From IMG/VR virus record IMGVR_UViG_3300011008_000007: a stretch of 64,000 nt of DNA, one strand, 5' to 3'. This stretch comes from a virus. Taxonomy: Duplodnaviria; Heunggongvirae; Uroviricota; Caudoviricetes. How positions within the stretch are numbered: position 1 is the first letter of the stretch; every line of letters begins with the position of its first letter. Under the pieces are notes generated by a model, which was given only the letters and a program-made list of their open reading frames with translations, did not search any database and was not told the DNA's origin. Of the stretch, positions 1-64,000 are shown piece after piece. The translations under genes were made by a program, and so were the position numbers.

Positions 1-101
1 AGATAATTTAAGATATAACGGACGGTGATTCAATGGCGAGCTTTTTTATAGTAATTATTATTTTGGTTATTGCCGGCGCGGCAAACGTGCTCGGCAAATA
101 G

Positions 102-569
102 ATGGAGGATTCAATGGCGGAAAATTTAGAACAGTTAGTTAGAAATTTACCCTTTAATAAACGCATTAAAATAGGCTATATCTTAACAAATAAAACAAAC
201 AAGGACTTATTTAAGTCACTTAAAATAAACCTTGATTCGTCAATTACAAACCGTTTAAAGACGGATAAATTCACGATAAAGGAAAGAAAAAGTATTGGTA
301 AGGCGCTCGGAGCTAAGTTTAATTGCTCCATAAATTTCAGCGACGGATTTGAAGCCAGGGGCGTCTCTGCGCGAGCTTTAATTGAAGCCGCATTGCAACA
401 TCAAAAAATGACTTTGACCGAACTGAGCGAAAAATTCGGCACATACAAGCAAAATTTTGGGCTGAGGCTCAACAGAGGAAAATTTACAACGTCAGAGCTG
501 CGCGAGCTTGCAAGGCTTATGGGCGGCGAATACGAAGATTACTTTGACCTGGATGGCGTCAAGTTTTAA
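102..569 (+). CDS. hypothetical protein (possible small DNA-binding regulator)
   Basis: ORF track; first + strand ORF; no diagnostic motif beyond a helix-rich C-terminus. Confidence 0.45.
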   Translation: MEDSMAENLEQLVRNLPFNKRIKIGYILTNKTNKDLFKSLKINLDSSITNRLKTDKFTIKERKSIGKALGAKFNCSINFSDGFEARGVSARALIEAALQHQKMTLTELSEKFGTYKQNFGLRLNRGKFTTSELRELARLMGGEYEDYFDLDGVKF

Positions 570-629
570 ATTTGGCGCCTTATTCATACCATTGAAGTAA
601 AGTTTTTTAAAAAATATTTTATAAAATAC

Positions 630-658
630 TTGACAAATCCGTAAAAGTGTGGTATAAT
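630..658 (+). promoter_or_regulatory. sigma-A type promoter (TTGACA-N17-TATAAT)
   Basis: TTGACA at 630-635 and TATAAT at 653-658, 17 nt spacer, upstream A/T-rich tract. Confidence 0.55.
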
Positions 659-690
659 AGTGTCAACAAATCAAGAGAGGGATAAAGTTT

Positions 691-936
691 ATGAAAAACC
701 ATTATAAAATAATTGCTTGGAAATGGAACAAAAAAGAATATGAACCAACTCTTCTTTTGGATTCGCGCTTTAGTGAGGGAGGAATTTCTAAAGAAGAAAT
801 GATGAAATCTTTTAATAAAACAAAACTATCTATGGATATTGCGCGGATTGAGTTAATCGAATATGTGACAGAACAATGTCAAGGAATCGACATTCCTACG
901 GGAGAAGAAGAACTAATTGCCGAAAAAGATTTTTAA
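691..936 (+). CDS. hypothetical protein
   Basis: ORF with AGAGAGGGA Shine-Dalgarno upstream. Confidence 0.5.
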   Translation: MKNHYKIIAWKWNKKEYEPTLLLDSRFSEGGISKEEMMKSFNKTKLSMDIARIELIEYVTEQCQGIDIPTGEEELIAEKDF

Positions 937-940
937 TAAT

Positions 941-992
941 TTATAAACCTATCAAAAAAACTATTGACAAATATATACCGCTGTGTTATAAT
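941..992 (+). promoter_or_regulatory. promoter with conserved A-rich UP-like block ATAAACCTATCAAAAAAACTA + TTGACA(964-969)-N17-TGnTATAAT(987-992)
   Basis: Canonical hexamers with 17 nt spacing and an extended -10; block repeated about 10 times in the window. Confidence 0.6.
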
Positions 993-1030
993 AAGGACAC
1001 AGTAAATCAATTACTAAAGGAGAGTTAAGC

Positions 1031-1522
1031 GTGAGAGATTTACAGGAATATGCAATTAAATGTATGGATATGTTAGATAATATCGGCATCAACTACGGCA
1101 ATATCGTAGAGGTAGTTCCGAACACGAGAGCTAAAAAGCGCTGGGGACAATGTTGTAGAATCCCAGGTGGTTATTCAATCAATATCAATGTTGCTTTATT
1201 GAATGAGCGCAATAAAGAAGAGGGATTAATTAACACAATACTTCACGAACTTATCCATAGTTGCGAGGGCTGTATGAATCACGGCGAAAACTTTAAACGA
1301 ATTGCCGGCAAAATATTCAGAGCTTACGGATATAAAATCACGACCACAAGCTCCGCAGCCGACAAAGGTGTAATTGAAACAACGAGAAATATCGACTATA
1401 AATACGCGGTTCAATGCGGAGCCTGCATGAATATAGTACAGAGAATGAGAATGAGCGACCTTATTAAATATCCCGAATTTTTCCGCTGTAAGTGCGGTGG
1501 GAAGTTTATAAGGATTAGATAA
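1031..1522 (+). CDS. SprT-like zinc metalloprotease
   Basis: HExxH motif (ILHELIHSCEG) followed by a C-terminal Cys cluster (CGAC...CKCGGKF) typical of a SprT zinc ribbon; GTG start with AAGGAGAG SD. Confidence 0.55.
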   Translation: MRDLQEYAIKCMDMLDNIGINYGNIVEVVPNTRAKKRWGQCCRIPGGYSININVALLNERNKEEGLINTILHELIHSCEGCMNHGENFKRIAGKIFRAYGYKITTTSSAADKGVIETTRNIDYKYAVQCGACMNIVQRMRMSDLIKYPEFFRCKCGGKFIRIR

Positions 1523-1557
1523 TAAACCTAACAATAAAACCAAAGGAGAGAAATATA

Positions 1558-2442
1558 ATGTTATTAAATACACAGTTTATTGTAGTAAACGGACATCCGC
1601 AGGTTAAATTTGAGTTCGATAATCTTATGGGATTTTGTAAACCTTGGACTATGAATAAAAGAAGTATCAAAGCAAAAGGCAATATTCTCCAAATACCATA
1701 TGGCTCGTTTTGGGAGTTCGTCGATTGTAACAAAGATATTATCGGAGACGTATTTGAGATGCCTTTATCCAAAGATTCCGTTGATTGTTTCTATGGCTAT
1801 TGCCTTGATTCATATGAAGACAAGTGGGTATATTCCGCGCGACTCACAAAGAACTTTCTTGAAAAGTGGCTTGATTATGATTGCCCGCAACTTGTGAGAT
1901 ATGAGCCAAACAAGGGCAAGTCGGTTAATGCCCTCGGAATGAAAATGCCGGTATTTGAAACTACTCTTTACGAATGGGGCTACGGCGGAGCAGAGGCAGC
2001 CGACGATATTACAAAAGAAGAAATGGAATGCTTTGAAAAATATCTTCCTAACACTTCTTATTGTTATGAGAACATAAAAGAAGCCTATGAGATAGCGAAC
2101 ACAGATTATAACGTAGAGGAAATAAGCGATACGGTTTTGGATTACGAAAGAACAATTCAGAACGATATAAATAAACACAAAACCGAAATAAAGGCTTATA
2201 TGGAAACTCTGCCGGAGCGTCAGCTTGATTGCGGTTTTGCTTGGATTGTAACTTACAACAAAGAAATGCTACATCTGTTAGATGTTCTTAAAACAAAAGA
2301 AGCCAGGAGCTCCAACGATTTAAAAGTTGATTTTCCGACAGATTATTTCAGCACAATAAATTCGAGATTGGGATTCGAGAAATTTCTTGAATTAGAACCG
2401 AAGTATAAGGAAGAACTTTCAATGATAACAAGGTTAGATTAA
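1558..2442 (+). CDS. hypothetical protein
   Basis: ORF with AAAGGAGAG SD. Confidence 0.55.
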   Translation: MLLNTQFIVVNGHPQVKFEFDNLMGFCKPWTMNKRSIKAKGNILQIPYGSFWEFVDCNKDIIGDVFEMPLSKDSVDCFYGYCLDSYEDKWVYSARLTKNFLEKWLDYDCPQLVRYEPNKGKSVNALGMKMPVFETTLYEWGYGGAEAADDITKEEMECFEKYLPNTSYCYENIKEAYEIANTDYNVEEISDTVLDYERTIQNDINKHKTEIKAYMETLPERQLDCGFAWIVTYNKEMLHLLDVLKTKEARSSNDLKVDFPTDYFSTINSRLGFEKFLELEPKYKEELSMITRLD

Positions 2443-2453
2443 AGGTGGTTGCT

Positions 2454-2651
2454 ATGGGAAATATCGCAGTAGAATTAACTGAAAAAGAGAGGCTTACTGT
2501 ATGGGCTGCGTTGGCATACTTCGCAAAAGACTATGAAGTTGCTATGGACGAATATGAAAAAGAACGCGGGCAAGATAATGGCTGGCAGGAAATAAGAAAT
2601 AGGAGAGAATACTTCCAAAATTTAGCCAACAAATTTAAAAAGGAGAATTGA
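2454..2651 (+). CDS. hypothetical protein
   Basis: ATG 5 nt after AAAGGTGG; track ORF starts at GTG 2445. Confidence 0.4.
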   Translation: MGNIAVELTEKERLTVWAALAYFAKDYEVAMDEYEKERGQDNGWQEIRNRREYFQNLANKFKKEN

Positions 2652-2653
2652 TT

Positions 2654-3007
2654 ATGACAAATACAAGAAAACCTAAAATGAGAGTATGGTGGATTCCGCA
2701 AATCGGAATCGAGAAAACATTTTATATTCCCGTTGAGAGCGCCGAGGAAGGACAAAAGATTATAGACCTTTTAGCTGCCTATGATTGCTTTGAATACAAT
2801 CAGAATGTTAAACCGGATTACTGCAATACGGGCGGTTTGGAAGTATTCGACGAAGAGAGCGGCGAGTGGGAAGATTGGTATTACGATGGAGAAACCTGTT
2901 ACTTCGACTCTGACGAACTCGATGAGTATTGCAGGCTCGAATCCGAAAGAGCCACAGAGATTGAGAATTTTAGAAATGCACTTTATGAGCAGGTAGAATT
3001 TAGTTAA
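2654..3007 (+). CDS. hypothetical acidic protein
   Basis: ATG after AAGGAG; track ORF 2648 (TTG). Confidence 0.45.
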   Translation: MTNTRKPKMRVWWIPQIGIEKTFYIPVESAEEGQKIIDLLAAYDCFEYNQNVKPDYCNTGGLEVFDEESGEWEDWYYDGETCYFDSDELDEYCRLESERATEIENFRNALYEQVEFS

Positions 3008-3016
3008 AGGGGTATT

Positions 3017-3475
3017 ATGAATTATATATACACGGGAGTATTTTTTGATAAAGATTCTCTACACGAAATGGTAAATAAGTATTTGAATATATCAATGCTC
3101 GAAAGAGTAATTGAAAATCCGCACGTTACATTTGAGTACAAGCCGGTGAAAGTTGACGAGAGTTTATTTGGATTACCGATAAAGTTTGCTGTCACGGGTT
3201 ACGGCTATGACGGAAAAAACCAGGGTTTGTTAGTGGAACCTATTTTGCTGTGGACGGCACTCGAAGGAACGTTTAAGAAAATCAAAATGCCGCATATTAC
3301 ATTATCGGTAAGCGCAGACGGAAAACCCGTTGACACAGGAAAACTTATTTTTAGAAAAATTAAACACAGATTCTTTATTTGTGGCAGATATGGAGCTTAC
3401 AACGACAACGGAAAAGTTGTTATTAATAATCCGCAGACTAATAAGAAGTATGAATTGCAGATAATGAGTACATAG
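3017..3475 (+). CDS. hypothetical protein
   Basis: ORF with SD. Confidence 0.5.
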   Translation: MNYIYTGVFFDKDSLHEMVNKYLNISMLERVIENPHVTFEYKPVKVDESLFGLPIKFAVTGYGYDGKNQGLLVEPILLWTALEGTFKKIKMPHITLSVSADGKPVDTGKLIFRKIKHRFFICGRYGAYNDNGKVVINNPQTNKKYELQIMST

Positions 3476-3484
3476 GAGGAGAAT

Positions 3485-4024
3485 ATGGTTAGAGAAATTA
3501 TCACAAAAAACGATGCGGCTCACGAGTGGGTGAGAGAGTTTGATGCTGTTCGTCAGGAAATGATTTCCAAACTTATGGGATATGAACCGGACGATTGGCA
3601 GGAAGTAACTATGCCAAAGATTTGTGACCGAATATATTGCTATGAGGAAGAGGAACGCGGAGAAATTACCGGCATTGACGAAAACGAAGACGGCGATATT
3701 ATTTATGAAATCGAACTCGATAATGGAAAAATTGTCAACTATCCAGCGGACGATTTTGAAGTTGAATACGACGATTATCTTCCTATGTGGGGTACGATGT
3801 GGCAATTCCACGATAGCTGCGATAATTGGTGGTTCGAAGAAGACGGCGGCTTGAAAATTATGTCAGAGTGCGGCTTTAGAATATTTTACTCAGACGAGTT
3901 TGGATATTGGTTTGGCATTGACGGCGCCGGCTATGACTTCTATGAAGCACATTGGATTCCGCTTTATGAAAAGCGCGGATTAAAGTGGCACGACGAAAAC
4001 GAAGATGGAGATGGCAAAGAATAA
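3485..4024 (+). CDS. hypothetical acidic protein
   Basis: ORF with AGGAGGAG SD; D/E-rich. Confidence 0.5.
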   Translation: MVREIITKNDAAHEWVREFDAVRQEMISKLMGYEPDDWQEVTMPKICDRIYCYEEEERGEITGIDENEDGDIIYEIELDNGKIVNYPADDFEVEYDDYLPMWGTMWQFHDSCDNWWFEEDGGLKIMSECGFRIFYSDEFGYWFGIDGAGYDFYEAHWIPLYEKRGLKWHDENEDGDGKE

Positions 4025-4290
4025 TGTGGGAGTTAGATTACGTCAAACCGTCAACAACAGAAAATATCCGATATATAAAAAAGATTATTGTTTTGGATAG
4101 GGTTGTTTGGTTATATCGAGTAGATAATATCATCTATGATAATACTTTCACCAAACCGATAATGCACCAGAAATTTGAAACCGTAGAAGCTGCAAAAAAT
4201 TATTTACAGGGAATGATTGCCCTTGCATATAAGCTCGGCGAAAAAGTTGATGAATATGAGGTTGACAGAAAGCATATTAAGGAGGATTAA
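4024..4290 (+). CDS. hypothetical protein
   Basis: In-frame ATG at 4024 chosen over track start 3985 to avoid overlap. Confidence 0.4.
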   Translation: MWELDYVKPSTTENIRYIKKIIVLDRVVWLYRVDNIIYDNTFTKPIMHQKFETVEAAKNYLQGMIALAYKLGEKVDEYEVDRKHIKED

Positions 4291-4628
4291 TGCCCTATAA
4301 AGCGGAAAAAATAAAACTAAGTCGAGAACAAGACCGGCGCGTTAAGCTCACAGACGAACAGAGAGAAGAGATTAAACACAAATATTCAACAGGCTTGTAT
4401 TCTCAGCGAGCTTTAGCAAGGGAATACAATGTATCACGAAGATTAATAACATTTATTATTGACGACAATAAATACAAGCGAGCTAAAGAACAGTTCAAAG
4501 AGCGGCGAAAAGACGGCAGATATAAAGAAACCAAAGAAAAACACGCCGCAATTATGAGAGAACACAGACAATATAAGCACACACTATATAAAAGAGGTGA
4601 GCTTGTGGATGATGGTGAGGATAAATGA
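4290..4628 (+). CDS. hypothetical basic protein
   Basis: ORF with AAGGAGGA SD; K/R-rich. Confidence 0.45.
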   Translation: MPYKAEKIKLSREQDRRVKLTDEQREEIKHKYSTGLYSQRALAREYNVSRRLITFIIDDNKYKRAKEQFKERRKDGRYKETKEKHAAIMREHRQYKHTLYKRGELVDDGEDK

Positions 4629-5035
4629 AAGATAGAATGCACAAACTTATGGAAATTATCGGAGACACAAAGATAATGTTAATGCGTTCGGAGTTGGAAA
4701 CCTGCTTTAATTTCTATAGTAAGTTTACGCCGACAGAGGTAGAAATTATCTACTTTATTTCCTTGAACGATGGAATGACGTTTAAAGGTAGCTATGTGGA
4801 TTTAAGCGACGCACTTGGGCGCGGCAGAGGAACGGGAGCATCTACCTTATCAAATGTGCGCAAAGCTGTTCTTAAATTGGCTCAAAAAGGATTTATTATC
4901 TTGGATATAAAACAAATCAATAAGGTTCAAAAGGTTCAATCTATGGCTATTTCTGAGGACTTTATGAACATATTAAACGCTGAGGTTATCAGCGTGGAAA
5001 ATTTCAAACACAAAAACAAATTTAAAAATAATTAA
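4625..5035 (+). CDS. hypothetical protein
   Basis: ORF, translationally coupled. Confidence 0.45.
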   Translation: MKDRMHKLMEIIGDTKIMLMRSELETCFNFYSKFTPTEVEIIYFISLNDGMTFKGSYVDLSDALGRGRGTGASTLSNVRKAVLKLAQKGFIILDIKQINKVQKVQSMAISEDFMNILNAEVISVENFKHKNKFKNN

Positions 5036-5048
5036 AAGGAGATTAAAG

Positions 5049-5657
5049 ATGGGAACAAGAAATTTAACAATGGTTGTAATTGACGGAGAATATAAGGTTG
5101 CACAGTACGGACAATGGGATGGTTATCCTGAAGGACAGGGTAAGACCTGCTTGAACTTCCTGCATAAGCTGATGGAAAATTCTATGCTTGACGAATTTGC
5201 CGGCAAGGTTCGCAAGTTACGCGAATATACCAAAGAGGATATTGAATCTATCAACAAAAGAATTGATAGCGGCGAAATCGACAATTGGCAAAAGAAATAT
5301 CCTGCATTAACCAGAGATACAGGCGCCGAGATTTTGGATTTTATCCTCGATTCTCCCGATGGCGAAAAGGTTTATATCGACTTGAACTTTGCGGCGGATA
5401 GTCTTTTCTGTGAATGGGCTTGGCTTATCGACCTGGATAAAAAGACCTTTGAGGCTTACAGAGGATTCAACCACAAGCCTTTAACGGAAGAAGATAGATT
5501 TTACTTCCTTGTAAATAATGAAGCGGATTCAAGAGATTATCTAAGCGGCGAGCCTTATCACGCAATCGTAAAAATTGCAGAATGGGATTTGGAAAATCTG
5601 CCGACCGAGGAAGAGTTTTTAAATGCCAACGCCTTTAATGAGGATGAAGAGGACTAA
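5049..5657 (+). CDS. hypothetical protein
   Basis: ORF with AAAGGAG SD. Confidence 0.5.
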   Translation: MGTRNLTMVVIDGEYKVAQYGQWDGYPEGQGKTCLNFLHKLMENSMLDEFAGKVRKLREYTKEDIESINKRIDSGEIDNWQKKYPALTRDTGAEILDFILDSPDGEKVYIDLNFAADSLFCEWAWLIDLDKKTFEAYRGFNHKPLTEEDRFYFLVNNEADSRDYLSGEPYHAIVKIAEWDLENLPTEEEFLNANAFNEDEED

Positions 5658-5659
5658 TT

Positions 5660-6058
5660 ATGGACAGAAATACAGAAGATTTTATTCGCGCGATAAAACA
5701 TAGCTCAGGAGAATACAAGGAAGGCGCTATTCAATTTATGATGGAATATACAGCATCTCCGCGCGAATCATACACTACGGGAAATTTGTTTTCGGTAGTT
5801 AAAGATTATTTTCTTGATTATATCAAGACCGGAGATGCCGCCGAGGCAATGTACTATTTCTTTGAACACAAAAGGCGAGCCATTGCCACGATGGTTATGT
5901 ATCGTCCCAACTACAAAAATTGGAACGCTTGGACGGTAGAAAGCTATTGTGCGGAACTTGACACAGAATGTATGTTGTCTGCATTGGCTTTAACAACAGT
6001 TATGAAAGACGGAAAATATGTAAACGGATTTACAGATGTAAATAAAAGGGGAATTTGA
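5660..6058 (+). CDS. hypothetical protein
   Basis: ORF. Confidence 0.45.
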   Translation: MDRNTEDFIRAIKHSSGEYKEGAIQFMMEYTASPRESYTTGNLFSVVKDYFLDYIKTGDAAEAMYYFFEHKRRAIATMVMYRPNYKNWNAWTVESYCAELDTECMLSALALTTVMKDGKYVNGFTDVNKRGI

Positions 6059-6390
6059 TTGTGAGAAATAAAGATACACTTAACAAAGCGCCGGCACTAA
6101 AGATTATTAATCGCGGATTAACGAAAGGAATAAAAGAAGAATCGTGGGATTATGTCTATCTTATTGGGGACGGAGAAAAAGCTAAAGCAATCTTTACAGA
6201 TGGCGTTGTTCTTGTTGTTACTGAGTCGGAATGTTTGCCCACAATAGATGAAACCCTTATTAAAGACTCAAAGGATGCAGACTTTAATACTCAGGATTAT
6301 TGTCGAAAGTTTGTTGAATGGGCAAAGGGGTTGCCGAATAAAACATATGAGATAACCATCCCATCTAAGGAGTATATACACTATGAATAA
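6055..6390 (+). CDS. hypothetical protein
   Basis: ORF with TTG/GTG start; start uncertain. Confidence 0.4.
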   Translation: MIVRNKDTLNKAPALKIINRGLTKGIKEESWDYVYLIGDGEKAKAIFTDGVVLVVTESECLPTIDETLIKDSKDADFNTQDYCRKFVEWAKGLPNKTYEITIPSKEYIHYE

Positions 6391-6856
6391 TACAAAACTG
6401 TCAATTTTTGGCAGAGAATCTGCAATTAGATTCTGCCAAAAGAAACACGACTACGAAACTGTTATTATCTCAATATCAACTCCCGATGTGGATTACGAAG
6501 AATCTCCGTTTATTAGCGACGAAAACAAAGTAACGGAAATTTTGGGATTATCTTTCTGCGACGCAGATTATCCAAATACAAAAGACGTTTACGGAAAAAT
6601 AACTTCCGAATCGGAGCTTATGAACGACGAGGACGCCGACAGGGTTGTTAAGTTTACGGAAAAACATATTGGAAAACATATTATAGTACATTGCGACGCG
6701 GGAATATCTCGCTCATCCGGCGTGGCAGCGGCAATTTTAAAACACTACAACGGTGACGATAGCGCCGTGTTTGATAGCCGATGGTATGCTCCGAATCGCT
6801 GGTGTTACAGGAAAGTTTTAGAAGCATTTGAAAGGTTGAGTGATAATGAAACCTAA
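6383..6856 (+). CDS. protein-tyrosine/dual-specificity phosphatase-like protein
   Basis: CX5R active-site signature HCDAGISRSSG (P-loop of the Cys-based phosphatase family). Confidence 0.6.
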   Translation: MNNTKLSIFGRESAIRFCQKKHDYETVIISISTPDVDYEESPFISDENKVTEILGLSFCDADYPNTKDVYGKITSESELMNDEDADRVVKFTEKHIGKHIIVHCDAGISRSSGVAAAILKHYNGDDSAVFDSRWYAPNRWCYRKVLEAFERLSDNET

Positions 6857-7115
6857 AATAGAGTTTATGGCAGGATATTATGAATACCTGCTCTATGTAA
6901 ATGATGAGCTTATATATGCTTGGGGCGGTGATATTCGTGACGACTGGTATGAATCTTATGAACCCGATATAGAGGCGGAAAATATGATTTATTGCGCCAT
7001 AGAGGATATTAAAGAGTCGGATAAATCCTTAGTGAAAGTAAACATCATTGAAGAGAATAAGCCCGCAATACAAGAGATAATTAAGAATTATATAAAACGA
7101 GAACTATTGATATAG
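6846..7115 (+). CDS. hypothetical protein
   Basis: ORF; ATG 6846 in frame of track ORF 6840. Confidence 0.4.
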   Translation: MKPKIEFMAGYYEYLLYVNDELIYAWGGDIRDDWYESYEPDIEAENMIYCAIEDIKESDKSLVKVNIIEENKPAIQEIIKNYIKRELLI

Positions 7116-7126
7116 GAGAAATAACT

Positions 7127-7318
7127 ATGGGAGAACTCTATAAGTATGGTATGAGATTGCGCGGAGTGGCGCCAGGTTGTCAGCCTAAAGGATTGATTCG
7201 CTGTGAAGAGGACAGAGTTGGAAATTATCACAACATCATTACCTATGACAGAGAATTGACCGAACAGGAACTTTACGATTATGAATTGGATTATTTAGGA
7301 GAACCAATCAATGAGTAA
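7127..7318 (+). CDS. hypothetical protein
   Basis: ORF with SD. Confidence 0.4.
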   Translation: MGELYKYGMRLRGVAPGCQPKGLIRCEEDRVGNYHNIITYDRELTEQELYDYELDYLGEPINE

Positions 7319-7553
7319 ACATACACCTTTGGAAAAATTGAACAACTCTATAACAAAAATCCTTGATGAAGGTAAAATTCCTAAAGGATTAACTCAGTAT
7401 AATGCCCATCAGCTCATTTATTCTTATAATTGTATAACAGAAAACGGTAGTGTTTCGTTATTTGACGAAACCGTTAAGAATTATTTGGAAAAATTGGGCT
7501 TTAAGTCTGAGGCAGAGGGAATCGGTTGGAAAATTTGGTCGGAAGGAGAATGA
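7311..7553 (+). CDS. hypothetical protein
   Basis: ORF with SD. Confidence 0.4.
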   Translation: MSKHTPLEKLNNSITKILDEGKIPKGLTQYNAHQLIYSYNCITENGSVSLFDETVKNYLEKLGFKSEAEGIGWKIWSEGE

Positions 7554-7554
7554 A

Positions 7555-7722
7555 ATGATTGTGGAACTTGAAGAAGCCATAGAACATTGCTGGGAAGTGG
7601 CAGTTGGTAGAGGGGATTATGAATGTGCCTGCGCTGAATGCAAAGCTGACCATATGCAACTTATGAATTGGCTAAAAGAATTACAAGAATATAGAAAACG
7701 ATTTGGAAAAATTAAGTGGTAG
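7555..7722 (+). CDS. hypothetical small Cys-containing protein
   Basis: ATG 7555 after GGAAGGAG; track ORF 7450 overlaps the upstream gene. Confidence 0.35.
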   Translation: MIVELEEAIEHCWEVAVGRGDYECACAECKADHMQLMNWLKELQEYRKRFGKIKW

Positions 7723-7731
7723 GAGGCAACA

Positions 7732-8145
7732 ATGAAAAGTCTTAAACAATTAGTAGAATCAATGGGGGCGTGGGGTTATAGTGATAAAGATATAATTGCC
7801 GCATACTTTGAACAAGATGGATTGACTGGAGCGGTTGATATTTTAGTTGGGCTATTAAAAAACTCCATTGAAGAACTGGAAATGTTTAAGGAAACACAGC
7901 TTATGTGGCAGACAATGCCCTACGATTATTATTATAGATTATATCCAAAGGCAATAGCTCCAAAGCTCGACGCATTAACAAGAAAAAATATTTGTAAATT
8001 GCCCTTGTCTTCCGAAGATATTAAGTGGGCAAAAGAGAATATTCCTAAGTATTGCGTACACACAGCTATGTTTCAACCTTTGTTAGATGCATTTCACAAA
8101 GAGGGTATATATTTTAAAAACGAGAATCCGAATGATGATATATGA
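7732..8145 (+). CDS. hypothetical protein
   Basis: ORF with AGGAGG SD. Confidence 0.45.
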   Translation: MKSLKQLVESMGAWGYSDKDIIAAYFEQDGLTGAVDILVGLLKNSIEELEMFKETQLMWQTMPYDYYYRLYPKAIAPKLDALTRKNICKLPLSSEDIKWAKENIPKYCVHTAMFQPLLDAFHKEGIYFKNENPNDDI

Positions 8146-8339
8146 AAATTATCTATTATGGAAAAAACGACGGTGTTCAGCAATTTCAAGTTCATTGTGA
8201 TGGAAAATATTATGAATGTAGCTTATCCCGAACGCCGCAAGGATTGTTTGCAACTATGTTTGACGTTATCGGACATAAGATTGTGCCAGACGCAGATGTA
8301 GTTTTACAAGTCGCACGACTGTGCGTAAAAATGTTATAA
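8142..8339 (+). CDS. hypothetical protein
   Basis: ORF, coupled. Confidence 0.4.
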   Translation: MKIIYYGKNDGVQQFQVHCDGKYYECSLSRTPQGLFATMFDVIGHKIVPDADVVLQVARLCVKML

Positions 8340-8351
8340 AGGAATGACGAA

Positions 8352-9026
8352 ATGAAAGAACAGATAATATCTTCTAATTTAGAAGACGGAGAACTTGACT
8401 TAATCAATCAGTATTCAAGAAAACCTTTGACCGAGGATGAAGTATATGTTTTCTCTATGGTTTTGTGCGATAATGAAATAGATAAAGATTATGAAGTTTT
8501 TACAGCAGAATCGCTTGAACAACTCGGAAGATTACTTCTTGGAAAAACAGGATTCCTTGATAGTTCGGGCAGCATTAGTCAAACTGCGCGCATTATTAGT
8601 TGTACCATTGAGAGTATAGAAGATAAAAAAACACGCAGCGGAGAAGATTATATTAGGCTTTCTGCGCGAGCTTATATGCCCAAAACAACTTATAATAAAG
8701 AACTCAGAGACACAATCGACAATGGTGACATTAAAGAGGTTAGCGTGGGATGTGCGGTTGAGAAAACTATTTGTAGTATATGCGGCAAAGATATTAATTC
8801 GTCAAAGTGTTTACACATAAAAGGAAATACATATAACGATAAACTTTGTTATGGCAAACTTATAAATCCTACGGATGCCTATGAGTTTGCTTTTGTGCCG
8901 CAAGTTGAAACTATGCGAAAATTGGATGATATAAACGAAAGCACCAAAGATGCCGAAGAATTTAAAATGGTAACTATGGCAGAGGTAGAGGAAAAATTTG
9001 GCTGCAAGGTAGCCATAATTGATTAG
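8352..9026 (+). CDS. hypothetical protein (Cys cluster CSICGK...CLH)
   Basis: ORF with SD. Confidence 0.5.
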   Translation: MKEQIISSNLEDGELDLINQYSRKPLTEDEVYVFSMVLCDNEIDKDYEVFTAESLEQLGRLLLGKTGFLDSSGSISQTARIISCTIESIEDKKTRSGEDYIRLSARAYMPKTTYNKELRDTIDNGDIKEVSVGCAVEKTICSICGKDINSSKCLHIKGNTYNDKLCYGKLINPTDAYEFAFVPQVETMRKLDDINESTKDAEEFKMVTMAEVEEKFGCKVAIID

Positions 9027-9035
9027 GAGGAACAA

Positions 9036-9515
9036 TTGAGAGATAGGAATAATAGTACGCTTGGTTTGGTTGGATTTTTAAGAGGGAAAGGTAGCATTGG
9101 ATATATTGAAAATGCTATGACCGGAGCACTGCTTACATTAAGTAAGCCACAGTTAGAAGAATTAAAGTATAAGTATAGTTATGTGGGATTCTTATGCAAC
9201 GGTGAACTAACAGGTAATAGGATAGGAAATCAATTCTTTTATATGGAACACGGAACAAAATGTAATACCGAACTTCTTATGGATAAATTGAAAAAGGTGC
9301 TATTTAAAAAAGAGGGAGTATTCTACTACGATTTTGAAGTCAACAAATATCGTATGTACCCGATTATTTTTGAGTATGGTTCTTCTCTGTATTCTGTTAA
9401 AATGTTTAGCGAAACAGACCCCGACCATTCAAACACAGTATATATAATACATAAGCTTACATCCAGCGAAATTGAAAGAATCGAAGAAGAAAAAAAGGAG
9501 ACAGTATGCCAGTAA
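9036..9515 (+). CDS. hypothetical protein
   Basis: ORF; TTG start after AGGAGG. Confidence 0.4.
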   Translation: MRDRNNSTLGLVGFLRGKGSIGYIENAMTGALLTLSKPQLEELKYKYSYVGFLCNGELTGNRIGNQFFYMEHGTKCNTELLMDKLKKVLFKKEGVFYYDFEVNKYRMYPIIFEYGSSLYSVKMFSETDPDHSNTVYIIHKLTSSEIERIEEEKKETVCQ

Positions 9516-9712
9516 CATTTGAGGTAGTTAAGGAAAAGGGCGGACGTTGGTATGTGTGCAAGGCAAATAGTAATCAGCCTATTGCCGGCACATTTAGAAA
9601 AGATAAAAAGGATTGCTTCCATATCGCCGCAGACCTTATGGGTATTACATATAAAGAGTATCTTAAACTACGCAAAAATAATAAACAGAGCAAAAAAAGT
9701 ATTGACAATTAG
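9506..9712 (+). CDS. hypothetical protein
   Basis: ORF with AAAGGAG SD. Confidence 0.4.
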   Translation: MPVTFEVVKEKGGRWYVCKANSNQPIAGTFRKDKKDCFHIAADLMGITYKEYLKLRKNNKQSKKSIDN

Positions 9713-9730
9713 TATAAATTGTGCTATAAT
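9702..9730 (+). promoter_or_regulatory. sigma-A type promoter TTGACA-N17-TGcTATAAT
   Basis: Hexamers at 9702-9707 and 9725-9730. Confidence 0.55.
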
Positions 9731-9737
9731 TTAGTAA

Positions 9738-9860
9738 ATGATTTACTAATGCGGTGGCGGAATAGGTAGACGCAGTACACAAATGGCAATAACGTGGCGG
9801 GTTGAACAAACGCCTGTTCAATATCGGATGACCGCTCCCTTGTGAGGTGCAAATCCTCAC
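9738..9860 (+). ncRNA. candidate tRNA-like small RNA (about 120 nt)
   Basis: Starts about 8 nt after the -10. GCGGTGG...CACCCGC acceptor-like pairing, D-arm-like GCGGAATAGGTAGACGC, T-arm-like TGAGG-TGCAAAT-CCTCA. The central region holds an extra hairpin (TTGAACA/TGTTCAA), so about 70 nt lie between the D and T arms. Confidence 0.25.
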
Positions 9861-9886
9861 CCGCATTATGAGAAATAGGTGATTCT

Positions 9887-10429
9887 ATGAAATATTCAGA
9901 TATTCCGCAGTTTACACGCAGCGGAGCATATCAGGTAAATGTGCCACTTAATTATGTAGAGGAAGAAATAAATCATTTTATAAATGATAATGGGTTACAA
10001 TTAAACCCTGATTTTCAGCGCGGTCACGTTTGGACGAAAAAGCAACAAATTGCATTTGTAGAATTTTTATTGCGTGGCGGTAAATCTTCCAAAATAATCT
10101 ATTTTAACTGTCCTTCGTGGTTCAACGATAATAATGAAAGTGATTATAATGATTTTGTCGTTGTGGATGGTTTACAACGACTGACTGCGGTTCTTGCATT
10201 TGTTCACAATGAAATCCCTGTTTTCAATGCTTATTACAAGGATTATGAGGGTGGTATTCCAATTGACATAAATTTAATATTTAATGTTAATGACCTTAAA
10301 ACAAAAGCAGAAGTGTTAAAGTGGTATATTGAGATTAATTCTGGTGGAACACCTCATACAGATAGCGAGATAGAAAAGGTTAAGTCACTATTAAAAATAG
10401 AAGAATCAAAAGGAAACAAAAATGAGTAA
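9887..10429 (+). CDS. DUF262/ParB-like nuclease-domain protein
   Basis: FQRGHVW...VVDGLQRLTAV resembles the DGQQR motif of DUF262 (GmrSD N-terminal domain family). Confidence 0.45.
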   Translation: MKYSDIPQFTRSGAYQVNVPLNYVEEEINHFINDNGLQLNPDFQRGHVWTKKQQIAFVEFLLRGGKSSKIIYFNCPSWFNDNNESDYNDFVVVDGLQRLTAVLAFVHNEIPVFNAYYKDYEGGIPIDINLIFNVNDLKTKAEVLKWYIEINSGGTPHTDSEIEKVKSLLKIEESKGNKNE

Positions 10430-10922
10430 AAATATAGCAAGAAAAATATTGGAATTAGAACGACTGTGGCAGGAAACCGACAGTAACATAATAGGTGAAA
10501 CTGTTGAGTTGGAACTATTCGAGAAGGGTTATACGACACCTAATGCACAAATTAACAAACTAATGGAAATTACGAACTCTACTAAGCACGCTGTTTATGC
10601 TTGGCGCAATAATAGCAGGGGAAACGTAAAGATTCCATTTTTAAAATTATGTATGATTGCAGACAAATTAAACATTGATATTGAAAAAATAATTATCGGA
10701 GGAAACAATATGTATAAGACAAGATTTATTGTAAAGAGAACGGTTGGAAATGTTGATGAGGTTATTAAGTTTTTTGACGCAGAGGATAAGGATGCTGCCA
10801 TTGCATATGCAAAGAAAATATCTGATAAAAACGTGAACGGTATTATCGTATGCGCTAAAGGCTCCTATGACGACAGCGGCAAGGCTAAGGATAACAAAGA
10901 GGAAATCTTTGAGATTTACTAA
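10422..10922 (+). CDS. XRE-family helix-turn-helix protein
   Basis: Segment INKLMEITNSTKHAVYAWRNNSRGNVKIPFLKLCMIADKLNIDIEKII looks like a Cro/CI-type HTH. Confidence 0.45.
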   Translation: MSKNIARKILELERLWQETDSNIIGETVELELFEKGYTTPNAQINKLMEITNSTKHAVYAWRNNSRGNVKIPFLKLCMIADKLNIDIEKIIIGGNNMYKTRFIVKRTVGNVDEVIKFFDAEDKDAAIAYAKKISDKNVNGIIVCAKGSYDDSGKAKDNKEEIFEIY

Positions 10923-11104
10923 GCGCCGCGCCGCCGCTTCCCCCCCTTATAGGTTTTCGAGTTGTAACCAATATGTGTGCGGAAATGTTTTTATTTTAGT
11001 TATGTATATTGAATATTTCCGTACACAAAATCTTTAAACCAAAGAGGGAAAATACGCAGCATTTTGGGCGCAAAATATTTATAAAAGTCAATAGGTGCTG
11101 CGAC

Positions 11105-11312
11105 AATTATTATATAAGTGTTATAAGGTAAATATATTTATGTAAGTAAAGTTTGCTTATATAATAATTGTTTCTTATATAAGGAACTAATATTAATATA
11201 AGTTACTTATATAAGAAACTAACATAATATAAGTTACTTATATACACCACTAATATTATATATATAACTTATATTAGCTTATATTATATATACGCTAATA
11301 TAAGGAACTTTT
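11105..11312. repeat. AT-rich iteron-like direct repeats (CTTATATAAGRAACT family)
   Basis: At least five imperfect copies of TTATATAAG(G/A)AACT / ACTTATAT in a 435 nt ORF-free region. Confidence 0.5.
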
Positions 11313-11357
11313 AATAGCAATAAACCTAACAAAAAAACTATTGGGAGAGATATAAAA

Positions 11358-11780
11358 ATGAAACCTATGGTGTATCAACCGGAAAGAAAAATTGAAGTGT
11401 TGCACGATGGAGTGTATGAGGGTTATCACTATGCCATATTATCATACGGGACACATCCTTGTGCTTATGTAGAAATCCCGAAAGACCATCCGTATTACAA
11501 ATACAACACAGACAAAATTGAAGATATTATATCTTGCCATTGGGGAATTACCTATTGTCACAACTTTAAATCAAACCATAAAGACGCAAGCGCTCATATC
11601 TATGAAGTGTTCGGAAAGAGTAAGGTGATTGGTTGGGATTATGCGCATTGCTATGATTATTCCGGCACATATATAAAACGTCCTTCTGTATATTTTGATT
11701 CTTTAAAGAAGTGGACTACTGAGGAAATCTACGAGGAAGTTATTGAGGTAATCAAACAACTAAAGGGAGCGATAGAATAA
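11358..11780 (+). CDS. hypothetical protein
   Basis: ORF with SD. Confidence 0.45.
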   Translation: MKPMVYQPERKIEVLHDGVYEGYHYAILSYGTHPCAYVEIPKDHPYYKYNTDKIEDIISCHWGITYCHNFKSNHKDASAHIYEVFGKSKVIGWDYAHCYDYSGTYIKRPSVYFDSLKKWTTEEIYEEVIEVIKQLKGAIE

Positions 11781-12217
11781 TGGAAGATATGTTTTTCTTC
11801 TCCGAAAGATTTGAGCCAAAATCTAATTTAAAAAACCTAACCAAAGAAGAACTAAAGAATCGTTTGCGTTATTTTAAAAAGGTTGAAGATGACCATTCCA
11901 AACGTTGGCTTTGGTATAAGTTCCGTTTTAAGGATATTGATTTTGGAATTGTCGAATATTCCGATGAAAGAGGCAGAACACTTGTTAGAAGAATGACCTG
12001 GAATTGGGGAGTGGACAATGAAATAAGACCTTATCACAAAGGCTATAAATCTCCGCCAAAGAAATATCATTGCTTTAACGGCAAAAAGATTGACGATATT
12101 ATCCGAGCTATTCAGTTAGGGATTTTAATTATTGACGAATCTTCTAAGGGTTATTGCTTACAAGAGAACACAGAATGCTTTAGAACATATAGGGCGGCAA
12201 GAAAAGCTCTCACATAG
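11780..12217 (+). CDS. hypothetical protein
   Basis: ORF with SD. Confidence 0.45.
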   Translation: MEDMFFFSERFEPKSNLKNLTKEELKNRLRYFKKVEDDHSKRWLWYKFRFKDIDFGIVEYSDERGRTLVRRMTWNWGVDNEIRPYHKGYKSPPKKYHCFNGKKIDDIIRAIQLGILIIDESSKGYCLQENTECFRTYRAARKALT

Positions 12218-12352
12218 CTCTAATAAGCCGAGAATTAAATCCTGTGACAGTTTTATTAACAAGTAATATAAACTCTTATCTGCAACAAATAATGCGATAC
12301 AAGGCGAATCTAAGAGAGAAATATTAAATTTATAAGCCTAACAAAAAAACTA

Positions 12353-12381
12353 TTGACAAATATAATAAATTGTGTTATAAT
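12353..12381 (+). promoter_or_regulatory. promoter with A-rich block + TTGACA-N17-TGtTATAAT
   Basis: Hexamers 12353-12358 and 12376-12381. Confidence 0.55.
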
Positions 12382-12418
12382 GCAAATATAGTAAATGAGT
12401 TACTAAGGAGTGACGATT

Positions 12419-13345
12419 ATGGCACAGGTTGCACGGGTAAAATCTAAAGCAAAGATTATTGAACTGTTTCCGCAAGTTGTTGAGGAAACCAAAAAGGTAA
12501 GTTCAGCGCCTAATAATAAGAAAAAGGGAACTAAGTCGGAAGTGTTTGCGTTCAGAAGCATTGAGGACATTAAGAATGTTATCAATTACTTCTACAATCG
12601 CGGCGAGTGGATTCATTATCTTTATATTACTCTTGGTTTGAATCTTGTAAGACGTGTAGGGGATATGCTCACGCTGACTTGGGAAAACTTCTTTGACCCA
12701 CGCACAGGAAATTTCCGAGATGATATTCTTGAAATTTGCGAGGATAAGACAGACAAGTTTGCTAACCCGCATATCAATTCAGCTTGCAGAGATGCTATTA
12801 CCAATTATCTTGCTAAGGTTGGTTATGACCCTGCGGTTGATGATTACAAAATGCCTGTATTCTATCAGTTTACCGGCACGGCAAAAGGCAGAGTTCTTAG
12901 TCAGAGCGGCGAACTCAAAGCAATGAAGAGAGCTGCTGAATATCTTAACCTCACTTATAATATCGGAACTCATAGTCTGCGTAAAACATTTGGTAAGTGG
13001 AGCAGAATACTTCACCCATATGATAATGACAGTATGGAGCTTCTTAGAGCCATATACAACCATAGTGATACTAAAACTACAAGTCGTTATATTGGTTTGA
13101 CTAAAGAGAAGATTGATGATTATTATGACGATATGGGTTCATTCTATACCGATTATGTTGTAGGAGATAAGGAGTTTAAGCATAGCGCGGTTTCTCCGTT
13201 GGTTAGCATTGAGCGCAACGATATTATGGAAGTAGTTAAAATGGCTTATCAGCTCGGAAAAGAGTGTTCAGAGGAAACGGATTCCGAGGTTCATCTTGAT
13301 AATATGACCTCAATGCTTTCGATGATAGATGACCTTGCAAAGTAA
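12419..13345 (+). CDS. tyrosine recombinase/integrase family protein
   Basis: C-terminal catalytic signature GTHSLRKTFG ... YNHSDTKTTSRYIG (HxxR...Y of tyrosine recombinases). Confidence 0.6.
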   Translation: MAQVARVKSKAKIIELFPQVVEETKKVSSAPNNKKKGTKSEVFAFRSIEDIKNVINYFYNRGEWIHYLYITLGLNLVRRVGDMLTLTWENFFDPRTGNFRDDILEICEDKTDKFANPHINSACRDAITNYLAKVGYDPAVDDYKMPVFYQFTGTAKGRVLSQSGELKAMKRAAEYLNLTYNIGTHSLRKTFGKWSRILHPYDNDSMELLRAIYNHSDTKTTSRYIGLTKEKIDDYYDDMGSFYTDYVVGDKEFKHSAVSPLVSIERNDIMEVVKMAYQLGKECSEETDSEVHLDNMTSMLSMIDDLAK

Positions 13346-13356
13346 AGGAGTAGAAA

Positions 13357-13704
13357 ATGTCAATTGTAATAAAAGAATTGAATGATTTACCCATAGGGAA
13401 ACACAAAGTCACGATATTTGTTGACCCTACGGTTAAAAAGAAACGAATATTAATAGACAAATCTTATAAAGATGACAACGGACGGATAGTTGGAGATTAC
13501 CCAATATATGATTTTGATATTTTATCTAAAGAGTCTGGCGACTTAATTAGCCGAGATGATTTAATATCTAAATCTCATTATTCTACGTCAGTAGGGGTAA
13601 ATGTTCCAATAGAAGAAATTATAAATGCGCCCGCTGTCATTGAGGGAGAATCGAGCGAGATTGCAAGCGAAACACAGAACATAATAAATCTTTTTAATGC
13701 TTGA
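13357..13704 (+). CDS. hypothetical protein
   Basis: ORF with SD. Confidence 0.45.
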   Translation: MSIVIKELNDLPIGKHKVTIFVDPTVKKKRILIDKSYKDDNGRIVGDYPIYDFDILSKESGDLISRDDLISKSHYSTSVGVNVPIEEIINAPAVIEGESSEIASETQNIINLFNA

Positions 13705-13722
13705 ATTTGTATCGGAGTTAAT

Positions 13723-13914
13723 ATGGCAATTAAAGGAATACCCAAAGTAGAACAGATACAGGTTACGTTCACACGAGAGAACGGAGATGTGTTTATTACC
13801 ACAAGAAATAATCGCACAGGAGTGTGGTTTATGTATAAAGTCGAAAACGACGAGGCAACAAAGTTAGGTCAATCGAATGACCCGACAAAACTTGATGAGA
13901 AATTTATAAAGTAA
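13723..13914 (+). CDS. hypothetical protein
   Basis: ORF. Confidence 0.4.
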   Translation: MAIKGIPKVEQIQVTFTRENGDVFITTRNNRTGVWFMYKVENDEATKLGQSNDPTKLDEKFIK

Positions 13915-13925
13915 AGGAGAATTTT

Positions 13926-14393
13926 ATGGGAAACAGAGCGGTCATTACGACCAGAGAAAATTTTGACAACAACGGAGTAGGAGTTTATTTGCATTGGAAC
14001 GGCGGCAGAGATAGCGTAGAAGCGTTCTTAATGTATTGCAAAATCAAAGGTTATCGTTCTCCCGATATGGATAATTACGGTTGGGCTTATCTTGCTACGA
14101 CTATTGGTAATTATTTTGGAGATGGTTTATCTCTTGCCGTAGATAAGGTAGAGAACCTTGATTGCAACAATTTTGATAATGGTGTCTATATCATTAAAAA
14201 TTGGGAGATTGTTGACAGAGAATTTAAGGAGAACGGAGAACAACACGAATATGACCTTATAGAAATGTTGAAAGATATTAACGATTCGCAGCCTGGCAAG
14301 ATTCGGATGCTTGACAGCGAATTAGTTGAGGTAGCGGAAGCAATTTTGCGCAGCAAATCTGCTGAGAATAACGACAAGGAGGAAATAAAATGA
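13926..14393 (+). CDS. hypothetical protein
   Basis: ORF with SD. Confidence 0.45.
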   Translation: MGNRAVITTRENFDNNGVGVYLHWNGGRDSVEAFLMYCKIKGYRSPDMDNYGWAYLATTIGNYFGDGLSLAVDKVENLDCNNFDNGVYIIKNWEIVDREFKENGEQHEYDLIEMLKDINDSQPGKIRMLDSELVEVAEAILRSKSAENNDKEEIK

Positions 14394-14845
14394 TTGTTTT
14401 ATTATTTGGGTTAGCAATTGCGGCTTTAGCAACAGGAATAATTATTTATATCAAAGTGGATGATGATGTTGGTTTTACAATCAATGTTATTGCAATTGCT
14501 TCTTTGATAATTTTTATGGTTCCAGCTATTGTAATTGGAGCGTGTATTTCAGATAAAGCCTGCGCAGACGAAAAGATTAATCTCTATCAATCTGAAAACG
14601 ATAGAATTGAAAGAGAAATAAGTATAATAGTTGAAAATTATAAAGATTATGAAAAAGACACTTTTGCTGAATTTAAAGGTAAAGATGCAACGACATTGGT
14701 TACAATGTTTCCAGAGCTTAAATCCGATAAACTTGTAAGCAAGCAGATTGATATATATAACAAAAACAAGCAGAAAATTGTTGCTTTAAAAGAAGATAAA
14801 ATAAGTATTAAACCATTAAGATGGTGGCTATACTTTGGTTCATAA
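14390..14845 (+). CDS. hypothetical membrane protein
   Basis: Two hydrophobic N-terminal segments. Confidence 0.45.
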   Translation: MIVLLFGLAIAALATGIIIYIKVDDDVGFTINVIAIASLIIFMVPAIVIGACISDKACADEKINLYQSENDRIEREISIIVENYKDYEKDTFAEFKGKDATTLVTMFPELKSDKLVSKQIDIYNKNKQKIVALKEDKISIKPLRWWLYFGS

Positions 14846-14905
14846 ATGGTTTTCGTTACAAAAATTAACTATTATTACGAGTTTATAAACATATCATAAA
14901 AACTA

Positions 14906-14934
14906 TTGACAAACTTGTAACTTTATGTTATACT
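14906..14934 (+). promoter_or_regulatory. promoter TTGACA-N17-TGtTATACT
   Basis: Hexamers 14906-14911 and 14929-14934. Confidence 0.5.
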
Positions 14935-15078
14935 ATACCCACAATCACACGAAGATTGTATAATATACTCAAATTAGCTTTGAAAGGTGGAGATATTGTA
15001 ACACTATAACTTAATAAACATATGAATACATAGTATCATTGGCGTTACATATAACTACCAGCCAAAGAGGGTGAAACT

Positions 15079-15471
15079 ATGTATAACAAGAACAATTCAA
15101 TAAGACCGAAGTTTGGAGAAATATGGATGTGTAACCTTTATGCAGAAGGTAGCATTCAGAGGGGATATAGACCGGTACTCATTATATCTAACAACCAAAA
15201 TAATACATACTCTCCGACAATCAATGTAATTCCATTGACAACTAAAATGAATAAAAAGAAGTTGCCTATTCACGTTGAGTTGTGGAACTATCAAGAGTAT
15301 GGATTAAAGGCTCCGAGTACAATATTGGTTGAACAAATCACAACGATTCCTCTTGAAAATTTGACTAAGAGAATCGGCAAGATAGACGACAGTTATACTT
15401 TAGGCGCAATTTATCAAGCGATGAGTATTCAATTCCCCATATTGAGTGTTATTAATATGCACATAGCATAA
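15079..15471 (+). CDS. PemK/MazF-like endoribonuclease toxin family protein
   Basis: RPKFGEIWMCNL...GYRPVLIISNN...INVIPLTTK matches the MazF/PemK fold pattern (GDI..dF, RPalVvs, vvvaPiTs). Confidence 0.55.
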   Translation: MYNKNNSIRPKFGEIWMCNLYAEGSIQRGYRPVLIISNNQNNTYSPTINVIPLTTKMNKKKLPIHVELWNYQEYGLKAPSTILVEQITTIPLENLTKRIGKIDDSYTLGAIYQAMSIQFPILSVINMHIA

Positions 15472-15491
15472 TAAATCTGTCAAAAAAACTA

Positions 15492-15520
15492 TTGACAGCT
15501 CATTATAACTGTGTTATTGT
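15492..15520 (+). promoter_or_regulatory. promoter TTGACA-N17-TGtTATTGT
   Basis: Hexamers 15492-15497 and 15515-15520 with the A-rich block upstream. Confidence 0.45.
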
Positions 15521-15543
15521 ATATATGAAAGTGAGGTTATAGT

Positions 15544-16545
15544 ATGCCAAAAATTTCTACCAAAGAGTTAATAGACGAATATTTTGACAGCATTAAGTAT
15601 GATGTAGCGAAGAATACTCTTCCTAAAGTTAAGCCAACTGTTGACCGTCCCGAGCTCTATACTTATGAGATAAAGATTGGAAAGCAGCTTGTCGAAATGA
15701 ACGCAGATGAAATATTGGATATGTTGTTTTATATAGAAACTCATTCAACAACATTTTCAGCCAATACTTCTATTACAATGTCAAGCGTATATGCTCGTAT
15801 ATCTCAGTATCGGAATATCGTCAATTATTACATTGACCACTATGAGGTAATAAAGAATCCTTTTAACGACAAAAAATTAAAAGGAAAAAATGTATCTGAT
15901 TATATGAACAGTAAGGTCAAGGGGTTATCGGTAGAGGATGTCGAGAGAGCTATCGAGGCTATTCAAAACGCCTACATAGATTATCGGCGCGATTATTATG
16001 AATGTGTTGTTCGATTGTTTTATGAGGGTGTTGCAACTCCACAAGAATTAATTGATATAAAGAAAGAACATATTAATTTTGAAACCAAAGAAATATCAAT
16101 AAATAATAAGGTAATCAGGTTATCAGAAAGATGCTTTGAGTTATTTATTAGGCAACACAATGCAACTCAGGTTGAGGCTTGGCGAGGCTATTATGACGCA
16201 ATTCCTTATCGCGGCAGTTTTATAAAATTCTATGTGAGGTCGCAAAGTGTTCCAGAGTTTGACGATTTGGATGTTGGACAGATAACTTCAAAGATAAGCA
16301 AAATAATAACCAAATGTATTAGACAGGATTTACACATTGATATTAAATCTTATAGAGAGATATATGGACTTGGTTTTTATAATTTCTTTGTAAAGAAAGT
16401 TGGAAATAAAGACAAGGCTGATGAGATTATTAATTCTGTCCGAAATGCAGAATATGTTGAAATTATTATGCAAGCTGCAAAAGAATATGGTGTATCAGCA
16501 ACAAACTCTTCGCAAGTAAAAGAGATATTGCGTAAATATATATAA
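15544..16545 (+). CDS. hypothetical protein
   Basis: ORF with SD. Confidence 0.5.
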   Translation: MPKISTKELIDEYFDSIKYDVAKNTLPKVKPTVDRPELYTYEIKIGKQLVEMNADEILDMLFYIETHSTTFSANTSITMSSVYARISQYRNIVNYYIDHYEVIKNPFNDKKLKGKNVSDYMNSKVKGLSVEDVERAIEAIQNAYIDYRRDYYECVVRLFYEGVATPQELIDIKKEHINFETKEISINNKVIRLSERCFELFIRQHNATQVEAWRGYYDAIPYRGSFIKFYVRSQSVPEFDDLDVGQITSKISKIITKCIRQDLHIDIKSYREIYGLGFYNFFVKKVGNKDKADEIINSVRNAEYVEIIMQAAKEYGVSATNSSQVKEILRKYI

Positions 16546-16620
16546 ATAATACAAGGCTGAGTGTTCAGCCTTGGTTATTAAATTTATAAACCTATCAATA
16601 AAATTAAAGGAGGGTTATAT

Positions 16621-17277
16621 GTGGCGTTTTTATTATTTGATGGTAAAAACAAGTATCTAAGAAGAGATGCACAGGGTAATTTTATTCCTGTCAAAAAGAA
16701 AGTTCTTGCCGAGGCTTGGGATAATAGGCAAACTGCGCAGAACATTTTAAAAAATAGTGTGTCTAAGAATCTGAGGCATAGATACAGAGTAGTAGAAGTA
16801 GAGGATGTTTCTCCGCCGCCAATAATTAATAAGCAGTCGGCTGATAATAATCAGGGGGATGGGAATAAACCAACTCAACAGCTTAGTATTTCGGTGGCTT
16901 TCAAAGAGGGAGAGGTAGATGATTCCGAATTAATCGAATGGTGTAATAAGCTCAATACCTTTACAAGTTTTGTGCAGGAAGCAGAAGACCGGAAGAAAGA
17001 ATTGAGCGATATGTTAAGTGAAGTTGACCAGGAATTAAGTGACATAGACCACAGGCTCGAACAAAAACCTTTCAATGCGTCGCAGGGTTGTATTTATGCG
17101 AATATGCGCAGAGAAAGATTGCTAAGGCGCCGCAAAATTAAGAACGAACTTACTATTTTAACTTGGCTCGGAGAATGCAAAGTTAATACTTCTATGATTT
17201 TGGATATTAAGAAAGAAGTATCAAGGCTCAATGGTCGTACATATCAACCAAGAAGATTAATTGGGCTATTTGAGTAA
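16621..17277 (+). CDS. hypothetical protein
   Basis: GTG start 7 nt after AAGGAGGG. Confidence 0.45.
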   Translation: MAFLLFDGKNKYLRRDAQGNFIPVKKKVLAEAWDNRQTAQNILKNSVSKNLRHRYRVVEVEDVSPPPIINKQSADNNQGDGNKPTQQLSISVAFKEGEVDDSELIEWCNKLNTFTSFVQEAEDRKKELSDMLSEVDQELSDIDHRLEQKPFNASQGCIYANMRRERLLRRRKIKNELTILTWLGECKVNTSMILDIKKEVSRLNGRTYQPRRLIGLFE

Positions 17278-17286
17278 GGAGTTAAA

Positions 17287-17751
17287 ATGAAGTTAGAAGA
17301 AATCAGAATTAGCAAAGCGTTTCAAAAACATACTCCCTCAGAGCGCAAGATGGAGAGGTTTAGACGTTTTTATGAAGAAAATGGTTGTATAGATAAACCC
17401 CTTGTGTTAAATAGGACAAACATTCTTCTTGATGGTTATGCACGCTATTTGGTTCTCAAAGAGTGTGGGGTAGAGGAAACCGAACAGATTACATATAATG
17501 AGAATTTTGCCAAATACCGAACAGAAGAAACCACATATGTGTATGCCAAACACCATGGTATTGAGAGAGAATTTGTTTGGAGAGTTCCAAAGCACAGAAT
17601 AGATTTATCAGACCTAAAAGTTGGAGATGATATAGTCGTTCGGACAAAATACGGAACCAAGAAAGTAACAATTTCTCGCATAGAACAAGCAAAAATTCCG
17701 CCAACTACGCAGCCTATTAAAAGAGTGGTTAAAAAGTGCAAAGAAGATTAG
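17287..17751 (+). CDS. ParB-like nuclease N-terminal domain protein (tentative)
   Basis: KPLVLNRTNILLDGYARYLVLKECG resembles the ParB/Srx-fold core. Confidence 0.35.
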   Translation: MKLEEIRISKAFQKHTPSERKMERFRRFYEENGCIDKPLVLNRTNILLDGYARYLVLKECGVEETEQITYNENFAKYRTEETTYVYAKHHGIEREFVWRVPKHRIDLSDLKVGDDIVVRTKYGTKKVTISRIEQAKIPPTTQPIKRVVKKCKED

Positions 17752-17762
17752 GGTGATATTAA

Positions 17763-18560
17763 ATGGCTATTATTGGTTCTATTATAGGAGACATAGCGGG
17801 TTCAGTAATTGAATTTGGAAAACCAAAAGACTATAATCCAAAAACTGCCAAGCTGTTTACAGACGATAATGAATTTACAGACGATACTGTTTTATCTATT
17901 GCTACAAAATATGCAATTGAAAATGCTCGTTATGGAGTTCCCGATTATGCCGGAGCATATCACGAATTTGGATTAAAATACCCATATTGCGGATATGGCG
18001 AAATGTTTATGGATTGGTTGGAATCCGACAATCCTCTCCCTTATGGAAGTTACGGAAACGGTTCGGCAATGAGGGTATCATATATTGCAGACTATTATTC
18101 TGGATTTGGAGAGATTAAGAGGCAGGCAGAACGTTCAGCAGAATGTACCCATAACCACGAAGAGGGAATTAAAGGCGCTATGGTTGCAGCGACTTGTATT
18201 TGGGTTGCTAAAAATGGCACAAGAAAAGATGACGTATTGAGATTTGGGAAGAGGTTTTATCCAAAATCTGAATACCCATATAGTTGCGAATATTCTTTAG
18301 ATGAACTTAGAGAGTTCTATAAGTGGGATGCGACTTGTCAAGGTTCTGTTCCTTTGGCTATTAGATGTATATATGAAGCAGACAATTATGAGGAATTTTT
18401 AAGAAATGTATTCAGCGTTGATTGCGATGCCGATACCGTAGCCTGTATTGGCGGCGGAATCGCAGAAGAATTGTTTGATGGAACGGGGTTCGACAACAAG
18501 GAAATACTTGAAAAGTATTTGCCGGAAGAATTATATAAACAAATATCAATACTTTTATAA
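17763..18560 (+). CDS. ADP-ribosylglycohydrolase (DraG/ARH family)
   Basis: N-terminal GSIIGDIAGSVIEF (GxxxGDAxG...E) and GNGSAMR, both hallmarks of ADP-ribosylglycohydrolases. Confidence 0.6.
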   Translation: MAIIGSIIGDIAGSVIEFGKPKDYNPKTAKLFTDDNEFTDDTVLSIATKYAIENARYGVPDYAGAYHEFGLKYPYCGYGEMFMDWLESDNPLPYGSYGNGSAMRVSYIADYYSGFGEIKRQAERSAECTHNHEEGIKGAMVAATCIWVAKNGTRKDDVLRFGKRFYPKSEYPYSCEYSLDELREFYKWDATCQGSVPLAIRCIYEADNYEEFLRNVFSVDCDADTVACIGGGIAEELFDGTGFDNKEILEKYLPEELYKQISILL

Positions 18561-18577
18561 ACATAGCAAAAAAATTA

Positions 18578-18606
18578 TTGACAGACTTATGAAAATATGG
18601 TATAAT
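18578..18606 (+). promoter_or_regulatory. promoter TTGACA-N17-TGgTATAAT
   Basis: Hexamers 18578-18583 and 18601-18606. Confidence 0.55.
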
Positions 18607-18684
18607 AAGACCATAGTGAAAAAGGTTTTAGCACTATCTTTTTTATCATTTACAAACCTATCAAAAAAAATAAAGGAAAGAAGA

Positions 18685-19311
18685 ATGAATATGACAAATG
18701 TAAATGTAGTTAATAATGTTCCAGATATTAATGTTAATATCGACAAATCAAAAAGCGGTATTTCTATCACCATAACTCAGAAATTAGGCAAATCCCTAAA
18801 GGATTATAAACCAGGTGAAACAGCAAAGATTGGGGATAGAGAATACATTGTACTCGAACAGATGGATGACAAAACGGCTGTTCTTGATAAAAATGTTGTT
18901 GAGAAGATGGAGTTTGGCAAAGATGCTAAATGGAACGGCAGCAACGTCGAAAAATATTGTGAGGGAGAGTATTATAATTCTCTTGCCAAAGTAGTAGGAA
19001 AAGATAATATTTTATCTCACACAGTAGACCTTATGTGCGATGATGGCTCTAATAAAGGTGTATTTTCTACAAACAATGTTTCGGTATTAACTCCCGAACT
19101 ATACCGTAAGTATAGAGAATTGATTCCTTTGGTTGATATTTCTTGTTGGACGCCTAATGGTGTAACGGTTCTCGATGAAGATTATGCGCGCTGCGTTTGC
19201 ATTGTCATCTGCAATGGCATCCTGGATTGGGGTGTCTGTGATTGGACTCATGGTGTGCGCCCGTTTTGTATCTTGAAATCTAACGTCTTGACCTCACAAT
19301 TAGATGAATGA
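18685..19311 (+). CDS. DGR target (variable) protein with C-terminal VR, CLec-fold-like C-terminus
   Basis: ATG 18685 after AAAGGAAAG. C-terminus ...ARCVCIVICNGILDWGVCDWTHGVRPFCILK carries VR 19185-19265, which differs from the downstream TR only at TR adenines. Confidence 0.65.
   Translation: MNMTNVNVVNNVPDINVNIDKSKSGISITITQKLGKSLKDYKPGETAKIGDREYIVLEQMDDKTAVLDKNVVEKMEFGKDAKWNGSNVEKYCEGEYYNSLAKVVGKDNILSHTVDLMCDDGSNKGVFSTNNVSVLTPELYRKYRELIPLVDISCWTPNGVTVLDEDYARCVCIVICNGILDWGVCDWTHGVRPFCILKSNVLTSQLDE
19185..19265 (+). repeat. DGR variable repeat (VR)
   Basis: 81 nt aligning to TR 19702-19782; about 12 mismatches, all at adenines of TR; GC-rich 3' end GGTGTGCGCCCG identical in both. Confidence 0.75.
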
Positions 19312-19673
19312 GTAATGAAAATAAATTTTTAATAGGTAATAAAGCCGAAAAATTATATTTTGATATTTTAGATAAAACAACTAATAGAAAGAAATATCCC
19401 GTAAAATTTCGGAGGCTTGCCGATAAGTTACAAGAAACTTCTTTAGAAATTTATTCTTGTGTTATTGATGCAAATGAGATTACACCCAATACATTATCTC
19501 GCAAACAATGCAAATTTGATATGCAGACAAATGCAATATCGGGTTGTAAAAAATTAAACAGCTTGATTAAGTATTGTTTACATTCAAGTCTTATTAGTAA
19601 TGCTGTTGGTGAGTATTGGAGCTCGTTGGCAACAGAAATTAAGAAAATGACTTTAGCTTGGCGAAAGATTTGA
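19308..19673 (+). CDS. DGR accessory variability determinant (Avd)-like protein
   Basis: About 120 aa helical protein between the target gene and TR, the canonical Avd position. Confidence 0.5.
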   Translation: MSNENKFLIGNKAEKLYFDILDKTTNRKKYPVKFRRLADKLQETSLEIYSCVIDANEITPNTLSRKQCKFDMQTNAISGCKKLNSLIKYCLHSSLISNAVGEYWSSLATEIKKMTLAWRKI

Positions 19674-19701
19674 TTGATTGATTCTTTAGGTTATGTGCTG
19701 T

Positions 19702-19782
19702 AACGCGCAACGTTTGCATTGTCAACTACAATGGCATCCTGAATTGGAATGACTGTAATTGGACTCATGGTGTGCGCCCGTT
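19702..19782 (+). repeat. DGR template repeat (TR)
   Basis: Intergenic, between avd and RT; cognate of VR. Confidence 0.75.
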
Positions 19783-19893
19783 CTGGTTTATTAGCGAGGT
19801 CTATAAGCTGCTAAGGCGGCTACAAGGAGTGCTACAAAATATCAAAAGAGTACATAACCTTTCTCAAATATTATGGGATAAATACAAAAGAAT

Positions 19894-20928
19894 ATGGGAG
19901 ATTTTCAGAAACTAATAGATTTTGGAAACCTATATAATTCCTGTCAAGTCTCTCTTAAAGGCAAAGGAAAGAAACAAAGTGCTATAAAATTTAATATAGA
20001 TGCCTTGGAAAATATTTTGCTTATGAAGCAAGAATTAATCCAACGTACATATCAAATTGGTAAGTACAATGAATTTGTTGTTTCTGAGCCGAAACGAAGA
20101 ATAATTAAATCAGGTACTTTTCGTGATAAGGTTCTTCAACATTGCCTATGCGACTACGTTCTATTACCCAAATTAAAAGATATTTTTATTTTGGATAATT
20201 ACGCTGGTCAAATAGGCAAAGGAACTTTATTTGGATTAAATCGTTTATCAGAAAATCTAAGTAATTTCTATGGCGAATTTGGCTATAGTGGATATATTTT
20301 AAAGTGTGATATTACTAAATTCTTTTATAGTATTAATCACACCTTAATGAAAATCTGTGTAAATAAATATTTTAAAGACCCTGATATACGTTGGGTTTGT
20401 GGATTATTTATAGATAGTACAGATGGGGATGGACTTCCATTGGGCAACCAAGTAAGCCAAGTTTTTGGTTTAATGTATCTCAATGGATTAGACCACTACA
20501 TTACAGAAGAATTAGGAATTAAATACTATGGACGGTATATGGACGATTTTTATTTAATATCGGAAAGTAAAGAAAAATTAAAAAATTGTTTACGGAAAAT
20601 AACGGAATTATTAGAAAAGATAAAGCTAACATTAAATAATAAAACAGAAATTGTACCTATAACAAAAGGAATTAGATTTTTAGGTTTTCATACATATTTA
20701 ACCGAAGAAGGAAAAGTAATAAGAAAATTAACTGGAGATAATAAACGCCAGATAAAAAAGAGATTGCGAAAATATGCCAATTTCGTAAAACTTGGCAAAA
20801 TGTCAAGAAAAGAATTTGATGAAAAATATATTGCTTGGAAGAATCATGCTTCACACGGCAATTGTTATAGATTGATTTGTAGTATGGATGAATTTGTAGA
20901 ATCTTTGTTTAATCAAAAAGGAGAGTAA
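19894..20928 (+). CDS. DGR reverse transcriptase
   Basis: RT motifs including YGRYMDDFYLI (YxDD); position downstream of TR. Confidence 0.8.
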   Translation: MGDFQKLIDFGNLYNSCQVSLKGKGKKQSAIKFNIDALENILLMKQELIQRTYQIGKYNEFVVSEPKRRIIKSGTFRDKVLQHCLCDYVLLPKLKDIFILDNYAGQIGKGTLFGLNRLSENLSNFYGEFGYSGYILKCDITKFFYSINHTLMKICVNKYFKDPDIRWVCGLFIDSTDGDGLPLGNQVSQVFGLMYLNGLDHYITEELGIKYYGRYMDDFYLISESKEKLKNCLRKITELLEKIKLTLNNKTEIVPITKGIRFLGFHTYLTEEGKVIRKLTGDNKRQIKKRLRKYANFVKLGKMSRKEFDEKYIAWKNHASHGNCYRLICSMDEFVESLFNQKGE

Positions 20929-20933
20929 TATTA

Positions 20934-21998
20934 ATGAGAAAATACATTGACGGTAAAAACCGCTTTGTTGAAGTTTTTAATCCCAAAACGGGGTTTTATA
21001 TGAGAACGGGTATTATTGACAAAGAGGGGAAAGATACAGGTGTTGACCCCTTTATGCGCTCTTATCCTGCATTAATTGATATTGGAATTATGGAGCGCTG
21101 CGTGTGTGCCCACAAGTGTAAAGTAGATTGTTATCAAAAGGCTTGTGACCGAAATGGCGAAAATATGAGCCTTGAAGATTACACTTGGATTATGGAACAG
21201 AGTAAAGGTAAGCTCCAGCAGGTGGCTTTGGGCGGCGCTGGCGACCCCGATACCCACGAAAACTTTGAGGATATTTTAAAAGTAACACGAGAATATGGTA
21301 TTGTTCCCAATTTTACAAGTTCAGGTATTACTTTCACAAAAGAAAAGGCTAAGTTGTGTAATAAATATTGCGGAGCGGTAGCAATCAGTTGGCATAATGA
21401 GGATTATACATTTAATTCAATCCAAATGCTATTGGAAGCGGGAGTTAAAACAAATATTCATTATGTTCTTTCCTCTAAATCTATTGATGACGCAATAGAT
21501 AGATTAAAGAATAATGGCTTCCCAAAGGGTATTAATGCAATTGTATTTCTTCTTTATAAACCTATTGGACTCGGCAAAATTGAGAATATATTAACTGCTA
21601 ATAATCCAAAGCTCAAAGAATTTTTTGATTTAATAGATAACGGGGATTTTAATTTTAAAATTGGATTCGATTCTTGTACTTGCCCTGGAATTATTAATAA
21701 TACTCAGAACATAAATCTCGACAGTATAGATTACTGTGAGGGCGGACGTTTTTCAATGTATATATCTGCCGATATGAACGCAATGCCTTGTTCTTTTGGA
21801 AATCAAAATCCAAAGTGGTATGTAAACCTTAGAGAGAATACCATTCAAGAGGCTTGGGATGGAGCTATATTTGAGAGATTTAGAAACTCATTAAGATATT
21901 CTTGCCCGAATTGTTTAAAGCGTGCAGGTTGCGCAGGCGGCTGTCCAATTTGCAGAGATATTGTTTTGTGTAACAAGGAGTGTAAGGAACTAATATGA
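20934..21998 (+). CDS. putative radical-SAM-like / SPASM-type Cys-rich protein (tentative)
   Basis: N-terminal Cys cluster CVCAHKCKVDC, GGAGDP (GGE-like) motif, C-terminal CPNCLKRAGCAGGCPIC cluster. Confidence 0.3.
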   Translation: MRKYIDGKNRFVEVFNPKTGFYMRTGIIDKEGKDTGVDPFMRSYPALIDIGIMERCVCAHKCKVDCYQKACDRNGENMSLEDYTWIMEQSKGKLQQVALGGAGDPDTHENFEDILKVTREYGIVPNFTSSGITFTKEKAKLCNKYCGAVAISWHNEDYTFNSIQMLLEAGVKTNIHYVLSSKSIDDAIDRLKNNGFPKGINAIVFLLYKPIGLGKIENILTANNPKLKEFFDLIDNGDFNFKIGFDSCTCPGIINNTQNINLDSIDYCEGGRFSMYISADMNAMPCSFGNQNPKWYVNLRENTIQEAWDGAIFERFRNSLRYSCPNCLKRAGCAGGCPICRDIVLCNKECKELI

Positions 21999-22345
21999 GC
22001 TTTATGTATAATTGTGGAATTAAACGTTTATATCCGCCACATAATTTCATCCATTATAATGTTGGTTCAGGTTATAAAAATGAAATAGACATTGACGAAT
22101 GTTTAGAAAAGGAAATCTTAGACCTGTGGAGCAGAGGAATAAAGACAATGGGATGTTGTTGTGGTCACGGACTGCGATTGGGTTTTATTCAAGTGGAAGA
22201 TGATTGTATAGAGAAAATGTTAGAACTTGGTTATCAAAACTACATATATGATGATAAATTTGGCGGCAAAGAAAGAAAAGATGCCTTTATTCCTAAAACC
22301 ACAAAGCATATTTATAAAGGTTATAGAAAAGGATTTTGGTGTTGA
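21995..22345 (+). CDS. hypothetical Cys-rich protein (MGCCCGHG)
   Basis: ORF, coupled. Confidence 0.4.
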   Translation: MSFMYNCGIKRLYPPHNFIHYNVGSGYKNEIDIDECLEKEILDLWSRGIKTMGCCCGHGLRLGFIQVEDDCIEKMLELGYQNYIYDDKFGGKERKDAFIPKTTKHIYKGYRKGFWC

Positions 22346-22346
22346 A

Positions 22347-22574
22347 ATGGAAAGATTAACATATAAAAGTTCAATGGGAGACTACGGTTCAACGAAAGAA
22401 TACGATAGTCCGATGGCAGAGATTCAAGCTCTGCGGAATGCTTTGGGTAAGTATGAGGATTTAGGAATGACACCAGAGGTAATTCAGCAAATGGAAGACT
22501 GTTTTTCCGAGGCTTCAATTCAACAGTTATTAAGCAAATTTAGGAAGTCAGGAACAACAGATGTTCATAATTAA
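22347..22574 (+). CDS. hypothetical protein
   Basis: ATG 22347 in frame of track ORF 22227. Confidence 0.35.
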   Translation: MERLTYKSSMGDYGSTKEYDSPMAEIQALRNALGKYEDLGMTPEVIQQMEDCFSEASIQQLLSKFRKSGTTDVHN

Positions 22575-22584
22575 GGAGGATTAA

Positions 22585-23253
22585 ATGAAGTTAAGACCGG
22601 CAACGATAGTCGTTTGTTTGGTCGCAATAATGGGTTTAGTAACATTACATACTTTAGCGACTGGCAACGGGCAGACTGAAAAGGTCGAGGGTAAGGTAAT
22701 TACCAAAAAACTTTCAAAGTCTGCTAACAAAGAAACTAAGGAAATTAAGAAAAAGGAAGTAACCGAACCAAAAGAAACCGAGAAACCAACGGAGAAACCT
22801 ACTGAAAAGCCAACAGAAGAAGAAACAGAGGCTATAACGGAAGAGTTTTTAATCGATACCGACAACGTAGATTATAACTATCACGGTCAGCCGTTATATC
22901 TTTCAGACAGCGAGCGCACAGAATTAGCTCATCTTATTATGGGCGAAGCTGGCGGTGAGGGTTTTGAGGGTTGTTGTTTATTGGCTCAATGTGTTCGGGA
23001 TGCAATGGTTTATCGCGGGTATAATACCATACAAGAAGTCATTGATGGTATGACTTACTATGGATATAAATACGAAACCTGCGAAGACGTTGAAAATGCA
23101 ATTGATTACATATTTGTCGAAGGAAATTCGGCGGTTCAACACAGAATTTTAGTTATGTATGCAAGTGACTTATGTAATGGAAGTTGGCACGAAACCCAAA
23201 ACTTCGTTTATCAACACAATTATGTACGATTTTTTGATATGTGGGAGGAATAA
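22585..23253 (+). CDS. secreted cell-wall hydrolase (SleB/CwlJ-like domain) with TEKP repeat linker
   Basis: N-terminal signal/anchor, (TEKP)n linker 22780-22830, and SleB-like core ERTELAHLIMGEAGGEGFEGCCLLAQCVRDAM. Confidence 0.6.
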   Translation: MKLRPATIVVCLVAIMGLVTLHTLATGNGQTEKVEGKVITKKLSKSANKETKEIKKKEVTEPKETEKPTEKPTEKPTEEETEAITEEFLIDTDNVDYNYHGQPLYLSDSERTELAHLIMGEAGGEGFEGCCLLAQCVRDAMVYRGYNTIQEVIDGMTYYGYKYETCEDVENAIDYIFVEGNSAVQHRILVMYASDLCNGSWHETQNFVYQHNYVRFFDMWEE

Positions 23254-23256
23254 ACG

Positions 23257-23475
23257 ATGGTTCATAATATGGGATTATTTATAGCAGCCATTTCTATGGT
23301 GATTTTTGGAGTGGGACATGCGGCTTTTTCTTACTCTTCTTGTAAAAGGATAGAAAGAATGAAAAATCCGATTCCTTTTTATAAAGAATTATATAGCCAA
23401 ATGAGAATAACCATTGGTGGTGGAATAGCCACAGCACTATTTGGAATTGGTTTTGTTTTTGTATCATTTATTTAA
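23257..23475 (+). CDS. holin-like small membrane protein
   Basis: 72 aa, two predicted TM helices, immediately after the hydrolase. Confidence 0.45.
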   Translation: MVHNMGLFIAAISMVIFGVGHAAFSYSSCKRIERMKNPIPFYKELYSQMRITIGGGIATALFGIGFVFVSFI

Positions 23476-23494
23476 GTATTCGTAACGAATAGGA

Positions 23495-24208
23495 GTGGTT
23501 TTTATGTGTGCCGATTTATTACCTCCTCCCACATTTGAATTATTAAGAAGAGAAGAATTAAAACCATTTAAAGTCAAATATGCGGGGGATGGGGGCGTCA
23601 ATAATAATATGCTCAAAAGCTATTATGAAAGTGATAAAAACAAAAAAGCAGAAGAAGAGATTTTAAAATTTATGGACGCTCTTGCAACGACTGATAAGGA
23701 GGAAAACAATATGGAGAAAATGATTGGAGCCTTTAAAAAAATTGTTGACGATTGGGAAAAAGAACAAAATTTATATGCAGGAGATATTTATGAGGAAGCA
23801 GAAAGAAACATTCTCAACAAAGACCCTGTTTTCGATTATTTAAGAAATCAAAAGAAAATTTTTGTTGAAGAAGCCTATCGTTACATAGCAGAAAATTGCG
23901 CAGAAGAAGATAAAGAGGATATTAAAAAAGCATATTATACACAGTTTAAAAGAATATATGATGGATATGTTGAATTATTATCTTCGAGAACGCATAAATC
24001 ACATGCCGAATTGGATGGAAGATATAAAAAAGTGTTGATTAAGATTCGCACTCACGCAAAAAATGTTCGTATGCTACTTGATACTATTACAACTCACGAG
24101 CAGGGAATGGATATTTTGCACGCCAATCATATTACAGATAGGAAAGAGTTTGTAAGCGAGATTTGCAGATATGTTTGGACAAAAGAAGAAATCCTACCGA
24201 AAGAATAA
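23495..24208 (+). CDS. hypothetical protein
   Basis: ORF with SD. Confidence 0.5.
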   Translation: MVFMCADLLPPPTFELLRREELKPFKVKYAGDGGVNNNMLKSYYESDKNKKAEEEILKFMDALATTDKEENNMEKMIGAFKKIVDDWEKEQNLYAGDIYEEAERNILNKDPVFDYLRNQKKIFVEEAYRYIAENCAEEDKEDIKKAYYTQFKRIYDGYVELLSSRTHKSHAELDGRYKKVLIKIRTHAKNVRMLLDTITTHEQGMDILHANHITDRKEFVSEICRYVWTKEEILPKE

Positions 24209-24261
24209 GCAAAAATAAGTATAGTAAATAAAATACAGATTTTATCGACGTTTTGACCACA

Positions 24262-24288
24262 ATATGTTGTGTTTATAGATTATTTTAA
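24262..24288. promoter_or_regulatory. inverted repeat TTGTGTT-N13-AACACAA upstream of the NAD module (candidate operator)
   Basis: Perfect 7 bp inverted repeat overlapping a TTGACC...TAGATT promoter-like sequence. Confidence 0.3.
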
Positions 24289-24336
24289 CACAATATATAG
24301 TGGTATAAAAATCATAAAAACACAAGGAGAAATAAA

Positions 24337-24870
24337 ATGACAAAATTACTTGTAGTTGTTGATATGCAGAACGATTTTATTGATGGTGCGCTCGGCACGA
24401 AAGAAGCACAGTCTATAGTCGGTAATGTTGTTAAGAAAATCAACAGTTGGAATGGAAATATTATTGCTACACTTGACACACATTATGAAGACTATCTTAC
24501 AACCAACGAGGGAAAACATCTACCGGTTGAACATTGCATTGTCGGCTCTGATGGTCACGAACTAAATAAAGATATTCACAACGCTTTATTGAATGGTTCC
24601 GGAAAGTTAATGCTTGTTGAGAAACCTTCGTTTGGAAGTACGAGTCTTCCAAATCTAATTGATGACCAAGAGGTAGATTATATTGAGATAGTGGGTTTAT
24701 GTACTGACATCTGCGTGGTGTCCAATGCGTTAATGCTCAAAGCATTTCATCCAGAGATAAAAATTGTTGTTGACCCTTCTTGTTGTGCTGGAGTAACACC
24801 AGAGCTACACAGGGCGGCACTTGATGTAATGAAATCTTGTCAAATTGATATTCTTAATGCGGAGGACTAA
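24337..24870 (+). CDS. pncA: nicotinamidase/isochorismatase-family hydrolase (PncA-like)
   Basis: VVDMQNDF N-terminal motif and catalytic Cys context GLCTDICVVSNA, both typical of PncA/cysteine hydrolases. Confidence 0.6.
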   Translation: MTKLLVVVDMQNDFIDGALGTKEAQSIVGNVVKKINSWNGNIIATLDTHYEDYLTTNEGKHLPVEHCIVGSDGHELNKDIHNALLNGSGKLMLVEKPSFGSTSLPNLIDDQEVDYIEIVGLCTDICVVSNALMLKAFHPEIKIVVDPSCCAGVTPELHRAALDVMKSCQIDILNAED

Positions 24871-24876
24871 TAATAA

Positions 24877-25701
24877 ATGATTAAGATAAATGGCGAAGAA
24901 ATTATAATCGAAAGATTTTATGACGGTACACCGAGAATTAAAGTTAATGAGAAATACGGCGAATTAAGAAGCGTAACTCTTGACTGGATTTATGAGAATG
25001 ATGCTGAACTTGTAAGTCTTATAATGATTAACGGTCATTTAAGAGAACACGGTGTTGAAAAGATATTCTTAAATATGCCTTATTTACCCAATGCAAGAAT
25101 GGACAGAACAGAAAATGAAGAGGAAGTTTTTACACTTAAATATTTCTGTAAAGTGATTAATGGTATGAGTTTTGATGGGATTACGGTTTATGACGCTCAT
25201 TCGAGGGTCGGAGTTGCCTTATTGGACAAGGTTGTTGATATAAACCCAAAGAATGATGTTATCATAGTATTGATTAAGATTGGTGCCTTAGACGAATATT
25301 TAAATATTATTGATGATAATTTCATTTTGTATTTTCCTGACGATGGCGCCGCAAAAAGATATTCTAAAATGTTTCCTAATATCCCATTTGCTTATGGAGA
25401 TAAGGATAGGGATTGGAAAACAGGTAAGATAATTGATACCAAAGTCAAAGACAACGGTATTGACCTTGCAGGCAAGAACGTCCTCATTATTGATGATATA
25501 TGCAGTAAGGGCGGCACATTCTATTATAGTTCCAAGAAACTCAAAGAACTTGGCGTACATAAAATTAATCTCTTCGCCACGCATTGCGAAAATATTGTAT
25601 TAGAGGGTCAAATTTTAGATAGTGGGCTGATTGAAAAATTATATACGGTTGACACTATTTTTACAAAAACACATCCAAAAATTGAGGTGATTCCATATTG
25701 A
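24877..25701 (+). CDS. ribose-phosphate pyrophosphokinase (Prs)-like protein (possible ADPR-pyrophosphate synthetase Adps)
   Basis: MPYLPNARMDRT (Prs IPYxGYARQDR motif) and PRPP-binding loop NVLIIDDICSKGGT; 274 aa, shorter than canonical Prs. Confidence 0.6.
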   Translation: MIKINGEEIIIERFYDGTPRIKVNEKYGELRSVTLDWIYENDAELVSLIMINGHLREHGVEKIFLNMPYLPNARMDRTENEEEVFTLKYFCKVINGMSFDGITVYDAHSRVGVALLDKVVDINPKNDVIIVLIKIGALDEYLNIIDDNFILYFPDDGAAKRYSKMFPNIPFAYGDKDRDWKTGKIIDTKVKDNGIDLAGKNVLIIDDICSKGGTFYYSSKKLKELGVHKINLFATHCENIVLEGQILDSGLIEKLYTVDTIFTKTHPKIEVIPY

Positions 25702-27272
25702 AACCGATAGTTCCTACGCTTTTAATTGATTTTTATAAAGGTGTTCACGCTGAAATGCTCCCTAAAAAGATTGAAAAATCCGTTTCTTATTTTACTCCGA
25801 GAATGAGCAGGGTAAAACGTTGGAAATATGTAGTTTTCTTTGGTTTACAGGGATTTATCAAAGAGTATCTTAGAGATTATTTTAATGAGCATTTCTTTAT
25901 AAGAGGTACCAATGAGGTTGTAAATGAGTATAAAAGAGTAATGGACAATACTCTTGGCGAGGGTATCTATGGAATTGAAAAAATTGAGAAACTGCATAAG
26001 CTCGGCTATTTGCCAATTGAAGTAGTTGCACTTCCCGAAGGCACAAGAGTTCCTATGCACGTTCCTATGTTTGGAATAACTAATACACATCCTGACTTTG
26101 CTTGGCTTCCGCAGGCTCTTGAAAGTTTAATTTCAGCAGAGGTTTGGCATCCTATGGTCGCGGCTACGGTTGGAGATACATATCGCCAAATTGTAAACAA
26201 GTATTATAAAGAAACTTGCGACGACAACATTTCGAGAGCGCGAGCTTTGGGTAGTTTTGACTTCCGTGGAGATGAAGGACTTGAAAACGCAACAAAAACA
26301 GGCGCAGCTTGGTTGTTGTCTTTCTTGAATACGGCTACTGTACCGGCAATTCCATACCTTGAAGAATACTATAATTGTGATTGTACAAAAGAGCCTGTTG
26401 GTTTTGGTTCTCCATCTACTGAGCATTCTGTTATGTGTAGCAACTATGCCGTAGACGGTGATGAGACTACTTTGCTTCGCAGATTATTGACCGAAATTTA
26501 CCCAAATACTTCTTTCTCGGCAGTTCTTGATAGTTACGACTACTGGAACGTAATTGACAATATTCTTCCTCAGTTAAAACCTGAGATTATGTCACATAAC
26601 GGCTGTATGCTTATGCGCGGTGATAGCGGAGATTGCGTTGATGTTGTAACCAAAACAGTATTCAAGCTATGGGATATTTTTGGTGGCACAACGAACAGTA
26701 AGGGATATAAAGTTCTCGACCCGCACGTTAAAGCTATTTATGGAGATAGCATTACTGTTCAGCGCTGCGAGCAGGTTTATCAAATTTTAAAAGATAACGG
26801 ATTTGCCGCGTCAAACGTGGCGCTTGGAGTTGGTTCTTTCTCAATGCAATGTATTGAAGAGGAAGAGGAAATCGGAGTTTTAATTCCTGGCGGAACAGAG
26901 ATATACAGACAGGGCAACACCGTTTCTACAATTGAGGGAGATACAAAATTCATTTGTACAATGCCTATTTTAAAGCCATTCACAAGAGACACATTTTCTA
27001 TGGCTATTAAAGCAACATATTGTGAAGTTGATGGTAAGCCCGTTCCCATTTTCAAAAATCCAAAAGACGGCGGATTTAAGAAATCTCAAAAAGGCTGTTG
27101 TGTTGTAGAAGAGGATGCATTTGGCGGTTTACAATATAAAGATAATTACACTTGGGAAGAGGCACAGAATAACAAAAATCAACTTCTCAAAACAGTTTTT
27201 ATAGACGGAACAATGGAAAAAGAACATTCTCTTTCGGAGATTAGAAATAGACTTCACAAAGGTGATTTTTAA
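25698..27272 (+). CDS. NAMPT-family phosphoribosyltransferase (NadV/Namat-like)
   Basis: Several blocks co-linear with nicotinamide phosphoribosyltransferase: FYKGVHAEMLP, VVFFGLQGFIKEYL, LPIEVVALPEGTRVP, FDFRGDEG, IYGDSIT. Confidence 0.7.
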   Translation: MKPIVPTLLIDFYKGVHAEMLPKKIEKSVSYFTPRMSRVKRWKYVVFFGLQGFIKEYLRDYFNEHFFIRGTNEVVNEYKRVMDNTLGEGIYGIEKIEKLHKLGYLPIEVVALPEGTRVPMHVPMFGITNTHPDFAWLPQALESLISAEVWHPMVAATVGDTYRQIVNKYYKETCDDNISRARALGSFDFRGDEGLENATKTGAAWLLSFLNTATVPAIPYLEEYYNCDCTKEPVGFGSPSTEHSVMCSNYAVDGDETTLLRRLLTEIYPNTSFSAVLDSYDYWNVIDNILPQLKPEIMSHNGCMLMRGDSGDCVDVVTKTVFKLWDIFGGTTNSKGYKVLDPHVKAIYGDSITVQRCEQVYQILKDNGFAASNVALGVGSFSMQCIEEEEEIGVLIPGGTEIYRQGNTVSTIEGDTKFICTMPILKPFTRDTFSMAIKATYCEVDGKPVPIFKNPKDGGFKKSQKGCCVVEEDAFGGLQYKDNYTWEEAQNNKNQLLKTVFIDGTMEKEHSLSEIRNRLHKGDF

Positions 27273-27742
27273 TGATTAGGATTGTTGATGGCGATTTATT
27301 AGAAAGTAAAGCTAACATTATTGCACATCAAGTTAATTGTCAAGGAGTAATGGGTTCGGGTGTGGCAAAAGCCATAAAAAAGAATTATCCGTATGCTTTT
27401 AAATGTTATAAAGAATACATAAAAGAAAATTCTCCCGAATTGGTATTTGGATTTTGTCAGCTTGTACCCATTTATCTTCCGTCTGGAAAACCAAAATATA
27501 TAGCAAATTTATTTGGACAGTTTGATTATGGATATAACGGAGATTGCTACACAAACATAGACAAGCTCCGCACGGCTTTTCTTGCATTAAATGAATTTGC
27601 AGAAGAAGAAAACCTAACCGTTGCTATGCCATATAAAATTGGCTGTGTTCGTGGCGGCGCAAACTGGAACGAGGTTTTAAAAATGATTTGCAATATTTTT
27701 CAAAACGTTTACGTCGAAATTAGGCGTTTAGATAGAGGTTAA
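27272..27742 (+). CDS. macro domain protein (ADP-ribose binding/hydrolase)
   Basis: IIAHQVNCQGVMGSGVAKAI matches the Macro-domain Gly-rich ADP-ribose pocket motif. Confidence 0.55.
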   Translation: MIRIVDGDLLESKANIIAHQVNCQGVMGSGVAKAIKKNYPYAFKCYKEYIKENSPELVFGFCQLVPIYLPSGKPKYIANLFGQFDYGYNGDCYTNIDKLRTAFLALNEFAEEENLTVAMPYKIGCVRGGANWNEVLKMICNIFQNVYVEIRRLDRG

Positions 27743-27744
27743 TT

Positions 27745-28503
27745 ATGTATGATATGATTACGAAAATAAAAGAAGATTGCGTTAAATGGATTAGCTCGTG
27801 GTTTAATAAGAATGGTTGGCAATGTAATGCAATCGTTGGTATTTCTGGTGGAATTGATTCAAGTGTAGTTGCCGCTCTTTGTGTAGAAGCTCTCGGCAAA
27901 GAACGTGTTATTGGTGTATTGATGCCGAATGGAGTTCAGCCAGATATTGATTATGCTTATAAGCTCATCAATCATTTAGGAATCGAGAGTATAGAAATCA
28001 ACATTAAAGATTCCGTAGATAATATCATAAAACAGATAGACAATGCTTCGGAGCAGACATTGATTAATTTGCCGGCACGAATTAGAATGTCAACATTATA
28101 TGCGGTTTCTCAAAGTAATAACGGCAGGGTAGCAAACACTTGTAATTTATCAGAAGATTATATTGGTTACTCAACAAGATATGGAGATAGTGTTGGTGAT
28201 TTTAGCCCATTGGCTCACTTTACTAAATCGGAAGTATTGTTGATTGCAGATAAATTGGGATTGCCTAAAGAACTAATTGAAAAGGTGCCGACAGATGGAT
28301 TGAGCGGCAAAACCGATGAAGAGAATTTTGGATTTACATACGAACAATTGGATAAGGAGATTAGAGGTTGTTATAATTATCCAAAGACCAATTTAGAGAG
28401 AGAAATCACAAATAAGATTGATGAACTACACAAGAAAAATGAGTTTAAATTAAAGCCTATGGATTGTTATGATTTCCACGGATTTAAACATTATACAAGC
28501 TAA
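27745..28503 (+). CDS. nadE: NH3-dependent NAD+ synthetase
   Basis: PP-loop GISGGIDSSVV and overall NadE-like length and order. Confidence 0.7.
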   Translation: MYDMITKIKEDCVKWISSWFNKNGWQCNAIVGISGGIDSSVVAALCVEALGKERVIGVLMPNGVQPDIDYAYKLINHLGIESIEINIKDSVDNIIKQIDNASEQTLINLPARIRMSTLYAVSQSNNGRVANTCNLSEDYIGYSTRYGDSVGDFSPLAHFTKSEVLLIADKLGLPKELIEKVPTDGLSGKTDEENFGFTYEQLDKEIRGCYNYPKTNLEREITNKIDELHKKNEFKLKPMDCYDFHGFKHYTS

Positions 28504-28528
28504 TCATTGATTTTGGAAAGGGCAATAT

Positions 28529-28816
28529 ATGATAAATTATGATAATCTTGTAAATTATTTAAAAGTTAATGCTTTAGGTAAATCAAACCCAATAACAAGC
28601 AGAGTAATATGTAATTATTTTGGTTGTTCTTCTGCGGATTTAAGAAAAAATGTTAATCTTGCGCGCAATAACGGATATGGGATTTGTTCTTCTGTAAAAG
28701 GATATTATTATGCGACCAACAAGGAAGATATAAATGAAACTATTAACCAATTGCGCAGCAGAATTGCAAAAATAAAGGAAGCAATTAGCGGCTTAGAAGA
28801 GGGTGCTTGTGTATGA
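28529..28816 (+). CDS. hypothetical protein
   Basis: ORF with SD. Confidence 0.4.
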   Translation: MINYDNLVNYLKVNALGKSNPITSRVICNYFGCSSADLRKNVNLARNNGYGICSSVKGYYYATNKEDINETINQLRSRIAKIKEAISGLEEGACV

Positions 28817-29283
28817 AATTCAGAACCGATTTTGTAACAAACAGTAGTTCAAGTAGTTTTATTCTTGGTTTTAAATCAGAGGATTCAATAAAGGAAGAAT
28901 TGGAATATAGTGCCGGACTTGGTGCGGACTATGTATTCAACGATATAAAAGACCTTAAAAGATTAAGTGTTGACGAGCTTAAAGATTTAATCAGAGAAGA
29001 ATATATTTGGAACGCTCGATATAAGATTGAGCACGCCTACGAAAGAGAGCATAGATGTTCATATTCTGAGGCTTATGAGTATGTTAAATCCGATGAGGGT
29101 AAAAAGGCTGTTGAAGATTATCTTAATTGTCTTGTCAACAGAATAATGGAAACCATTAAACGCAACGGATATACGGTATTTGTTGAAACCTCTTATTGCG
29201 ACCACGACCCGATTGAATCTCAGCTTGAACATATGATTATGCCCGATTCAGCTAATACGCTGCTCACAATTAATAATCATTAA
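28813..29283 (+). CDS. paralog 1 of MKxRTDFVTNSSSSSF family
   Basis: N-terminus MKFRTDFVTNSSSSSFILGF; rest unrelated to the other paralogs. Confidence 0.55.
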   Translation: MKFRTDFVTNSSSSSFILGFKSEDSIKEELEYSAGLGADYVFNDIKDLKRLSVDELKDLIREEYIWNARYKIEHAYEREHRCSYSEAYEYVKSDEGKKAVEDYLNCLVNRIMETIKRNGYTVFVETSYCDHDPIESQLEHMIMPDSANTLLTINNH

Positions 29284-29295
29284 TGAGGTTGATAT

Positions 29296-29613
29296 ATGAA
29301 AATTAGAACTGACTTTGTGACCAATTCCAGTAGCAGTAGTTTTGTAATCTGCAAAAAGGATATTGATAAAGAAAAAATTGAATATATAGAAAGAAAATTC
29401 GAGAGGGTTACAAGTAAAGAATTATTGGAAATGTGTAGAAATTTCGATGTTTGTTATGCGACATATTTTCTTGTTGATTATGAGCCCTGCGATGAAGAAA
29501 TGCACATTTGGGTAAGACGAGACGAGGCAATGTATGATGAATATATAGACGATACTCTTTATGACAAAGATTGCAGTTGCGACATTGAACCCAAATTCGA
29601 TTATCACTATTAA
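29296..29613 (+). CDS. paralog 2 of MKxRTDFVTNSSSSSF family
   Basis: MKIRTDFVTNSSSSSFVICK... Confidence 0.55.
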   Translation: MKIRTDFVTNSSSSSFVICKKDIDKEKIEYIERKFERVTSKELLEMCRNFDVCYATYFLVDYEPCDEEMHIWVRRDEAMYDEYIDDTLYDKDCSCDIEPKFDYHY

Positions 29614-29622
29614 GGAGTCATT

Positions 29623-29895
29623 ATGAAGATAAGATATGATTTCGTAACCAATAGTAGTTCTTCAAGTTTTGTTATATCCAAAAGTGTTTTATCGCCGCGA
29701 CAAATTGAGATAATCAAAGACCATATCAATTACGCTAAAAAGCATAATTTTGATAATTATTGTTGTGCAGAAGACGCTTGGAATGTATATGAAAACGAAA
29801 AAGATATTAACGTTTGGTCAATTTTGGATAATTTCGATATGTATTCTTTCTTAATTGAAATCGGAGTTAAACCAGAAGATATAAAGGATGAATAG
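29623..29895 (+). CDS. paralog 3 of MKxRTDFVTNSSSSSF family
   Basis: MKIRYDFVTNSSSSSFVISK... Confidence 0.55.
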   Translation: MKIRYDFVTNSSSSSFVISKSVLSPRQIEIIKDHINYAKKHNFDNYCCAEDAWNVYENEKDINVWSILDNFDMYSFLIEIGVKPEDIKDE

Positions 29896-29897
29896 AA

Positions 29898-30491
29898 ATG
29901 AAATATAGATTAGATTTTGTAACAAATTCAAGTAGTTCGAGTTTTGTTTGTGAAATTTGCGGTAGGGAAGAATGTGGATTTGACCTTAGTTTAAGCGATT
30001 GCGAAATGGCAGAATGTGTAAATGGTCACATTTTCTGCGTTGACGAAATGCTACCCACTCCAAATAAAGAAGAACTCATAAAAATCATATTGGATAATGA
30101 ATTAAATACAGACCGTTGGGATGATACAATTAAAGAATATCGAGATTTTACTGCCGAAGAATTGAAAACCAAGTCAAAAGAAATTTTGTTTGAGGAATTT
30201 TGTTCTGAGGGCGGCAATTATGAGGTACCTGAATGTGTTTGTCCGATTTGTCAATTTATTGAATATTCCGAAAAAGATTTGAGCAAATACCTTGAAAAAG
30301 AATATGGGGTAAGTAGAGATGAAATTTTTGCTAAAATAAAAGAACTGAATAGGCGCCGCCGCAAATTATATGATAGCGAATACATAACAGAGGTGTGTCA
30401 AAGATTTAACCTCAAACCAGCCGAAATAGTTTCAGAGTGGAAAGAGAAATTCAACTCATATGAAGAGTTTTCCAAATATATTATGGAGTAA
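29898..30491 (+). CDS. paralog 4 of MKxRTDFVTNSSSSSF family (Cys-pair rich)
   Basis: MKYRLDFVTNSSSSSFVCEICG...; multiple CxxC pairs. Confidence 0.55.
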   Translation: MKYRLDFVTNSSSSSFVCEICGREECGFDLSLSDCEMAECVNGHIFCVDEMLPTPNKEELIKIILDNELNTDRWDDTIKEYRDFTAEELKTKSKEILFEEFCSEGGNYEVPECVCPICQFIEYSEKDLSKYLEKEYGVSRDEIFAKIKELNRRRRKLYDSEYITEVCQRFNLKPAEIVSEWKEKFNSYEEFSKYIME

Positions 30492-30496
30492 GTATA

Positions 30497-30913
30497 ATGA
30501 AAATAAGAACAGATTTTGTAACCAATAGTTCAAGTAGTAGTTTTATAATTGCATATAAAGATATTCCTCCAGAGAATCCAAGTGATTTGTACTATAATCT
30601 TTATAAAGAAATCATTAACGGGATTGTAACAAGTGAATCCGGTGACACATCCGAGGCAACGGTTTATACGACCAAAGAAGAACTTGATAAACGTTTTCTA
30701 TCTTGTTATACGTTTGGCGACGAAACTTTAGAGGATTTATTCGAGGATGATGAATATCTTAAAGACCTTTACAAAAAAATTGCCAAATATTTGGATAAAG
30801 GTTACTCTATAATGGATAAGAGTATTGATTATAACGATAACGGACTCATTAGCTTAATACAAACAATAGCGCAAGGAAATGAGAACTTCGTTATTATTGA
30901 TGAAGGAGAATAA
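30497..30913 (+). CDS. paralog 5 of MKxRTDFVTNSSSSSF family
   Basis: MKIRTDFVTNSSSSSFIIAYK... Confidence 0.55.
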   Translation: MKIRTDFVTNSSSSSFIIAYKDIPPENPSDLYYNLYKEIINGIVTSESGDTSEATVYTTKEELDKRFLSCYTFGDETLEDLFEDDEYLKDLYKKIAKYLDKGYSIMDKSIDYNDNGLISLIQTIAQGNENFVIIDEGE

Positions 30914-30938
30914 TTTTATAAACCTATCAAAAAAACTA

Positions 30939-30967
30939 TTGACAAATTGATAAAAGTATGCTATAAT
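30939..30967 (+). promoter_or_regulatory. promoter with A-rich block + TTGACA-N17-TGcTATAAT
   Basis: Hexamers 30939-30944 and 30962-30967; followed by a 250 nt structured leader before the flotillin gene. Confidence 0.55.
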
Positions 30968-31214
30968 ACATACTGTAATCAAGAGAGTAACAAATTGAGT
31001 GGTGAGTAAAAAGCCTTTTGACAAATGGAGAAATTTTATTAGAATAAGTTAATTCCTCTCCCTTGAAAGGAGAAAATTTCGGTTAAAGCCCGAAATAAGA
31101 TTTTAAAGTTTGGATAAAGAAAAAGATAACGTCGCGCGAGTTATCTCCTATAGGTGTAAGTCCTATGGCTCAATTTTACATAGATAAACTAAAGATTAAG
31201 GAGTTTATTTTACT

Positions 31215-32804
31215 ATGTTTGAAAACATTTTACCGTATTTGACAATCGGGGGCGTTGTTCTGGCTATTGTTCTTGCAATAATTATTTTCCTTTGCAAGAT
31301 TTACAAGGTAGCGGACATCGACAAAGCTCTCATTATTACGGGTGGTAAGGAACCCATTATTAAGGTTTCCGGCGGCAGTTTCGTAGTTCCGATTTTCCGC
31401 AAGGCACAGTATTTCGACTTGTGTATGCTAACGGTAACGGCGGATGAAGACGAAGTAAAAACCAGTACGTCAGTTCCTATCATTATTGATTGGACAGCTC
31501 AAATTAGACCTGATATTCACAACTTAGAGAATCTAAGAAAAGCAATTATCTCGTTTAAAGAGAGAGGTCAAGATGGAATCATTAATGACGTTGGTTTAAC
31601 TCTTACTGGCGTAGTTCGTGACATTGTTGCTTCAATGACACCAGAGGAAGTCCAGAGAGATAAAGTCACTTTTGCCGAGAACGTAAGAAATAACGTTGCG
31701 GACGAAATGATTAATATGGGTATGGAAATCGTTTCTCTTAATATCCAAGACATTAGCGATAACAATGGTTATTATGACAATATTGCTCGTCTTGATATGG
31801 AAGATAAACGTCGAGAGGCTGAAAATAAGATTGCTGCTGTTGACCAGTCGGTTCGCACACAGAAAGCCGAATCCGAAAAGATTGCCTCTCAGAATGAGCT
31901 CGACTCAGAGCTTGCCGTAGCCGAAAAGCAGAGAGATAATAATATCAAAATTGCGGGATTTAAGGCAGAAACCGATAAAGCTAATGCCGATGCTTCAATT
32001 GCCGGCGAATTGCAGAAAACCAAAAGGCAGCAGGAGATTGCTAAGGAACGTGGTCAAGTACAAGTAGTTGAACAGGAACAGGCAAATCTTGCGGCGCAAA
32101 AGGAAAAAGAAGTAATTGCGACAAGAGCAGCGGCAGAAAAGCAGAAGAAAGAAATCGACGCAGAGGCAGAATCTAATGTAAATAAGATTTCCGCTGACGC
32201 AAGAGTTTCGGTTGCCGAAAAGGACGCTAACGCGGTTAAGATTACCGCAGACGCTAATGCCGAGAAAATCCGCAAAGAAGGTATGGCTGAGGCAGACATT
32301 ATTAAGGCTAAAGGTCTTTCTGAGGTCGAGATTGCCAAATCAAAAGGTATGGCAGAAGCCGAAGTTGAAAAGCAGAAACTTATGGCGCAAGCTGAAGGTG
32401 AAAGAGCACTTGCTGAGGCTCGTGCGGCAAATGAGAAAGTCAACTTTGAGATTGAAAAACTCAAAATTGAGAATGATGCTAAGATTACCATTGCAACCAA
32501 GACGGCTGAGATTATGGCTAATATCGGTCAGAATGCTGAGTTCGTTAATATTGGCGGAAATGGCGGAGCAGGTAGCACAGGAAATGTGCTTATCGACACT
32601 CTCAATGCGGTGCCAGGTCTTATGAGGTCGCTTAATGCACAAAATGAGGCATTAAATGGTCGCTCAATTAACGAAGAGCTCAATAATTTGGTTTCAAGCG
32701 TTGCCGCACCAATCAAGGGTTTGCTTTCAACCTCAGAAACAACCAATATCAATACGAGTGAAGAATCAAAACTTCCGAGTAGCGATGCGGTTGAAGAGGA
32801 CTAA
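31215..32804 (+). CDS. flotillin-like SPFH/band-7 protein
   Basis: N-terminal TM, SPFH-like core, then a long Ala/Glu/Lys-rich coiled coil (KAEAEAEVEKQK...) as in bacterial flotillins (YqiK/FloA). Confidence 0.6.
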   Translation: MFENILPYLTIGGVVLAIVLAIIIFLCKIYKVADIDKALIITGGKEPIIKVSGGSFVVPIFRKAQYFDLCMLTVTADEDEVKTSTSVPIIIDWTAQIRPDIHNLENLRKAIISFKERGQDGIINDVGLTLTGVVRDIVASMTPEEVQRDKVTFAENVRNNVADEMINMGMEIVSLNIQDISDNNGYYDNIARLDMEDKRREAENKIAAVDQSVRTQKAESEKIASQNELDSELAVAEKQRDNNIKIAGFKAETDKANADASIAGELQKTKRQQEIAKERGQVQVVEQEQANLAAQKEKEVIATRAAAEKQKKEIDAEAESNVNKISADARVSVAEKDANAVKITADANAEKIRKEGMAEADIIKAKGLSEVEIAKSKGMAEAEVEKQKLMAQAEGERALAEARAANEKVNFEIEKLKIENDAKITIATKTAEIMANIGQNAEFVNIGGNGGAGSTGNVLIDTLNAVPGLMRSLNAQNEALNGRSINEELNNLVSSVAAPIKGLLSTSETTNINTSEESKLPSSDAVEED

Positions 32805-32885
32805 TTTTTAAGGGCAATAAACCTAACAATAAAATTAGTGCAAGAAACATAAAGAAAAGGGAGAGTGTAATTCTCTCCCACATAC

Positions 32886-32960
32886 TGAGCCGTCGCCAAG
32901 CGGTAAGGCACAGGACTTTGACTCCTGCACTCGTGGGTTCAAATCCCGCCGGCTCAGCCA
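32886..32960 (+). tRNA. tRNA-Gln(TTG)
   Basis: Hand-folded cloverleaf: acceptor TGAGCCG/CGGCTCA, anticodon loop CTTTGAC, T-arm GTGGGTTCAAATCCCGC, CCA encoded. Confidence 0.7.
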
Positions 32961-33261
32961 ATAGGTTCTCATTGACCTTAGAATAATGGGCGAGACCAAA
33001 TGAGAAGCAGGTATAAATCTCCGTCAGCAGAGAAAGTTGAGAGAATGGCTGCGTGTTATGTGTTATCTTTTATAGTTTTTCATAGGACTTTAGCGTGAAT
33101 AAAGAAGTAAGTAAAAACTATATATGGCGAGTTCAGTAATAGATGACGCAATATACAAAGTATATTGTTTGAAAGTATAAAATCCCAGGGCTCTTTTATA
33201 CGAGTAAATAATACAAAAATATCGGGGCAGTACCGAGGCTCGTTCACCAACTTAAAAATAT

Positions 33262-33729
33262 GGGGCAGTTCTGGTATTCGACAGGCTGTTGAAAGAATAA
33301 ACTTCGCAGGTAAGCTACAACCTTAATGTGCAAACTTAAAAATAAACGACAAAACTGTTGTAACACTTCATCCTGCTCTTGTAGCAACACTCTCACAGAG
33401 GGCTGCCGCATAAGCAAATTTGGATGCCAAAACAATACTCCTGCTATTCGGTAAGTATTTGAGGTTTAGGATAGAGTAGCAAAATGGTTTCTTGCTTCCA
33501 CAAAAAGTAAGTGGTGGATTTGGTTTGACGAAACTTGTCATCCCCATTCGGAATATCACGAGACCGTCACCGAATTAAAATATAAGGAGTATTATTATGG
33601 AATGCGATTAATTTAATAAAACTATGAGAACGGTAGAGGCTCGGACGGCAAAAAGAATACCTATTGCGTAAAAAGAGTTTATTTAAGTATGTAGTTTGGA
33701 CACGAGTTCGATTCTCGTCTGCTCCACCA
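33262..33729 (+). ncRNA. ssrA: tmRNA (SsrA)
   Basis: 5' GGGGCAGTTCTGGTATTCGACAGG (tmRNA consensus GGGGCUGAUUCUGGAUUCGACGGG). 3' GGACACGAGTTCGATTCTCGTCTGCTCCACCA (T-arm + acceptor pairing with the 5' end + CCA). Candidate tag ORF 33330-33413 ending ...QRAAA-stop; length 468 nt is long. Confidence 0.6.
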
Positions 33730-33802
33730 GTTGTTGTTGCCAAATATTAACATTGTAAACAACGATAGGTTTTATCATTTTCCTAACAAAAAAATGATTT
33801 AT

Positions 33803-33895
33803 GGCGCAGTAACCCTAATTGGTAAGGGAGCAGTTTGCTAAACTGTGAGTAACCGAGCAATCGGCTTGTAGGTTCAAGTCCTACCTGTGCCGCCA
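33803..33895 (+). tRNA. tRNA-Ser(GCT), type II
   Basis: Acceptor GGCGCAG/CTGTGCC, anticodon loop TTGCTAA, long variable arm, T-arm GTAGGTTCAAGTCCTAC, CCA. Confidence 0.65.
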
Positions 33896-33912
33896 CATTT
33901 GGAGGATATAGC

Positions 33913-34683
33913 ATGATTTACATCACGGGTGACTGTCACGCAAAATTCGATAGATTTTCAACTAAAAGATTTCCCGAACAAAAGGAAATGACCAAAGATG
34001 ATTATGTTATCATTTGCGGCGATTTTGGCGGAGTATGGAATCATTCTGTATCAACCTCGGAAGAAAAGTATTGGCTTGATTGGCTCAATGACAAACCTTT
34101 CACAACATTATTTGTTGACGGTAATCACGAGAATTTTGACCGACTGAAAGATTTTCCTCGCAAAAATTGGAACGGAGGAATGGTACACGAAATTAGACCA
34201 AGTGTTCTCCATCTAATGAGAGGTTATGTGTTCGATTTAGGGGGAAAGAAATTCTTTACCTTTGGTGGAGCTAAAAGTCACGATATTCAAGATGGTATTT
34301 TAGACCTAAAAGATTATAAAAGCCTTTCTGATTTGGTTAAAGATTATAATCTTCGCACATTTCATTTAAGACAAATGTTGAGAATAAACCATTATTCTTG
34401 GTGGAAAGATGAACTTCCGACAACCGCCGAAATGGAACGAGGAATTAAAAATTTAAACAAAGTTGATTTTAAGGTCGATTATGTGATTTCACATTGCCCA
34501 CCAAGAGAAGTAAATGCTTGGCGAGGATATTATGACCAAGACAGATTAACAAAGTATTTTGATAAACTGCTCGAAATAGGATTAAGCTTCAAAGAATGGT
34601 GGTCAGGACACATTCATTGTAATGAATACGGAGTGTTCAGTAAATATAATGTTATCTATGAAGATATTAAGAGGTTAGTTTAA
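33913..34683 (+). CDS. calcineurin-like metallophosphoesterase
   Basis: Motifs ITGDCH, ICGDFGG, DGNHEN of the metallophosphatase fold. Confidence 0.6.
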   Translation: MIYITGDCHAKFDRFSTKRFPEQKEMTKDDYVIICGDFGGVWNHSVSTSEEKYWLDWLNDKPFTTLFVDGNHENFDRLKDFPRKNWNGGMVHEIRPSVLHLMRGYVFDLGGKKFFTFGGAKSHDIQDGILDLKDYKSLSDLVKDYNLRTFHLRQMLRINHYSWWKDELPTTAEMERGIKNLNKVDFKVDYVISHCPPREVNAWRGYYDQDRLTKYFDKLLEIGLSFKEWWSGHIHCNEYGVFSKYNVIYEDIKRLV

Positions 34684-34994
34684 TGATAAAAATAGTCAGA
34701 GCCGCCATTAGATTTAAACAACTTAATTCGGATAGATACTCTTCCGACGAGTATCGAATTAAATATGGTTGGCGACACCATTTGATTTTTCAAGAAATGC
34801 AAAATGAGGGTATTGTTTATAATCGTAACGATTATCAATCTGGCTTTATAACAAACGAACATCCTATACATTTTGTAGATAGAGAAGAAGCTGCAAAAAT
34901 TGCCTATAAAGCCGGACAAACGCCAATATTAAAAGAAACTTTGTTTTCTGAGGATTTATGGAATATTGACGGAACATTGGTGTACGAAAAATAA
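34683..34994 (+). CDS. hypothetical protein
   Basis: ORF, coupled. Confidence 0.4.
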   Translation: MIKIVRAAIRFKQLNSDRYSSDEYRIKYGWRHHLIFQEMQNEGIVYNRNDYQSGFITNEHPIHFVDREEAAKIAYKAGQTPILKETLFSEDLWNIDGTLVYEK

Positions 34995-35008
34995 TACAAT
35001 AAAAATGC

Positions 35009-35084
35009 GAGCATAGTGTAGCTGCATAGCATATTTGCCTTCCAAGCAAATGGCGCGGGTTGGAATCCCGCTGTTCGCTCCACG
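35009..35084 (+). tRNA. tRNA-Gly(TCC)
   Basis: 76 nt cloverleaf; anticodon loop CTTCCAA; T-loop TTGGAAT is atypical; CCA encoded. Confidence 0.55.
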
Positions 35085-35516
35085 GAAGTTTAAGATTAAA
35101 TACAGTCCACAAGAACTAACATATCCTTATTCTATGGTTCTTACTCACGACTGGCGCCTGCGCTGGTAAGTTAAGGTTCTTATTGCCGAAGTACAAGGTG
35201 GCTGTTGCCTAAACAGATATGTAAATTTGGGGTCGAACTGCCCTTAGCCAAAATAGTTTTTCGCCAACTGAATGAAGTTGTTGGGGTTTTGCATATGACC
35301 AAATACATATGTGAGGTTTGTATTCTCGGATATACAGGTTAAACATTCAACCACAAAATGTTCGGCGTTTGGTTCGTATCGTCGAGAGGAATATAATGAA
35401 CAAGGTGAGATTCAAACCTTTTAAATATGTGCTTTTCGAGTTGGCTACGAAGTTGCTACATATAGGAATTAGGATAGCAACCTACTTTGGCGGCGGTCAA
35501 GATAACAGCTATATAT

Positions 35517-35591
35517 GTGGTCGTTGGTGTAACGGTAGCACGTTTGTTTGTGGCACAAAAGGAGTGAGTTCGATTCTCACACTTCCAACCA
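35517..35591 (+). tRNA. tRNA-His(GTG)-like (acceptor stem irregular)
   Basis: Anticodon arm TTTGT-TTGTGGC-ACAAA and T-arm GTGAGTTCGATTCTCAC are clear; the acceptor strands could not be paired cleanly by hand. Confidence 0.35.
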
Positions 35592-35594
35592 TAA

Positions 35595-35663
35595 GTCCGT
35601 ATAGTTTAAGGAACAAAACACCGCAAGATTGCGGAAACGTGGGCTCGGTACCCACTATGGGCA
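35595..35663 (+). pseudogene. degenerate tRNA-like element
   Basis: 7 bp acceptor-like pairing GTCCGTA/TATGGGC, D-like GTTT/AAAC, T-like stem GTGGG/CCCAC with non-canonical loop CTCGGTA, no canonical anticodon loop. Confidence 0.25.
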
Positions 35664-35771
35664 AACATAGTTGATGGCGCTATGGTCAGTAAGCTATCCG
35701 CGTTTGATTGTAGGCGTAGAGGTTGACATCTAACTACAATCTGGCACCTCGGAAAGACGGGGCATATATGT

Positions 35772-35846
35772 GGCGGGTTAGTCAAGTGGCTAAGACACTA
35801 CCCTTTCACGGTAGTAGCACGGGTTCGAGTCCCGTACCCGTCACCA
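35772..35846 (+). tRNA. tRNA-Glu(TTC)
   Basis: Acceptor GGCGGGT/ACCCGTC, anticodon loop CTTTCAC, T-arm ACGGGTTCGAGTCCCGT, CCA. Confidence 0.65.
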
Positions 35847-36020
35847 TTTGAGAAACATCAAAGGGAAGATTAAACATTAAAGACTACGACAGGGATTATC
35901 GCTGAAAAGTCGGTTAAGCGATTAATAAAGTTCCGAACTCGAAAAAGCGTTTTTGATAACAAACGGTAAACATTATCATCGCAACTAATCAAGCGGTTGT
36001 AGTAAAACAAAAGAGGCTAT

Positions 36021-36320
36021 ATGAGAATGAATAGGCTGATACGAGATATGAGAAAGAATAGACTGACACGCAAAGAAAAGAAAATGGCACACCAGCAATG
36101 TAAAAACTGCCGGCACTTTGGTGAGGGTTGTTGGAATGTTGATGGAGATTGTGTTAATTATCTTTCTAATACCGATACCAATTTTATTGTTATTGATATG
36201 ACTGTTGAAGTTAATAAAGATGTCGATGTGCGTATATTTTCTCAATATTTAACTAATTGGTTTGATTCTCACGGTTGGTCTTACTGTGGTTCAATAAAAC
36301 CATACGACGAAAAAGAATAA
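36021..36320 (+). CDS. hypothetical Cys-rich protein
   Basis: ORF with SD; CKNCRHFGEGC motif. Confidence 0.4.
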   Translation: MRMNRLIRDMRKNRLTRKEKKMAHQQCKNCRHFGEGCWNVDGDCVNYLSNTDTNFIVIDMTVEVNKDVDVRIFSQYLTNWFDSHGWSYCGSIKPYDEKE

Positions 36321-36325
36321 TATTT

Positions 36326-36401
36326 GCGCCATTAGCTCAGTTGGTAGAGCACTCGGCTTTTAATCGAGGTGTCCGGAGTTCGAGCCTCCGATGGCGCACC
36401 A
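36326..36401 (+). tRNA. tRNA-Lys(TTT)
   Basis: Acceptor GCGCCAT/ATGGCGC, D-arm TAGCTCAGTTGGTAGAGCA, anticodon loop CTTTTAA, T-arm CGGAGTTCGAGCCTCCG, CCA. Confidence 0.75.
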
Positions 36402-36590
36402 TTAAAGCACTAACAGCAAAATTATATAATAATTTAGGGTACAATTAATTATTTAAAGTGCTTTGAAAAGACGCGCACAGCAGTTAAATACATAATAATT
36501 TTGTTTTTGTTTTCTCATATGTTATTTACTCCTTTTAAAATATAGTGTTGATTGTAAGCGTCTTGACAAAAAAAGAAAGGATTTTGTATT

Positions 36591-38165
36591 ATGTCATTTT
36601 TTAACGAACTTAGAAAGAACATTGATGAGATTAATAATCTCCAAAAGACCGAAAACGGAGCAGTAGGTTATAAAACTACTGGCAAGAAGTTGTTGGATAT
36701 GAACTTCTCGATTCCCAAGTACAGAAAGGCAAATGAGGCTGAAATTATAGCCGATTTTGAACAGTCATTTAACGAGAACGAGATTCTTGCTATTCTTTGG
36801 ATGTTTTTCGCAAGAGATGTTCGTGGCGGACTTGGCGAAAGAAGATTATTCCGCATTTTATTCAACTGGTTTTGCAAAGAGCACACCAAGTATGCAAAAG
36901 AGTTGCTTGAATGTGTAGCAGAATATGGTCGCTGGGACGACCTTGTTAAAGCTACGGACAACACTCCTGTATGGGATGATGCGGTAGTGCTTATCAAAAA
37001 GCAGCTCACAGAAGACTTATTGAATTTTGAGGCTTCTAAAAGTATCTCACTTTTGGCTAAGTGGCTTCCGAGTGAAAGGACTTCAAGTCAGAAAACGAGA
37101 ATCCTTGCCCGCAAGTTAGCAAAGGCGCTTTCAATCAACATTGCTGATTATAACCGCATTTGTGTTAAGCTGCGCAAGTATCTTGATGTAACTGAAATCA
37201 AGATGAGCGCAAAAGAGTGGGAGAATATCAATTATTCTACGGTTCCTTCGGGCGCAAATGTAAAGTACAACAATGCTTTTCTGCGCAATGACGAAGAAAG
37301 ACGCAGAGCATATTTGGAGTCTTTGAAAAAGGGCGAAACTAAAATCAATGCTTCTGCTTTGTTCCCACACGACATTGTACATAAGTATAGCAAAAATTCT
37401 TATTGGCACGGTTCAGTAGGCTCATATGACGAAGCTCTTGAACAGTTGTGGAAGGCTCTTCCCGATATGGGCGGACTCGAAAACACGATTGTTGTTGCCG
37501 ACGGCTCTGGTTCAATGACTTGTAGAGTTGACCCAAATAGTACAACTTCTGCGCTTGAAGTAGCCAATGGTTTAGCTTTGTATTGTGCTGAACATTGCAA
37601 GGGAGAATTTAAGGATAAATATATCACATTCTCATCCAGACCTCAGTTTGTAGATTTGAGCAACAAAATCTCACTACACGACAAATTGGCTGAGGCTTAC
37701 AGACACGACGAGTGTTCAAATACCGACATCCAGGCTGTATTTGACCTTATACTCCATACTGCAACTTCAACCAATGCCAAACAAGAGGATATTCCTAAGA
37801 CTATTCTTATTGTTTCCGATATGGAGTTCGATGCCGCAACAAGTACAGGCGGTTGGTATGGTTCATCATCTTCTCTCACTCCGTCACTTTTTAAAGTAAT
37901 TGACAGAAAATATAAGGAAGCAGGTTATCAGTTGCCGCGCCTTGTATTTTGGAATGTAAACTCTCGCACAGGCACAATTCCAATGAAAGAGAATGACCTT
38001 GGAGTAACTTTGGTTAGTGGCTTCTCAATTTCGATTGTGCAGATGGTGCAGAACGGCGAAACCGACCCATACCTCAATCTTGTCAAGGTTCTTATGGGAG
38101 ATAGATATATGCCCATTTGTGCAAAATTACTCGGAAATACATTTAATAAGGAGAACTACAAATGA
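36591..38165 (+). CDS. vWA-domain protein, Ro60/TROVE-like (Rsr-like) candidate
   Basis: MIDAS motif VVADGSGSMT about 300 aa in; C-terminal blocks (IVSDMEFDAA...LPRLVFWNVNSRTGT...LGVTLVSGFS) co-linear with the Ro60 vWA region; about 520 aa like Ro60. Confidence 0.45.
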   Translation: MSFFNELRKNIDEINNLQKTENGAVGYKTTGKKLLDMNFSIPKYRKANEAEIIADFEQSFNENEILAILWMFFARDVRGGLGERRLFRILFNWFCKEHTKYAKELLECVAEYGRWDDLVKATDNTPVWDDAVVLIKKQLTEDLLNFEASKSISLLAKWLPSERTSSQKTRILARKLAKALSINIADYNRICVKLRKYLDVTEIKMSAKEWENINYSTVPSGANVKYNNAFLRNDEERRRAYLESLKKGETKINASALFPHDIVHKYSKNSYWHGSVGSYDEALEQLWKALPDMGGLENTIVVADGSGSMTCRVDPNSTTSALEVANGLALYCAEHCKGEFKDKYITFSSRPQFVDLSNKISLHDKLAEAYRHDECSNTDIQAVFDLILHTATSTNAKQEDIPKTILIVSDMEFDAATSTGGWYGSSSSLTPSLFKVIDRKYKEAGYQLPRLVFWNVNSRTGTIPMKENDLGVTLVSGFSISIVQMVQNGETDPYLNLVKVLMGDRYMPICAKLLGNTFNKENYK

Positions 38166-38995
38166 GTAAGAATTACAGCGAATTTGACAAACGAATGAAA
38201 AAATATGAGTTTGTCACAAGAACACATTTGATGACACGAACTCCTGCTATTATTAGAATTGACGGAAAGGCTTTCCATACGTTTACAAAGGGATTTAAAA
38301 AGCCTTTCGACGAAGTTCTGCAAAACAGTATGCAGGAAACAATGAAGTATTTATGTGAGAATATCCAGGGATGTGTTCTTGGATATGCGCAGTCTGATGA
38401 AATCACTTTGGTTTTGACAGATTATAAGACTCTCGAAACTTCGGCTTGGTTCGATTATAACATTCAAAAGTGCGCAAGTGTTGCGGCAAGTATGGCGACT
38501 ATGGCATTTAACAGAGCATTCCGCAAGAATGTTTTTGACTGGATGGAAGCTAATAACCCCGAAGATAAGTCTAATAATGAAGAAACTATAGCATACCATA
38601 ATCAGTTCGGTTCATATAACGCAGCATTTAATAGGGGAGCTCTATTTGATGCAAGGGTATTCAATATTCCCAAAGAAGAAGTTTGTAACAACATTCTTTG
38701 GCGCCAACAAGATGCTATCAGAAATTCTATCCAAATGGTAGGACGTTCATTCTATTCCGACAAAGAGCTTTTCGAGAAATCCACAAAGGATATTCAGGAA
38801 ATGTTATCTACGGACAAGAAAATAAATTGGGCTGAGGATTATCCTATTAGATTTCAGCGTGGTAGTTGCTGCATTAAGAAGTATGATGAGAATACCGGTC
38901 ATAATGAGTGGGTAATTGATAATGAAATCCCTATTTTCAAAGAAGAGGGAAGAGCATATATTGATAATCTTGTATTTTGCGGCGAAAATTTATAA
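38162..38995 (+). CDS. Thg1-like protein (tRNA-His guanylyltransferase family / 3'-5' polymerase)
   Basis: IIRIDGKAFHTFTKGFKKPFDE ... VLGYAQSDEITLVL matches Thg1 catalytic blocks (RxDGxxFHxF, xKPxDxR, YGQSDEYSF). Confidence 0.65.
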   Translation: MSKNYSEFDKRMKKYEFVTRTHLMTRTPAIIRIDGKAFHTFTKGFKKPFDEVLQNSMQETMKYLCENIQGCVLGYAQSDEITLVLTDYKTLETSAWFDYNIQKCASVAASMATMAFNRAFRKNVFDWMEANNPEDKSNNEETIAYHNQFGSYNAAFNRGALFDARVFNIPKEEVCNNILWRQQDAIRNSIQMVGRSFYSDKELFEKSTKDIQEMLSTDKKINWAEDYPIRFQRGSCCIKKYDENTGHNEWVIDNEIPIFKEEGRAYIDNLVFCGENL

Positions 38996-39036
38996 ATAAA
39001 ACTTGCATTTTATTTATAAAACTATCTAAAAAATTA

Positions 39037-39065
39037 TTGACAAATCAATAAAAATATGCTATAAT
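39037..39065 (+). promoter_or_regulatory. promoter TTGACA-N17-TGcTATAAT
   Basis: Hexamers 39037-39042 and 39060-39065. Confidence 0.55.
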
Positions 39066-39157
39066 ACAGTTGTAATGAGGGCGAGGGTAAGTTTAACAAC
39101 TCAAACTCCCTCGCCTTTATTGGAAATAATAAACCTATCAATAAAATTAGAGGAAAT

Positions 39158-39343
39158 ATGTATTATAAATTTATTTGTCCAAAGTGCGGAAAGCATATTG
39201 AGTTACAGATACCGATTTCACAATATAGTTCGGAAGGGCATTTTTGTGAATGCGGAGCCGAATTACAACGTGACCCAAGCGACTTCTGTACAAACAGTAA
39301 AAGGAATATAGATGGATTCTTCGGAACGTCAACCAAAAGTTAA
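39158..39343 (+). CDS. small zinc-ribbon protein
   Basis: CPKCGK...CECGAEL pairs; RBS AGAGGAAA. Confidence 0.4.
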   Translation: MYYKFICPKCGKHIELQIPISQYSSEGHFCECGAELQRDPSDFCTNSKRNIDGFFGTSTKS

Positions 39344-39346
39344 TAT

Positions 39347-39429
39347 GCGGGTGTGGCGAAATTGGCATACGCGCGAGATTTAGGTTCTCGTGTTTCGGCG
39401 TGCAGGTTCAAGTCCTGTCACCCGCACCA
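39347..39429 (+). tRNA. tRNA-Leu(TAG), type II
   Basis: Acceptor GCGGGTG/CACCCGC, anticodon arm CGAGA-TTTAGGT-TCTCG, long variable region, CCA. Confidence 0.6.
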
Positions 39430-39627
39430 AAATATAAGACACATACAGCAATCAATACATAAATTTGGCTCAAACTTTTAATTTGAATACCTTTTTATAG
39501 TGTCTTGGAGTATAAATTCCTTTCATTTTATAAATAAGGCGCACACAGCGATTTTACAATGGATTAATAAAAGCTCTTGAAAAGTTTTTTAGAGGGTTCA
39601 AGTCCCTCAACCGCGTCTTGAAATATG

Positions 39628-39703
39628 CACCATTAGTACAATCGGTTAGTACAGTCGGCTGATAATCGACAGACTGTGGTTCAAATCCACGATGGTGTAC
39701 CAG
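39628..39703 (+). tRNA. tRNA-Ile(GAT)
   Basis: Acceptor GCACCAT/ATGGTGT (G1-U72), D-stem GTAC/GTAC, anticodon loop CTGATAA, T-arm TGTGGTTCAAATCCACG, CCA. Confidence 0.6.
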
Positions 39704-39749
39704 TGTGTTTGATTTAGCACACAAATTCAATCGTTTTATTATTTTTTTC
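39704..39749 (+). terminator. intrinsic terminator
   Basis: Hairpin GTGTGTTTGATTTAGCACAC followed by T-tract TTTTATTATTTTTTT. Confidence 0.55.
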
Positions 39750-39799
39750 ATAAGAAAAATATCTGTTGCTTGCTGTCCGGTTTAAAGCAACAGGTATAT

Positions 39800-39894
39800 G
39801 GCAGCCTAACCCTAATTGGTAAGGGAGTAGTCTTGAAAACTACCAGTAATCGCCGAGAGGTGGTGTCTCGGTTCAAGTCCGAGGGCTGTCGCCA
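39800..39894 (+). tRNA. tRNA-Ser(TGA), type II
   Basis: Acceptor GGCAGCC/GGCTGTC, anticodon arm GTAGT-CTTGAAA-ACTAC, long variable arm, T-arm CTCGGTTCAAGTCCGAG, CCA. Confidence 0.65.
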
Positions 39895-40569
39895 ATGACC
39901 TGATGGCGCGTCAGGACGGTTTGGGATTAGCCCATCACAGCCGATACCGTAAAAACAGAAGACCTCTCAATAATAAAAGTATTAACTGGATTATTGAAGT
40001 CGCCCACCTGTTCCAAAGTCGGTGTTTAAAATAGATAGTCAATGTTGCGAATATAGACGGGGCAATTTTCATATAAGCAAGATGAACTCAATAGAGAACC
40101 CATCGGCAAAGTCCTCGTTAGCCACCTCCGCGGGCACTGCTTCTATGGCTGATGGTGCCTATTGACTTCCATATAAACGAGAAGAACGCAACTCTCTGTT
40201 CGGGTCGAAATGATATATACCCGTTCGGTGCTGATACCTATCAGACGGTTATATGGCGTTACACTCCTACCAATACGATAAATTGGGGAAACACAATAGG
40301 GAGAAGAATAATGAAAGCACATTACAACAAGCAATTTTCAAACTATGGACGATTGATTGTGCATTCGGTGTGGTTGCATTTATCATAGGGCACAAATTGC
40401 GACAATTAAATAATTAGTTGGAAGAAAAGGGCGAAAAAGACATAAGCTATGACTTCCCGATAATCTTCAAGGTGTGGACGTGGTGTTGGCTATGCAAACC
40501 AACTGATAGTGTTTAGGCATAGAGTAGAAATTATCTCTTCCAGCTAATTGTTTTGATTGTTTTAGATAT

Positions 40570-40655
40570 GCGGGTGTGATGGAATTGGCAGACATAAGGG
40601 ACTTAAAATCCCTTGGGTTTATCCCGTATCAGTTCGAGTCTGATTACCCGCACCA
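40570..40655 (+). tRNA. tRNA-Leu(TAA), type II
   Basis: Acceptor GCGGGTG/TACCCGC, anticodon arm AGGGA-CTTAAAA-TCCCT, variable hairpin, T-arm ATCAGTTCGAGTCTGAT, CCA. Confidence 0.65.
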
Positions 40656-40743
40656 AAGCAAGAATATTATAATAAAGTTTATACCCTTTGCGGGTCTTAT
40701 AAAAAAGTTTTAATTCTTGCACAGACACAGACAGCAAACCTTA

Positions 40744-40813
40744 AACGAATTAGTCAAACGGTAAGACACACCTCGAAACGGTGCAATTGTGGGTTCAACT
40801 CCCATATTCGCAA
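40744..40813 (+). pseudogene. degenerate tRNA-Phe-like element (anticodon loop TCGAAAC, C33)
   Basis: T-arm GTGGGTTCAACTCCCAT and anticodon GAA-like loop, but only 5 bp of acceptor pairing and C at position 33. Confidence 0.3.
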
Positions 40814-40839
40814 AGCGTGTCTGGAAACAATTGAATATG

Positions 40840-40967
40840 AGGGGTATAGCTCAATTGGTAGAGCGCTGTAATTTTTCAGTATCTTGCAAAAGATACATAC
40901 AGCAAACCATTACATAAAATAATGCTTAGGGAGCCAGATGTTACAGGTTCGAGTCCTGTTGCCCCTC
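40840..40967 (+). ncRNA. atypical tRNA-like gene 1 (128 nt; Ala-like 5' half; internal Cys-like TTGCAAA hairpin)
   Basis: Canonical acceptor AGGGGTA/TGCCCCT, D-arm AGCTCAATTGGTAGAGC and T-arm ACAGGTTCGAGTCCTGT, but about 77 nt between them. Contains hairpin GTATCTTGCAAAAGATAC + ACAGCAAACC. Confidence 0.45.
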
Positions 40968-40975
40968 GCAAATAT

Positions 40976-41097
40976 GCCGGTGTAGCCCAATGGTAGAGCA
41001 GCGGACGCATAATGTGTCTTGATTTAGAAAACACTTGCAGCAATTAAGCGGTCAAGAAAACCGTGTGTTGGAGGTTCGATTCCTCTCCGCCGGCACC
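40976..41097 (+). ncRNA. atypical tRNA-like gene 2 (122 nt; Thr-like ends)
   Basis: Acceptor GCCGGTG/CGCCGGC-A-CCA, D-arm TAGCCCAATGGTAGAGC, T-arm GGAGGTTCGATTCCTCT. Central insert with outer helix CGCATAAT/ATTAAGCG, hairpin GTGTCTTGATTTAGAAAACAC + GCAGCAATT. Confidence 0.45.
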
Positions 41098-41100
41098 AAA

Positions 41101-41220
41101 TGGGAGCGTAGCTCAGTTGGTAGAGTAATAGTAATGAAAAGTTGTCTTGTAAAGACAATAACAGCAATCTATTAAGTTCCAAACTATGTGTCGCAAGTTC
41201 GATTCTTGTCGCTCCCTCCA
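41101..41220 (+). ncRNA. atypical tRNA-like gene 3 (120 nt). Equals tRNA-Gly(TCC) if a 43 nt insert between positions 31/32 is removed
   Basis: Acceptor GGGAGCG/CGCTCCC-T-CCA. With the insert AATGAAAAG-TTGTCTTGTAAAGACAA-TAACAGCAAT-CTATTAA excised, anticodon arm ATAGT-GTTCCAA-ACTAT. The insert itself holds a Tyr-like hairpin TTGTC-TTGTAAA-GACAA. Confidence 0.5.
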
Positions 41221-41223
41221 TAT

Positions 41224-41363
41224 GGGGATGTAGCTCAGTCGGTTAGAGCAGCGTTAAAATTTATTAAGTGTCTTGTTTGTAAAGATACACCCAGCAATCT
41301 TATTTTAATGAAGAAAATAGCTTGTTAAGCCGCAGGTCGTAGGTTCGAGCCCTACCATCCCCA
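41224..41363 (+). ncRNA. atypical tRNA-like gene 4 (140 nt). Resembles tRNA-Asn(GTT) with a 66 nt insert 5' of the anticodon loop
   Basis: Acceptor GGGGATG/CATCCCC. 3' half ...TTGTTAA-GCCGC-AGGTC-GTAGGTTCGAGCCCTAC is Asn-like. Insert has outer helix TTAAAAT/ATTTTAA, hairpin GTGTCTTG...AAAGATACAC + CCAGCAATC. No CCA encoded. Confidence 0.45.
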
Positions 41364-41376
41364 CTCTCCTTTATTA

Positions 41377-41461
41377 GGGCGGGTCGCATAGTGGCAATTG
41401 CGGTGGGCTGTAAACCCACTTCGGTAACGATTCGTAGGTTCGAGTCCTACTCCGCCCACCA
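41377..41461 (+). tRNA. tRNA-Tyr(GTA), type II
   Basis: Acceptor GGGCGGG/TCCGCCC, anticodon arm GTGGG-CTGTAAA-CCCAC, variable arm, T-arm GTAGGTTCGAGTCCTAC, CCA. Confidence 0.65.
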
Positions 41462-41545
41462 AACCCTTTTGTGGCAATCTAAGTCAATATCATAAGATGT
41501 GAGTCCATAATAAATTATTCCTTGCTTTGGGTACAAGGAAAACAT

Positions 41546-41619
41546 ACAGGGTATGGTGTAATGGTAACACACTACATTTGGGATGTAGGGTCGCGGTTCA
41601 AATCCGATACCTTGTGCCA
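41546..41619 (+). tRNA. tRNA-Pro(TGG) (weak T-stem)
   Basis: Acceptor ACAGGGT/ACCTTGT-G-CCA, anticodon arm CTACA-TTTGGGA-TGTAG; T-stem has only 3 clean pairs. Confidence 0.45.
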
Positions 41620-41738
41620 GTCTGTGAAAGCAGACCAAAGGTACTGACATATTCACCTATCAAGTGGTGGGGCAAAACCCTACTACGAAAGAAGTTGGGG
41701 GAACTTCTATAAAAAACCCCGTCCAATCCTATTTATAT

Positions 41739-41825
41739 GGGAGCGTGGTGGAACTGGCAGACACGCGGGACTCAAACTCCCGCGCCGTTCGCGGCGTATG
41801 GGTTCAAATCCCATCGCTCCCACCA
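41739..41825 (+). tRNA. tRNA-Leu(CAA), type II
   Basis: Acceptor GGGAGCG/CGCTCCC-A-CCA, anticodon arm CGGGA-CTCAAAC-TCCCG, variable hairpin GCCGTTCGCGGC, T-arm ATGGGTTCAAATCCCAT. Confidence 0.7.
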
Positions 41826-41851
41826 AATCAAAATAATAAGGAGATAAAATT

Positions 41852-42553
41852 ATGCCTACAAGAAATGAGAACTTAGAAAAGATTCTTAAAAATCCTACAA
41901 GGGAAACAATAACTGTGTACGATGGAAAAGTGGAATATCCAATCGGTGAAATGTGCGTTGCGGATTCATTGCCGATTCTTCCTGTGGATGAACTTAGTCC
42001 TAAACCTATTGTGGCAAAAGAAACCAAAGATAAACTGGGTCGCAAACAAAAGATTACCAAGGGCTTTTTTTATGGGGATTGGTGTAACATTGTCCTTGAA
42101 ACATATTATCAAGGTTGTTTGTTCAATATATATTCGCTGATACCCGAAATTACTGATGTTTCTGTCAAAAATAAGAGCGCGATTATTGTTTCGTTTGGAG
42201 ATGGCACGAAAGAAAAGGCAATTTTACATAAAGATGATACATTCTCGCTTGAACAGGGTATTTCAATTTGCATTTCTAAGAAACTTCTTTCCGAGATGAC
42301 AGAGGGCAGAGGAAATTCTGCATACAACAAACTTGTTCGATATGGTTTAAAGAGGTACAAAGAGTGCGAGAAAAATAAGTCGGAGCAAAAGAAGAAAAAA
42401 GAGGAAGCCAAAAAGCAAAAGGCTCTTCGTGAAGAAAAACGAAAGAAGAAGAATGAAAAGAAAAAAGAGCGAGAGATAAACATTCGTAAGGAAGCATATC
42501 TTCGTGCAATGCGCGAAATGGAGAATAGCAAAAGCCCTGAGCGCGAATCATAA
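41852..42553 (+). CDS. hypothetical protein with Lys/Glu-rich low-complexity C-terminus
   Basis: ORF with AAGGAG SD; KKKKEEAKKQK... tail. Confidence 0.5.
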   Translation: MPTRNENLEKILKNPTRETITVYDGKVEYPIGEMCVADSLPILPVDELSPKPIVAKETKDKLGRKQKITKGFFYGDWCNIVLETYYQGCLFNIYSLIPEITDVSVKNKSAIIVSFGDGTKEKAILHKDDTFSLEQGISICISKKLLSEMTEGRGNSAYNKLVRYGLKRYKECEKNKSEQKKKKEEAKKQKALREEKRKKKNEKKKEREINIRKEAYLRAMREMENSKSPERES

Positions 42554-42606
42554 GTAGCATTTAGGGAGTTATTTAAACTCCCTATTTTTATTTTAAGGAG
42601 AAAAAT

Positions 42607-42870
42607 ATGGCAATCAAGATAAATAATTGCAGAGAAAAAGAAATGGCTAATTCTATTAGGAGTATTGGAGAACTACTTATAGCGAAAGCCGATGATATAG
42701 TCAAAGATATTGATAAAGATTATGTTTCGGGTGTAACGATTTATGCAAGTCTTACTGGAGATTGGGGTTCAGCTCCCTCTGTAAGTATTTCCAAAGATTA
42801 TATTGTAATTGGCGAGCCAAAACAAAAGGTTGAAGTGATAAACTTCCCTAAAGCAAAAGGAGATGATTAA
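42607..42870 (+). CDS. hypothetical protein
   Basis: ORF with AAGGAG SD. Confidence 0.4.
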   Translation: MAIKINNCREKEMANSIRSIGELLIAKADDIVKDIDKDYVSGVTIYASLTGDWGSAPSVSISKDYIVIGEPKQKVEVINFPKAKGDD

Positions 42871-42871
42871 T

Positions 42872-43039
42872 ATGCCGGTTTGGTTGACACATTTACTTAT
42901 TTTTATTATCGGTACTGGTTTCGGCGTATTTTTCTTTTCCTTATTGTGTGCTTCTCATAGAGAAGATGACCTTGAATTACAAGCAAAAGCACTAAAAGAA
43001 TATAGAGATAGTAAAGTCAAAGATAGGAATGAGTTTTAA
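42872..43039 (+). CDS. small membrane protein (55 aa; not in ORF track)
   Basis: ATG 42872 8 nt after AAAGGAGATG; one hydrophobic helix LLIFIIGTGFGVFFFSLL. Confidence 0.4.
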   Translation: MPVWLTHLLIFIIGTGFGVFFFSLLCASHREDDLELQAKALKEYRDSKVKDRNEF

Positions 43040-43040
43040 T

Positions 43041-43334
43041 ATGAACATAGATATATTTTTAACGGTGCGCGCCTTGTGTGGTGTGGCAATTATGATTAAT
43101 CTTGCTTTGTATTTTTTGTTTAGACATAAAGAGTATTCAGCTTTGATTTATTCGGTAGTTTTAGGCGGCATTTTTACCATAGATTTTATTGCAGCGCTTA
43201 ATGAAGGTACAGTTTGGCGCCCTCTAATATTTGGCATAGGTTTGATAGCAATAATCTTTTTAATTGCCGCAGATATAAATTTTTATTTATCTGATGATGA
43301 ATATGAAGAACTGGAGCAGAACGATACGGAATGA
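43041..43334 (+). CDS. small membrane protein
   Basis: Two hydrophobic segments; ATG 43041 preferred over track start 43029. Confidence 0.4.
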
Positions 43335-43876
43335 ATATAACAAAAATCAGTCGCTATTTAAGTATGATACTAAGACATAAGCCAGAAGAAATTGGAATTA
43401 CACTCGATGAACACGGATGGGCAAACACCAAAGATATTCTTGCTGGATTAAAAATTGATATGCCGACACTACAACATATTGTAAAAACCGATAATAAACA
43501 ACGTTATTCATTTAACAAAGATGAGAGTAAAATTCGGGCAAATCAAGGACATTCTATTCCTGTTGACGTTGAACTCGAAGAAGTAATGCCACCAGCCGTT
43601 TTATATCACGGAACCGGTAAGAAATATGTAGATTCTATTGATAAGCAAGGATTAATACCAAAATCTCGCCTATATGTTCATTTGTCTTTGGATAAAGAAA
43701 CTGCATATGAAGTGGGTAAGAGGCACGGTTCTCCTTATATTTATAAGGTTGATTCGGAAGCTATGCACAAAGATGGATATAAATTCTTCCTGTCTGTAAA
43801 TGGTGTTTATTTAACTAAAGAAGTTCCTACAAAGTATTTGAGTTTGGATTACAGTATGTTTTCAAGAGGTATTTAA
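43331..43876 (+). CDS. RNA 2'-phosphotransferase Tpt1/KptA family
   Basis: [28 protein letters not shown] ... [28 protein letters not shown] matches the KptA/Tpt1 signature (LRH, HGT, VHLS). Confidence 0.65.
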
Positions 43877-43877
43877 A

Positions 43878-44180
43878 ATGTTGCATACATTAAATAAAGC
43901 CTGGGCAAAATGTTTAGCTCGTCGTGCAGACAAAAAGATAATGTTTGTTTATTCAACAAATGAAGAATTGGATATAATTATCGAAGCGCTTGACGAAGCC
44001 AATAAAGAAATTGGTGATACTTGTTTTTGCTGGGTTATTGATAAAAATGGTGTTGAGGAAATGATGAATGACGGTGTTGACTTTGAAATGCAAGATGACA
44101 TTTTAATATCGCACGATATTCATTATAAAATATTTTTGAATGATTATCTTGGGCGGCATTGTAAAAGGAAGTGTTGTTAG
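43878..44180 (+). CDS. hypothetical protein
   Basis: ORF with SD. Confidence 0.4.
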   Translation: MLHTLNKAWAKCLARRADKKIMFVYSTNEELDIIIEALDEANKEIGDTCFCWVIDKNGVEEMMNDGVDFEMQDDILISHDIHYKIFLNDYLGRHCKRKCC

Positions 44181-44368
44181 TGAGAATATTAGATGAATGT
44201 AGATATTATGCTCCGTGCGGATTATGCACATATTATAATAAACCCTGCAATGAAGTGTGCGGAAGAAAACCGAAGTATAATGGCACAAATGCACTTACAC
44301 CAATAGATAATCCTCCGCGCGAAAAGATAAGTCCTATTTGGTATGGGCAGCAGGACACGACCCCATAA
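44177..44368 (+). CDS. hypothetical small Cys-rich protein
   Basis: GTG start; track ORF 44171. Confidence 0.3.
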   Translation, partial: LVRILDECRYYAPCGLCTYYNKPCNEVCGRKPKYNGTNALTPIDNPPREKISPIWYGQQDTTP

Positions 44369-45039
44369 AAATAAACAAAAAGACGGTGATTAATATAATT
44401 AAAGTCTATAAGAAAACAAGTATAGTGTATAGTAATTCGCAGAAAACAAATATTCAAAAATCAGAAATTATTATCTCCGATGATAGCTTAATTTCAACAA
44501 AACCAAGAAAAACACAATTTAGTAGTTTTGATTTATTTGAAAAAACTCTAATTGATATATTTGTTAGAACTTGTCAACCGGATTTATTTCAATACAAAAT
44601 AAACATTTTAAAAAATGAGTTCACACAAGACGGTTCTTGGATTGAGATAGAATATAAAGAAGCAGATAAATGCTTAGATTTTACTATAAATGATATTTTA
44701 AATTATCCAAATCATAAAGTCGCATTACAGTATTTAGAGCAATTTTTGCAGAAAGGAAATAAAGAAAATATGGGTTCAAAAGATTTTATTTTGAAAGTTA
44801 AAGAACTTGTTGCGGAGTATGCTAATGAGCGTTTGGACAAGTCCGATAATAAGCAGATTACAGTAGATGATGTCTTTATCGTTTGGTCTTGCAAAACCTT
44901 GCAAAATAATAAGGCACTTGCAAGTACCACGCTGTTTGACGGTATGTACTATGAAATTACATATAATGGCGACAAGAACGAAATCTACTTTGATGCCTAC
45001 AAAAAGTGGGAGAACAAGTGCATCAAGTTAGGTGAGTAA
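44338..45039 (+). CDS. hypothetical protein (start uncertain; TTG 44338 or GTG 44383)
   Basis: No in-frame ATG until far downstream. Confidence 0.4.
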   Translation: MVWAAGHDPIKINKKTVINIIKVYKKTSIVYSNSQKTNIQKSEIIISDDSLISTKPRKTQFSSFDLFEKTLIDIFVRTCQPDLFQYKINILKNEFTQDGSWIEIEYKEADKCLDFTINDILNYPNHKVALQYLEQFLQKGNKENMGSKDFILKVKELVAEYANERLDKSDNKQITVDDVFIVWSCKTLQNNKALASTTLFDGMYYEITYNGDKNEIYFDAYKKWENKCIKLGE

Positions 45040-45736
45040 AATGAAAAAGAAAAAGAATACAGAAACATTTAATGAAATGGTTGGATTAAAAATTATTGTT
45101 TCAGATGAAATCTTAAAAAGAAAAGCTCGAAAATACCGTGAGCTTGCAGGAAAGCAAGGCATTATTCATAGTGTATGGGAAGATAATATGGGTATTGAAA
45201 TTGAAAATGAACGAAATAATTCTTCTTCGTTCGGATATTTTTATTTGAAGTCAAACGAGTTTTGTATTTTAAATCAAAAAGATAATGAAATAAAAGGAGC
45301 AAATGAAATGAGTGTTAATAATTACAATAATTATAAGGGCAATTACAAAATAGCAAAAGTTAGATTTTTAGATGGTAATTCAGAAATTACATATCGCATT
45401 TATAATGATGGATTTCAGTATGATATTGATACTATTGTTGTCGTGAAACCCGCAAATCATTGTATAACGATTGCAAAAATAATTGATATATATGATTCTG
45501 AAACAGATGTGGATTGCAGTTGTGATAGAGAAATAGTTTGCCCCGTTGATATGAGCAAATATACTGAGCGCAAAGAAAAAGCAAAAGAAATTGTTAAGTT
45601 GAAGAAACAAATGGATGAAAAAGTTAATGAATTACAGGGAGTTGCACTTTATGAGTTAATGGCGCAAAACTCACCTGAATTAAGAGAAATGCTCGATAAA
45701 TTTACTCAATTAACGCAATCCAACAAGGAAAAATAA
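45032..45736 (+). CDS. hypothetical protein
   Basis: ORF with SD. Confidence 0.45.
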   Translation: MSKMKKKKNTETFNEMVGLKIIVSDEILKRKARKYRELAGKQGIIHSVWEDNMGIEIENERNNSSSFGYFYLKSNEFCILNQKDNEIKGANEMSVNNYNNYKGNYKIAKVRFLDGNSEITYRIYNDGFQYDIDTIVVVKPANHCITIAKIIDIYDSETDVDCSCDREIVCPVDMSKYTERKEKAKEIVKLKKQMDEKVNELQGVALYELMAQNSPELREMLDKFTQLTQSNKEK

Positions 45737-45737
45737 T

Positions 45738-46339
45738 ATGAATTATTACATATCAGACACTCATTTCGGTCACGCAAACATCATCGGGTTCGATAAACGT
45801 CCTTTTCAAAACACATTAGAAATGGAAGAGAAGATTATTGAGAACTGGAACAAGAGAGTAACTAAAGACGATGTGGTTTACATATTAGGTGATTTTTGTT
45901 GGGGTACTGAAAAAGAGTGGTTACGGATTCTCGATTTGCTTAACGGTGAAAAGTTTTAATTAGGGGAAATCACGACATAAAAAGTCCTTCAGCTCAATTA
46001 AAAAAGAAGTTTAGGCAAATTTGTGATTACAAAGAAATTACCGATTGTCGCAAACGCATTATTATGAGTCATTATCCCAATCTGTTCTATCGAGCAAGCT
46101 ACGGAGATAATACTTGGCATTTTTGCGGACATACTCATAATAGAACCAACGAAGAATCGAAAAGACGGAAATATGTTTGGGATTTGGTTACAAGCTGCCG
46201 CGAGGACTCTGACAATAGAGGTCATATTATCAACGTCGGATGTATGATGGATTATATGGATTACACTCCGCGAACTGCGGACGAATTAATAAGCTGGTGG
46301 AAGCAATATTATGTTGTTGACGACCAAACATTCGGTTAA
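45738..46339 (+). pseudogene. calcineurin-like metallophosphoesterase interrupted by a -1 frameshift near 45950
   Basis: Frame 0 gives MNYYISDTHFGHAN...ILGDFCWG then stop 45957. Frame -1 continues ...IRGNHD...MSHYPNL...FCGHTHN (GNHD and GHTH motifs). The junction lies in a homopolymer run GAAAAGTTTTAA. Confidence 0.5.
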
Positions 46340-46399
46340 AATGCGAAAAATCGGCTATTTTTACAAATGTAAATAAAATGGCAATTTTATTGACAAAAT

Positions 46400-46747
46400 A
46401 TGCCTCATAAACCCTCTAAAATAGGGGGTTTAGAATTTTGGCAAAAAGGAGATTACATAATTTTGGACTATAAAGCGTGGGCTGAGGAATATTTTGCCGA
46501 AGCTGAGAAAATTAGGGTTATAAAAGAAAAATACGAAGCACTTCAAACTCAAAAAGGAATAAACCAAGAGAAAGTAAATAAGATGGCGTTGTTCTACTCA
46601 AATCAATACTATGACTTAATCAATACTGGGCAAATGTTACTCGGGCGAGCCAACGGAGAAGATTGGGCTAAGAGTTCACCAATTGGAGGAATGACGTTTA
46701 GACAAGGTAATGATTTGATGAGCATTAAGAATAGGGTTAATACATAG
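46400..46747 (+). CDS. hypothetical protein (start probably downstream of 46400)
   Basis: Track ATG sits inside a promoter/hairpin-like element; AAAGGAG at 46443 suggests a later start. Confidence 0.35.
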   Translation: MPHKPSKIGGLEFWQKGDYIILDYKAWAEEYFAEAEKIRVIKEKYEALQTQKGINQEKVNKMALFYSNQYYDLINTGQMLLGRANGEDWAKSSPIGGMTFRQGNDLMSIKNRVNT

Positions 46748-46757
46748 AGGAAAAGAA

Positions 46758-47087
46758 ATGAAAACAAATAGAGGATTTGAAGTAATTATTTTTAAAGATG
46801 GATATGAAGAAGAATGTCATTTACAGGAAAGTAGCGCTTGCGACCCTCATATTTGGCTTGGGATTCCTCGTCCAGAATTGAAGATTATGTATAAAGACGC
46901 TATCGCCAATGGCTTGAATTTGAAAAAAGAATGTCCAGAAACCAATGAGTGTGGATGGTGTGAGTTTCCTATTCCCGAAGAGGTGCTGATTAAAAGTATG
47001 ATGCATCTCAATCAAGAACAAGCAAAATGGTTAGCGGATAAACTAAACTATTTTGCTGAAACTGGTTATTTGGAAGAGGAAATGTAG
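46758..47087 (+). CDS. hypothetical protein
   Basis: ORF with SD. Confidence 0.45.
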   Translation: MKTNRGFEVIIFKDGYEEECHLQESSACDPHIWLGIPRPELKIMYKDAIANGLNLKKECPETNECGWCEFPIPEEVLIKSMMHLNQEQAKWLADKLNYFAETGYLEEEM

Positions 47088-47089
47088 AT

Positions 47090-47272
47090 ATGAAAAAGCA
47101 GAGTGTTTACAAAGGATTTTTGGATTGGCAATCAGAATTTAGTCATAGATATGCTTGTTGGGCAAATAATCATAATGGCTGGGCTAAAGCAAAGAAATCA
47201 AATAAAAAGATTGCAAAGAAGAGAGAGCGCCGGAAGTGGAAGAAAGAAATTGAAAATGAAATGTCCGTTTAG
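47090..47272 (+). CDS. hypothetical basic protein
   Basis: ORF with SD. Overlapping alternative ORF 47103..47438; a possible separate Cys-rich ORF 47259..47438. Confidence 0.3.
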   Translation: MKKQSVYKGFLDWQSEFSHRYACWANNHNGWAKAKKSNKKIAKKRERRKWKKEIENEMSV

Positions 47273-47434
47273 AACTATAGTAAATCATACAGACGCATAC
47301 AGTTATGGCTACAGGTATCACCCTGCACAAACCATTACAGAGTTTGCAGAATGTTATAAAGAACAATGCCCTTGTTATGACAAGGGGAATTGTATGAGGA
47401 TTAAACAAAATGAGAAAGTAAAGGAAGAAAATGT

Positions 47435-47722
47435 ATGAATGTTTCCAAAACAGTTAATGGGTTAAGATTTATTAGAGAGCAGCTTTATGCAAGTCCTTAT
47501 TCTGACAAAGTTGACTGTGTTACTGAGGCAATTAAACTAATAGAAGCGCATTATAAACCCGAACCTCTTATGTATGAAGGTGACGGCTATAGTGATGGGG
47601 AATTGGTTTATGATACTGCAATTTGTCCAAGGTGTCATAAAGATTTTGAAGTGGATTACGATGAACATTCAAAATTTTGCCCCAATTGTGGACAAGCATT
47701 AGATTGGGAAAAGGAAGAATAA
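47435..47722 (+). CDS. zinc-ribbon protein
   Basis: CPRCHK...CPNCGQ. Confidence 0.45.
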   Translation: MNVSKTVNGLRFIREQLYASPYSDKVDCVTEAIKLIEAHYKPEPLMYEGDGYSDGELVYDTAICPRCHKDFEVDYDEHSKFCPNCGQALDWEKEE

Positions 47723-47725
47723 ATT

Positions 47726-48013
47726 ATGAAAAAGAAAGTTATATTAACAATTGTTGCATTAGTTTGTGCGGTTTTATGTATTTTAATAAGTGGTGCAAGC
47801 TGTTCAAGCTGCGACAGAATGGGTAAAAGTATCAACTCTAATATGAGCGGTGGATTAGATAGAATTGTAAATGTGTATTCATATTCTGGTAAAAAAATTG
47901 CATCTCACGAAGGCAAACTTGATTTACAAGATAATGAAGACAAAGTATTGTTCGATATGAATGGTAAAAGATATGTTTATTATAACGCGGTGGTAGAAGT
48001 AATTGAAAAGTGA
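47726..48013 (+). CDS. putative lipoprotein
   Basis: Signal peptide with lipobox-like LISGASC. Confidence 0.45.
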   Translation: MKKKVILTIVALVCAVLCILISGASCSSCDRMGKSINSNMSGGLDRIVNVYSYSGKKIASHEGKLDLQDNEDKVLFDMNGKRYVYYNAVVEVIEK

Positions 48014-48473
48014 AACCAATCGGAAGCAAATAACCGCACGGCTTTCACAGCTTCTTGAAAAATATATACATATTTCAGATACGAGAATATATTGGGCTAA
48101 AGAAGTGACCTTTGATTATTCTACCTCTCATAGAATACGAATAGATTATATGAGATTTAAACCAAAGAATAATACCGTTTCGGGTATCGAAAAAGGCGAT
48201 TTTTACTGTTATGAAATTAAGTCTTGTGTTGATGATTTTAAATCCAAGAATGGTCATAATTTCATTGGCGACTACAATTACTATGTTATGGAACAAGAGT
48301 TATTTGAAAATGTTAAAACACAAATTCCTTTTGGAATAGGGGTTTTAGTTCCTGCAAAGTATAATACTTTAGAATCTATTAGGAAAGCAAAAAGATTAGA
48401 TAGGACGCGACCCGTATGCGAAATGCTTTTAATGATGTTTAGGTCGGCAAACCGAGATAGGGGCAAAAAATGA
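48003..48473 (+). CDS. hypothetical protein (possible PD-(D/E)xK-like nuclease; tentative)
   Basis: TTG start; D...E.K-like spacing (RIDYMRF...CYEIKSC) only. Confidence 0.3.
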   Translation: MKSETNRKQITARLSQLLEKYIHISDTRIYWAKEVTFDYSTSHRIRIDYMRFKPKNNTVSGIEKGDFYCYEIKSCVDDFKSKNGHNFIGDYNYYVMEQELFENVKTQIPFGIGVLVPAKYNTLESIRKAKRLDRTRPVCEMLLMMFRSANRDRGKK

Positions 48474-48510
48474 GGAATTTTATAATTGAATTTTCATAGG
48501 AGGTATAAAT

Positions 48511-48846
48511 ATGGATATTGATTTTAGGGGTTACAACGAAAATGTAGTAACATTTTTAGCTGATGAAACCGTAACCGCTGGTAAATTTGTAGTTATGAGC
48601 GATAATAATTTTAAGGTTACAGCGGCAGGGAGCGGTGATGAAATTTTTGGTTACTGCATAAGTGTAAGAGATGGTTATGCGGCTGTGCAAATATCGGGAT
48701 ATATTGAAGCTCCACGCGCTGGCAAAATTGGGCTTGGCTTAGTTGGTTTAGTTACAAATAGAGGATTGTCGGTAATGGAGAATCCAACGGCTATTAAGCA
48801 TAGGGTGATTTTTGTAGATGATACTACAATTGGATTTATGATATAA
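48511..48846 (+). CDS. hypothetical protein
   Basis: ORF with AGGAGG SD. Confidence 0.4.
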   Translation: MDIDFRGYNENVVTFLADETVTAGKFVVMSDNNFKVTAAGSGDEIFGYCISVRDGYAAVQISGYIEAPRAGKIGLGLVGLVTNRGLSVMENPTAIKHRVIFVDDTTIGFMI

Positions 48847-48862
48847 GGGGAGAACACATATA

Positions 48863-49720
48863 ATGGATAAAAATTGGGTTGAACAAAAAAATGCAGAACA
48901 ACACCAAAAATTAAATTCCGAAATTCAAAGTTTAAGAGAATACCTTGAAGATAAGTCACCATTGCTTCCAAGTGAAATAGAAACTGCAATAACTGAAATC
49001 TTAGATATGTGCAAATTTGGTGATTTGCCCGCGTCTGACGCCGCACCATTTTGGAGTATTGCCGACAAAAGACACAAATATTATAATGATGAAAATGTTT
49101 ATACTCAATTTGTCGGAGAATTATTTAGGTCTGTTAAAGGTTTTCTTGGAAGATACAAAAAGATTATATCTTGCTATCACGACTATGATAGATATTTAGA
49201 TTCAGAACCTATTGAATTTGATGGTAATATCATTATTACAGACCCTTGCTATATAATTAGAGCCGAGCATCACGGTACAAAGCCAATTACAAAAGACGAT
49301 TGGAAAGCGTGTAATGGCGGTTCCAATATGGAAGCACTTGGAATTAACCATTATATGACCAGAGATACTATTTATGGCGATTGGAGTTGTACGACATTTA
49401 ACTCCAATACAAACGAAGTGATTGGAGAATTTTGTGCGGATGCTGGGTTGGTATCTGTATTTCTACTTGATGAAGTTTTAAAATATAATCCCGACTTTAA
49501 TTATCATATTGAACGTCCGTGGACTACTACTTTAATTAACGATTTTAAAGGTACGGTTCAGTTTGTTGTCAAACAAGTAAAAGGTACATATGAATCCGAT
49601 TCAAAATATTGGAATGCGGGCGATACTTGGGTTGATTATGAGGTTGAAGTTGTTGGTAAAGGTATTAATAAAGTTACTGGCAAACCATTAAATTTTATCG
49701 GAACGCAAACCGGTTTATAA
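48863..49720 (+). CDS. hypothetical protein
   Basis: ORF with SD. Confidence 0.5.
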   Translation: MDKNWVEQKNAEQHQKLNSEIQSLREYLEDKSPLLPSEIETAITEILDMCKFGDLPASDAAPFWSIADKRHKYYNDENVYTQFVGELFRSVKGFLGRYKKIISCYHDYDRYLDSEPIEFDGNIIITDPCYIIRAEHHGTKPITKDDWKACNGGSNMEALGINHYMTRDTIYGDWSCTTFNSNTNEVIGEFCADAGLVSVFLLDEVLKYNPDFNYHIERPWTTTLINDFKGTVQFVVKQVKGTYESDSKYWNAGDTWVDYEVEVVGKGINKVTGKPLNFIGTQTGL

Positions 49721-49746
49721 GCTGTTAATAATAAGGAAGTTGTATA

Positions 49747-50889
49747 ATGAAAGATAGTTTAATTTCAGTATATAAGCAAAATCAATATTTGATATTTGAG
49801 TTTGAGAATAACAAAACAGTTAAATATGATTTTGCAACCAAACGGTCAATTGGCAAAAACGGTAAGCCAGTTAAAGATTTAAAAAGCCAATTAAGCGGAA
49901 TCACCACATATCAAATAAGAAAATTATGTAAAGATGAAAAATATGCTCGATTTTTAGAGTTTGTTGAAAATTGCGGAAGTTCTTTAGGGTATAACATATA
50001 TAATATTGGAACCATATTAAATAATGTTTCAAGATGGAGCAAATTTGAACAAATATTTTCTTCCGGCATCACGAGAATTTCGTCCGATTTTAAACATTCT
50101 ATTCAAGATATTCCTCGCGGTTTATTAAATATATGTAAAGAAAATAATTTGGAACTAACAAATTATTTTTATGATTGTTATTTATCAAACCCTGACGCTT
50201 ATTATTTGGGGTTTCATAAAGATTATATTGAACTTCCTCCACAAAAAATGTATCAAGCATTGATTTCATCTGTTTCTATCAGGTTTGATAATACATATCG
50301 TTGGATTTCTAAATCCATTGTTAATGTTTTAATAGAAGATTATGGTTATACGGCAAATGCTCTTTTTGACTATATAGACTATTGCTATACTTTTGAGGCA
50401 ATTGAAGATACAAATCATTTAATGCAGGAATTATTGGATTATGTAAGAATGATGAAGGAAATAAGTAACAAATTCGACAAATATCCAAGACACTTTTTGA
50501 CAACACATAAAATAGCAATAAGAAACTATAATAGATTACAAAAAGAGTTTGAAGAAGAAAAGTTTAAAGCCCGTATTGACAAATCGTTAGAATGTAAAAT
50601 TGGCGACTATGTTTTTATTTATCCCAAAACAACACAGGAGATAAAAGATGAAGCTGTCCAACAAAACAACTGTGTTGCATCTTATATATCCAGAGTAATC
50701 AATGGGGATTGTCATATATTATTTATGAGATACATCAAATCCCCCGAAAAGAGTTTGGTAACTTTGGAAATCAGGAACAATCAAATCGTTCAAGCAAAAA
50801 GAAGGTTTAATGATTATCCTACTTCAAATGATAAATTGGCAATTAAAGAATGGAATGTGTTACATAGTAATAATAGGGAGGTTGTTTAA
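49747..50889 (+). CDS. hypothetical protein
   Basis: ORF with SD. Confidence 0.5.
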   Translation: MKDSLISVYKQNQYLIFEFENNKTVKYDFATKRSIGKNGKPVKDLKSQLSGITTYQIRKLCKDEKYARFLEFVENCGSSLGYNIYNIGTILNNVSRWSKFEQIFSSGITRISSDFKHSIQDIPRGLLNICKENNLELTNYFYDCYLSNPDAYYLGFHKDYIELPPQKMYQALISSVSIRFDNTYRWISKSIVNVLIEDYGYTANALFDYIDYCYTFEAIEDTNHLMQELLDYVRMMKEISNKFDKYPRHFLTTHKIAIRNYNRLQKEFEEEKFKARIDKSLECKIGDYVFIYPKTTQEIKDEAVQQNNCVASYISRVINGDCHILFMRYIKSPEKSLVTLEIRNNQIVQAKRRFNDYPTSNDKLAIKEWNVLHSNNREVV

Positions 50890-52127
50890 TGAACAATAAA
50901 TGGATTAGAGCTGCGATTCCAGCCTTGATGATTCATTGTTCAGTTGGCACGGTTTATTGTTGGTCAACTTTCAAACAGGCAATAGCAGAACAAATCGGAA
51001 TGAACCAATTTGCGGTAGGCTGGGCTTTTTCGTTGGCGATATTCTTCTTGGGTATGTCGGCTGCTTTTGCCGGCAAATTCGTAGAAAAAGATATACATAA
51101 ATCTTCGCTAATAGCCTGCATATGTTTTACCGTAGGAATGCTCGGCACGGGCGCCGTAATTCAATTTGCGACAGGTTGGGTTGCGTTAATTGGTATTTAT
51201 TTATTCTACGGATGTATTATGGGTGTCGGATTAGGAGTAGGATATTTAACTCCCGTCAAAACTCTAATGCTTTGGTTTAGTGACAATAAAGGTTTAGCAA
51301 CAGGAATTTCAATTATGGGCTTTGGTTTAGCAAAAGCAATCGCTACTCCTTTTATGGATTGGATTTCTGGTAGCTTGGGAATCTCTGCAATGTTTTATAT
51401 TTTAGGTGCAGTTTACTTCATATTAATGTTCATAGCGCACCTTATCTTGAAGAAACCTGCAAATTGGACAGAAGAAACCAATAAGACGAAATCCTCAGCA
51501 TTATCTATATTTAAGAATAGAGAGTTCATTGGAATTTGGTTGATGTTCTTCCTTAATATCCATTGCGGACTTATGATTATCAGTTATGAGAAACAGATAT
51601 TGACCGCAGCTTTTGCGGGACTTGCAGTTCTCGGAGCAATCGTAAGTATTGTTCCATCATTTAGTGCGGGATTTAACGCATTGGGTAGAATTGGTTATTC
51701 TTCATTATCGGATAAACTAAAACAACGCAATACTGTTTATCGCGCGATTTTTATAAGTTGTATTTTAATTACTGCAATTACACTTTGGACTCATTCATTG
51801 TCGGGAGCAACTACATTCATTCTTGGTGCGATTGTAATACTGTTCTTGTTTGTAATTAACGCTGGATATGGCGGCGGTTTTTCAACTTTGCCGGCATTGC
51901 TATCAGAACGTTTTGGTATGAAAAATATTAGTGAAATTCACGGATTAGCACTTTCTGCCTGGGCTGTGGCAGGATTAACAGGAAACAATACTTCTGAAAT
52001 TATTTTGGGAGTAACCAACGGTAATTATGAAGTAATTTTATTTGCAGGAATCGCATTGTATTGTGCGGCACTATTGATTTGTATGTTTATGGTTAGAGAA
52101 CACAAGGAAGTTAAAAATGAAACTTGA
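50889..52127 (+). CDS. MFS-type transporter (oxalate/formate antiporter-like)
   Basis: About 12 hydrophobic segments; N-terminal GTVYCWSTF motif typical of OFA-family MFS transporters. Confidence 0.55.
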   Translation: MNNKWIRAAIPALMIHCSVGTVYCWSTFKQAIAEQIGMNQFAVGWAFSLAIFFLGMSAAFAGKFVEKDIHKSSLIACICFTVGMLGTGAVIQFATGWVALIGIYLFYGCIMGVGLGVGYLTPVKTLMLWFSDNKGLATGISIMGFGLAKAIATPFMDWISGSLGISAMFYILGAVYFILMFIAHLILKKPANWTEETNKTKSSALSIFKNREFIGIWLMFFLNIHCGLMIISYEKQILTAAFAGLAVLGAIVSIVPSFSAGFNALGRIGYSSLSDKLKQRNTVYRAIFISCILITAITLWTHSLSGATTFILGAIVILFLFVINAGYGGGFSTLPALLSERFGMKNISEIHGLALSAWAVAGLTGNNTSEIILGVTNGNYEVILFAGIALYCAALLICMFMVREHKEVKNET

Positions 52128-52434
52128 AAAACTTGTCTATGATGATATAAATGCAACTACCAAAAAAGAATCCGAATTGCCTAAAAATATAAAAATATCG
52201 GTTAGTCCTGAAACAATAAATTTTGAGGCAACAGAAAGATGTGCTACGCTGGTAATAACCCCTATATATGTGGGGAATAAAAGCAGAATTATTTATCAAT
52301 GTCGCAATTGCGGAGTAAAAATAACTGGCGTAGATAACTTATATGACGATGGCACTTTTAAATATTGTATGAAATGTGGCGCAAGATTTATGAAAGAAGA
52401 GTACAATAAGCCACAATATATACCACCTATTTGA
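52117..52434 (+). CDS. zinc-ribbon protein
   Basis: CRNCG...CMKCG. Confidence 0.4.
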   Translation: MKLEKLVYDDINATTKKESELPKNIKISVSPETINFEATERCATLVITPIYVGNKSRIIYQCRNCGVKITGVDNLYDDGTFKYCMKCGARFMKEEYNKPQYIPPI

Positions 52435-52451
52435 AAAATGAGGTAGAGTAA

Positions 52452-52784
52452 ATGATTAATATTATTAAGATTTACAATTGCTTATCGGGCGAAATGGTTG
52501 AACAGGGTTATATCGAAGACGATATTAGTGTGATATTTAATCCCGAAGATTATTATGATTTATGTAATTGGAGCTGTTATTCCAATAATAAACCTCATAA
52601 TTTGCACTCTAATATTGAGTATTGCAATCACGGAGTATGTTTTTACAATCCGGCGACTGACAAATATTATTTGGCATTAACAAAAGGATGGTTAATTGGT
52701 TCTGAGCATAGAATTAAAACCTACATTAAGAAGAATAAAGATAAGATGTGTTGGTGGAACGAAAATGATAGAGTTGTATGTTGA
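52452..52784 (+). CDS. hypothetical protein
   Basis: ORF with SD. Confidence 0.4.
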   Translation: MINIIKIYNCLSGEMVEQGYIEDDISVIFNPEDYYDLCNWSCYSNNKPHNLHSNIEYCNHGVCFYNPATDKYYLALTKGWLIGSEHRIKTYIKKNKDKMCWWNENDRVVC

Positions 52785-54789
52785 ACAGATAAAAGATTTA
52801 ATTGAGCGCCTAAATAAATATAGAGATGCTTATTATAATGATAATCAATCTTTAATTTCCGATATGGAGTATGATAGTTTATACGACCAGCTTGTTGAAA
52901 TGGAAAATAAATATGGAGTGATTATGTCAAATTCTCCAACCCAAACAGTAGGCTATGATGTTGTTAGCGAGCTCAAAAAAGTAAAGCATAACCATCCTTT
53001 ATTGTCATTGGCTAAAACAACTGAGATTACCAAATTTGTTGATTATTTCCGCAATCAAGGAAATATGCTTCTTATGGCAAAGTTGGATGGTCTTACTTGC
53101 TCTTTATATTACAACAATGGTGAACTCGTGCGCGCTGAAACCCGTGGCAATGGCGAAATCGGAGAAGATATTACTCATAATGCAAAAATGTTTTCTAATA
53201 TTCCGTTACACATTGATTATAAAGATGAGTTAATTGTTGATGGTGAGTGTATTATCACAACAGATGAGTTCGATAGAATCAATGAGAGAGAAAATACACA
53301 ATACAAGAATCCGCGCAATTTAGTTAGCGGTACTGTTAGGCAGCTCGATAATAAGGTGGTAAAAAATCGTAATGTTCAATTCCTTGCTTGGAAGCTATAT
53401 TCAATGGGTGAGGATAAGAAAATAGATTCGCATTATCGCAGATTGTTTGCCCTAAGCAACCTTGGATTCGATATTGTTCCTTGTGATTATTTTGATACAA
53501 AGGTAAACCCAATCAATAATGAGAGCTGTCAATTGGGAATTGAAATAATTAAAGAGAAGTGCAAAGTTCTGAATACGCCTATTGATGGTATTGTTGGAAT
53601 GTTCGATTCTAAATCTTATGGCGATTATCTCGGCAAAACTGGACACCATCCTCGACACTCTCTTGCATATAAGTTTTACCAAGAAGAGAACGAAACCACA
53701 TTGACCGATATTGAGTGGTCAACGAGCCGAACAGGTTCAGTCAATCCTGTGGCAATTTTTGAACCAGTTGAAATTGACGGAACCACAGTTTCGAGAGCCA
53801 CACTTAACAATGTGAGTTGCATAAAAGAACTCGAATTGGGTATTGGAGATACAATTACTGTAATAAAGTCTAATCAGATTATTCCTATGGTCACACAGAA
53901 TTTAACCAGAAGCAACACATATAAGATACCCTCGGTTTGCCCTTGTTGTGGCGAGCCTACTGTTATCAAAAATGATAACGGACGAGAAATGCTTTATTGT
54001 GTCAATAAAGATTGTGCAGCAATTTTACACGATAGAATTGCGAATTTTGCGGCAAGAAACGGAATGAATATAGTTGGTATTTCTGAGGAACGCTTAAAAA
54101 TATTGATTGACAATGGTTATATAAAATGTTTTAAAGACTTGTACCATCTTTATGAACATAAAGACGAAATAGTAGGTCTTGACGGTTTTGGTAAAAGTAG
54201 TGTTGATAACATTTTAAAAGCCGTTGAGGAAAGTCGTAAATGCACATTAACCAACATTTTGGTTGCAATAGGAATACCCAATATCGGTAAATCTACAGCA
54301 AAAACTATTTCCGAGCATTGCGAAAAGAAATATATAGAAGATTCGGATATTTACAAGAATCCATTTGATTATTTTTTGAGCTGTATTGAGTATCGGCAGA
54401 ATTGGAGCAGTTTGCCAGCAATTGGTAAATTGACAAGTGAAGTAATAAACAATTACGTTGAAGAAAATATTTTTGATATATATGACCTTCTATACGAATT
54501 AGAGGTTGAATTGGAGTTTGTTGATTCGGATTCCAAGCAAAAGCCTTTTGCTGACAAGTTGTTCTGTATCACAGGTAAACTCAATTACTTTACAAATAGA
54601 AATGCTTTGATTGAAGAAATTGAAAAATTGGGTGGCAAAGCTACTTCGTCGGTTACTTCTAAAACAGATTATTTAATAACAAATGATAAAGATAGTGGTT
54701 CAAGTAAAAATAAAAAAGCGCAGCAATATGGCACAGAAATAATTTCTGAGGATGAATTTATAAAACTATCTAAAAAATTATTGACATAA
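52765..54789 (+). CDS. ligA: NAD+-dependent DNA ligase
   Basis: N-terminal LigA Ia domain (YRDAYYNDNQSLISDMEYDSLYDQL), adenylation KLDG lysine motif, Zn finger CPCCGEP...C, C-terminal BRCT (FCITGKL...YLITND). ATG 52765 in frame of track ORF 52696. Confidence 0.85.
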   Translation: MIELYVEQIKDLIERLNKYRDAYYNDNQSLISDMEYDSLYDQLVEMENKYGVIMSNSPTQTVGYDVVSELKKVKHNHPLLSLAKTTEITKFVDYFRNQGNMLLMAKLDGLTCSLYYNNGELVRAETRGNGEIGEDITHNAKMFSNIPLHIDYKDELIVDGECIITTDEFDRINERENTQYKNPRNLVSGTVRQLDNKVVKNRNVQFLAWKLYSMGEDKKIDSHYRRLFALSNLGFDIVPCDYFDTKVNPINNESCQLGIEIIKEKCKVLNTPIDGIVGMFDSKSYGDYLGKTGHHPRHSLAYKFYQEENETTLTDIEWSTSRTGSVNPVAIFEPVEIDGTTVSRATLNNVSCIKELELGIGDTITVIKSNQIIPMVTQNLTRSNTYKIPSVCPCCGEPTVIKNDNGREMLYCVNKDCAAILHDRIANFAARNGMNIVGISEERLKILIDNGYIKCFKDLYHLYEHKDEIVGLDGFGKSSVDNILKAVEESRKCTLTNILVAIGIPNIGKSTAKTISEHCEKKYIEDSDIYKNPFDYFLSCIEYRQNWSSLPAIGKLTSEVINNYVEENIFDIYDLLYELEVELEFVDSDSKQKPFADKLFCITGKLNYFTNRNALIEEIEKLGGKATSSVTSKTDYLITNDKDSGSSKNKKAQQYGTEIISEDEFIKLSKKLLT

Positions 54790-54810
54790 ACTATAAAATA
54801 CGCTATAATA
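54782..54810 (+). promoter_or_regulatory. promoter TTGACA-N17-TATAAT
   Basis: Hexamers 54782-54787 and 54805-54810. Confidence 0.5.
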
Positions 54811-54989
54811 CAAGAAGTGACAAAGAAATTTTCTTTTTAACGTCATTCATCCTTAAAATCCCCCTAAAATAGAGTCTTTGATTTTTTAGCAAGTGACAAT
54901 TTTGTTTCTTGATATTCTAAAAATCCTCTAAAATAGAGGGTCAGAATGTCAATAAAAAGAAAATTTTATGTAGACAAGGACTAAACGTT

Positions 54990-55841
54990 TTGAGTCTATG
55001 TGATGGTATGAGCGGAGGACAAATTGCCCTAAAAGAGCTTGGCATTCCAATCAACAAATATTTTTCTTACGAAATTAAACCATCTGCAATCAAAGTCACT
55101 CAATTGAATTTTCCGAATACAATACAATTAGGTGATGTGCGCAATTTTGATATAAGCGATTTACAGAACGAAGATATAGATTTGTTTTTATGTGGTTCTC
55201 CTTGTCAGAATATGAGCTTGATTAATATTACCGGCAAAGTCGGAGTTGATGGTGAAAAATCAAGTTTGATTTACATATGTGCCGATATTTTCAAAAAAGT
55301 TAAACCAAAGTTTTTTCTATTTGAAAATGTCGGTTCTATGACGAGAGCTGATAAAAAAGTATTTAACCAACTAATTGGTTGTGAGCCGATACAAATTAAT
55401 TCTTCATTGGTTTCAGCCCAAAAACGCAATAGACTCTATTGGACTAATATACCTTGCGACATTCCGCAAGACCGAAAAATATTACTTAAAGATATTTTAG
55501 ATGAAAATCCACAAAGAGAAGAGAAATGGTCAGACAAGAAAAGGGCTTTTGTAAATCGTAAGCGAAGCGGAACTATGTATGTGCAGGTTAATGGTGAAAA
55601 ATCAATTCCCATTACAGCTCGTGGATATGCTGCGTGGAACACTCAGTTTATTGAAGATAAAAATGGATTAAGAGATTTAACCACAAATGAATACCGTAAA
55701 TTGCAGACTGTGCCAGATTGGTATAATTTTGGAGATTTAAGAAAATCAGCTATAACAAATTTGATTGGCGATAGTTGGACGATTGAAGTTATCGTTCATA
55801 TTTTTAAGTATTTACAAACCTATCACAAAAATTATAGTTAG
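54990..55841 (+). CDS. DNA (cytosine-5)-methyltransferase
   Basis: Motif I LSLCDGMSGG, IV GSPCQNMS, VI ENV, VIII QKRNRLY. TTG start; an out-of-frame ATG (54946, MSIKRKFYVDKD-stop) precedes it across an A-run. Confidence 0.65.
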   Translation: MSLCDGMSGGQIALKELGIPINKYFSYEIKPSAIKVTQLNFPNTIQLGDVRNFDISDLQNEDIDLFLCGSPCQNMSLINITGKVGVDGEKSSLIYICADIFKKVKPKFFLFENVGSMTRADKKVFNQLIGCEPIQINSSLVSAQKRNRLYWTNIPCDIPQDRKILLKDILDENPQREEKWSDKKRAFVNRKRSGTMYVQVNGEKSIPITARGYAAWNTQFIEDKNGLRDLTTNEYRKLQTVPDWYNFGDLRKSAITNLIGDSWTIEVIVHIFKYLQTYHKNYS

Positions 55842-55862
55842 GAGTATAGAGGCGCGGTTTAA

Positions 55863-56138
55863 ATGATTATTATAAAAAAAGGTAAGAGTGTGCAACAAGA
55901 AGAAAAATACTATAAAGCAGAATGTAATTGCGGCTGTGTGTTTGCATTTAAGGAAGAAGATTTTATTAGAATAAAAAACATAGGCTACTACAATATTGCC
56001 CAAAAAGCAAAAGTATTTCCTAAAGCTAATATATATATTAGATGCCCCGAATGCACACGAACTATTTTGAAAAAGAAGTGTATAGAAATCACTAATTCTC
56101 AATATAAAAAGGATTTGTTGAAATATGGTACTCAATAG
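55863..56138 (+). CDS. small zinc-ribbon protein
   Basis: CNCGC...CPEC. Confidence 0.45.
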   Translation: MIIIKKGKSVQQEEKYYKAECNCGCVFAFKEEDFIRIKNIGYYNIAQKAKVFPKANIYIRCPECTRTILKKKCIEITNSQYKKDLLKYGTQ

Positions 56139-56651
56139 AATTTGGGCGATGCCCAATAAGAATACTTTTAGCATAAAACCGATTAGGGAATTGATTGAAA
56201 AATATCTTCCTTCGGGGGAGATAAGAATATAGTTGACCCTTTTGCTAATGAATCTACATACGGAACTATTACAAATGATTTAAACCCAAGATTTGATACA
56301 GATTACCATATGGACGCCTTGGATTTCTTGAAAATGATAAGTAGCAATACTGCGGATATGGTTTTGTATGACCCACCATACTCTCCGAGGCAGGTTAAGG
56401 AGTGCTATGACGGAATTGGAGTAAAGGTTACGGCTGACGACACAAAGGCGTCCTGGAGAGCAAGGCATTTAGATGAGATTCAAAGAATACTAAAACCAAA
56501 TGGAATATGTATTAGTTTTGGTTGGAACACCAATGGTGTAGGTAAAAAGCGAGGGTTTGAAATTATTGAAGTATTACTTGTTCCTCACGGCGGCAGTAAA
56601 AACGATACATTGTGTACAGTAGAAAGAAAGGTAAATGATGTCAGAAAATAG
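56125..56651 (+). pseudogene. DPPY-motif (N6-adenine/N4-cytosine) DNA methyltransferase with a frameshift at a G5 tract (56214-56218)
   Basis: Frame 1: MVLNRIWAMPNKNTFSIKPIRELIEKYLPSGEIRI-stop. Frame 0 continues GDKNIVDPFANE...DPPYSPRQ. One extra G would restore LPSGGDKNIVDPF. Confidence 0.55.
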
Positions 56652-57633
56652 AACTATTCCTACTTCTAAAAATCGTTGGAACGTTAAGTTTGTTGGTAGC
56701 TCACATATCTGTAAAATATATGCTAATTCTGAGCAAGAGGTTTTTGATTTATTCAAGGACGAAGAAATTGAGAGTATTACTCCATTCGATGATTTCGGTT
56801 ATGTTGACTTAATTGAAACAATGAAAAACCATTCTAAACTGATTGGAAGCTATTCTATACGAAATGGCACAAAAGAAATTTATATGTACCCTTGGGGTGC
56901 GGATTGTGTAATTTTTAGATTATATAAAGATTTTGATGGCGGGTATTACGATATTGCAGAATACCAAGAGCGCGGCGGTCAGCTAATGGTTCCGATTACG
57001 TTCACCTATTCAAATCCCACAGATTTGTATGAAAAATATTTTAAAAATGAGATTGAGAAAGCGTTGTTAGATGGATTACTTTCTGCGAAAGAGCTAAAGA
57101 AAACCAAAGCAAAACTGTTTAGTCGCAAAAACGGAAATAAATTTTGGGTAGATAAAGATGGATATTTCTATGATTGCGAAAATTACTATTACCCAAATAA
57201 AGATAACAAAGCAGAATACAATGAATTTCACGACGAACCTAATGCAGTTTATGTAAAAGCTGACTATGCAGCGCCACAAGGAAGTAACACAGAGCTAAAG
57301 TGGTGGCACAGTTTAGATGATTTTCTTTTGGAGTTTTCCTTAAAAATAAAGAATGTTCCAGGCACATATGGTTCTTCTAAATATAAGGTGAAAAAGAGGG
57401 GCTATAAAAAATTGCCGCCAGAAGAGCGCAAAGTTATTTATAGATACCCTTATTTGAATATAGACAGACAATTAGATGAAGGTCATTCTCCCGAACATAT
57501 TGCAAATATTTGGGTGCAAATGCTGAATCCGAAGTATTTCCAATCGGGAGACGTGTTTGGTTTTGAAAGCCATATTTGTAATATGGTGAAATATTATCAA
57601 GATTATAGGAGTAAAAACGATGTTAATAAGTAA
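56635..57633 (+). CDS. hypothetical protein
   Basis: ORF, coupled. Confidence 0.5.
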   Translation: MMSENRTIPTSKNRWNVKFVGSSHICKIYANSEQEVFDLFKDEEIESITPFDDFGYVDLIETMKNHSKLIGSYSIRNGTKEIYMYPWGADCVIFRLYKDFDGGYYDIAEYQERGGQLMVPITFTYSNPTDLYEKYFKNEIEKALLDGLLSAKELKKTKAKLFSRKNGNKFWVDKDGYFYDCENYYYPNKDNKAEYNEFHDEPNAVYVKADYAAPQGSNTELKWWHSLDDFLLEFSLKIKNVPGTYGSSKYKVKKRGYKKLPPEERKVIYRYPYLNIDRQLDEGHSPEHIANIWVQMLNPKYFQSGDVFGFESHICNMVKYYQDYRSKNDVNK

Positions 57634-58675
57634 TGAGATAGTATTCAAAGGGCATCCAGACAAGGTTGCCGACCAAATAAGCGATGCTTTGCTTGACGCA
57701 TATCTATCAGAAGACCCAAATAGTCGCTGTGGAATTGAAGTAGTTGGCGGCAAAGGCAAAATATTTGTTACGGGCGAAGTTTCTTCCTCTGCTGAGGTTT
57801 ATGTTGAGGGAGTAGTGAAGTATGCTTTATGCAAAGCTGGTTATTACGAAGATTATGAAATAATAAATAATCTCGGAGTGCAATCACCTGATATTGCACA
57901 GGGAGTAGATACTGGTGGCGCCGGCGACCAAGGAATTATGATTGGTTTTGCCTGCAACGAAACAAGAGAAATGCTTCCAAAGGCACAGGTGATTTTGCAG
58001 GAATTTGCAAAACAGTATGATGAATTGCGCCAAAAAGACAAAAGATTCTTACCCGATGGCAAAGCTCAAATCACGGGCTATTACGATAATATTGATGAAA
58101 TTCTGAGATTAAGACTAATCGAAGAGTTTGTTATTTCCTATCAAAACACGGAGGAAGATAGGAAAGCAACAGACAAAATCATTATCAAAATGGCGCAAAA
58201 GATTTGTAAAAAATATGGAGTAGAAACCAATAAGAAAAAGTTTATTATAAATCCCACGGGCAAATTCTTAATAGGTGGTTTTCAGGGTGATGCTGGACTT
58301 ACAGGGCGCAAAATTGTTGTAGATAACTATCAAGCGTTTTCTTCTGTAGGTGGCGGGGCATATTCAGGTAAGGATTGCACAAAAGTTGACCGTTCTGCCG
58401 CATACAAGGCGAGGCAAGTTGCAAAGAGATATGTTTCTATGACAGGCGCCTCTTGGTGCAGAGTGTCGGTATCTTATGCGATTGGATTAGAAAAACCGAT
58501 GTCAATTCGTATCGAAACAAATAAAGGAGATATTTGTTTTAGAGATGAACTGTATGAGAGCTTTAAGCCAAAGAATATTATTGAAGACCTTGGGTTAAGA
58601 AAAGTAAAATATTATCCAACTTCTCAGTTTGGACATTATGGCAACAAAGAGTTCCCTTGGGAACAAATTAAGTAA
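57620..58675 (+). CDS. metK: S-adenosylmethionine synthetase (MetK-like)
   Basis: GHPDKVADQISDALLDA, GAGDQGIMIGFACNET, GGGAYSGKDCTKVDRSAAY, all matching MetK signature blocks. Confidence 0.7.
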   Translation: MLISNEIVFKGHPDKVADQISDALLDAYLSEDPNSRCGIEVVGGKGKIFVTGEVSSSAEVYVEGVVKYALCKAGYYEDYEIINNLGVQSPDIAQGVDTGGAGDQGIMIGFACNETREMLPKAQVILQEFAKQYDELRQKDKRFLPDGKAQITGYYDNIDEILRLRLIEEFVISYQNTEEDRKATDKIIIKMAQKICKKYGVETNKKKFIINPTGKFLIGGFQGDAGLTGRKIVVDNYQAFSSVGGGAYSGKDCTKVDRSAAYKARQVAKRYVSMTGASWCRVSVSYAIGLEKPMSIRIETNKGDICFRDELYESFKPKNIIEDLGLRKVKYYPTSQFGHYGNKEFPWEQIK

Positions 58676-58681
58676 AGGAAA

Positions 58682-59011
58682 GTGATTTATATGTTTGGTA
58701 AAAAGAAGAAGAAAGATAAGACAAGAACGCATAGGGTTTATGTAGAACTCGATTCCCATCAAAAGGTGGCAGATTTCACAAATGCTTGTAATTCTATTCC
58801 TGAGAATGTATTTTTACGCGGAGTAGATGAAAACGGCGTAGCGTGGGAAACCAATGCAAAGAGTTTATTGTTTAATTTGGCTATTGCAGGCATTTTGAAC
58901 GATAAGGAAAGAATAAACAAGGCGGCAAATGTTGCAAAAGTCGATTGGAACTCTGTTTATGTTGAGAGTGAAGCCGATATTTATGGCGTGCTGAAGGACT
59001 TTGCAAAATAA
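58682..59011 (+). CDS. hypothetical protein
   Basis: GTG 58682 or ATG 58691 after AAGGAAAG. Confidence 0.45.
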   Translation: MIYMFGKKKKKDKTRTHRVYVELDSHQKVADFTNACNSIPENVFLRGVDENGVAWETNAKSLLFNLAIAGILNDKERINKAANVAKVDWNSVYVESEADIYGVLKDFAK

Positions 59012-59114
59012 CGCAATCAAATATTATTTTTATTTATCATTTTTAAATAAAAACCCCTTATTTACTACGTTTTTTATTTCCTAATTTTGATTGACTGAAA
59101 TATTATTAGATTTG

Positions 59115-59140
59115 AAACCCTCTATTTTTGAGGGTTTTCT
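59115..59140 (+). terminator. intrinsic terminator hairpin AAACCCTC-TATTTTT-GAGGGTTT + T-run
   Basis: 8 bp perfect stem followed by TTTTCT. Confidence 0.5.
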
Positions 59141-59147
59141 TACCTAA

Positions 59148-61376
59148 TATGTCAATAAAAATAATAATTCAAAAGGATATGAATTAGTTAATTTTTGTGA
59201 GTTTGATAAATTTGCTGCGGCAAGTTATTGTGCAGTACATGGAGTAGACGAAAGCCTTAATCTTGGAGATATAACGAAGGTAGATGAAACTAAAATCCCG
59301 CCATTTAATATGATTTGCGGTGGGAGTCCATGTCAAGATTTCAGCGTTGCCGGCAAACAAGCGGGTAGCAAATGGAGATGTAAAGATTGTGGTCATGAGT
59401 ATAATCCTCTAACTGTTCATTTTTCTAAAAGGCACAAGTGTCCAAAATGTGAAAGCGAAGATTTGGATAAAAGTCGGAGTTCTCTATTGGTTGAATGGCT
59501 GAGAGTTATTCGCGCCAATAAACCCAATTGGGGAATATATGAAAATGTTAAAAATATTGTTGGCAAAAAGTTTGAAGATACTTTTAATATGTTTTTAGAT
59601 GAGCTCCACGAATATGGCTATAATACTCACTACCAAGTGCTAAATGCCAAAGATTATGGTATTCCTCAGAATAGAGAAAGAGTTTATCTAATTATTATTA
59701 AAAAAGAATTAGATAATGGTCAGTTTAAATTTCCCGAACCTTTCGATAACGGTCTGCGATTAAAAGATATGTTAGAAGAAGAGGTAGATGAAAAGTATTA
59801 TATTAATACCGAGAAATCCCAAGCCCTTATAAATGAGCTTATCGAGAGCGGTAAATTAGAAAAAGACGTTTCTAATTCCGTAAGGGTCGGGGGGAGAGGA
59901 AGTATAGACCGACATCAATGGGATATGGTTCAAGCGTGAAAACAGTAGGTTTTTTAGATAAAGGAACTGGTAAGCATCAATCCAATATGGTTTATGATAG
60001 CCTTGGTTTGGGTAGATGTTTAAATGCTTGCGATTATAAATCTCCGACTACTATTCTTGATTTAGAGGAATAAGATGTATTTATTTGCACAGGTTTTGAA
60101 ATATCAAAGAACCGAATATGGAAAGTCAATTCGTAAGGCTTATGAAAAAGGAATAATAAAAGAAAGACGCAATAATATGAGAGAATATGTCCCCCGAAAA
60201 GACGGAATAAGCAACACGTTGACTACCGTATTAAAAGATAATTACTTACTGATGAGAGAAGATGGCAGATAAAAATAATACTGTCCTCATAGGCAATGTT
60301 TACGGAAAACAATTCGGAACAGGATATGCCGGCAATGTGTGGGATAAAGAATACTATTGTCCGACAATCCGCACTTGCCAGGGGGAGGAAATCAACCGAT
60401 GGTTATTGTAAAGGAAGAAAGAAATGAAAAAAGGTAGTGGAATCAGGGTTATTGGTTCACTCAACCCACAAAAAGAAGTACAAGATAGAGTTCGCGTACT
60501 CTCGCCTGGGGGAGATGTCAATCTCTAAGGGCAACGGATTACAAAGACCCACCAAAAATTTTGGTGTTGGTTAAGGAGAAATCAAATGAGAACACCAATA
60601 TGTTTGTTGACTCCAAATAATTTTGCTCACAAAGCGGGTGACGGAACTAAAACCAGAAAGAGAGAGGTTAGATTTATTCATCCCGCGCTTCAAGCTAATT
60701 GCGGAGCAACACAAGCAACGTATTTATTAGAACGTTGGACGCAAGAAAAACATAAGGGAATTATTCAAATTGGTAATTTATATAAAGATAGACCTAATTT
60801 TTCAAACCCACAATGCGGCAGGGTTTATTCCATAGATGGGGTATCACCCACTATTAATACCTGTCAGGGGGAGAAAGACAACCTAAAATAGTAGTTCCTA
60901 TAAAAATAAAGGATGATTAGCATATGGTTATAAAACATACTGAGATACCTTGCTTCTTTGACGACAGAGATAAAGGCTGGGGGGAGAAGACTATGGACTA
61001 CTGCCCTACGCAAAGAGCTAATAGGAGTGGAATAAAAATGATAAATAATTCTGATGTTGGTTATAGGATTAGAAAGCTCACACCAAAAGAATGTTGGCGA
61101 CTAATGGGATTTTCGGACGAAGCATTTGAAAGAGCTGAAAATGCCGGTATTAGTAATACGCAGTTATATAAACAAGCCGGAAATTCAATAGTAACCAACG
61201 TGTTATATTACATATACAAAAATTTATATGAGGCAATGCCTTATTTATTTGATGATTTAAAAGTCAGCAGTTACTTTTCTGGAATAGGTGCTTTTGAAAT
61301 TGGATTGGATAGATTGTTTGAAGATATAAACAAAACAACGTCTTCCGGAGCAACAGATTTCGGGGGAGAGAAATAA
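59148..61376 (+). pseudogene. fragmented multispecific-type C5-cytosine methyltransferase locus. Motifs IV-VIII at 59148-59939, several TRD-like fragments, motifs IX-X at 60924-61200, then a motif-I fragment at 61250-61330
   Basis: In 59310..59939: GGSPCQDFS, ENV, QNRERVY. Repeated TRD cores: DGISNTLTT (60075..60272), YYCPTIRTCQGE (about 60355), GVSPTINTCQGE (60586..60891), CPTQRANRSG, then RIRKLTPKECWRLMGF...GNSIV (60924..61376). A further fragment GIAVCLTAQ lies at 61505..61705. All are in different frames separated by stops. Confidence 0.45.
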
Positions 61377-61729
61377 TTGTTTATGACGACTATAACAGTC
61401 GAGTTAGAGCCGACCAAAATACAATAGGCACGATTACCACTATGGTTGGCAGTTCGAGTTTAAGGTCATCATACAAGATAATAGAGAACGGAAAGGCAAC
61501 TTAAATGAAGAAAGATAAAAACTTCGGGGGGAGTTCAGAATCCAACATTCCTATTTTTCTTGGTGGTTTGGGTAAAAGAAATTTTGGCAAACAGTTTCGG
61601 CAAGGAAATAGGGTGTATAGCGCAGACGGCATAGCTGTATGTTTAACGGCGCAGCCTCTCGGTAATATTGGTGGGTACTCTTCTTTATATATTATTAAAA
61701 AATAATTTATAAACCTAACTATAAAATTG

Positions 61730-61758
61730 TTGACAAAATTATAAATTTATGCTATAAT
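61730..61758 (+). promoter_or_regulatory. promoter with A-rich block + TTGACA-N17-TGcTATAAT
   Basis: Hexamers 61730-61735 and 61753-61758. Confidence 0.55.
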
Positions 61759-61798
61759 ACAATCAATAAACATAGCATAAAAACTTTAGGAGGTAATT

Positions 61799-62353
61799 AT
61801 GAACTCGAAAACAAAATTAGGACTAATTATTGTGGCAATAATAGCGGCATTTACATTACTTTTTGTTGGTGTTGGTTTCGGTATTCAAAATACGGCTATT
61901 TCATATGAAGAGCAAATAAAGGATTCCAACTCAAATATTAAGGTTCAAGAAAAGCGCAGAGCCGACCTTATTCCGAATCTTGTTGATTGTGTGAAAGCCT
62001 ATGATAAACACGAATATCAAACAATAATGGATGTGGTTAAAGCAAGAGGTAGTTCCTCTGACGAAGCCGCAGCGGAAGTTCAAACAATGATTAGCGCCGT
62101 TGCTGAGGCTTATCCCGAACTCAAAAGTAATTCAAATTATAAAGAATTAATGAATGAGTTGACCATTACAGAAAATCACATTGCTAATTACCGAAGTAGT
62201 TACAACGGAGTAGTTAAGGAATACAAGCAATTTGTACGAAAATTTCCAAACTCTCAATTTCTCGGTTTGTTTGGTTATCAAGTTGAGAACTATGAATATT
62301 TAAGTTACAACACAAGTCAGGATGCACCAACAAATTTATTTGGAGATAAGTAA
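61799..62353 (+). CDS. LemA-family membrane protein
   Basis: N-terminal TM then RRADLIPNLVDCVKAYDKHEYQT matching LemA core (RRxDLIPNLVxxVKxY). Confidence 0.6.
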   Translation: MNSKTKLGLIIVAIIAAFTLLFVGVGFGIQNTAISYEEQIKDSNSNIKVQEKRRADLIPNLVDCVKAYDKHEYQTIMDVVKARGSSSDEAAAEVQTMISAVAEAYPELKSNSNYKELMNELTITENHIANYRSSYNGVVKEYKQFVRKFPNSQFLGLFGYQVENYEYLSYNTSQDAPTNLFGDK

Positions 62354-63096
62354 TGTCTGAAATAAAAGATTTGCTTAAAGAATATGTAACCAAAAGAGAA
62401 GTAATATTTAGCTTTGTAATTATAGCTGTTATGTTGTTGGTTGGCTTCTTTATATCGAACGGCATAAATAACGCTTTAATTTCAAAGTATAGAGAATATG
62501 ACACCGCACTACAAATTGATAATGACCAAAATTTGTTTGAATACAGTATGAGAACAGATACAGGCAATGCCTTTGTTTATGGCGAACTTAAATGTCTTGA
62601 CCCCGTTACATATCCTGAAATTGGTGGTGCATACTCTCACGTTGAAAAGGTTAAAGAGAGATATACAATGCACACAAGGGTTGTCACTTATACAGATGGT
62701 AAGGGACACACCCACACCCGCACAGAAACCTATTGGACTTGGGATGAGGTTGGCAGTTGGGATGTTTATGCTACAAAAATATCTTTTTTGAATGTAGAAT
62801 TTGAATATGGGGCAATACCCTTTTCGGGTAAACATTATATAACCACAGTTAATGAATCTTCTGATGTAAGATACAAATATTATGGTAGTCCCATAAAAGA
62901 ATGCGGAACCTTATATTCAAATCTCAAAAATAACGGGATTAATGATAGTAAATTTTATAATAACAAAAATATACAAGAAACAATTGAATGGCTCAAATCT
63001 AATTATCAAACCGTAATCTTTTGGGTTTCTTGGGTTATCTTAATGATTGTAGCTTTAGTTGGTTTCTTTTATATAGACAATAGATGGTTAGAATAA
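62353..63096 (+). CDS. membrane protein (N- and C-terminal TM helices)
   Basis: ORF coupled to LemA gene. Confidence 0.5.
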   Translation: MSEIKDLLKEYVTKREVIFSFVIIAVMLLVGFFISNGINNALISKYREYDTALQIDNDQNLFEYSMRTDTGNAFVYGELKCLDPVTYPEIGGAYSHVEKVKERYTMHTRVVTYTDGKGHTHTRTETYWTWDEVGSWDVYATKISFLNVEFEYGAIPFSGKHYITTVNESSDVRYKYYGSPIKECGTLYSNLKNNGINDSKFYNNKNIQETIEWLKSNYQTVIFWVSWVILMIVALVGFFYIDNRWLE

Positions 63097-63124
63097 CCAA
63101 AATAATATTAAGGAGAAATTAATT

Positions 63125-63739
63125 ATGACAGAAATGTTTAATGGAATGTTTGGCAAAGTTCAGAACGGTATGTGCAGGCTTTCATATAGTGGAGGTATTG
63201 CAGTTAAGACAAATAACGGATATAAATCTTATAATGTCAAAACCGGCAAATTAACTAACTGTACAAACTTTGCCCTCGACGTAGGAAATGACTTCTTCTT
63301 CGTTATTCCGACTAATAAGGTTGCAAAGGGAGATATTATTCTCGTTGATAGAAAACCTAAGTGCGTAATCGAAGCAAGCAAGAACTCAATTAAAGTTGTG
63401 GATTACGAAGATTCTTCAATTAAGGATATTATTCCCGAACGTCACGTTTTTATGGGTAATACATATTTTTATGGCAAGATAGTTTCTATGTTTGGTAGCA
63501 ACTTTGCAAAAGGCAAGAGTGGTATGAATAAGATTATGTCTTATATGCTTATGTCTGAAATGTTTAAGAGCAATGACCATACTTTCGGAGCCACTAACAA
63601 CTCCGGAATGGGCGCAATGCTTCCATTTATGCTTATGGGTGGCGGAAACGGTTTTGCCGATATGTTTGAGGGTATGTTTGATTTCGACATTGAAGAAGAT
63701 AATGAAGAGGTTGAAGAAGCAGAGGAGGCGACTGCATAA
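63125..63739 (+). CDS. hypothetical protein with acidic C-terminus
   Basis: ORF with AAGGAG SD. Confidence 0.45.
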   Translation: MTEMFNGMFGKVQNGMCRLSYSGGIAVKTNNGYKSYNVKTGKLTNCTNFALDVGNDFFFVIPTNKVAKGDIILVDRKPKCVIEASKNSIKVVDYEDSSIKDIIPERHVFMGNTYFYGKIVSMFGSNFAKGKSGMNKIMSYMLMSEMFKSNDHTFGATNNSGMGAMLPFMLMGGGNGFADMFEGMFDFDIEEDNEEVEEAEEATA

Positions 63740-64000
63740 TGGGCGGCGGAGCTTGGAATTTTTCCGACTATACAAGTTATTCCACCTCGGTGGGTCGAAC
63801 AGTAAATGCGGTTACAATGTCGCTTGATGATAGTTATGATGCACAAGACCTTTTTACTGCACGTTTTATCCAAAAGGAACTGAAACCTTACAATGTGATG
63901 CGAGAGTGTTGTGATTCCGAGGAACATCCCAATACCGTTCCAGTAATTCTTGCTCTTGACGTTACTGGAAGTATGGGCGAAGGAGCGGCAGAGGTTGCTA
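63739..64000 (+). CDS. vWA-domain protein, N-terminal part (runs off window)
   Basis: ATG 63739 after GAGGAGG; MIDAS-like ALDVTGSMGEG near the window end. Confidence 0.45.
   Translation, partial: MGGGAWNFSDYTSYSTSVGRTVNAVTMSLDDSYDAQDLFTARFIQKELKPYNVMRECCDSEEHPNTVPVILALDVTGSMGEGAAEVA

Follow-up and report, generated by a model that had tools for sequence, protein, structure and literature searches.

A probable family of large pseudoknotted non-coding RNAs in tRNA arrays of uncultivated phages from gut and rumen

Introduction

What occupies the 675 nt between a tRNA-Ser(UGA) gene and a tRNA-Leu(UAA) gene in the tRNA island of an uncultivated phage, where no gene is recognizable? The stretch lies in 64,000 nt of viral DNA, which we refer to as the window. 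The original prediction, made from this DNA alone, offered two readings: a candidate large structured non-coding RNA, with a group I intron remnant, an RNase P-like RNA or another ribozyme as examples, or a decayed gene. As checks it proposed an Infernal scan against Rfam and a BLASTN search for conservation with compensatory changes.

Large, highly structured RNAs of bacteria and phages are rare, and the solved cases (the ribosome, RNase P, group I and group II introns, and the GOLLD and ROOL nanocages) have repeatedly brought new biochemistry. Two phage RNAs encoded close to tRNA islands, GOLLD and ROOL, are large and ornate, and both form RNA-only nanocages; the 3' region of GOLLD is conserved and its 5' region varies (PMC12286853; PMC5737381). 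ROOL (RF03087) is ~580 nt long, was first found in cow rumen metagenomes, resides in phages and prophages near tRNAs and contains many junctions and pseudoknots (PMC5737381). A large survey of viral structured RNAs reported motifs of at most 151 nt (PMC10690425).

Our analysis of the gap and its homologs indicates that it very probably encodes, on the + strand, one large multi-domain pseudoknotted non-coding RNA with a core of ~520 nt and a small optional 5' module, which would belong to an uncatalogued family whose members reside in tRNA arrays of uncultivated phages from gut and rumen.

Results

The gap and its setting

The window appears to be a portion of a large phage genome. Its long ORFs lie almost all on the + strand, and its tRNA island spans ~31–42 kb. 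The following features of the island and its surroundings are relevant here:

33262–33729: tmRNA, matched by Rfam, in the tRNA island
33913–34683: metallophosphoesterase, in the tRNA island
36591–38165: Ro/TROVE-like protein (DUF2828 and DUF7788), in the tRNA island
38162–38995: Thg1-family tRNA-His guanylyltransferase, in the tRNA island
39037–39065, + strand: putative sigma-70 promoter upstream of the tRNA cluster (TTGACA, 17-nt spacer, TATAAT, extended -10 TG)
39800–39894, + strand: tRNA-Ser(UGA), ARAGORN; Rfam tRNA, 38.5 bits; 3' end ..GUCGCCA
40570–40655, + strand: tRNA-Leu(UAA), ARAGORN and Rfam
43331–43876: Tpt1/KptA RNA 2'-phosphotransferase, listed with the tRNA island

Three tRNA genes that neighbor the gap (40840–41217) carry short insertions. 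Among deposited sequences, those closest to the NAD-dependent ligase of the window come from fragments of uncultivated phages of human faeces and from Clostridium phage c-st (41.6% identity).

Both flanking tRNAs were called by ARAGORN and also matched by Rfam. Because the ARAGORN calls fix their ends, the gap comprises exactly positions 39895–40569, 675 nt, as originally predicted. The two strings quoted in that prediction are likewise present, GGCGCGTCAGGACGG at 39905–39919 and GGCAAAGTCC...CACTGC at 40105–40140. The gap had also been described as noticeably richer in G+C than the flanking DNA. This description holds relative to the window as a whole (41.0% versus 35.8%; 92nd percentile of 675-nt windows) but fails locally, as the tRNA island as a whole reaches 42.7% and the flank downstream of the gap 43.5%.

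Homologs in phage and metagenome contigs

The first homologous loci (L001, L002 and L005) were obtained via the neighboring Thg1 protein. With the gap as query, nhmmer found homologs in the unrelated contigs L001 (E = 5e-43) and L002 (E = 5e-42) and a partial copy in L005, and a first alignment exhibited invariant blocks spaced by indels that are not multiples of three. Further members were gathered by pattern scans with exact conserved blocks. The most productive pattern, the 3' block GCAAACCAAC-N5-GTGTTT-N-GGC, retrieved 13 viral contigs, 31 metagenome contigs and four true matches in contigs of gut metagenome-assembled genomes (MAGs). The 17-mer GCAAAGTCCTCGTTAGC and its N-variant were discarded as search patterns, as they mostly gave chance matches within genes (e.g. 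in L019). After deduplication, ~30 distinct members remained, located on phage and metagenome contigs of rumen, human gut and rabbit gut. Because members were collected by exact block patterns, the invariance of the conserved blocks is partly circular, and the breadth of the family may be wider or other than seen here.

A blastn search of the gap against 50,697 GenBank phage records returned matches to the flanking tRNAs only and none to the gap. Conservation with compensatory changes was borne out by the homologs in phage and metagenome contigs, as quantified below. When genomes were scanned for a host, true copies appeared only in gut MAG contigs binned as Clostridia, Lachnospiraceae and Alistipes, and no isolate genome with the RNA was found. 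A literature search revealed no description of the RNA family of the gap.

Coding potential

In line with the original prediction, the gap holds short overlapping ORFs only: 22 ORFs of at least 20 aa overlap positions 39700–40700, and the longest one within the gap encodes 78 aa (40152–40388). The accompanying statement that there is no SD-led start is not strictly right, since a GGGAG (40299–40303) lies 7 nt 5' of an in-frame ATG at 40311. The ORF starting there would encode a 25-aa peptide, which is conserved in none of the homologs.

The 78-aa ORF and the internal SD-like site could be taken as signs of a decayed or very small protein gene, or of a gene with a reassigned stop codon, a reading that we consider scarcely credible. 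In each of the 14 homologs, every frame of the region aligned to the 78-aa ORF is interrupted by two or more stops, and substitution rates by codon position are flat (0.43/0.36/0.40), revealing no codon periodicity. Neither frame conservation nor codon-position bias nor indels in multiples of three were seen among the homologs. Merely two of the 90 frames examined (window +2 and L085 +1) are devoid of TAA, and because both of these hold TAG and TGA stops, no single stop reassignment opens a frame. Conservation instead tracks base-pairing. The decayed gene of the original prediction is thus rejected.

Covariation and strand

RNAalifold applied to 15 full-length members predicted 70 base pairs, 42 of which (42/70) exhibit compensatory double changes. 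In these 15 members, 95.7% of the cells are paired in the structure as opposed to 35–45% in slid controls; 42 pairs (11–20 in slid controls) and 160 cells (15–35) are changed on both sides, and the covariation score is 0.483 compared to 0.07–0.10. None of 500 shuffles reached the observed covariation values. A covariation scan for extra helices yielded mostly G-U-rich noise, from which the domain 1 pseudoknot and helix P2 (see below) alone stood up. The candidate large structured RNA of the original prediction is thus borne out by homologs with extensive compensatory base changes.

Several G-U pairs are nearly invariant: alignment columns 41/119, 42/118 and 45/115 are G-U in 14–15 of the 15 members, and columns 139/155 are U-G in all 15. 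Because these pairs would be A-C on the opposite strand, the RNA is encoded on the + strand. The folding energy of the single gap sequence is unremarkable (z = -0.43 for the + strand, +0.89 for the other strand), a test that is uninformative for such an RNA.

Architecture of the RNA

The RNA can be divided into the following parts, from 5' to 3':

39899–39950, + strand: optional 5' accessory module with hairpin A (39899-39905/39909-39915), helix B (39916-39920/39946-39950) and hairpin C (39922-39925/39931-39934)
39951–40036, + strand: A+U-rich linker, poorly conserved (alignments A1 and A2)
40037–40553, + strand: RNA core of ~520 nt, from domain 1 to the 3' domain
40037–40167, + strand: domain 1, pseudoknotted, with P1 (40037-43/40161-67), P2 (40047-49/40129-31), the pseudoknot (40053-57/40142-46), P3 (40058-62/40113-17; holds the string AAAGUCC) and P4 (40132-40/40148-60)
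40173–40253, + strand: domain 2, a three-way junction with a closing helix (40173-79/40246-53) and two hairpins (40201-05/40219-23 and 40231-34/40241-44)
40270–40286, + strand: hairpin with the conserved loop UACGNUAAA (98% paired, 2/4 pairs compensatory)
40287–40406, + strand: variable middle region with a small hairpin (40351-55/40362-66) and the non-conserved SD-like site and ATG (40299–40313)
40407–40553, + strand: 3' domain, the family hallmark, with a closing helix (40413-22/40539-48) and a GAGGYG-GG motif (40469–40478)
40490-95/40517-22, + strand: irregular hairpin of the 3' domain around the invariant core GCAAACCAAC-N5-GUGUUU-N-GGC (40494–40518)

For the 5' module, RNAalifold on the window, L001, L085, L061 and L063 predicted 16 pairs, seven of them compensatory. 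The module is missing where a tRNA directly adjoins domain 1, as in L099, L065 and L073. In domain 1, 99.7% of the cells are paired (41–52% in slid controls), and 11/22 pairs are changed on both sides. P1 is a duplex in 15/15 members, among which it takes seven or more sequence versions. In the pseudoknot, 100% of the cells are paired, and 4/5 pairs carry compensatory changes (e.g. AUAGG/CCUAU versus GUGAG/CUCAC in L023), a covariation that depends on two divergent sequences, the window and L023.

The closing helix of domain 2 is 98% paired with 6/8 pairs compensatory in the 15 members, and all five pairs of the hairpin 40201-05/40219-23 are compensatory. The latter presents a near-invariant 13-nt loop (40206–40218) ending in GAAAUGAUAUAU; the GAAAYGAUAYAY loop hairpin is also kept in most of the short members described below. 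Residues 40399–40406 tentatively pair over a long range with residues 40041–40048 (82% paired), in competition with P1 and P2.

The 10-bp closing helix of the 3' domain covaries at 9/10 pairs in the 15 full-length members. Across 36 distinct sequences, in an alignment fitted to the model, 93.3% of the 3' domain cells are paired compared to 28–49% in slid controls, and 11/11 pairs of the closing helix show compensatory changes. Fitting to the model structure, as in alignment A6, favors pairing. A covariance model of the 3' domain, R1, gave 40 matches with a best E-value of 1.7e-31. The two weakest matches (E ~5e-3) are L070, taken as a chance match, and a remnant in L003. The window itself matches R1 at 40407–40553 with 86.7 bits (E = 4.5e-23) and thus contains the family-defining 3' domain.

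Modular composition

The family is modular: the 3' domain is universal, whereas the 5' domains vary or may be missing. Short members of ~300 nt are devoid of domain 1, while the 3' domain is found in all members; in a subgroup comprising L101, L105 and L106, and also L060, L072, L074 and L080, mainly the 3' domain is retained. Conversely, L005 (7232–7372) represents domain 1 alone. MAFFT and RNAalifold applied to the short-form members recovered just the two universal hairpins, because the middle regions of these members are too diverse.

The tRNA gene cluster of phage T4 gives rise to two small stable non-tRNA RNAs of ~120–140 nt, RNAs C and D (species 1 and 2), which are released by the tRNA-processing machinery. 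By analogy, the gap might encode several independent small RNAs (the 5' module, domain 1, and domains 2 to 3) that are separately released from a tRNA polycistron. As L005 has domain 1 only and the short members are devoid of it, what we describe as one RNA could indeed be two adjacent ones; L055 likewise carries domain 1 alone, the 5' module is optional, and the sole helix linking domain 1 to the rest (40041-48/40399-406) is the weak, competing long-range pairing mentioned above. We nevertheless consider separate RNAs unlikely, as domains 1, 2 and 3 show the same order and spacing in 15/15 full-length members, domains 2 and 3 always occur together, and no tRNA-like or other recognizable processing signal is found between the domains.

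The occurrence of the RNA is patchy among related phages: 14 Thg1-bearing loci are devoid of the 3' domain, one of which (L005) keeps domain 1, and in L003 a TnpB/Cas12f-like gene and a CRISPR-like repeat array replace most of the RNA. Such a distribution, and the presence of a TnpB/Cas12f-like gene at the site, might be expected of a mobile DNA element or intron remnant conserved as DNA rather than as a functional RNA. However, we saw no terminal repeats, inverted or direct, and group I and group II intron models did not match at E<=10. No exon is split, given that the tRNAs on either side are intact. Moreover, the compensatory changes keep G-U-containing helices on one strand and thus point to selection at the RNA level. 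We therefore regard a mobile element or intron remnant as very improbable and favor a functional RNA of modular composition.

Genomic context and predicted biogenesis

Nearly all of the ~30 distinct relatives reside within tRNA arrays of the same orientation. In most of 35 unique loci, the RNA is flanked by tRNAs on the same strand, and none of the nearby predicted tRNAs lies on the opposite strand. In ~15 of the 35, the next same-strand tRNA begins 42–57 nt past the invariant core, just beyond the closing helix of the 3' domain. In several loci, the RNA begins right after the ..GCCA end of a tRNA. As in the window, the nearest upstream same-strand tRNA is tRNA-Ser(UGA) in L001, L023, L061, L063, L065, L085, L090, L099 and L102.

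The predicted promoter at 39037–39065 agrees with the consensus at 12/12 positions, the assignment being by consensus match only, and no terminator-like site was found on the + strand between positions 38900 and 42100. Given a predicted promoter upstream and no + strand terminator-like site, the RNA is probably cut from a tRNA polycistron by tRNA-processing enzymes. It would be co-transcribed with the tRNAs from the predicted promoter, and the enzymes that mature the neighboring tRNAs would release it as a stable species. Its 5' end could be set by 3' processing of tRNA-Ser and its 3' end by RNase P cleavage at the 5' end of tRNA-Leu.

Comparison with catalogued RNA families

At gathering thresholds, an Rfam scan of the whole window reported tRNAs and the tmRNA only. 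At E<=10, positions 39700–40700 gave the flanking tRNAs and three chance-level matches (RT-6, COG2827 and fluoride, 12–17 bits), with no GOLLD, ROOL, RNase P, group I or II intron, ribozyme or Y RNA among the results. Thus, the Infernal scan that had been proposed as a check assigned the gap to no catalogued family at E<=10, and the classes that had been named as examples found no Rfam match at this threshold. For a group I intron in particular, the Intron_gpI model gave no match at E<=10, and both flanking tRNAs are complete. An Rfam scan of 14 homolog loci at E<=1 likewise yielded nothing beyond tRNAs, tmRNA and chance-level matches.

GOLLD was rejected on several counts. The RF02032 model (gathering score 150 bits) did not match positions 39700–40700 at E<=10, and neither GOLLD nor ROOL matched 14 homolog loci at E<=1; as a positive control, RF02032 scored 196 bits on a true GOLLD, L114. 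In the reverse direction, R1 was searched with filters off against three loci at coordinates taken from the published GOLLD alignment, among which only L114 reached the Rfam gathering score, and gave generic hairpins at E>1 only. The family profiles did not match the 5' 461 nt of GOLLD env-38. A string of this GOLLD, GCAAAACCAACU..UUUAGG, was taken as a chance occurrence because it lies in the non-conserved linker of GOLLD, and the resemblance of the GOLLD consensus AAAGCAAAAGUCUUCGU to GCAAAGUCCUCGUU of domain 1 was judged not significant. For ROOL, there was no Rfam match, and nhmmer with the family profiles yielded no match to ROOL env-120 at E<=100.

The original prediction had considered a partial resemblance to the P4 element of RNase P RNA and distrusted it. 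This caution was justified, as GGCGGGG is the local pairing partner of AAAGUCCUCGUU and the two covary (e.g. GGCGGCGU/AAAUCGUCGUU in L022). The AAAGUCC string is the 3' strand of the local helix P3, with GC changed to CG in three sequences and CG to UA in two. In a P4 arrangement (GNAAAGUCC with a distal ACAG..GGCUUA), the candidate distal partner would be AGGC; AAAGUCC becomes AAAAUCG or AAAGUCA, yet the supposed 3' partner stays unchanged when GUCC varies.

The RNA could also be a ribozyme acting on phage tRNAs, either as an RNase P-like processor or as an enzyme for the three insertion-bearing tRNAs, or it could process itself. Long invariant stretches in loops and junctions (GAAAYGAUAYA, UACGNUAAA, GAGGYG and AAACCAAC..GUGUUU) and the tRNA context, in an island that also has Thg1, Tpt1 and insertion-bearing tRNAs, would suit such an activity. 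We deem it quite improbable, given the local pairing of the P4-like string, the lack of a ribozyme family match at E<=10 and of a catalytic signature from sequence alone, and the fact that, as judged by tRNA lengths, most other loci with the RNA show no evident tRNAs with insertions.

Relation to the Ro-like gene

In bacteria, Y RNAs bind to Ro and bring in nucleases by which structured RNAs are subjected to quality control. The presence of a Ro/TROVE-like gene (36591–38165) in the tRNA island raises the question of whether the RNA is a partner of the encoded protein, as a giant analog of bacterial Y RNAs. Consistent with this idea, the window and seven other lineages, including divergent short-form members (38–46% protein identity), have a Ro-like gene at a distance of 1.1–3.6 kb from the RNA, and among 18 Thg1-anchored loci, L001 and L002 are the only ones with a Ro-like gene and also the only ones with a complete RNA. 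On the other hand, at least ten RNA-bearing loci with 4.5–15 kb of flanking sequence have no Ro-like gene (e.g. L022, L023, L062, L063, L065, L066, L074, L080 and L092), while the gut fragments L110 and L111 carry a Ro-like gene without the RNA. Furthermore, the protein is encoded in hundreds of GenBank phages, none of which matched the RNA, and the co-occurrence may reflect shared synteny. Membership among the Y RNA/YrlA RNAs was rejected, as no Rfam match was obtained and the linkage to the Ro-like gene is partial rather than obligate. A Ro partnership therefore appears distinctly unlikely.

Discussion

The gap belongs to a sequence family with a covariation-backed secondary structure, encodes its RNA on the + strand, lacks coding potential and is embedded among tRNAs of the same strand. 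The new element is the RNA family; the kind of entity to which it belongs is already known. We lean towards the view that it represents a third independent class of giant ornate phage RNAs after GOLLD and ROOL, 300–650 nt long, modular, pseudoknotted and derived from a tRNA operon, which would serve as an RNA-only machine, be it a multimeric cage or scaffold or a ribozyme acting on tRNAs or the translation apparatus. More tentatively, and with odds that we would place well below even, its likeliest mode of action during infection would be that of a free-standing RNA scaffold or RNA-only assembly, as proposed for GOLLD and ROOL, probably with a link to the biology of tRNAs or translation. By analogy only, contact or binding sites would then be provided by the invariant loops and by the 3' hairpin. 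This functional analogy is drawn from genomic context, neither GOLLD nor ROOL being detectably homologous to the gap RNA.

If there is indeed a third class, phages would have arrived at large RNAs in tRNA arrays repeatedly and by convergence, so that GOLLD and ROOL would no longer be two isolated oddities, and another unrelated family in this niche would strengthen the idea that phages need an RNA-based function tied to tRNAs or translation. The family also offers a new, fairly compact target for cryo-EM and biochemistry, with a short form of ~300 nt and domains that can be tested separately. In addition, it draws attention to a lineage of large phages from gut and rumen whose toolkit for RNA repair and tRNAs is unusually rich (Thg1, Tpt1, a Ro-like protein, tmRNA and insertion-bearing tRNA genes).

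Among known systems, RNase P RNA resembles the gap RNA in its link to tRNAs, in the GNAAAGUCC-like string GCAAAGUCC (40106–40114) and in an ACAG..GGC near the 3' end; it differs in that the gap RNA has no Rfam RNase P match and in that domain 1 stands without the 3' domain in L005. The Y RNAs and YrlA, which are bound by Ro/Rsr, share with it a structured nature, the proximity of a Ro/TROVE-family gene and a tRNA-related context, but the gap RNA is several times larger, matches no Y RNA model and co-occurs with the Ro-like gene only partially. T4 RNAs C and D are, like the gap RNA with its predicted release, stable non-tRNA RNAs within a phage tRNA operon; they are smaller, at ~120–140 nt, have no known sequence relation to it and stem from another phage group.

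The closest parallels in kind are with GOLLD and ROOL. GOLLD (RF02032) is a large multi-domain pseudoknotted RNA of phages and prophages that typically resides in or beside co-oriented tRNA arrays. The gap RNA exhibits a GOLLD-type context and layout, with tRNA arrays, a universal 3' domain and an optional domain 1, a likeness in kind rather than homology. Its family is shorter, about 300–650 nt compared to ~800 nt for GOLLD, and all contigs in which it was observed are of gut or rumen origin. Invariant nucleotides are few in ROOL, while the family of the gap RNA has long invariant blocks, perhaps in part owing to the way in which members were collected; the two share their size class, an occurrence in the rumen, a pseudoknotted fold with junctions and a neighborhood of phage tRNAs.

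Neighborhood of the large RNA

The RNA repair and tRNA toolkit encoded in the tRNA island of the window is unusually complete and includes the following features:

33262–33729, phage tmRNA (76 bits)
33913–34683, metallophosphoesterase
36591–38165, Ro/TROVE-like protein (DUF2828+DUF7788)
38162–38995, Thg1-family guanylyltransferase
43331–43876, Tpt1/KptA RNA 2'-phosphotransferase

Homologs of the metallophosphoesterase were present in 18 of the fetched loci. In addition, homologs of one further ORF adjoined the large structured RNA and the tRNA array in 17 fetched loci:

41852–42553, 233-aa ORF without a Pfam or PHROG match

The recurrence of these two genes near the RNA may be meaningful or may reflect mere synteny.

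In L003 (IMGVR_UViG_2593339225_000003), the RNA is reduced to its last ~90 nt, and the exact site that it occupies in relatives is taken up by a 488-aa TnpB/Cas12f-like ORF (PF07282 + PF01385) followed by a CRISPR-like array of 6–7 repeats, each ~32 nt long, with a period of ~65 nt (5120–7325). In L005, the pseudoknotted domain 1 of the large RNA is present alone (7232–7372), closed by a 10-bp helix and situated directly upstream of a small ORF that starts at 7387. This solitary copy hints that domain 1 could act independently or serve as a leader.

Unusual tRNA genes

At window positions 39037–39065, just 3' of the Thg1-family gene and upstream of the second tRNA cluster, the sequence matches the sigma-70 promoter consensus perfectly (TTGACA-17-TATAAT plus an upstream TG). 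ARAGORN called two extra, short tRNA genes:

31032–31103, tRNA-Ser(tga)
39547–39617, tRNA-Ser(tga)

At 71–72 nt, both fall short of the length that a class II serine tRNA would need, and neither was reported as a tRNA by Rfam at the gathering score; each is probably either an erroneous call or a degenerate tRNA.

Three successive tRNA genes (40840–41217) each carry roughly 43–57 surplus nucleotides in the region of the anticodon stem-loop, and none of them was called by ARAGORN on the window. Their Rfam tRNA scores and the lengths of their anticodon-region stretches, compared with the Rfam tRNA model, are:

40840–40967, gene 1 of 3, 46.5 bits, 66 nt vs 11
40976–41095, gene 2 of 3, 36.8 bits, 56 nt vs 9
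41102–41217, gene 3 of 3, 48.3 bits, 50 nt vs 7

ARAGORN likewise found no tRNA adjoining the large-RNA copy in L106, a 210-kb rabbit-gut MAG contig. tRNA-like 3' halves, GGTTCAATCCCGATTTTTCCCGCCA and GGTTCGACTCCATCCCTCTCGACCA, lie on both sides of this copy (~6440–6480 and 6020–6070, minus strand), which suggests that unusual or interrupted tRNAs stand beside the RNA there as well. Judged by sequence, the insertions in the three window genes look like short tRNA introns, a resemblance that is notable because the Tpt1/KptA RNA 2'-phosphotransferase is encoded in the same island.

Follow-up and report, generated by a model that had tools for sequence, protein, structure and literature searches.

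Ro60 proteins and Y RNAs are conserved from bacteria to humans. In Y RNAs, Ro60 binds a conserved CGAA or GNCGAA motif that is bulged from the 5' strand of a terminal stem. In the YrlA RNAs, the Ro60-binding stem is combined with a tRNA-like domain, and of this stem just the 5' strand is conserved (PMC4201824; 10.1101/312249); the YrlA RNA of M. smegmatis is cut by RNase P and receives CCA (PMC4201824). The Ro60 protein of Thermus phage phiLo binds two phage RNAs encoded beside its gene, each of which exhibits a 5'-3' stem with a bulge carrying a CGAA motif (PMC12135203). We found no description of a hybrid of a tRNA and a Y RNA in the literature. Here, we describe four interrupted tRNA-type genes of a bacterial virus whose inserts may represent docking sites for a phage-encoded homologue of Ro60.

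The four genes (E1 to E4) are arranged in tandem at positions 40840-41363 of a stretch of 64,000 nt of phage DNA, the whole of which is referred to as the window (Table 1). Their acceptor, D and T arms are normal, while the anticodon arm of each is interrupted by an insert of 43-66 nt, as the initial annotation had claimed from reading the sequence. This was borne out by the covariance search and the ARAGORN intron search suggested there: E1, E2 and E3 scored above the gathering score of the Rfam tRNA model (RF00005, 29 bits) and E4 below it, and ARAGORN in intron mode called E1, E3 and E4, identifying E3 as tRNA-Gly(tcc) with a 43-nt intron and E4 as tRNA-Asn(gtt) with a 66-nt intron. In its default mode, ARAGORN called none of the four. 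A contiguous 5-bp anticodon stem with a 7-nt loop containing U33 and R37 is absent from all of them as encoded; E1, E3 and E4 gain it only by deletion of 43-66 nt, and E2 never does. The discriminator bases are C73 in E1, A73 in E2 and E4, and U73 in E3; CCA is encoded in E2 and E3 and not encoded in E1. No Asn tRNA other than E4 was found in the window. Searching the region 40500-41900 against INPHARED by BLAST yielded matches to ordinary tRNAs only and no close cultured relative. E1 to E4 are real tRNA-type genes.

Table 1. Coordinates of the interrupted tRNA-type genes, their inserts and the associated features in the window (H, hairpin; R1, covariance model of the insert module).
Feature	Position	Strand	Remarks
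Cassette A	36404..36464	+	AAAGCAC-TAA-CAGCAA ... GTGCTTT; fully complementary partner 54 nt downstream
Cassette B	36468..36565	+	AAGACGC-GCA-CAGCAG ... GCGTCTT; R1 19.1 bits at 36454-36491
Ro60-like protein gene, DUF2828 + DUF7788	36591..38165	+	Pfam; PHROG 850 'RNA-binding protein'
Consensus sigma-70 promoter	39037..39065	+	TTGACA-17-TATAAT, 12/12 matches
Cassette C	39436..39506	+	AAGACAC-ATA-CAGCAA ... GTGTCTT; read from sequence; 3' of tRNA-Leu(tag)
Cassette D	39536..39620	+	AAGGCGC-ACA-CAGCGA ... GCGTCTT; R1 16.8 bits
Cassette E	40723..40822	+	AGACAC-AGA-CAGCAA ... GTGTCT; both ends paired in minimum-free-energy fold
E1, tRNA-type gene	40840..40967	+	Pro(AGG) once insert deleted; Rfam tRNA 40840-40967, 46.5 bits, 66 nt skipped
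E1 insert, 55 nt	40869..40923	+	H 40879-40896; CAGCAA 40900-40905; R1 27.9 bits
E2, tRNA-like gene	40976..41098	+	Rfam tRNA 40976-41095, 36.8 bits, 56 nt skipped; sequence analysed by hand
E2 insert, ~47 nt	41005..41051	+	H 41014-41034; CAGCAA from 41038; R1 24 bits
E3, tRNA-Gly(UCC) gene	41102..41220	+	Rfam tRNA 41102-41217, 48.3 bits, 50 nt skipped; ARAGORN Gly(tcc), 43-nt intron
E3 insert, 43 nt	41133..41175	+	H 41141-41159; CAGCAA from 41162; R1 31.6 bits
E4, tRNA-Asn(GUU) gene	41224..41363	+	ARAGORN Asn(gtt), 66-nt intron
E4 insert, 66 nt	41254..41319	+	H 41268-41288; CAGCAA from 41292; R1 29.4 bits
233-aa protein gene, Lys/Glu-rich tail	41852..42553	+	Recurs beside module-bearing arrays

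Cutting E1 after position 29 resulted in the arm CTGGC-TTAGGGA-GCCAG of a tRNA-Pro(AGG), and the same cut in E4 yielded the perfect arm GCGGC-TTGTTAA-GCCGC. The inserts of both genes are located in the 5' strand of the anticodon stem, and their 3' exons open with a mini-hairpin holding the complete anticodon loop. In E3, the insertion site is position 31/32 or 32/33, and the deletion leads to a canonical tRNA-Gly(UCC). The predicted exon-exon junctions join GGTAGAGCGCTG to GCTTAGGGAGCCAG in E1, GAGTAATAGT to GTTCCAAACTATG or ATAGTA to TTCCAAAC in E3, and GAGCAGCG to GCTTGTTAAGCC (also written as GTTAGAGCAGCG to GCTTGTTAAGCCGCAGG) in E4. These results agree with the earlier reading of E3 as a tRNA-Gly after removal of 43 nt and of E4 as Asn-like, whereas the claim that neither E1 nor E2 could be reduced to a standard tRNA held for E2 only. 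The anticodon loop of E2 is non-canonical (CAAGAAA, lacking U33), one extra base is present between its T stem and acceptor stem, and the boundaries of its insert are ambiguous, as AGCGG is repeated on both sides. An orthologue of E1 in the related locus L159 differs from it only by compensatory stem changes and by the wobble base (anticodon TGG). We rejected an assignment of E1 as tRNA-His, as suggested by G-1 and C73, because this orthologue contains A-1, T73 and a Pro anticodon. Orthologues of E4 are present in L159, L022 and L088, with covarying stems, while E2 and E3 are missing from the syntenic L159 array. Searching for the intron-bearing junction of E4 returned one further contig of the L159 type.

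All four inserts share a hairpin of 7-8 bp followed at a distance of 2-3 nt by CAGCAA, as had been noted initially. The complete module, for which a covariance model (R1) was used to score inserts and cassettes, consists of a covarying 7-bp hairpin, a 3-nt spacer, C-N-G-C-A-A and a U-rich tail, and also occurs in about 20 further phage tRNA genes of related contigs. Most inserts interrupt the anticodon stem in its 5' strand (28/29 or 29/30) and do not disturb the anticodon hairpin; the distances between module and junction vary from 8 to 22 nt on both sides. Deletion of the insert restored a 5/5 stem with U33 and R37 in 17 of the 23 module-bearing tRNAs, compared to 55 of 4600 shuffled controls (1.2%). 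Asn loops (xTGTTAA) and Thr loops (CTGGTAA) are each present in three lineages with differing stems. The hairpin helix was paired in 94.3% of the cells vs. 65.5% in shuffles, with none of 500 shuffles reaching as high a value; it contains G-U pairs and compensatory changes (28 double-change cells), and slid controls gave 19-54%. The covariation test is the reliable one here, since a first control for the hairpin was too permissive (passed by 35% of the shuffles). That the E3 hairpin looks like a Tyr anticodon arm, as pointed out in the initial annotation, is a coincidence; the hairpin sequence is different in every copy. Two further candidates were rejected: a conserved outer helix (P1), as RNAalifold recovered only hairpin H from 15 arms, and a function of hairpin and CAGCAA as a sigma-70 or phage promoter, as the hexamer spacing is inconsistent and the halves are reversed in the cassettes. 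Pairings between exon and intron occur in some module-bearing tRNAs and not generally. Six to seven module-bearing tRNAs are devoid of a usable anticodon loop, and some of them, e.g., E2, L022 6774-6874, L158 and L053, keep a perfect tRNA body with the module; these cannot be decoding tRNAs. These data support the view that otherwise canonical tRNA genes are interrupted here by genuine and conserved sequences that are not group I introns, an arrangement unusual for a bacterial virus.

The module is also encountered in a split form, in which the CAGCAA strand serves as leader and the complementary strand as trailer, together closing dozens of small cassette RNAs, five of which (A to E) are encoded in the window. 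What had been annotated as standalone copies of the hairpin and CAGCA proved to be weak hairpin matches only (R1 scores of 19.1, 16.8 and 14.4 bits) and really represents such split modules, with the CAGCAA strand first and its complement 43-127 nt downstream. A fully complementary 7-mer was detected downstream of 84 of 200 non-hairpin leaders vs. 26 of 200 in an upstream control window of equal size, and nearly all consensus-like leaders have a downstream partner. Many leaders directly follow the 3' end of a tRNA, and many trailers end just 5' of the next one; cassette A begins 3 nt 3' of a tRNA-Lys gene. The bodies of two cassettes are tRNA-like, namely the degenerate one of cassette D (ARAGORN 'tRNA-Ser', 39547-39617) and that of cassette E (ARAGORN 'tRNA-Phe', 40744-40813; Rfam 36.6 bits). 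The Ro60-like gene has a promoter at 36563-36592 (11/12 matches), the -35 box of which overlaps with the cassette B trailer.

The Ro60-like gene codes for a protein of 524 aa, which gave no match in a sequence search against the PDB, and its relationship to Ro60 was seen by fold comparison only. An AlphaFold2 model (pLDDT 83.7, pTM 0.84) was matched best by Foldseek to Ro60 from Xenopus (2i91), Ro60 from the Thermus phage (9kop) and Rsr from D. radiodurans (2nvo), with E values of 3e-7 to 3e-5 and TM-scores of 0.53-0.61 for these first three matches over approximately the full length. Judged from this model, the DUF2828/DUF7788 protein has the Ro60 fold (TROVE + vWA). The modules of the window are located from 25-190 nt upstream to 3.2 kb downstream of its gene, and a Ro60-like gene is present in 17 of the 24 module loci. 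It was also found in 22 of 120 IMG/VR stretches retrieved by the DNA pattern alone and in 12 of 120 stretches from a genome collection, with the motif about 60-500 nt away from the gene in at least 8 of the 12. The link is kept in cultured phages whose Ro60-like proteins are 35-38% identical: Enterococcus phage VRE9_4 contains one cassette about 40 nt 5' of the gene, Mycobacterium phage Aegeus three tandem GC-rich cassettes directly 3' of it, and Vibrio phage KVP40 two weaker, leader-only copies, with the motif about 20 nt 5' of the start codon. No Rfam YrlA match was obtained at E <= 0.01 near the Ro-like genes of these three phages.

As read from the sequence, the consensus promoter upstream of the array probably drives the RNA array of 39.1-41.8 kb as one transcript, and no terminator-like site was found on the + strand between 36300 and 42000. 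The 233-aa protein encoded behind the array clusters in six loci and has tblastn matches in eight, without any match in Pfam, PHROG or NCBIfam. The genes around the array, coding for a Band-7 protein, a metallophosphoesterase, a Thg1-like enzyme, Tpt1 (Pfam 6.6e-46; NCBIfam equivalog, 242 bits) and a tmRNA, form an RNA-repair island. Tpt1 was tried as a guide to related arrays and discarded: none of the 20 homologous loci contains a tRNA, so Tpt1 has no specific tie to interrupted tRNAs.

The insert, a helix of which one strand carries a conserved bulged motif, has the anatomy of the protein-binding stem of Y RNAs. Together with the position of the insert family beside the Ro60-like gene, this argues for a role in an RNP rather than, or besides, that of a plain intron. 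We favour, at an even chance, the reading in which the phage Ro60 homologue docks on the insert as it would on a Y RNA, E1 to E4 being tRNA/Y-RNA chimeras. The inserts, for which small non-group-I introns had been among the initial candidates, turned out to be real, conserved and indeed not of group I, but the Ro60-linked RNA family, which points to the RNP role, had been missed. Like YrlA (RF02553), the modules of E1 to E4 are encoded near a Ro60-family gene and in an RNA-repair context, and they combine a modular helix, with the conserved motif on the strand running towards the T arm, with a tRNA-like domain of D arm, T arm and acceptor stem. Unlike YrlA, E1 to E4 display true tRNA topology with free acceptor ends, two of them with encoded CCA, and retain a complete anticodon hairpin; their helix is capped and internal instead of being formed by the RNA termini. 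The five cassette RNAs are closer to Y RNAs, having an end-to-end stem with the motif on the 5' strand. They likewise resemble Yrl1 and Yrl2 of phage phiLo, which are free-standing RNAs encoded near a phage Ro60 gene, with a short conserved motif in the bulge of a 5'-3' stem; unlike E1 to E4, these do not reside inside tRNA genes, and their motif is CGAA (PMC12135203; PDB 9KOP). The phiLo protein is the second-best structural match of the window protein at about 16% sequence identity.

The extra arm in the anticodon stem is a copy of the modular RNA element (helix, spacer, C-N-G-C-A-A and U-rich tail) with which many small RNAs around the divergent Ro60 gene are closed in this phage group. If E1 to E4 are chimeras, the Ro60 homologue would sit on this arm of what would be tRNA-bodied Y RNAs, leaving the acceptor end and the elbow exposed to tRNA-binding partners, likewise the intact anticodon hairpin in E1, E3 and E4. 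We infer that the protein binds these RNAs and that the RNP is their working form. Because of the setting in an RNA-repair island, this RNP would be expected to tether, shield or quality-control tRNAs, or enzymes and nucleases acting on tRNAs. The earlier suggestion of decoys for anticodon nucleases would fit this tether logic of Y RNAs. Several observations speak against chimeras. The motif is CNGCAA instead of the CGAA or GNCGAA (the latter in YrlA) of known Y RNAs, and the Ro60 stem of the latter is located at free 5' and 3' ends. The YrlA model reached no more than 30.9 bits vs. a gathering score of 69 bits, and its matches straddle two adjacent elements, the best one (41169-41270) running from the 3' half of E3 into the 5' half of E4. 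The position of the motif near the Ro60-like gene could partly reflect cis-regulation of the Ro60-like mRNA. Finally, U33, the anticodon and R37 are under strong purifying selection and E4 is the sole Asn tRNA of the array, which is the behaviour of decoding tRNAs and would require the arm to be removed. We consider a later removal of the arm possible, at somewhat below an even chance.

Tentatively, and with a lower probability than the chimeras, the inserts may be true tRNA introns of a new, protein-dependent kind, cut from the anticodon stem or loop, with host RtcB or a phage repair ligase joining the halves and Tpt1 and the phosphoesterase cleaning the ends, to yield decoding tRNA-Pro, tRNA-Gly and tRNA-Asn. 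The Ro60-like protein could then be a splicing cofactor, or the excised intron a mini Y RNA. Spelled out further, this would be a third kind of tRNA intron, neither self-splicing nor of the bulge-helix-bulge (BHB) type, which contains a Y-RNA module and whose excision and re-ligation by RNA-repair enzymes would be directed or gated by the Ro60 homologue, a rather doubtful scheme at present; the three tRNAs would be freed only under phage control, e.g., where host anticodon nucleases cannot attack them, and the piece cut out would serve as the mini Y RNA. The restored arms in 17 of 23 cases, the conserved anticodon loops and the covarying split stems all argue for introns, as does the alignment of the in-silico spliced sequences with ordinary phage tRNAs from end to end at 75-86% identity. 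The insert of E3 lies inside the loop itself and would disrupt decoding unless excised, the 5' exon end pairs with the sequence just 3' of CNGCAA in E1, E3, E4, L021 and L022, and Tpt1, the metallophosphoesterase and the Thg1-like gene share the island. However, no splicing endonuclease or RNA ligase (EndA, RtcB, Rnl) was detected among the approximately 50 ORFs scanned in the window, drawing by hand produced no BHB for E3, E4, L079 or L088, and the Rfam families of ribozymes, introns and others gave only tRNA, weak YrlA and weak tmRNA matches at E <= 1 in the region 40700-41480. The variable distances from module to junction argue against a module-based ruler, the Tpt1 homologues of 20 related phages are encoded without nearby tRNAs, and Tpt1 is missing from the other module loci. 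Moreover, the members without a usable anticodon loop do not agree with introns, and the cassette RNAs, which offer nothing to splice, are closed by the same module. The protein-spliced tRNA introns of archaea and eukaryotes, of which non-canonical positions are also known, are similar in being short, non-self-splicing inserts of the anticodon arm whose deletion leads to a canonical tRNA, and the archaeal tRNA-Trp intron, which folds into a box C/D RNP, is a precedent for introns that double as RNP-forming small RNAs. In contrast to these, the host here is a bacterial virus, the insert mostly occupies the 5' stem strand, and neither a BHB nor the endonuclease and ligase were found.

It is improbable that the motif is primarily a signal for RNA processing or cis-regulation of a long tRNA-array transcript, such as a site of nuclease entry or an operator by which the Ro60-like mRNA is autoregulated, and that its presence inside tRNAs is secondary. 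The placement of leaders and trailers between tRNAs, the motif in front of the start codon in KVP40, the overlap of the cassette B trailer with the -35 box and the apparent organisation of the array as one transcription unit are all in line with such a signal, which would leave unexplained both the fixed anticodon-stem site in more than 20 tRNAs of different identity and the covariation of a helix across 43-127 nt around diverse bodies. Still less probable is a mobile hairpin element acting at the DNA level (IS200/IS605-type or MITE-like) without RNA function, corresponding to the insertion element considered in the initial annotation. The structure is strand-specific, TTAC is often present 3' of the motif, and TnpB-like ORFs occur in 3 of 24 module loci; the absence of E2 and E3 from the L159 array and the direct repeat flanking E2 would also suit mobility. 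Against this weak reading, the hairpin contains G-U pairs and shows the covariation of an RNA helix, and the split anticodon stems keep evolving by compensation, with interrupted Asn, Thr and Pro genes persisting across lineages. In addition, each insert contains one hairpin, unlike the two subterminal hairpins of IS200/IS605-type elements with TnpA/TnpB, the module is linked far more tightly to the Ro60-like gene than to TnpB, and an exact match to an intron-less E4 allele was absent from IMG/VR and JGI metagenome contigs. Group I introns occur in bacteria and phages, those of bacterial tRNA anticodon loops being 200-300 nt long with a conserved catalytic core, and archaeal tRNA introns can sit at position 29/30. 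The inserts share with the group I type that they break bacterial-type tRNAs at the anticodon and hide them from default finders, but we regard either known type as highly improbable for inserts of merely 43-66 nt with one hairpin, without the conserved terminal G, without an Intron_gpI match at E <= 1 in 40700-41480, without a drawable BHB and without an EndA-like gene among the ORFs scanned.

The genes described here bear on the purpose and origin of the tRNA-like domains of Y RNAs, as the presumed protein-binding module of a phage Y-RNA family resides here in bona fide tRNA genes whose anticodons are correct and which encode CCA ends, and it is plausible that E1 to E4 represent an evolutionary intermediate between tRNA and Y RNA. 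Because default tRNA finders miss such interrupted genes, the tRNA repertoires of phages are under-counted. The system is testable, as the Ro60-like protein, its RNA motif and the body of the tRNA can each be produced in vitro. If the arm is removed, the inserts would be the first class of short, non-group-I tRNA introns of a bacterial virus; if it stays, a tRNA would bring an RNA-quality-control protein to any tRNA binder, inside a tRNA-repair island of a phage.

The window is a phage-like genome with genes exclusively on the + strand, and it carries a tRNA array at approximately 31-41.8 kb together with a tmRNA. No tRNA was called by ARAGORN at default settings in 40840-41363, where the Rfam tRNA model (gathering score of 29 bits) recovered three full tRNAs with large gaps at the anticodon arm, the first three of four tandem interrupted tRNA-type genes (E1-E4, see table). 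With introns allowed, ARAGORN identified both E3 (Gly(tcc), 43-nt intron) and E4 (Asn(gtt), 66-nt intron). Each insert contains a 7-8 bp hairpin followed after 2-3 nt by CAGCAA (at 40900, 41038, 41162 and 41292), and CCA is encoded 3′ of the discriminator base in E2 and E3. The minimum free energy folds of E1, E3 and E4 retained the acceptor stem, the T arm and the insert hairpin, with z-scores of −2.3 to −3.3. Because the Rfam and ARAGORN calls, the shared hairpin with CAGCAA and the folds agree, the initial description of four tRNA-like genes with anticodon-arm inserts holds.

The insert positions were determined by enumerating all joinings of a 5′ with a 3′ piece. E1 yielded CTGGC-TTAGGGA-GCCAG, Pro(AGG), and E4 yielded GCGGC-TTGTTAA-GCCGC, Asn(GUU). 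In both genes, the break lies after position 29, within the 5′ strand of the anticodon stem, and the 3′ piece opens with a mini-hairpin (GC, 7-nt loop, GC) holding the entire anticodon loop. For E3, the break lies at 31/32 or 32/33, and joining produced Gly(UCC) with U73. The sole solution for E2 was GCGGT-CAAGAAA-ACCGT, which lacks U33, and this gene has one surplus base 3′ of the T stem. The earlier view that neither E1 nor E2 could be reduced to a standard tRNA is thus correct for E2 and wrong for E1.

Features of the window
Feature	Position	Strand	Remarks
NAD+ salvage cluster (PRPP synthetase-like, NAMPT, NAD synthase) and ADP-ribosylglycohydrolase	17763-18560, 24877-28503		
Reverse transcriptase (RVT_1), then immediately radical-SAM/SPASM protein	19894-21998		
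Two near-identical consensus sigma-70 promoters	30930-30970, 39030-39070		aaaaaa(c/t)taTTGACAaat..atgcTATAATaca
Odd tRNA-like genes	31032-31103, 35595-35663		
Band-7/flotillin-like gene	31215-32804		
tmRNA	33262-33729		within tRNA array; Rfam 76 bits, full length
Metallophosphoesterase gene	33913-34683		
Stretches within array	35090-35510, 39895-40560		no convincing ORF, tRNA or Rfam match at gathering threshold
Split cassettes	36404-36464, 36468-36565, 39436-39506, 39536-39620, 40723-40822	+	
Ro-like gene	36591-38165	+	DUF2828/DUF7788
Thg1-like gene	38162-38995		
E1	40840-40967	+	Rfam tRNA 46.5 bits
E2	40976-41095	+	Rfam tRNA 36.8 bits
E3	41102-41217	+	Rfam tRNA 48.3 bits
E4	41224-41363		
233-aa protein, Lys/Glu-rich tail	41852-42553		directly 3′ of array; no family match
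Tpt1/KptA gene	43331-43876		
NAD-dependent DNA ligase	52696-54789		
ORFs matching different parts of C-5 cytosine methyltransferase profile	54990-55841, 59310-59939		possibly a methylase gene that is split or interrupted

One of the two odd tRNA-like genes has an Rfam call (37 bits) and no ARAGORN call, the other a weak ARAGORN call as 'tRNA-Ser(tga)' and no Rfam call. The two long stretches without a match in the array may harbour further uncharacterised RNAs.

The hairpin of the insert was the sole RNAalifold prediction for 15 diverse arms, with double changes at 6 of its 7 pairs. By pair counting, 94.3% of the hairpin cells were paired, compared to 65.5% in column shuffles (0 of 500 attaining the observed value), and 28 double-change cells were observed vs. 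9.2 expected; sliding the partner by 1-3 columns left 19-54% of the cells paired. The consensus of the module reads G-N-N-Y-T-T, a GNNA-like loop, A-A-R-N-N-C, 3 nt, C-(A/T/C)-G-C-(A/T)-A, then (T)TTTA(C). With a covariance model built on it (R1), the four copies of the window reached 24-31.6 bits, and copies were also recovered from a dozen contigs.

The initial annotation had listed standalone copies of the hairpin and CAGCA. The motif is indeed present, but as hairpins these copies scored a mere 13.6-19.1 bits with R1, because their strands are split. In such cassettes, an AAGRCNC-NNN-CAGCAA strand leads, often directly 3′ of a tRNA end, and its complement GNGYCTT follows 43-127 nt downstream, often immediately 5′ of the next tRNA. 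The strands covary, as seen in the window (AAAGCAC/GTGCTTT, AAGACGC/GCGTCTT, AAGACAC/GTGTCTT, AAGGCGC/GCGTCTT) and in the related locus L021 (GGCTC, GACGC, TACCC, GACAC). With a loose pattern, 84 of 200 non-hairpin leaders had a fully complementary downstream 7-mer, compared to 26 of 200 for an upstream control window of equal size; nearly all consensus-like leaders had a partner. The enclosed bodies vary: some are short, some are degenerate tRNAs in normal order (39547-39617 and 40744-40813), and those of L101 and L109 are permuted T-arm, hairpin, D-arm units, as in YrlA.

Clustering the ORFs of 24 module loci revealed one family in 17 of them, the Ro-like protein (PHROG 850, 'RNA-binding protein'). 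Its gene was present in 22 of 120 IMG/VR stretches and 12 of 120 genome-collection stretches retrieved purely by DNA pattern, most of the remaining matches being expected by chance; in at least 8 of these 12, the motif lies ~60-500 nt from the gene. The AlphaFold2 model (pLDDT 83.7, pTM 0.84) gave as its top four PDB matches Xenopus Ro60 (2i91, chains A and B; E 2.9e-7 and 4.9e-7; TM-score 0.53-0.60 over ~580 columns), Thermus phage phiLo Ro60 (9kop; E 3.4e-7; TM-score 0.56/0.61) and D. radiodurans Rsr (2nvo; E 2.7e-5; TM-score 0.42/0.44). Among cultured phages, 709 records contain a homologue, in some cases annotated as 'Ro-like RNA binding protein', and the cassette is still found beside homologues of 35-38% protein identity. 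Enterococcus phage VRE9_4 carries AAGAATC-TTA-CAGCAA...GATTCTT within its tRNA array, ~40 nt 5′ of the Ro-like gene, and KVP40 has two leaders. In Mycobacterium phage Aegeus, three tandem GC-rich cassettes, including GGGCGC-GAA-CAGCAA...GCGCCC and GGACCC-ATA-CAGCGA...GGGTCC, lie immediately 3′ of the Ro-like gene, which is preceded by genes for a phosphoesterase and a Band-7 protein, a trio shared with the window.

The partners of Ro60, the Y RNAs, are encoded beside the Ro60 gene; their ends form a stem with a conserved short motif (GGUCCGA, GNCGAA or CGAA) read chiefly on the 5′ strand, and the second domain of YrlA is tRNA-like (PMC4201824; 10.1101/312249). A phage Ro60 was shown to bind two phage Y-type RNAs (PMC12135203). 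The cassette RNAs share this anatomy, with CNGCAA as their motif. E1-E4 carry the same helix-plus-motif in the same polarity (motif strand towards the T arm), whereas their helix is loop-capped and inserted into the anticodon stem of a tRNA that is complete in all other respects. Based on these two likenesses, we see an even chance that the insert is a docking module for the phage Ro60 homologue and that E1-E4 are tRNA/Y-RNA chimeras in their primary working form. With the insert in the 5′ strand of the stem, the anticodon hairpin stays intact next to the arm, which fits an RNA displaying both features together. While Ro60 homologues and Y-like RNAs of phages are already known, our literature search found no description of the CNGCAA motif family, nor of tRNA genes that contain a Y-type module.

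About 20 further interrupted tRNAs with the same module were found in related loci retrieved via the neighbouring Thg1-like protein (L021, L022), a 15-nt DNA pattern (L039-L158) or the Ro-like protein (L159). Deleting the insert produced a 5/5 stem, U33 and R37 in 17 of 23 interrupted tRNAs, compared to 55 of 4600 shuffled-interior controls; the 17th solution (L022 6774-6874) was rejected as an AT-rich artefact of an element without a real anticodon loop. The resulting anticodons are Asn GTT (4), Thr GGT (4), Lys TTT, Gly TCC, Pro TGG, AGG (2), Ser GCT and Leu-type TAG and GAG, and the break is mostly after position 28 or 29. The split stems covary and the loops are conserved, with Asn loops xTGTTAA on ACGGC/GCCGT, GCGGC/GCCGC and CGGGG/CCCCG and Thr loops CTGGTAA on three differing stems. 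L159 contains orthologues of E1 and E4 and lacks E2 and E3; its E1 orthologue has CAG..CTG vs. CTG..CAG in E1, and TGG vs. AGG, a change at the wobble only. The in silico spliced sequences are 75-86% identical to ordinary phage tRNAs in alignments crossing the junction.

Removal of the inserts as true introns by splicing is therefore a serious, if less likely, rival: the selection on the anticodon loops follows the pattern of decoding tRNAs, E4 is the sole Asn tRNA of the array, as for a decoding tRNA, and the ribosome would hardly tolerate a 43-66 nt arm in the anticodon stem. A splicing step would also be compatible with the Ro60 link. However, neither an endonuclease nor a ligase was found among ~50 scanned ORFs of the window, manual inspection gave no BHB and Rfam no ribozyme signature, the distances from module to junctions vary, and in other phages Tpt1 shows no association with the module. 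Moreover, several module-bearing members cannot give a decoding tRNA: six or seven, including E2, L022 6774-6874, L158, L053/L152 and L043 8073, have no usable anticodon loop, although their tRNA bodies are perfect and the module is retained. It is improbable that the module is a processing or regulatory signal, still more so that the insert is a DNA-level mobile element, and known intron types are scarcely credible.

The related loci also contain a second kind of interrupted tRNA (L079, − strand, 100-221 and 693-842; L133 11335-11466; L096, − strand, 3379-3510; L047 4353-4506), whose anticodon-loop insert is a small tRNA-like unit with an acceptor-type stem, T arm and 3′ ACCA. This unit could in principle be excised by RNase P and 3′-end processing, leaving 3′-OH and 5′-P halves. 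TnpB-like ORFs (IS605-type) occur near module-bearing tRNA arrays in L053, L097 and L152. Close to interrupted tRNAs lie genes for a TadA-like CMP/dCMP-type deaminase and for a cysteine desulfurase (L043 − strand ORF ~7437; L043 ORF ~10), the deaminase being of interest because E1 and L134 carry an A34 anticodon (AGG).

In 6-8 other loci, a homologue of the 233-aa protein adjoins a module-bearing array, and a Band-7 gene is found again in 7 module loci besides the window and Aegeus. With Band-7, metallophosphoesterase, Thg1-like enzyme, Tpt1, tmRNA, NAD salvage genes and ADP-ribosylglycohydrolase in the neighbourhood, a role of the putative Ro60-docking tRNAs in tRNA surveillance, protection or tethering is plausible.

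Follow-up and report, generated by a model that had tools for sequence, protein, structure and literature searches.

A putative phase-variable methylation island with its main switches OFF in a large gut or rumen phage

The C5-methyltransferases (MTases) of Bacillus phages SPR, phi3T, rho11s and SPbeta are anti-restriction enzymes that combine a single catalytic core with several target-recognition domains (TRDs), arranged in tandem between motifs VIII and IX. In the phasevarions of Helicobacter, Campylobacter, Haemophilus and Neisseria, the length of a G tract within an MTase ORF sets the reading frame, and ON and OFF alleles are found together among close relatives. Products can also be changed by flipping a segment flanked by inverted repeats, as with phage Mu Gin and P1 Cin, where inversion varies host range. 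Related cases are the hsdS shufflons, described as epigenetic invertons (PMC7672463), and inversions within genes, described as intragenic invertons (PMC10028968). The tracts of H. pylori MTases measure G9-G15 (PMC12003011), and the halves of split C5-MTases (M.AquI, which is split in nature; M.MpeI and M.SssI, engineered as split or permuted forms) complement efficiently (PMC5944983). Finally, C5-MTases of the M.BssHII type are permuted, with motif X before motif I.

We analyzed a 64-kb stretch of DNA (64,000 nucleotides; hereafter the window) from a large gut or rumen phage of about 162 kb, probably with Ruminococcus or another member of the Oscillospirales as host. Judging from its sequence, we assign a probability of roughly two-thirds to the reading that one region is a phase-variable anti-restriction methylation island whose main switches are all OFF in the assembly. 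The island would combine a SAM synthetase with three DNA MTases and place a heritable, reversible switch before each. One kind of switch would be DNA inversion, with segments of 141 and 151 bp at the 5' ends of the two C5-MTase genes, each of which brings an ATG preceded by a G-rich ribosome-binding site into frame in a single orientation only. The other would consist of eight G5/G6 tracts, always followed by AG, at Gly-Gly sites of a DPPY MTase and of the ORFs of the second C5 enzyme, where replication slippage by ±1 G would make each tract-bearing ORF complete or not. If this is correct, reversible on/off MTases would let a phage population hedge against differing bacterial restriction systems, the presumed benefit being bet-hedging between hosts with methylation-sensitive and with methylation-dependent restriction.

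The phage MetK recognized in the initial annotation (57620-58675; + strand, as are all genes and modules given with start and end coordinates below) contains all three S-AdoMet synthetase Pfam domains, supplies the methyl donor, and is syntenic in five relatives (L149, L150 and L232-L234). C5-MTase no. 1 (54990-55841) has 283 aa, the canonical motif order and a single TRD (PF00145, E=4e-33; phrog_116). In its present orientation, only TTG 54990 or ATG 55008 can serve as start, and the JGI twin assembly calls the gene from 55008. An out-of-frame ATG ORF described upstream of this gene is indeed present (ATG 54946, MSIKRKFYVDKD-stop), and another (ATG 59149, MSIKIIIQKDMN-stop) precedes the second C5-MTase. 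Both had been taken for homopolymer frameshifts, with A5/A4/T4 runs at the two starts as slippage sites. They are instead inverted-repeat arms of the proposed inversion switches, and the runs sit within those arms.

Switch 1 is a 141-bp putative invertible segment (54826-54966) detected by an inverted-repeat search, with 23-nt arms (54826-54848 and 54944-54966) that are 87% identical. A sigma-70-type promoter matching the consensus TTGACA-17-TATAAT at 12/12 positions lies just outside it (54781-54809, + strand). The right arm carries the out-of-frame ATGTCAATAAAAA ORF. Inverting the segment in silico creates an in-frame ATG followed by MNDVKKKILCRQGLNVLSLCDG.., with GGGGGA 8 nt upstream. The same design occurs in L232 with GTG as start; the opposite orientation of switch 1 was not seen in any relative.

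Switch 2 (59019-59169; 151 bp) is defined by both inverted repeats (59019-59034 and 59154-59169; 16 nt, 94%) and orientation polymorphism, and it is OFF in the window. In silico inversion yields ATG ATA AAT AAA.., which reads MINKNNISKGYELVNFCEF in frame. This segment is reversed in L232 versus L149 and L234 (blastn, 148 bp, 98%), inversion is also seen between L236 and YE282, and a census of orientations gave 11 ON and 5 OFF, plus two contigs that begin exactly at a repeat arm. The inverted repeats of both switches have the core ATGTCAATAAAAA in common, and they are the only two such pairs at gene 5' ends in the 64-kb window. A tyrosine recombinase (12410-13345; PF00589, 35 bits, above the cut-off; phrog_216 integrase, E=1e-24) is a candidate invertase for both. 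Unlike hsdS shufflons, intragenic invertons and the Gin and Cin systems, the window has segments of about 140-150 bp whose inversion exchanges the start codon of a type II-like MTase together with its first six codons, two switches with one core sequence, and a candidate recombinase 40 kb away.

The small DPPY amino-MTase (56125-56651) is split and OFF. As had been proposed, the break falls at a G5 tract (G5AG, 56214-56218) and one additional G restores LPSGGDKNIVDPF. The repaired product of 175 aa matches phrog_11619 end to end over the break (E=1e-50) and is 80-84% identical to homologues of 166-170 aa. Measured against L149, which has the same break, dN/dS is 0.026 with dS saturated, which indicates strong purifying selection on the gene even though it is broken, and its simple decay is disfavored. 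With this tract and switch 2 OFF and switch 1 lacking a proper start, the consensus genome would be essentially unmethylating.

The second enzyme is a member of an extensive family of phage C5-MTases that resemble SPR, have multiple TRDs and are circularly permuted, and in the window lineage it is additionally split into N- and C-terminal ORFs. Motif I is, as reported, absent where the second C5 body starts at 59148, and FSGIGAFEIGL does follow motifs IX-X in frame. However, these mark neither a truncation nor the start of another gene: motif I behind motif X is a circular permutation conserved in thousands of homologues. Intact homologues (513-573 aa) have the motif order II..X then I. In HMMER alignments they cover M.HhaI residues 35-92, 94-211 and 270-316, and their C-terminal FSGIGAF pairs with residues 14-29. 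An AlphaFold2 model places a strand (539-544) and a helix (550-564) at the C-terminus with pLDDT 87-96; its best Foldseek matches are M.HhaI and M.HaeIII. In the alignment to SPR-type enzymes that had been suggested, the window shares 67-69% identity with SPR, rho11s and SPbeta over motifs IX-X, and intact relatives likewise have 3-5 tandem TRDs per ORF. Unlike SPR-type enzymes, the window enzyme has motif I behind X and a Zn-ribbon insert after motif IV, and its lineage is split into several ORFs, with G tracts in the TRDs and an invertible 5' end. None of the cultured-phage records covers its C-terminal motif I part. Whereas the M.BssHII type is permuted in the variable region, with IX-X first, the new termini here lie between motifs I and II. 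A survey of 20,677 REBASE entries in 2018 turned up no natural enzyme with that topology, which places it outside the natural cases catalogued at that time.

The N-terminal subunit (59148-59939) contains motifs II-III, IV, the Zn-ribbon insert, VI and VIII, and ends in a tail, VRVGGRGSIDRHQWDMVQA-stop, that is kept together with its stop in L001, L049, L078, L079 and L149. A G6AG tract in this tail (59889-59894) is a three-state switch, which at G7 joins the core to TRD module a in L236 and L252. Module a (59918-60073; ..GRCLNACDYKSPTTILD; cluster members P0279 and P0280) is read in the -1 frame with respect to the core, and module B (60075-60272; ..DGISNTLTTVLKDNYLL) has its own SD and ATG and matches stretches of intact homologues at 63-88% identity. 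Modules C (60262-60437; G5AG 60381-60385) and D (60424-60620; G5AG 60508-60512) are OFF. At G6 they become ..CPTIRTCQGGGNQPMVIVKEERNEKR, with 70% identity to P0046 over the tract, and ..RVLSPGGRCQSLRATDYKDPPKIL, with 60-62% to P0087 and P0120. Module E (60586-60920; G5AG 60867-60871) has two TRD-like halves and is OFF at 101 aa; G6 extends it to 111 aa, ending at a conserved TAG (60918). The C-terminal subunit (60924-61504) consists of TRD f (CPTQRANRSG), motifs IX and X, and then motif I. Its first tract (G6AG, 60979-60984) is ON and its second (G5AG, 61362-61366) OFF. At G6 the latter adds an extension, REIIVYDDYNS..IGTITT.., that ends at TAA 61502 and is 71% identical to P0007 over the tract. 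Module G (61505-61705; ..IAVCLTAQPLGNIGGYSSLY) is ON, with G6AG at 61526-61531; in homologues (P0010, P0011 and P0013) it stands either behind motif I or N-terminally.

The initial annotation was right that the C-terminal half is broken, but it counted at least five frames where there are three reading frames and at least nine segments. All of its TRD cores were found, along with three more (GRCLNACDYKSPTT, RCQSLRATDYKDPP and IGTITTMVG). It described the frame breaks as homopolymer-associated; six of them are stop/start junctions, where one ORF ends and the next opens with an SD and ATG of its own. The end of the N-terminal ORF after ..GGRGSIDRHQWD.. and the start of the C-terminal ORF at M.I.KHTEIPCFFDD are kept across diverged phages, indicating architecture rather than damage. 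The N-terminal (motifs II-VIII) and C-terminal (TRD, IX, X, I) products may assemble as in M.AquI. Unlike M.AquI, M.MpeI and M.SssI, the C-terminal half here holds motif I, and TRD-only ORFs lie between the halves. Switching of individual TRDs by modules a-E is putative.

The MTase tracts stand out from their surroundings. Of the 16 G5+ runs in the 64-kb window, eight fall in two of the MTase genes, whose coding sequence amounts to 3.1 kb (4.8%; binomial P=2.6e-7). All eight read G5-6 then AG, compared with 0/8 elsewhere in the window; in related loci, AG follows 10% of 316 tracts. Other long ORFs use a G5 run at 3/51 Gly-Gly dipeptides. Adding one G to each G5 MTase tract gives the reading matched by intact homologues, with contiguous alignments spanning all repairs. 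Unlike phasevarions, this system resides in a virulent-looking large phage and involves orphan type II-like C5- and amino-MTases, with up to eight tracts per gene array; in the window lineage these are G5-G6 only, with AG always next.

Tract lengths vary among relatives. The DPPY tract is G5 (OFF) in the window and L149, G6 (ON) in L232, L233, L234, P0127 and P0128, and longer in L078 (G8), L152 (G9) and YE282 (G10). The tracts at 60979 and 61526 are G6 in the window and G5 in L232, the latter OFF, and the module C tract is G6 (ON) in YE282. At the DNA level, the core-tail tract spans G5-G8 and the D tract G5-G7 over 16 loci. Within the 63-member 90% cluster of module E, at least 28 contigs carry the 111-aa ON form and at least 38 an OFF form of 101 or 102 aa, with identical upstream sequence; a third state has 97 aa. 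The C-terminal subunit cluster likewise holds 150-aa ON and 126-aa OFF forms. A G is the sole difference between L001 and L049 over 12.6 kb, one tract (G11 versus G6) the sole difference between L002 and L003 over 6.7 kb, and 3/6 differences between L078 and L079 are in G tracts. The more distant L002, L003 and L078 have G7-G11 tracts at the same Gly-Gly sites. Seven near-identical pairs in the L235-L250 group show 1 tract change against 45 other differences, so switching is not extremely fast. OFF states are found in both directions, since YE282 is OFF at G7. Phase variation, one of the three readings originally offered, is favored by this comparison, in which individual tracts measure G5 in certain relatives and G6-G10 in others, with changes in either direction.

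Several features nevertheless count against this reading. The G5/G6 tracts of the window lineage are short for classical contingency loci, simple slippage does not predict the invariant AG, and modules a-E would still end at stops, without catalytic motifs, with every tract ON. That all three MTases are OFF together is also expected of a decaying island, a graveyard of fragments left by recombination and single-base deletions in which tract and orientation differences are neutral polymorphism. Such decay, another of the original readings, would account for the six junctions away from tracts and for truncated remnants among the relatives, where L231 keeps a C5 stub, the L006 extension contains a stop, and L232 has a TRD stub at 2958. 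It also fits the OFF tracts examined in the window, L001 and L149, of which 9/9 are G5 needing +1 G, the restriction of a +1 OFF state (G7) to YE282 among all relatives examined, and a metallophosphoesterase beyond the island, near 45950, that is split at GAAAAGTTTTAA by a 1-nt loss, as had been noted. We consider it unlikely and, as originally put, mostly wrong: an omega of about 0.03 for DPPY is not expected of dead genes, ON forms are no rarer than OFF forms, and the ORF split is conserved, with boundaries carrying SD and ATG kept across phages of 36% and 55% GC. Moreover, the window, L232, L236, L243 and YE282 all conserve hidden in-frame starts inside the inverted repeats, and G runs cluster, contrary to codon usage, in MTases of three unrelated classes (C5, DPPY and, in L231, Dam).

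Programmed -1 recoding is very unlikely. At GGGGGAG, a ribosomal frameshift or slippage during transcription would yield full-length protein from G5 constitutively at a set ratio, and the same -1 shift would serve 5/5 window G5 tracts. The Shine-Dalgarno-like G5-6AG motif (8/8), the DPPY break shared with diverged L149 and a phage-encoded tRNA-Gly(UCC) are in keeping with it. Yet close relatives have plain in-frame G6 at the same sites, the X XXY YYZ heptamer is absent, the codon phase of the tract varies by site, and downstream RNA structure is inconsistent (z = 0.25, 0.48, -0.36, -0.20 and -2.14). Efficient transcriptional slippage is described at homopolymer runs of about 7-9 nt, and G5 is below that length. 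The third original reading, that G5 reflects homopolymer under-calling in a low-coverage metagenome assembly of truly continuous genes, is likewise very unlikely. Coverage is just 11.4x, each correction adds one base, and some contigs end in tracts or repeat arms, where assemblers evidently struggle. However, five coding G5 runs without AG sit inside intact ORFs of 137-529 aa, and 54 A6, 16 A7 and one A8 runs leave the other genes of the window unshattered. Nor can errors account for the inversion, for the stop/start junctions or for the permutation. Identical OFF proteins occur on at least 12 contigs from differing studies and assemblers, with ON forms alongside, and OFF forms recur in independent SPAdes, MEGAHIT and Logan assemblies and in one cultured Ruminococcus genome.

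The window is part of an ENA contig (ERZ3810914 NODE_9; 161,988 bp, coverage 11.4), and a JGI twin assembly of the same phage measures 162,032 bp. It has a GC content of 35.8%, and its long ORFs all lie on the + strand. Between an NAD-ligase and a LemA gene, a promoter is followed on this strand by a 141-bp segment that we call switch 1 (54826-54966), C5-MTase no. 1 (54990-55841), a small Zn-ribbon ORF, the small amino-MTase DPPY (56125-56651), a 332-aa ORF of no assigned family (56635-57633), MetK (57620-58675), a 109-aa ORF, a 151-bp segment that we call switch 2 (59019-59169) and the fragmented second C5-MTase (59148-61705). Searches of Pfam and PHROGs confirm these identities, and MetK retains the N-terminal, central and C-terminal S-adenosylmethionine synthetase domains. 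Our best reading of this region is a phase-variable anti-restriction methylation island, in which the length of G tracts and the orientation of two invertible segments would set each gene ON (complete, or with its start codon in frame) or OFF.

A megablast search with the island found no match in 50,697 phage records, and a search of IMG/VR returned no relatives of ORF 56635-57633. Using the core of the second C5 gene as a query, we collected 66 IMG/VR loci. Their neighboring genes differ, with no synteny around the MTase, indicating that the enzyme is mobile cargo and making these loci unfit for tract-by-tract comparison with the window. Because neither the phage records nor IMG/VR yielded a near relative, we reached close relatives through the protein collection, including four syntenic loci (L149, L232, L233 and L234). 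The same array occurs in a cultured genome, Ruminococcus sp. YE282, and in Clostridia MAGs, which points to Oscillospirales as hosts.

The sequence strings quoted in the initial annotation are all present in the window. Half of its 16 runs of five or more Gs fall within the DPPY gene and the second C5 gene (binomial P=2.6e-7). All eight of these are G5 or G6 followed by AG, a context found at none of the other eight runs and after only 10% of 316 tracts in related loci. In the window lineage, AG also follows six of six MTase-associated tracts in L232, seven of seven in the related locus L236 and the four internal tracts of YE282. G runs are not the usual codon choice of this phage, as just 3 of the 51 Gly-Gly dipeptides use one.

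As in an SSR contingency locus, these homopolymers lie within ORFs and set the frame by their length. Adding one G to each of the five G5 tracts (56214, 60381, 60508, 60867 and 61362) recovers a reading that runs without interruption in intact homologues, with 60-87% identity across the junction, and the repaired DPPY matches phrog_11619 end to end (E=1e-50). The G6 tracts at 60979 and 61526 are in frame. A third G6 tract, at 59889, is a three-way switch: G6 leads to the tail RGSIDRHQWDMVQA and a stop, and G7 would join the core to the first target recognition domain (TRD a), as found in L236 and YE282. High-frequency reversible SSR switching usually takes tracts of at least 7-8 nt; the window has only G5-G6, and relatives carry G7-G11 at the same sites. 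We also considered whether GGGGGAG could recruit ribosomes to starts further downstream and rejected this, as DPPY has no canonical start before its essential VDPF motif.

Tract length varies between assemblies of otherwise near-identical genomes. Most of the 66 IMG/VR loci have no G runs and a single intact ORF of 513-557 aa. In two of them (L002 and L003), eight tracts of G7-G11 occupy the equivalent Gly-Gly sites, another two (L001 and L049) have tracts of G5-G7, and a 55% GC phage (L078 and L079) has G and C tracts of 7-9. One G is the sole difference between L001 and L049 over 12.6 kb, G11 versus G6 is the sole difference between L002 and L003 over 6.7 kb, and G-tract indels make up three of the six differences between L078 and L079. 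A Dam-like (MethyltransfD12) gene at L231:746, a third MTase class, also has a tract, G8AGAAG, which is in frame and lies at the FGGGG motif for AdoMet.

Among the syntenic relatives, the states differ from the window in both directions. The DPPY tract at 56214 is G5 and OFF in the window and L149, and G6 and ON in L232, L233 and L234. Conversely, the tracts at 60979 and 61526 are G6 and ON in the window and G5 and OFF in L232; the tract at 61362 is G5 and OFF in both. These three sites are covered in the window and L232 only. At 59889, the window, L232 and L149 all have G6, and L233 and L234 do not extend over the site. The 90% cluster of module E, one of the TRD-bearing ORFs of the array, has 63 members: ON forms of 111 aa ending in ..TCQGGEREPKVIIPIKTKDN come from at least 28 contigs (among 15 members listed), OFF forms of 101/102 aa ending in ..TCQGEKENQK come from at least 38, and a third state has 97 aa. 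An ON and an OFF member (P0263 and P0266) have identical upstream sequence. The cluster of the C-terminal subunit likewise contains forms of 150 and 126 aa. In another 16 loci, the core-tail tract spans G5 to G8 and the tract of module D G5 to G7, and the DPPY loop tract reaches G8 in L078, G9 in L152 and G10 in YE282, whose contig terminates within it (L252:5798-5807). Short tracts are not wildly unstable: seven near-identical pairs show one tract change against 45 other differences.

The two out-of-frame ATG ORFs preceding the C5-MTases had been described as homopolymer frame breaks. Instead, blastn, a repeat search and in-silico inversion reveal them to be arms of inverted repeats. A segment of L232 (6620-6767) matches L149 and L234 at 98% identity in the opposite orientation, with edges ATCATTTTTATT / AATAAAAATGAT. 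Switch 2 has the same structure, with arms at 59019-59034 and 59154-59169, and switch 1 is a second such structure, with arms at 54826-54848 and 54944-54966. They are the only inverted-repeat pairs at gene 5′ ends in the 64-kb window, and they share an exact 13-mer, ATGTCAATAAAAA, that occurs nowhere else in it. A possible additional partner at 60259-60280 was dismissed as a chance resemblance, due to low complexity, to the N-terminus of a TRD (P0069). An earlier candidate explanation, a single-base deletion at the start codons (TCAAT having lost an A, from comparison with MSNK.. homologues), is superseded by the inversion evidence.

Inverting switch 2 in silico yields ATG ATA AAT AAA.., encoding MINKNNISKGYELVNFCEF, which matches MINKNDNSKGYELV of L149. 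Both orientations exist in nature: 11 loci are ON and five, including the window, are OFF (the others being L232, L233, L242 and L243). One lineage contains both states (L237 ON; L242 and L243 OFF), and L236 (ON) and YE282 (OFF) are mirror images. Two Logan contigs (L238:1 and L250:1) begin exactly at the right arm of switch 2; such contig ends, like the one in the G10 tract of YE282, are assembly breaks such as heterogeneous sites would be expected to cause. Inverting switch 1 yields ATG AAT GAC GTT AAA AAG.., encoding MNDVKKKILCRQGLNVLSLCDG, with GGGGGA 8 nt upstream, and in L232 this hidden start is present as GTG. Just beyond the segment is a promoter with a perfect consensus sequence. We found a single orientation of switch 1 among the relatives and the JGI twin, so we infer its inversion. 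The predicted ON proteins (299 aa and 313 aa) are absent from a collection of 15 billion proteins, and the twin contig simply uses a different start. The enzyme acting on both segments could be the tyrosine recombinase at 12410-13345, a candidate invertase, although this is conjecture.

Could the breaks instead be sequencing errors at homopolymers within genes that are truly continuous? We consider this highly improbable. The OFF proteins recur across many assemblers, G5 runs elsewhere lie intact, and the inversions would be left unaccounted for. Programmed -1 frameshifting at the G5AG tracts fits the identical G5 break in DPPY of L149. However, the slippery heptamer X XXY YYZ is absent, codon phase differs from site to site, no consistent RNA fold lies downstream, and in-frame G6 alleles occupy the same sites in L232, L233, L234 and cluster members. 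The in-frame alleles and the missing RNA structure led us to reject a fixed frameshift, and we regard frameshifting in any form as very unlikely. A tRNA-Gly(UCC) at 35007-35082 reads the GGA/GGG codons of the tracts; as we found nothing beyond it in support of doublet decoding by a special tRNA-Gly, that idea was also set aside.

Decay of the MTase island is partly true, but we doubt that it is the explanation. MTase remnants exist in relatives, and all three MTases are OFF in the window consensus. Decay also fits the break in a gene outside the island, the metallophosphoesterase (45714-46339) reported as broken in the initial annotation: it is indeed split at GAAAAGTTTTAA into 45714-45956 and 45950-46339, and one added base would rejoin ..NGEKVLIRGNHD.. 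It is the only broken gene we noticed outside the island. On the other side, the window and L149 copies of DPPY are both broken, yet over the 140 codons 3′ of the break pS is 0.72, dN is 0.06 and omega is 0.026, compared to omega above 2 in the two other frames. With synonymous sites saturated, this gene has been kept functional over that divergence, consistent with phase variation.

The second C5-MTase was thought to lack motif I and to be followed by a new motif-I start. Rather than a truncation, this arrangement is a circular permutation. The gene encodes a DNA (cytosine-5) methyltransferase (PF00145) with motifs IV (PCQ), VI (ENV), VIII (QxRxR), IX, X and I, spread over two ORFs in the window (Pfam E=2e-47 in the N-terminal part and 3.5e-13 in the C-terminal part), in the order II-III-IV-VI-VIII-TRDs-IX-X-I. 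Intact relatives (L004, L007, P0016, P0079 and others) open with motif II (..ELVNFCEFDKYA..), continue through IV, VI, VIII, several TRDs, IX and X, and end in ..MPYLFDDLKLSSFFSGIGAFEIAL.. With HMMER, residues 16-76, 110-228 and 475-526 of P0016 align to M.HhaI 35-92, 94-211 and 270-316, and the C-terminal FSGIGAF of another relative, P0007, aligns to M.HhaI 14-29. In an AlphaFold2 model built from 107 homologues, which leaves the TRD region unmodelled, the catalytic domain reaches pLDDT 85-97 up to and including its C-terminal strand (539-544) and helix (550-564). The model's best Foldseek matches are M.HhaI (probability 1.00) and M.HaeIII.

At least 7,944 homologues, among 8,000 candidates, score at or below 1e-8 with a query containing the conserved motifs IX-X, and motif I is C-terminal in every homologue whose sequence we read, revealing that circularly permuted C5-methyltransferases form a very large family. 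The permutation site differs from that of the M.BssHII type (type H), whose new N-terminus lies in the variable region and which places IX-X before I-VIII. A REBASE survey from 2018 found natural C5-MTases with variable-region permutations only (PMC5944983); a permutation with motif I at the C-terminus, viable in engineered enzymes, was not among the natural ones in that survey. Our full-text literature search found no description of it, which is not proof of novelty. Motifs IX-X of the window enzyme are 67-69% identical to those of SPR, rho11s and SPbeta, and none of the 50,697 phage genome records extends over the C-terminal part with motif I. Several members (L149:2986-4770, L245, L248, P0010, P0011 and P0013) carry an intein (Hint_2 / Intein_splicing) within motif IV, with the catalytic cysteine as its +1 residue (GGSP/C..intein..N/CQDFS).

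In its G6 state, the core ORF (59148-59939) stops ~17-20 codons past a conserved ..(R/V)xGGRGSxD(R/K)HxWD.. tail in the window, L149, L232, L001, L049, L078 and L079. The last ORF (60924-61504), containing TRD f, IX, X and I, opens with a separate ATG (window, MVIKHTEIPCFFDD..; L232 and P0253, MISTKHTEIP..). An enzyme of N and C subunits is plausible. In L231 the two parts are fused with a single TRD (..SNTIKAGEKTIDLCPTQ..), and the join falls at the position of tracts 59889 and 60979, which suggests that modules have been inserted or lost at these sites. SPR-type multispecific enzymes, present in relatives L004, L007 and P0016, hold tandem TRDs between VIII and IX in one polypeptide. The window differs: its TRD modules are distributed over seven or more separate ORFs, which would still end at stops with the tracts repaired, and modules a-E, between the two subunits, each have their own SD and ATG. 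In three loci without G tracts (L004:7452-7760, L006 and L047), the main ORF ends ..NPQAE-stop and a TRD-bearing stretch (..IYVYDDYNSRF..IGTITT..) carries on in the -1 frame without a start codon, across the conserved junction sequence TAAGTTCTGCTTGTGG.

One tentative and rather unlikely possibility is that the array generates specificities combinatorially. Each G tract would complete or truncate one TRD ORF independently of the others, and TRD-only products, of which the conserved 111-aa module E is an example, would act in trans with the split N and C subunits. Together with the two inversion switches, one genotype could give rise to progeny with many methylation patterns. As part of the same proposal, the invariant G5-6AG would serve as a signal with a function of its own, such as prompting re-initiation or the exchange of cassettes from one module to another.

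Among bacteria, phase-variable methyltransferases are a textbook strategy. A full-text literature search returned bacterial MTases under SSR or inverton control and none borne by phages, which is not proof of novelty. Here, two mechanisms are stacked on three methyltransferases beside a phage SAM synthetase, which would place the logic of phase variation on the phage side. If this is true, phages too hedge their epigenetic identity, with methylation offering shelter from classical restriction enzymes at the price of exposure to those that depend on it. Unless tract length and orientation are read as states, loci of this kind will pass for pseudogenes or assembly errors in annotation. Because the cultured YE282 genome carries the array, the model is directly testable.

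The same phage encodes a protein with a GmrSD N-terminal domain (9887-10429), a type IV, modification-dependent restriction family. A nest of five overlapping inverted-repeat pairs of CTTATATAA-like units at 11103-11304 may be an origin or operator region. A 54-nt promoter-like element (..AAAAACTATTGACA..17 nt..TATACT/TATAAT) occurs three times, at 14882-14935, 15468-15521 and 18554-18607. The window also contains a diversity-generating retroelement (18448-20928). ORF 18448-19311 has the variable repeat (19187-19268) at its 3′ end; the template repeat (19704-19785) is 88% identical, differing at template adenines, and is followed by a reverse transcriptase (RVT_1) ORF at 19894-20928. Sixteen tRNA genes occupy 31032-41825. 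In three related loci, a TnpB/Cas12f-like (OrfB_IS605) gene and a Cpn60 chaperonin lie a few kb 3′ of the MTase array (L236:14025-14336, L237:12930-14042 and L240:7408-8520).
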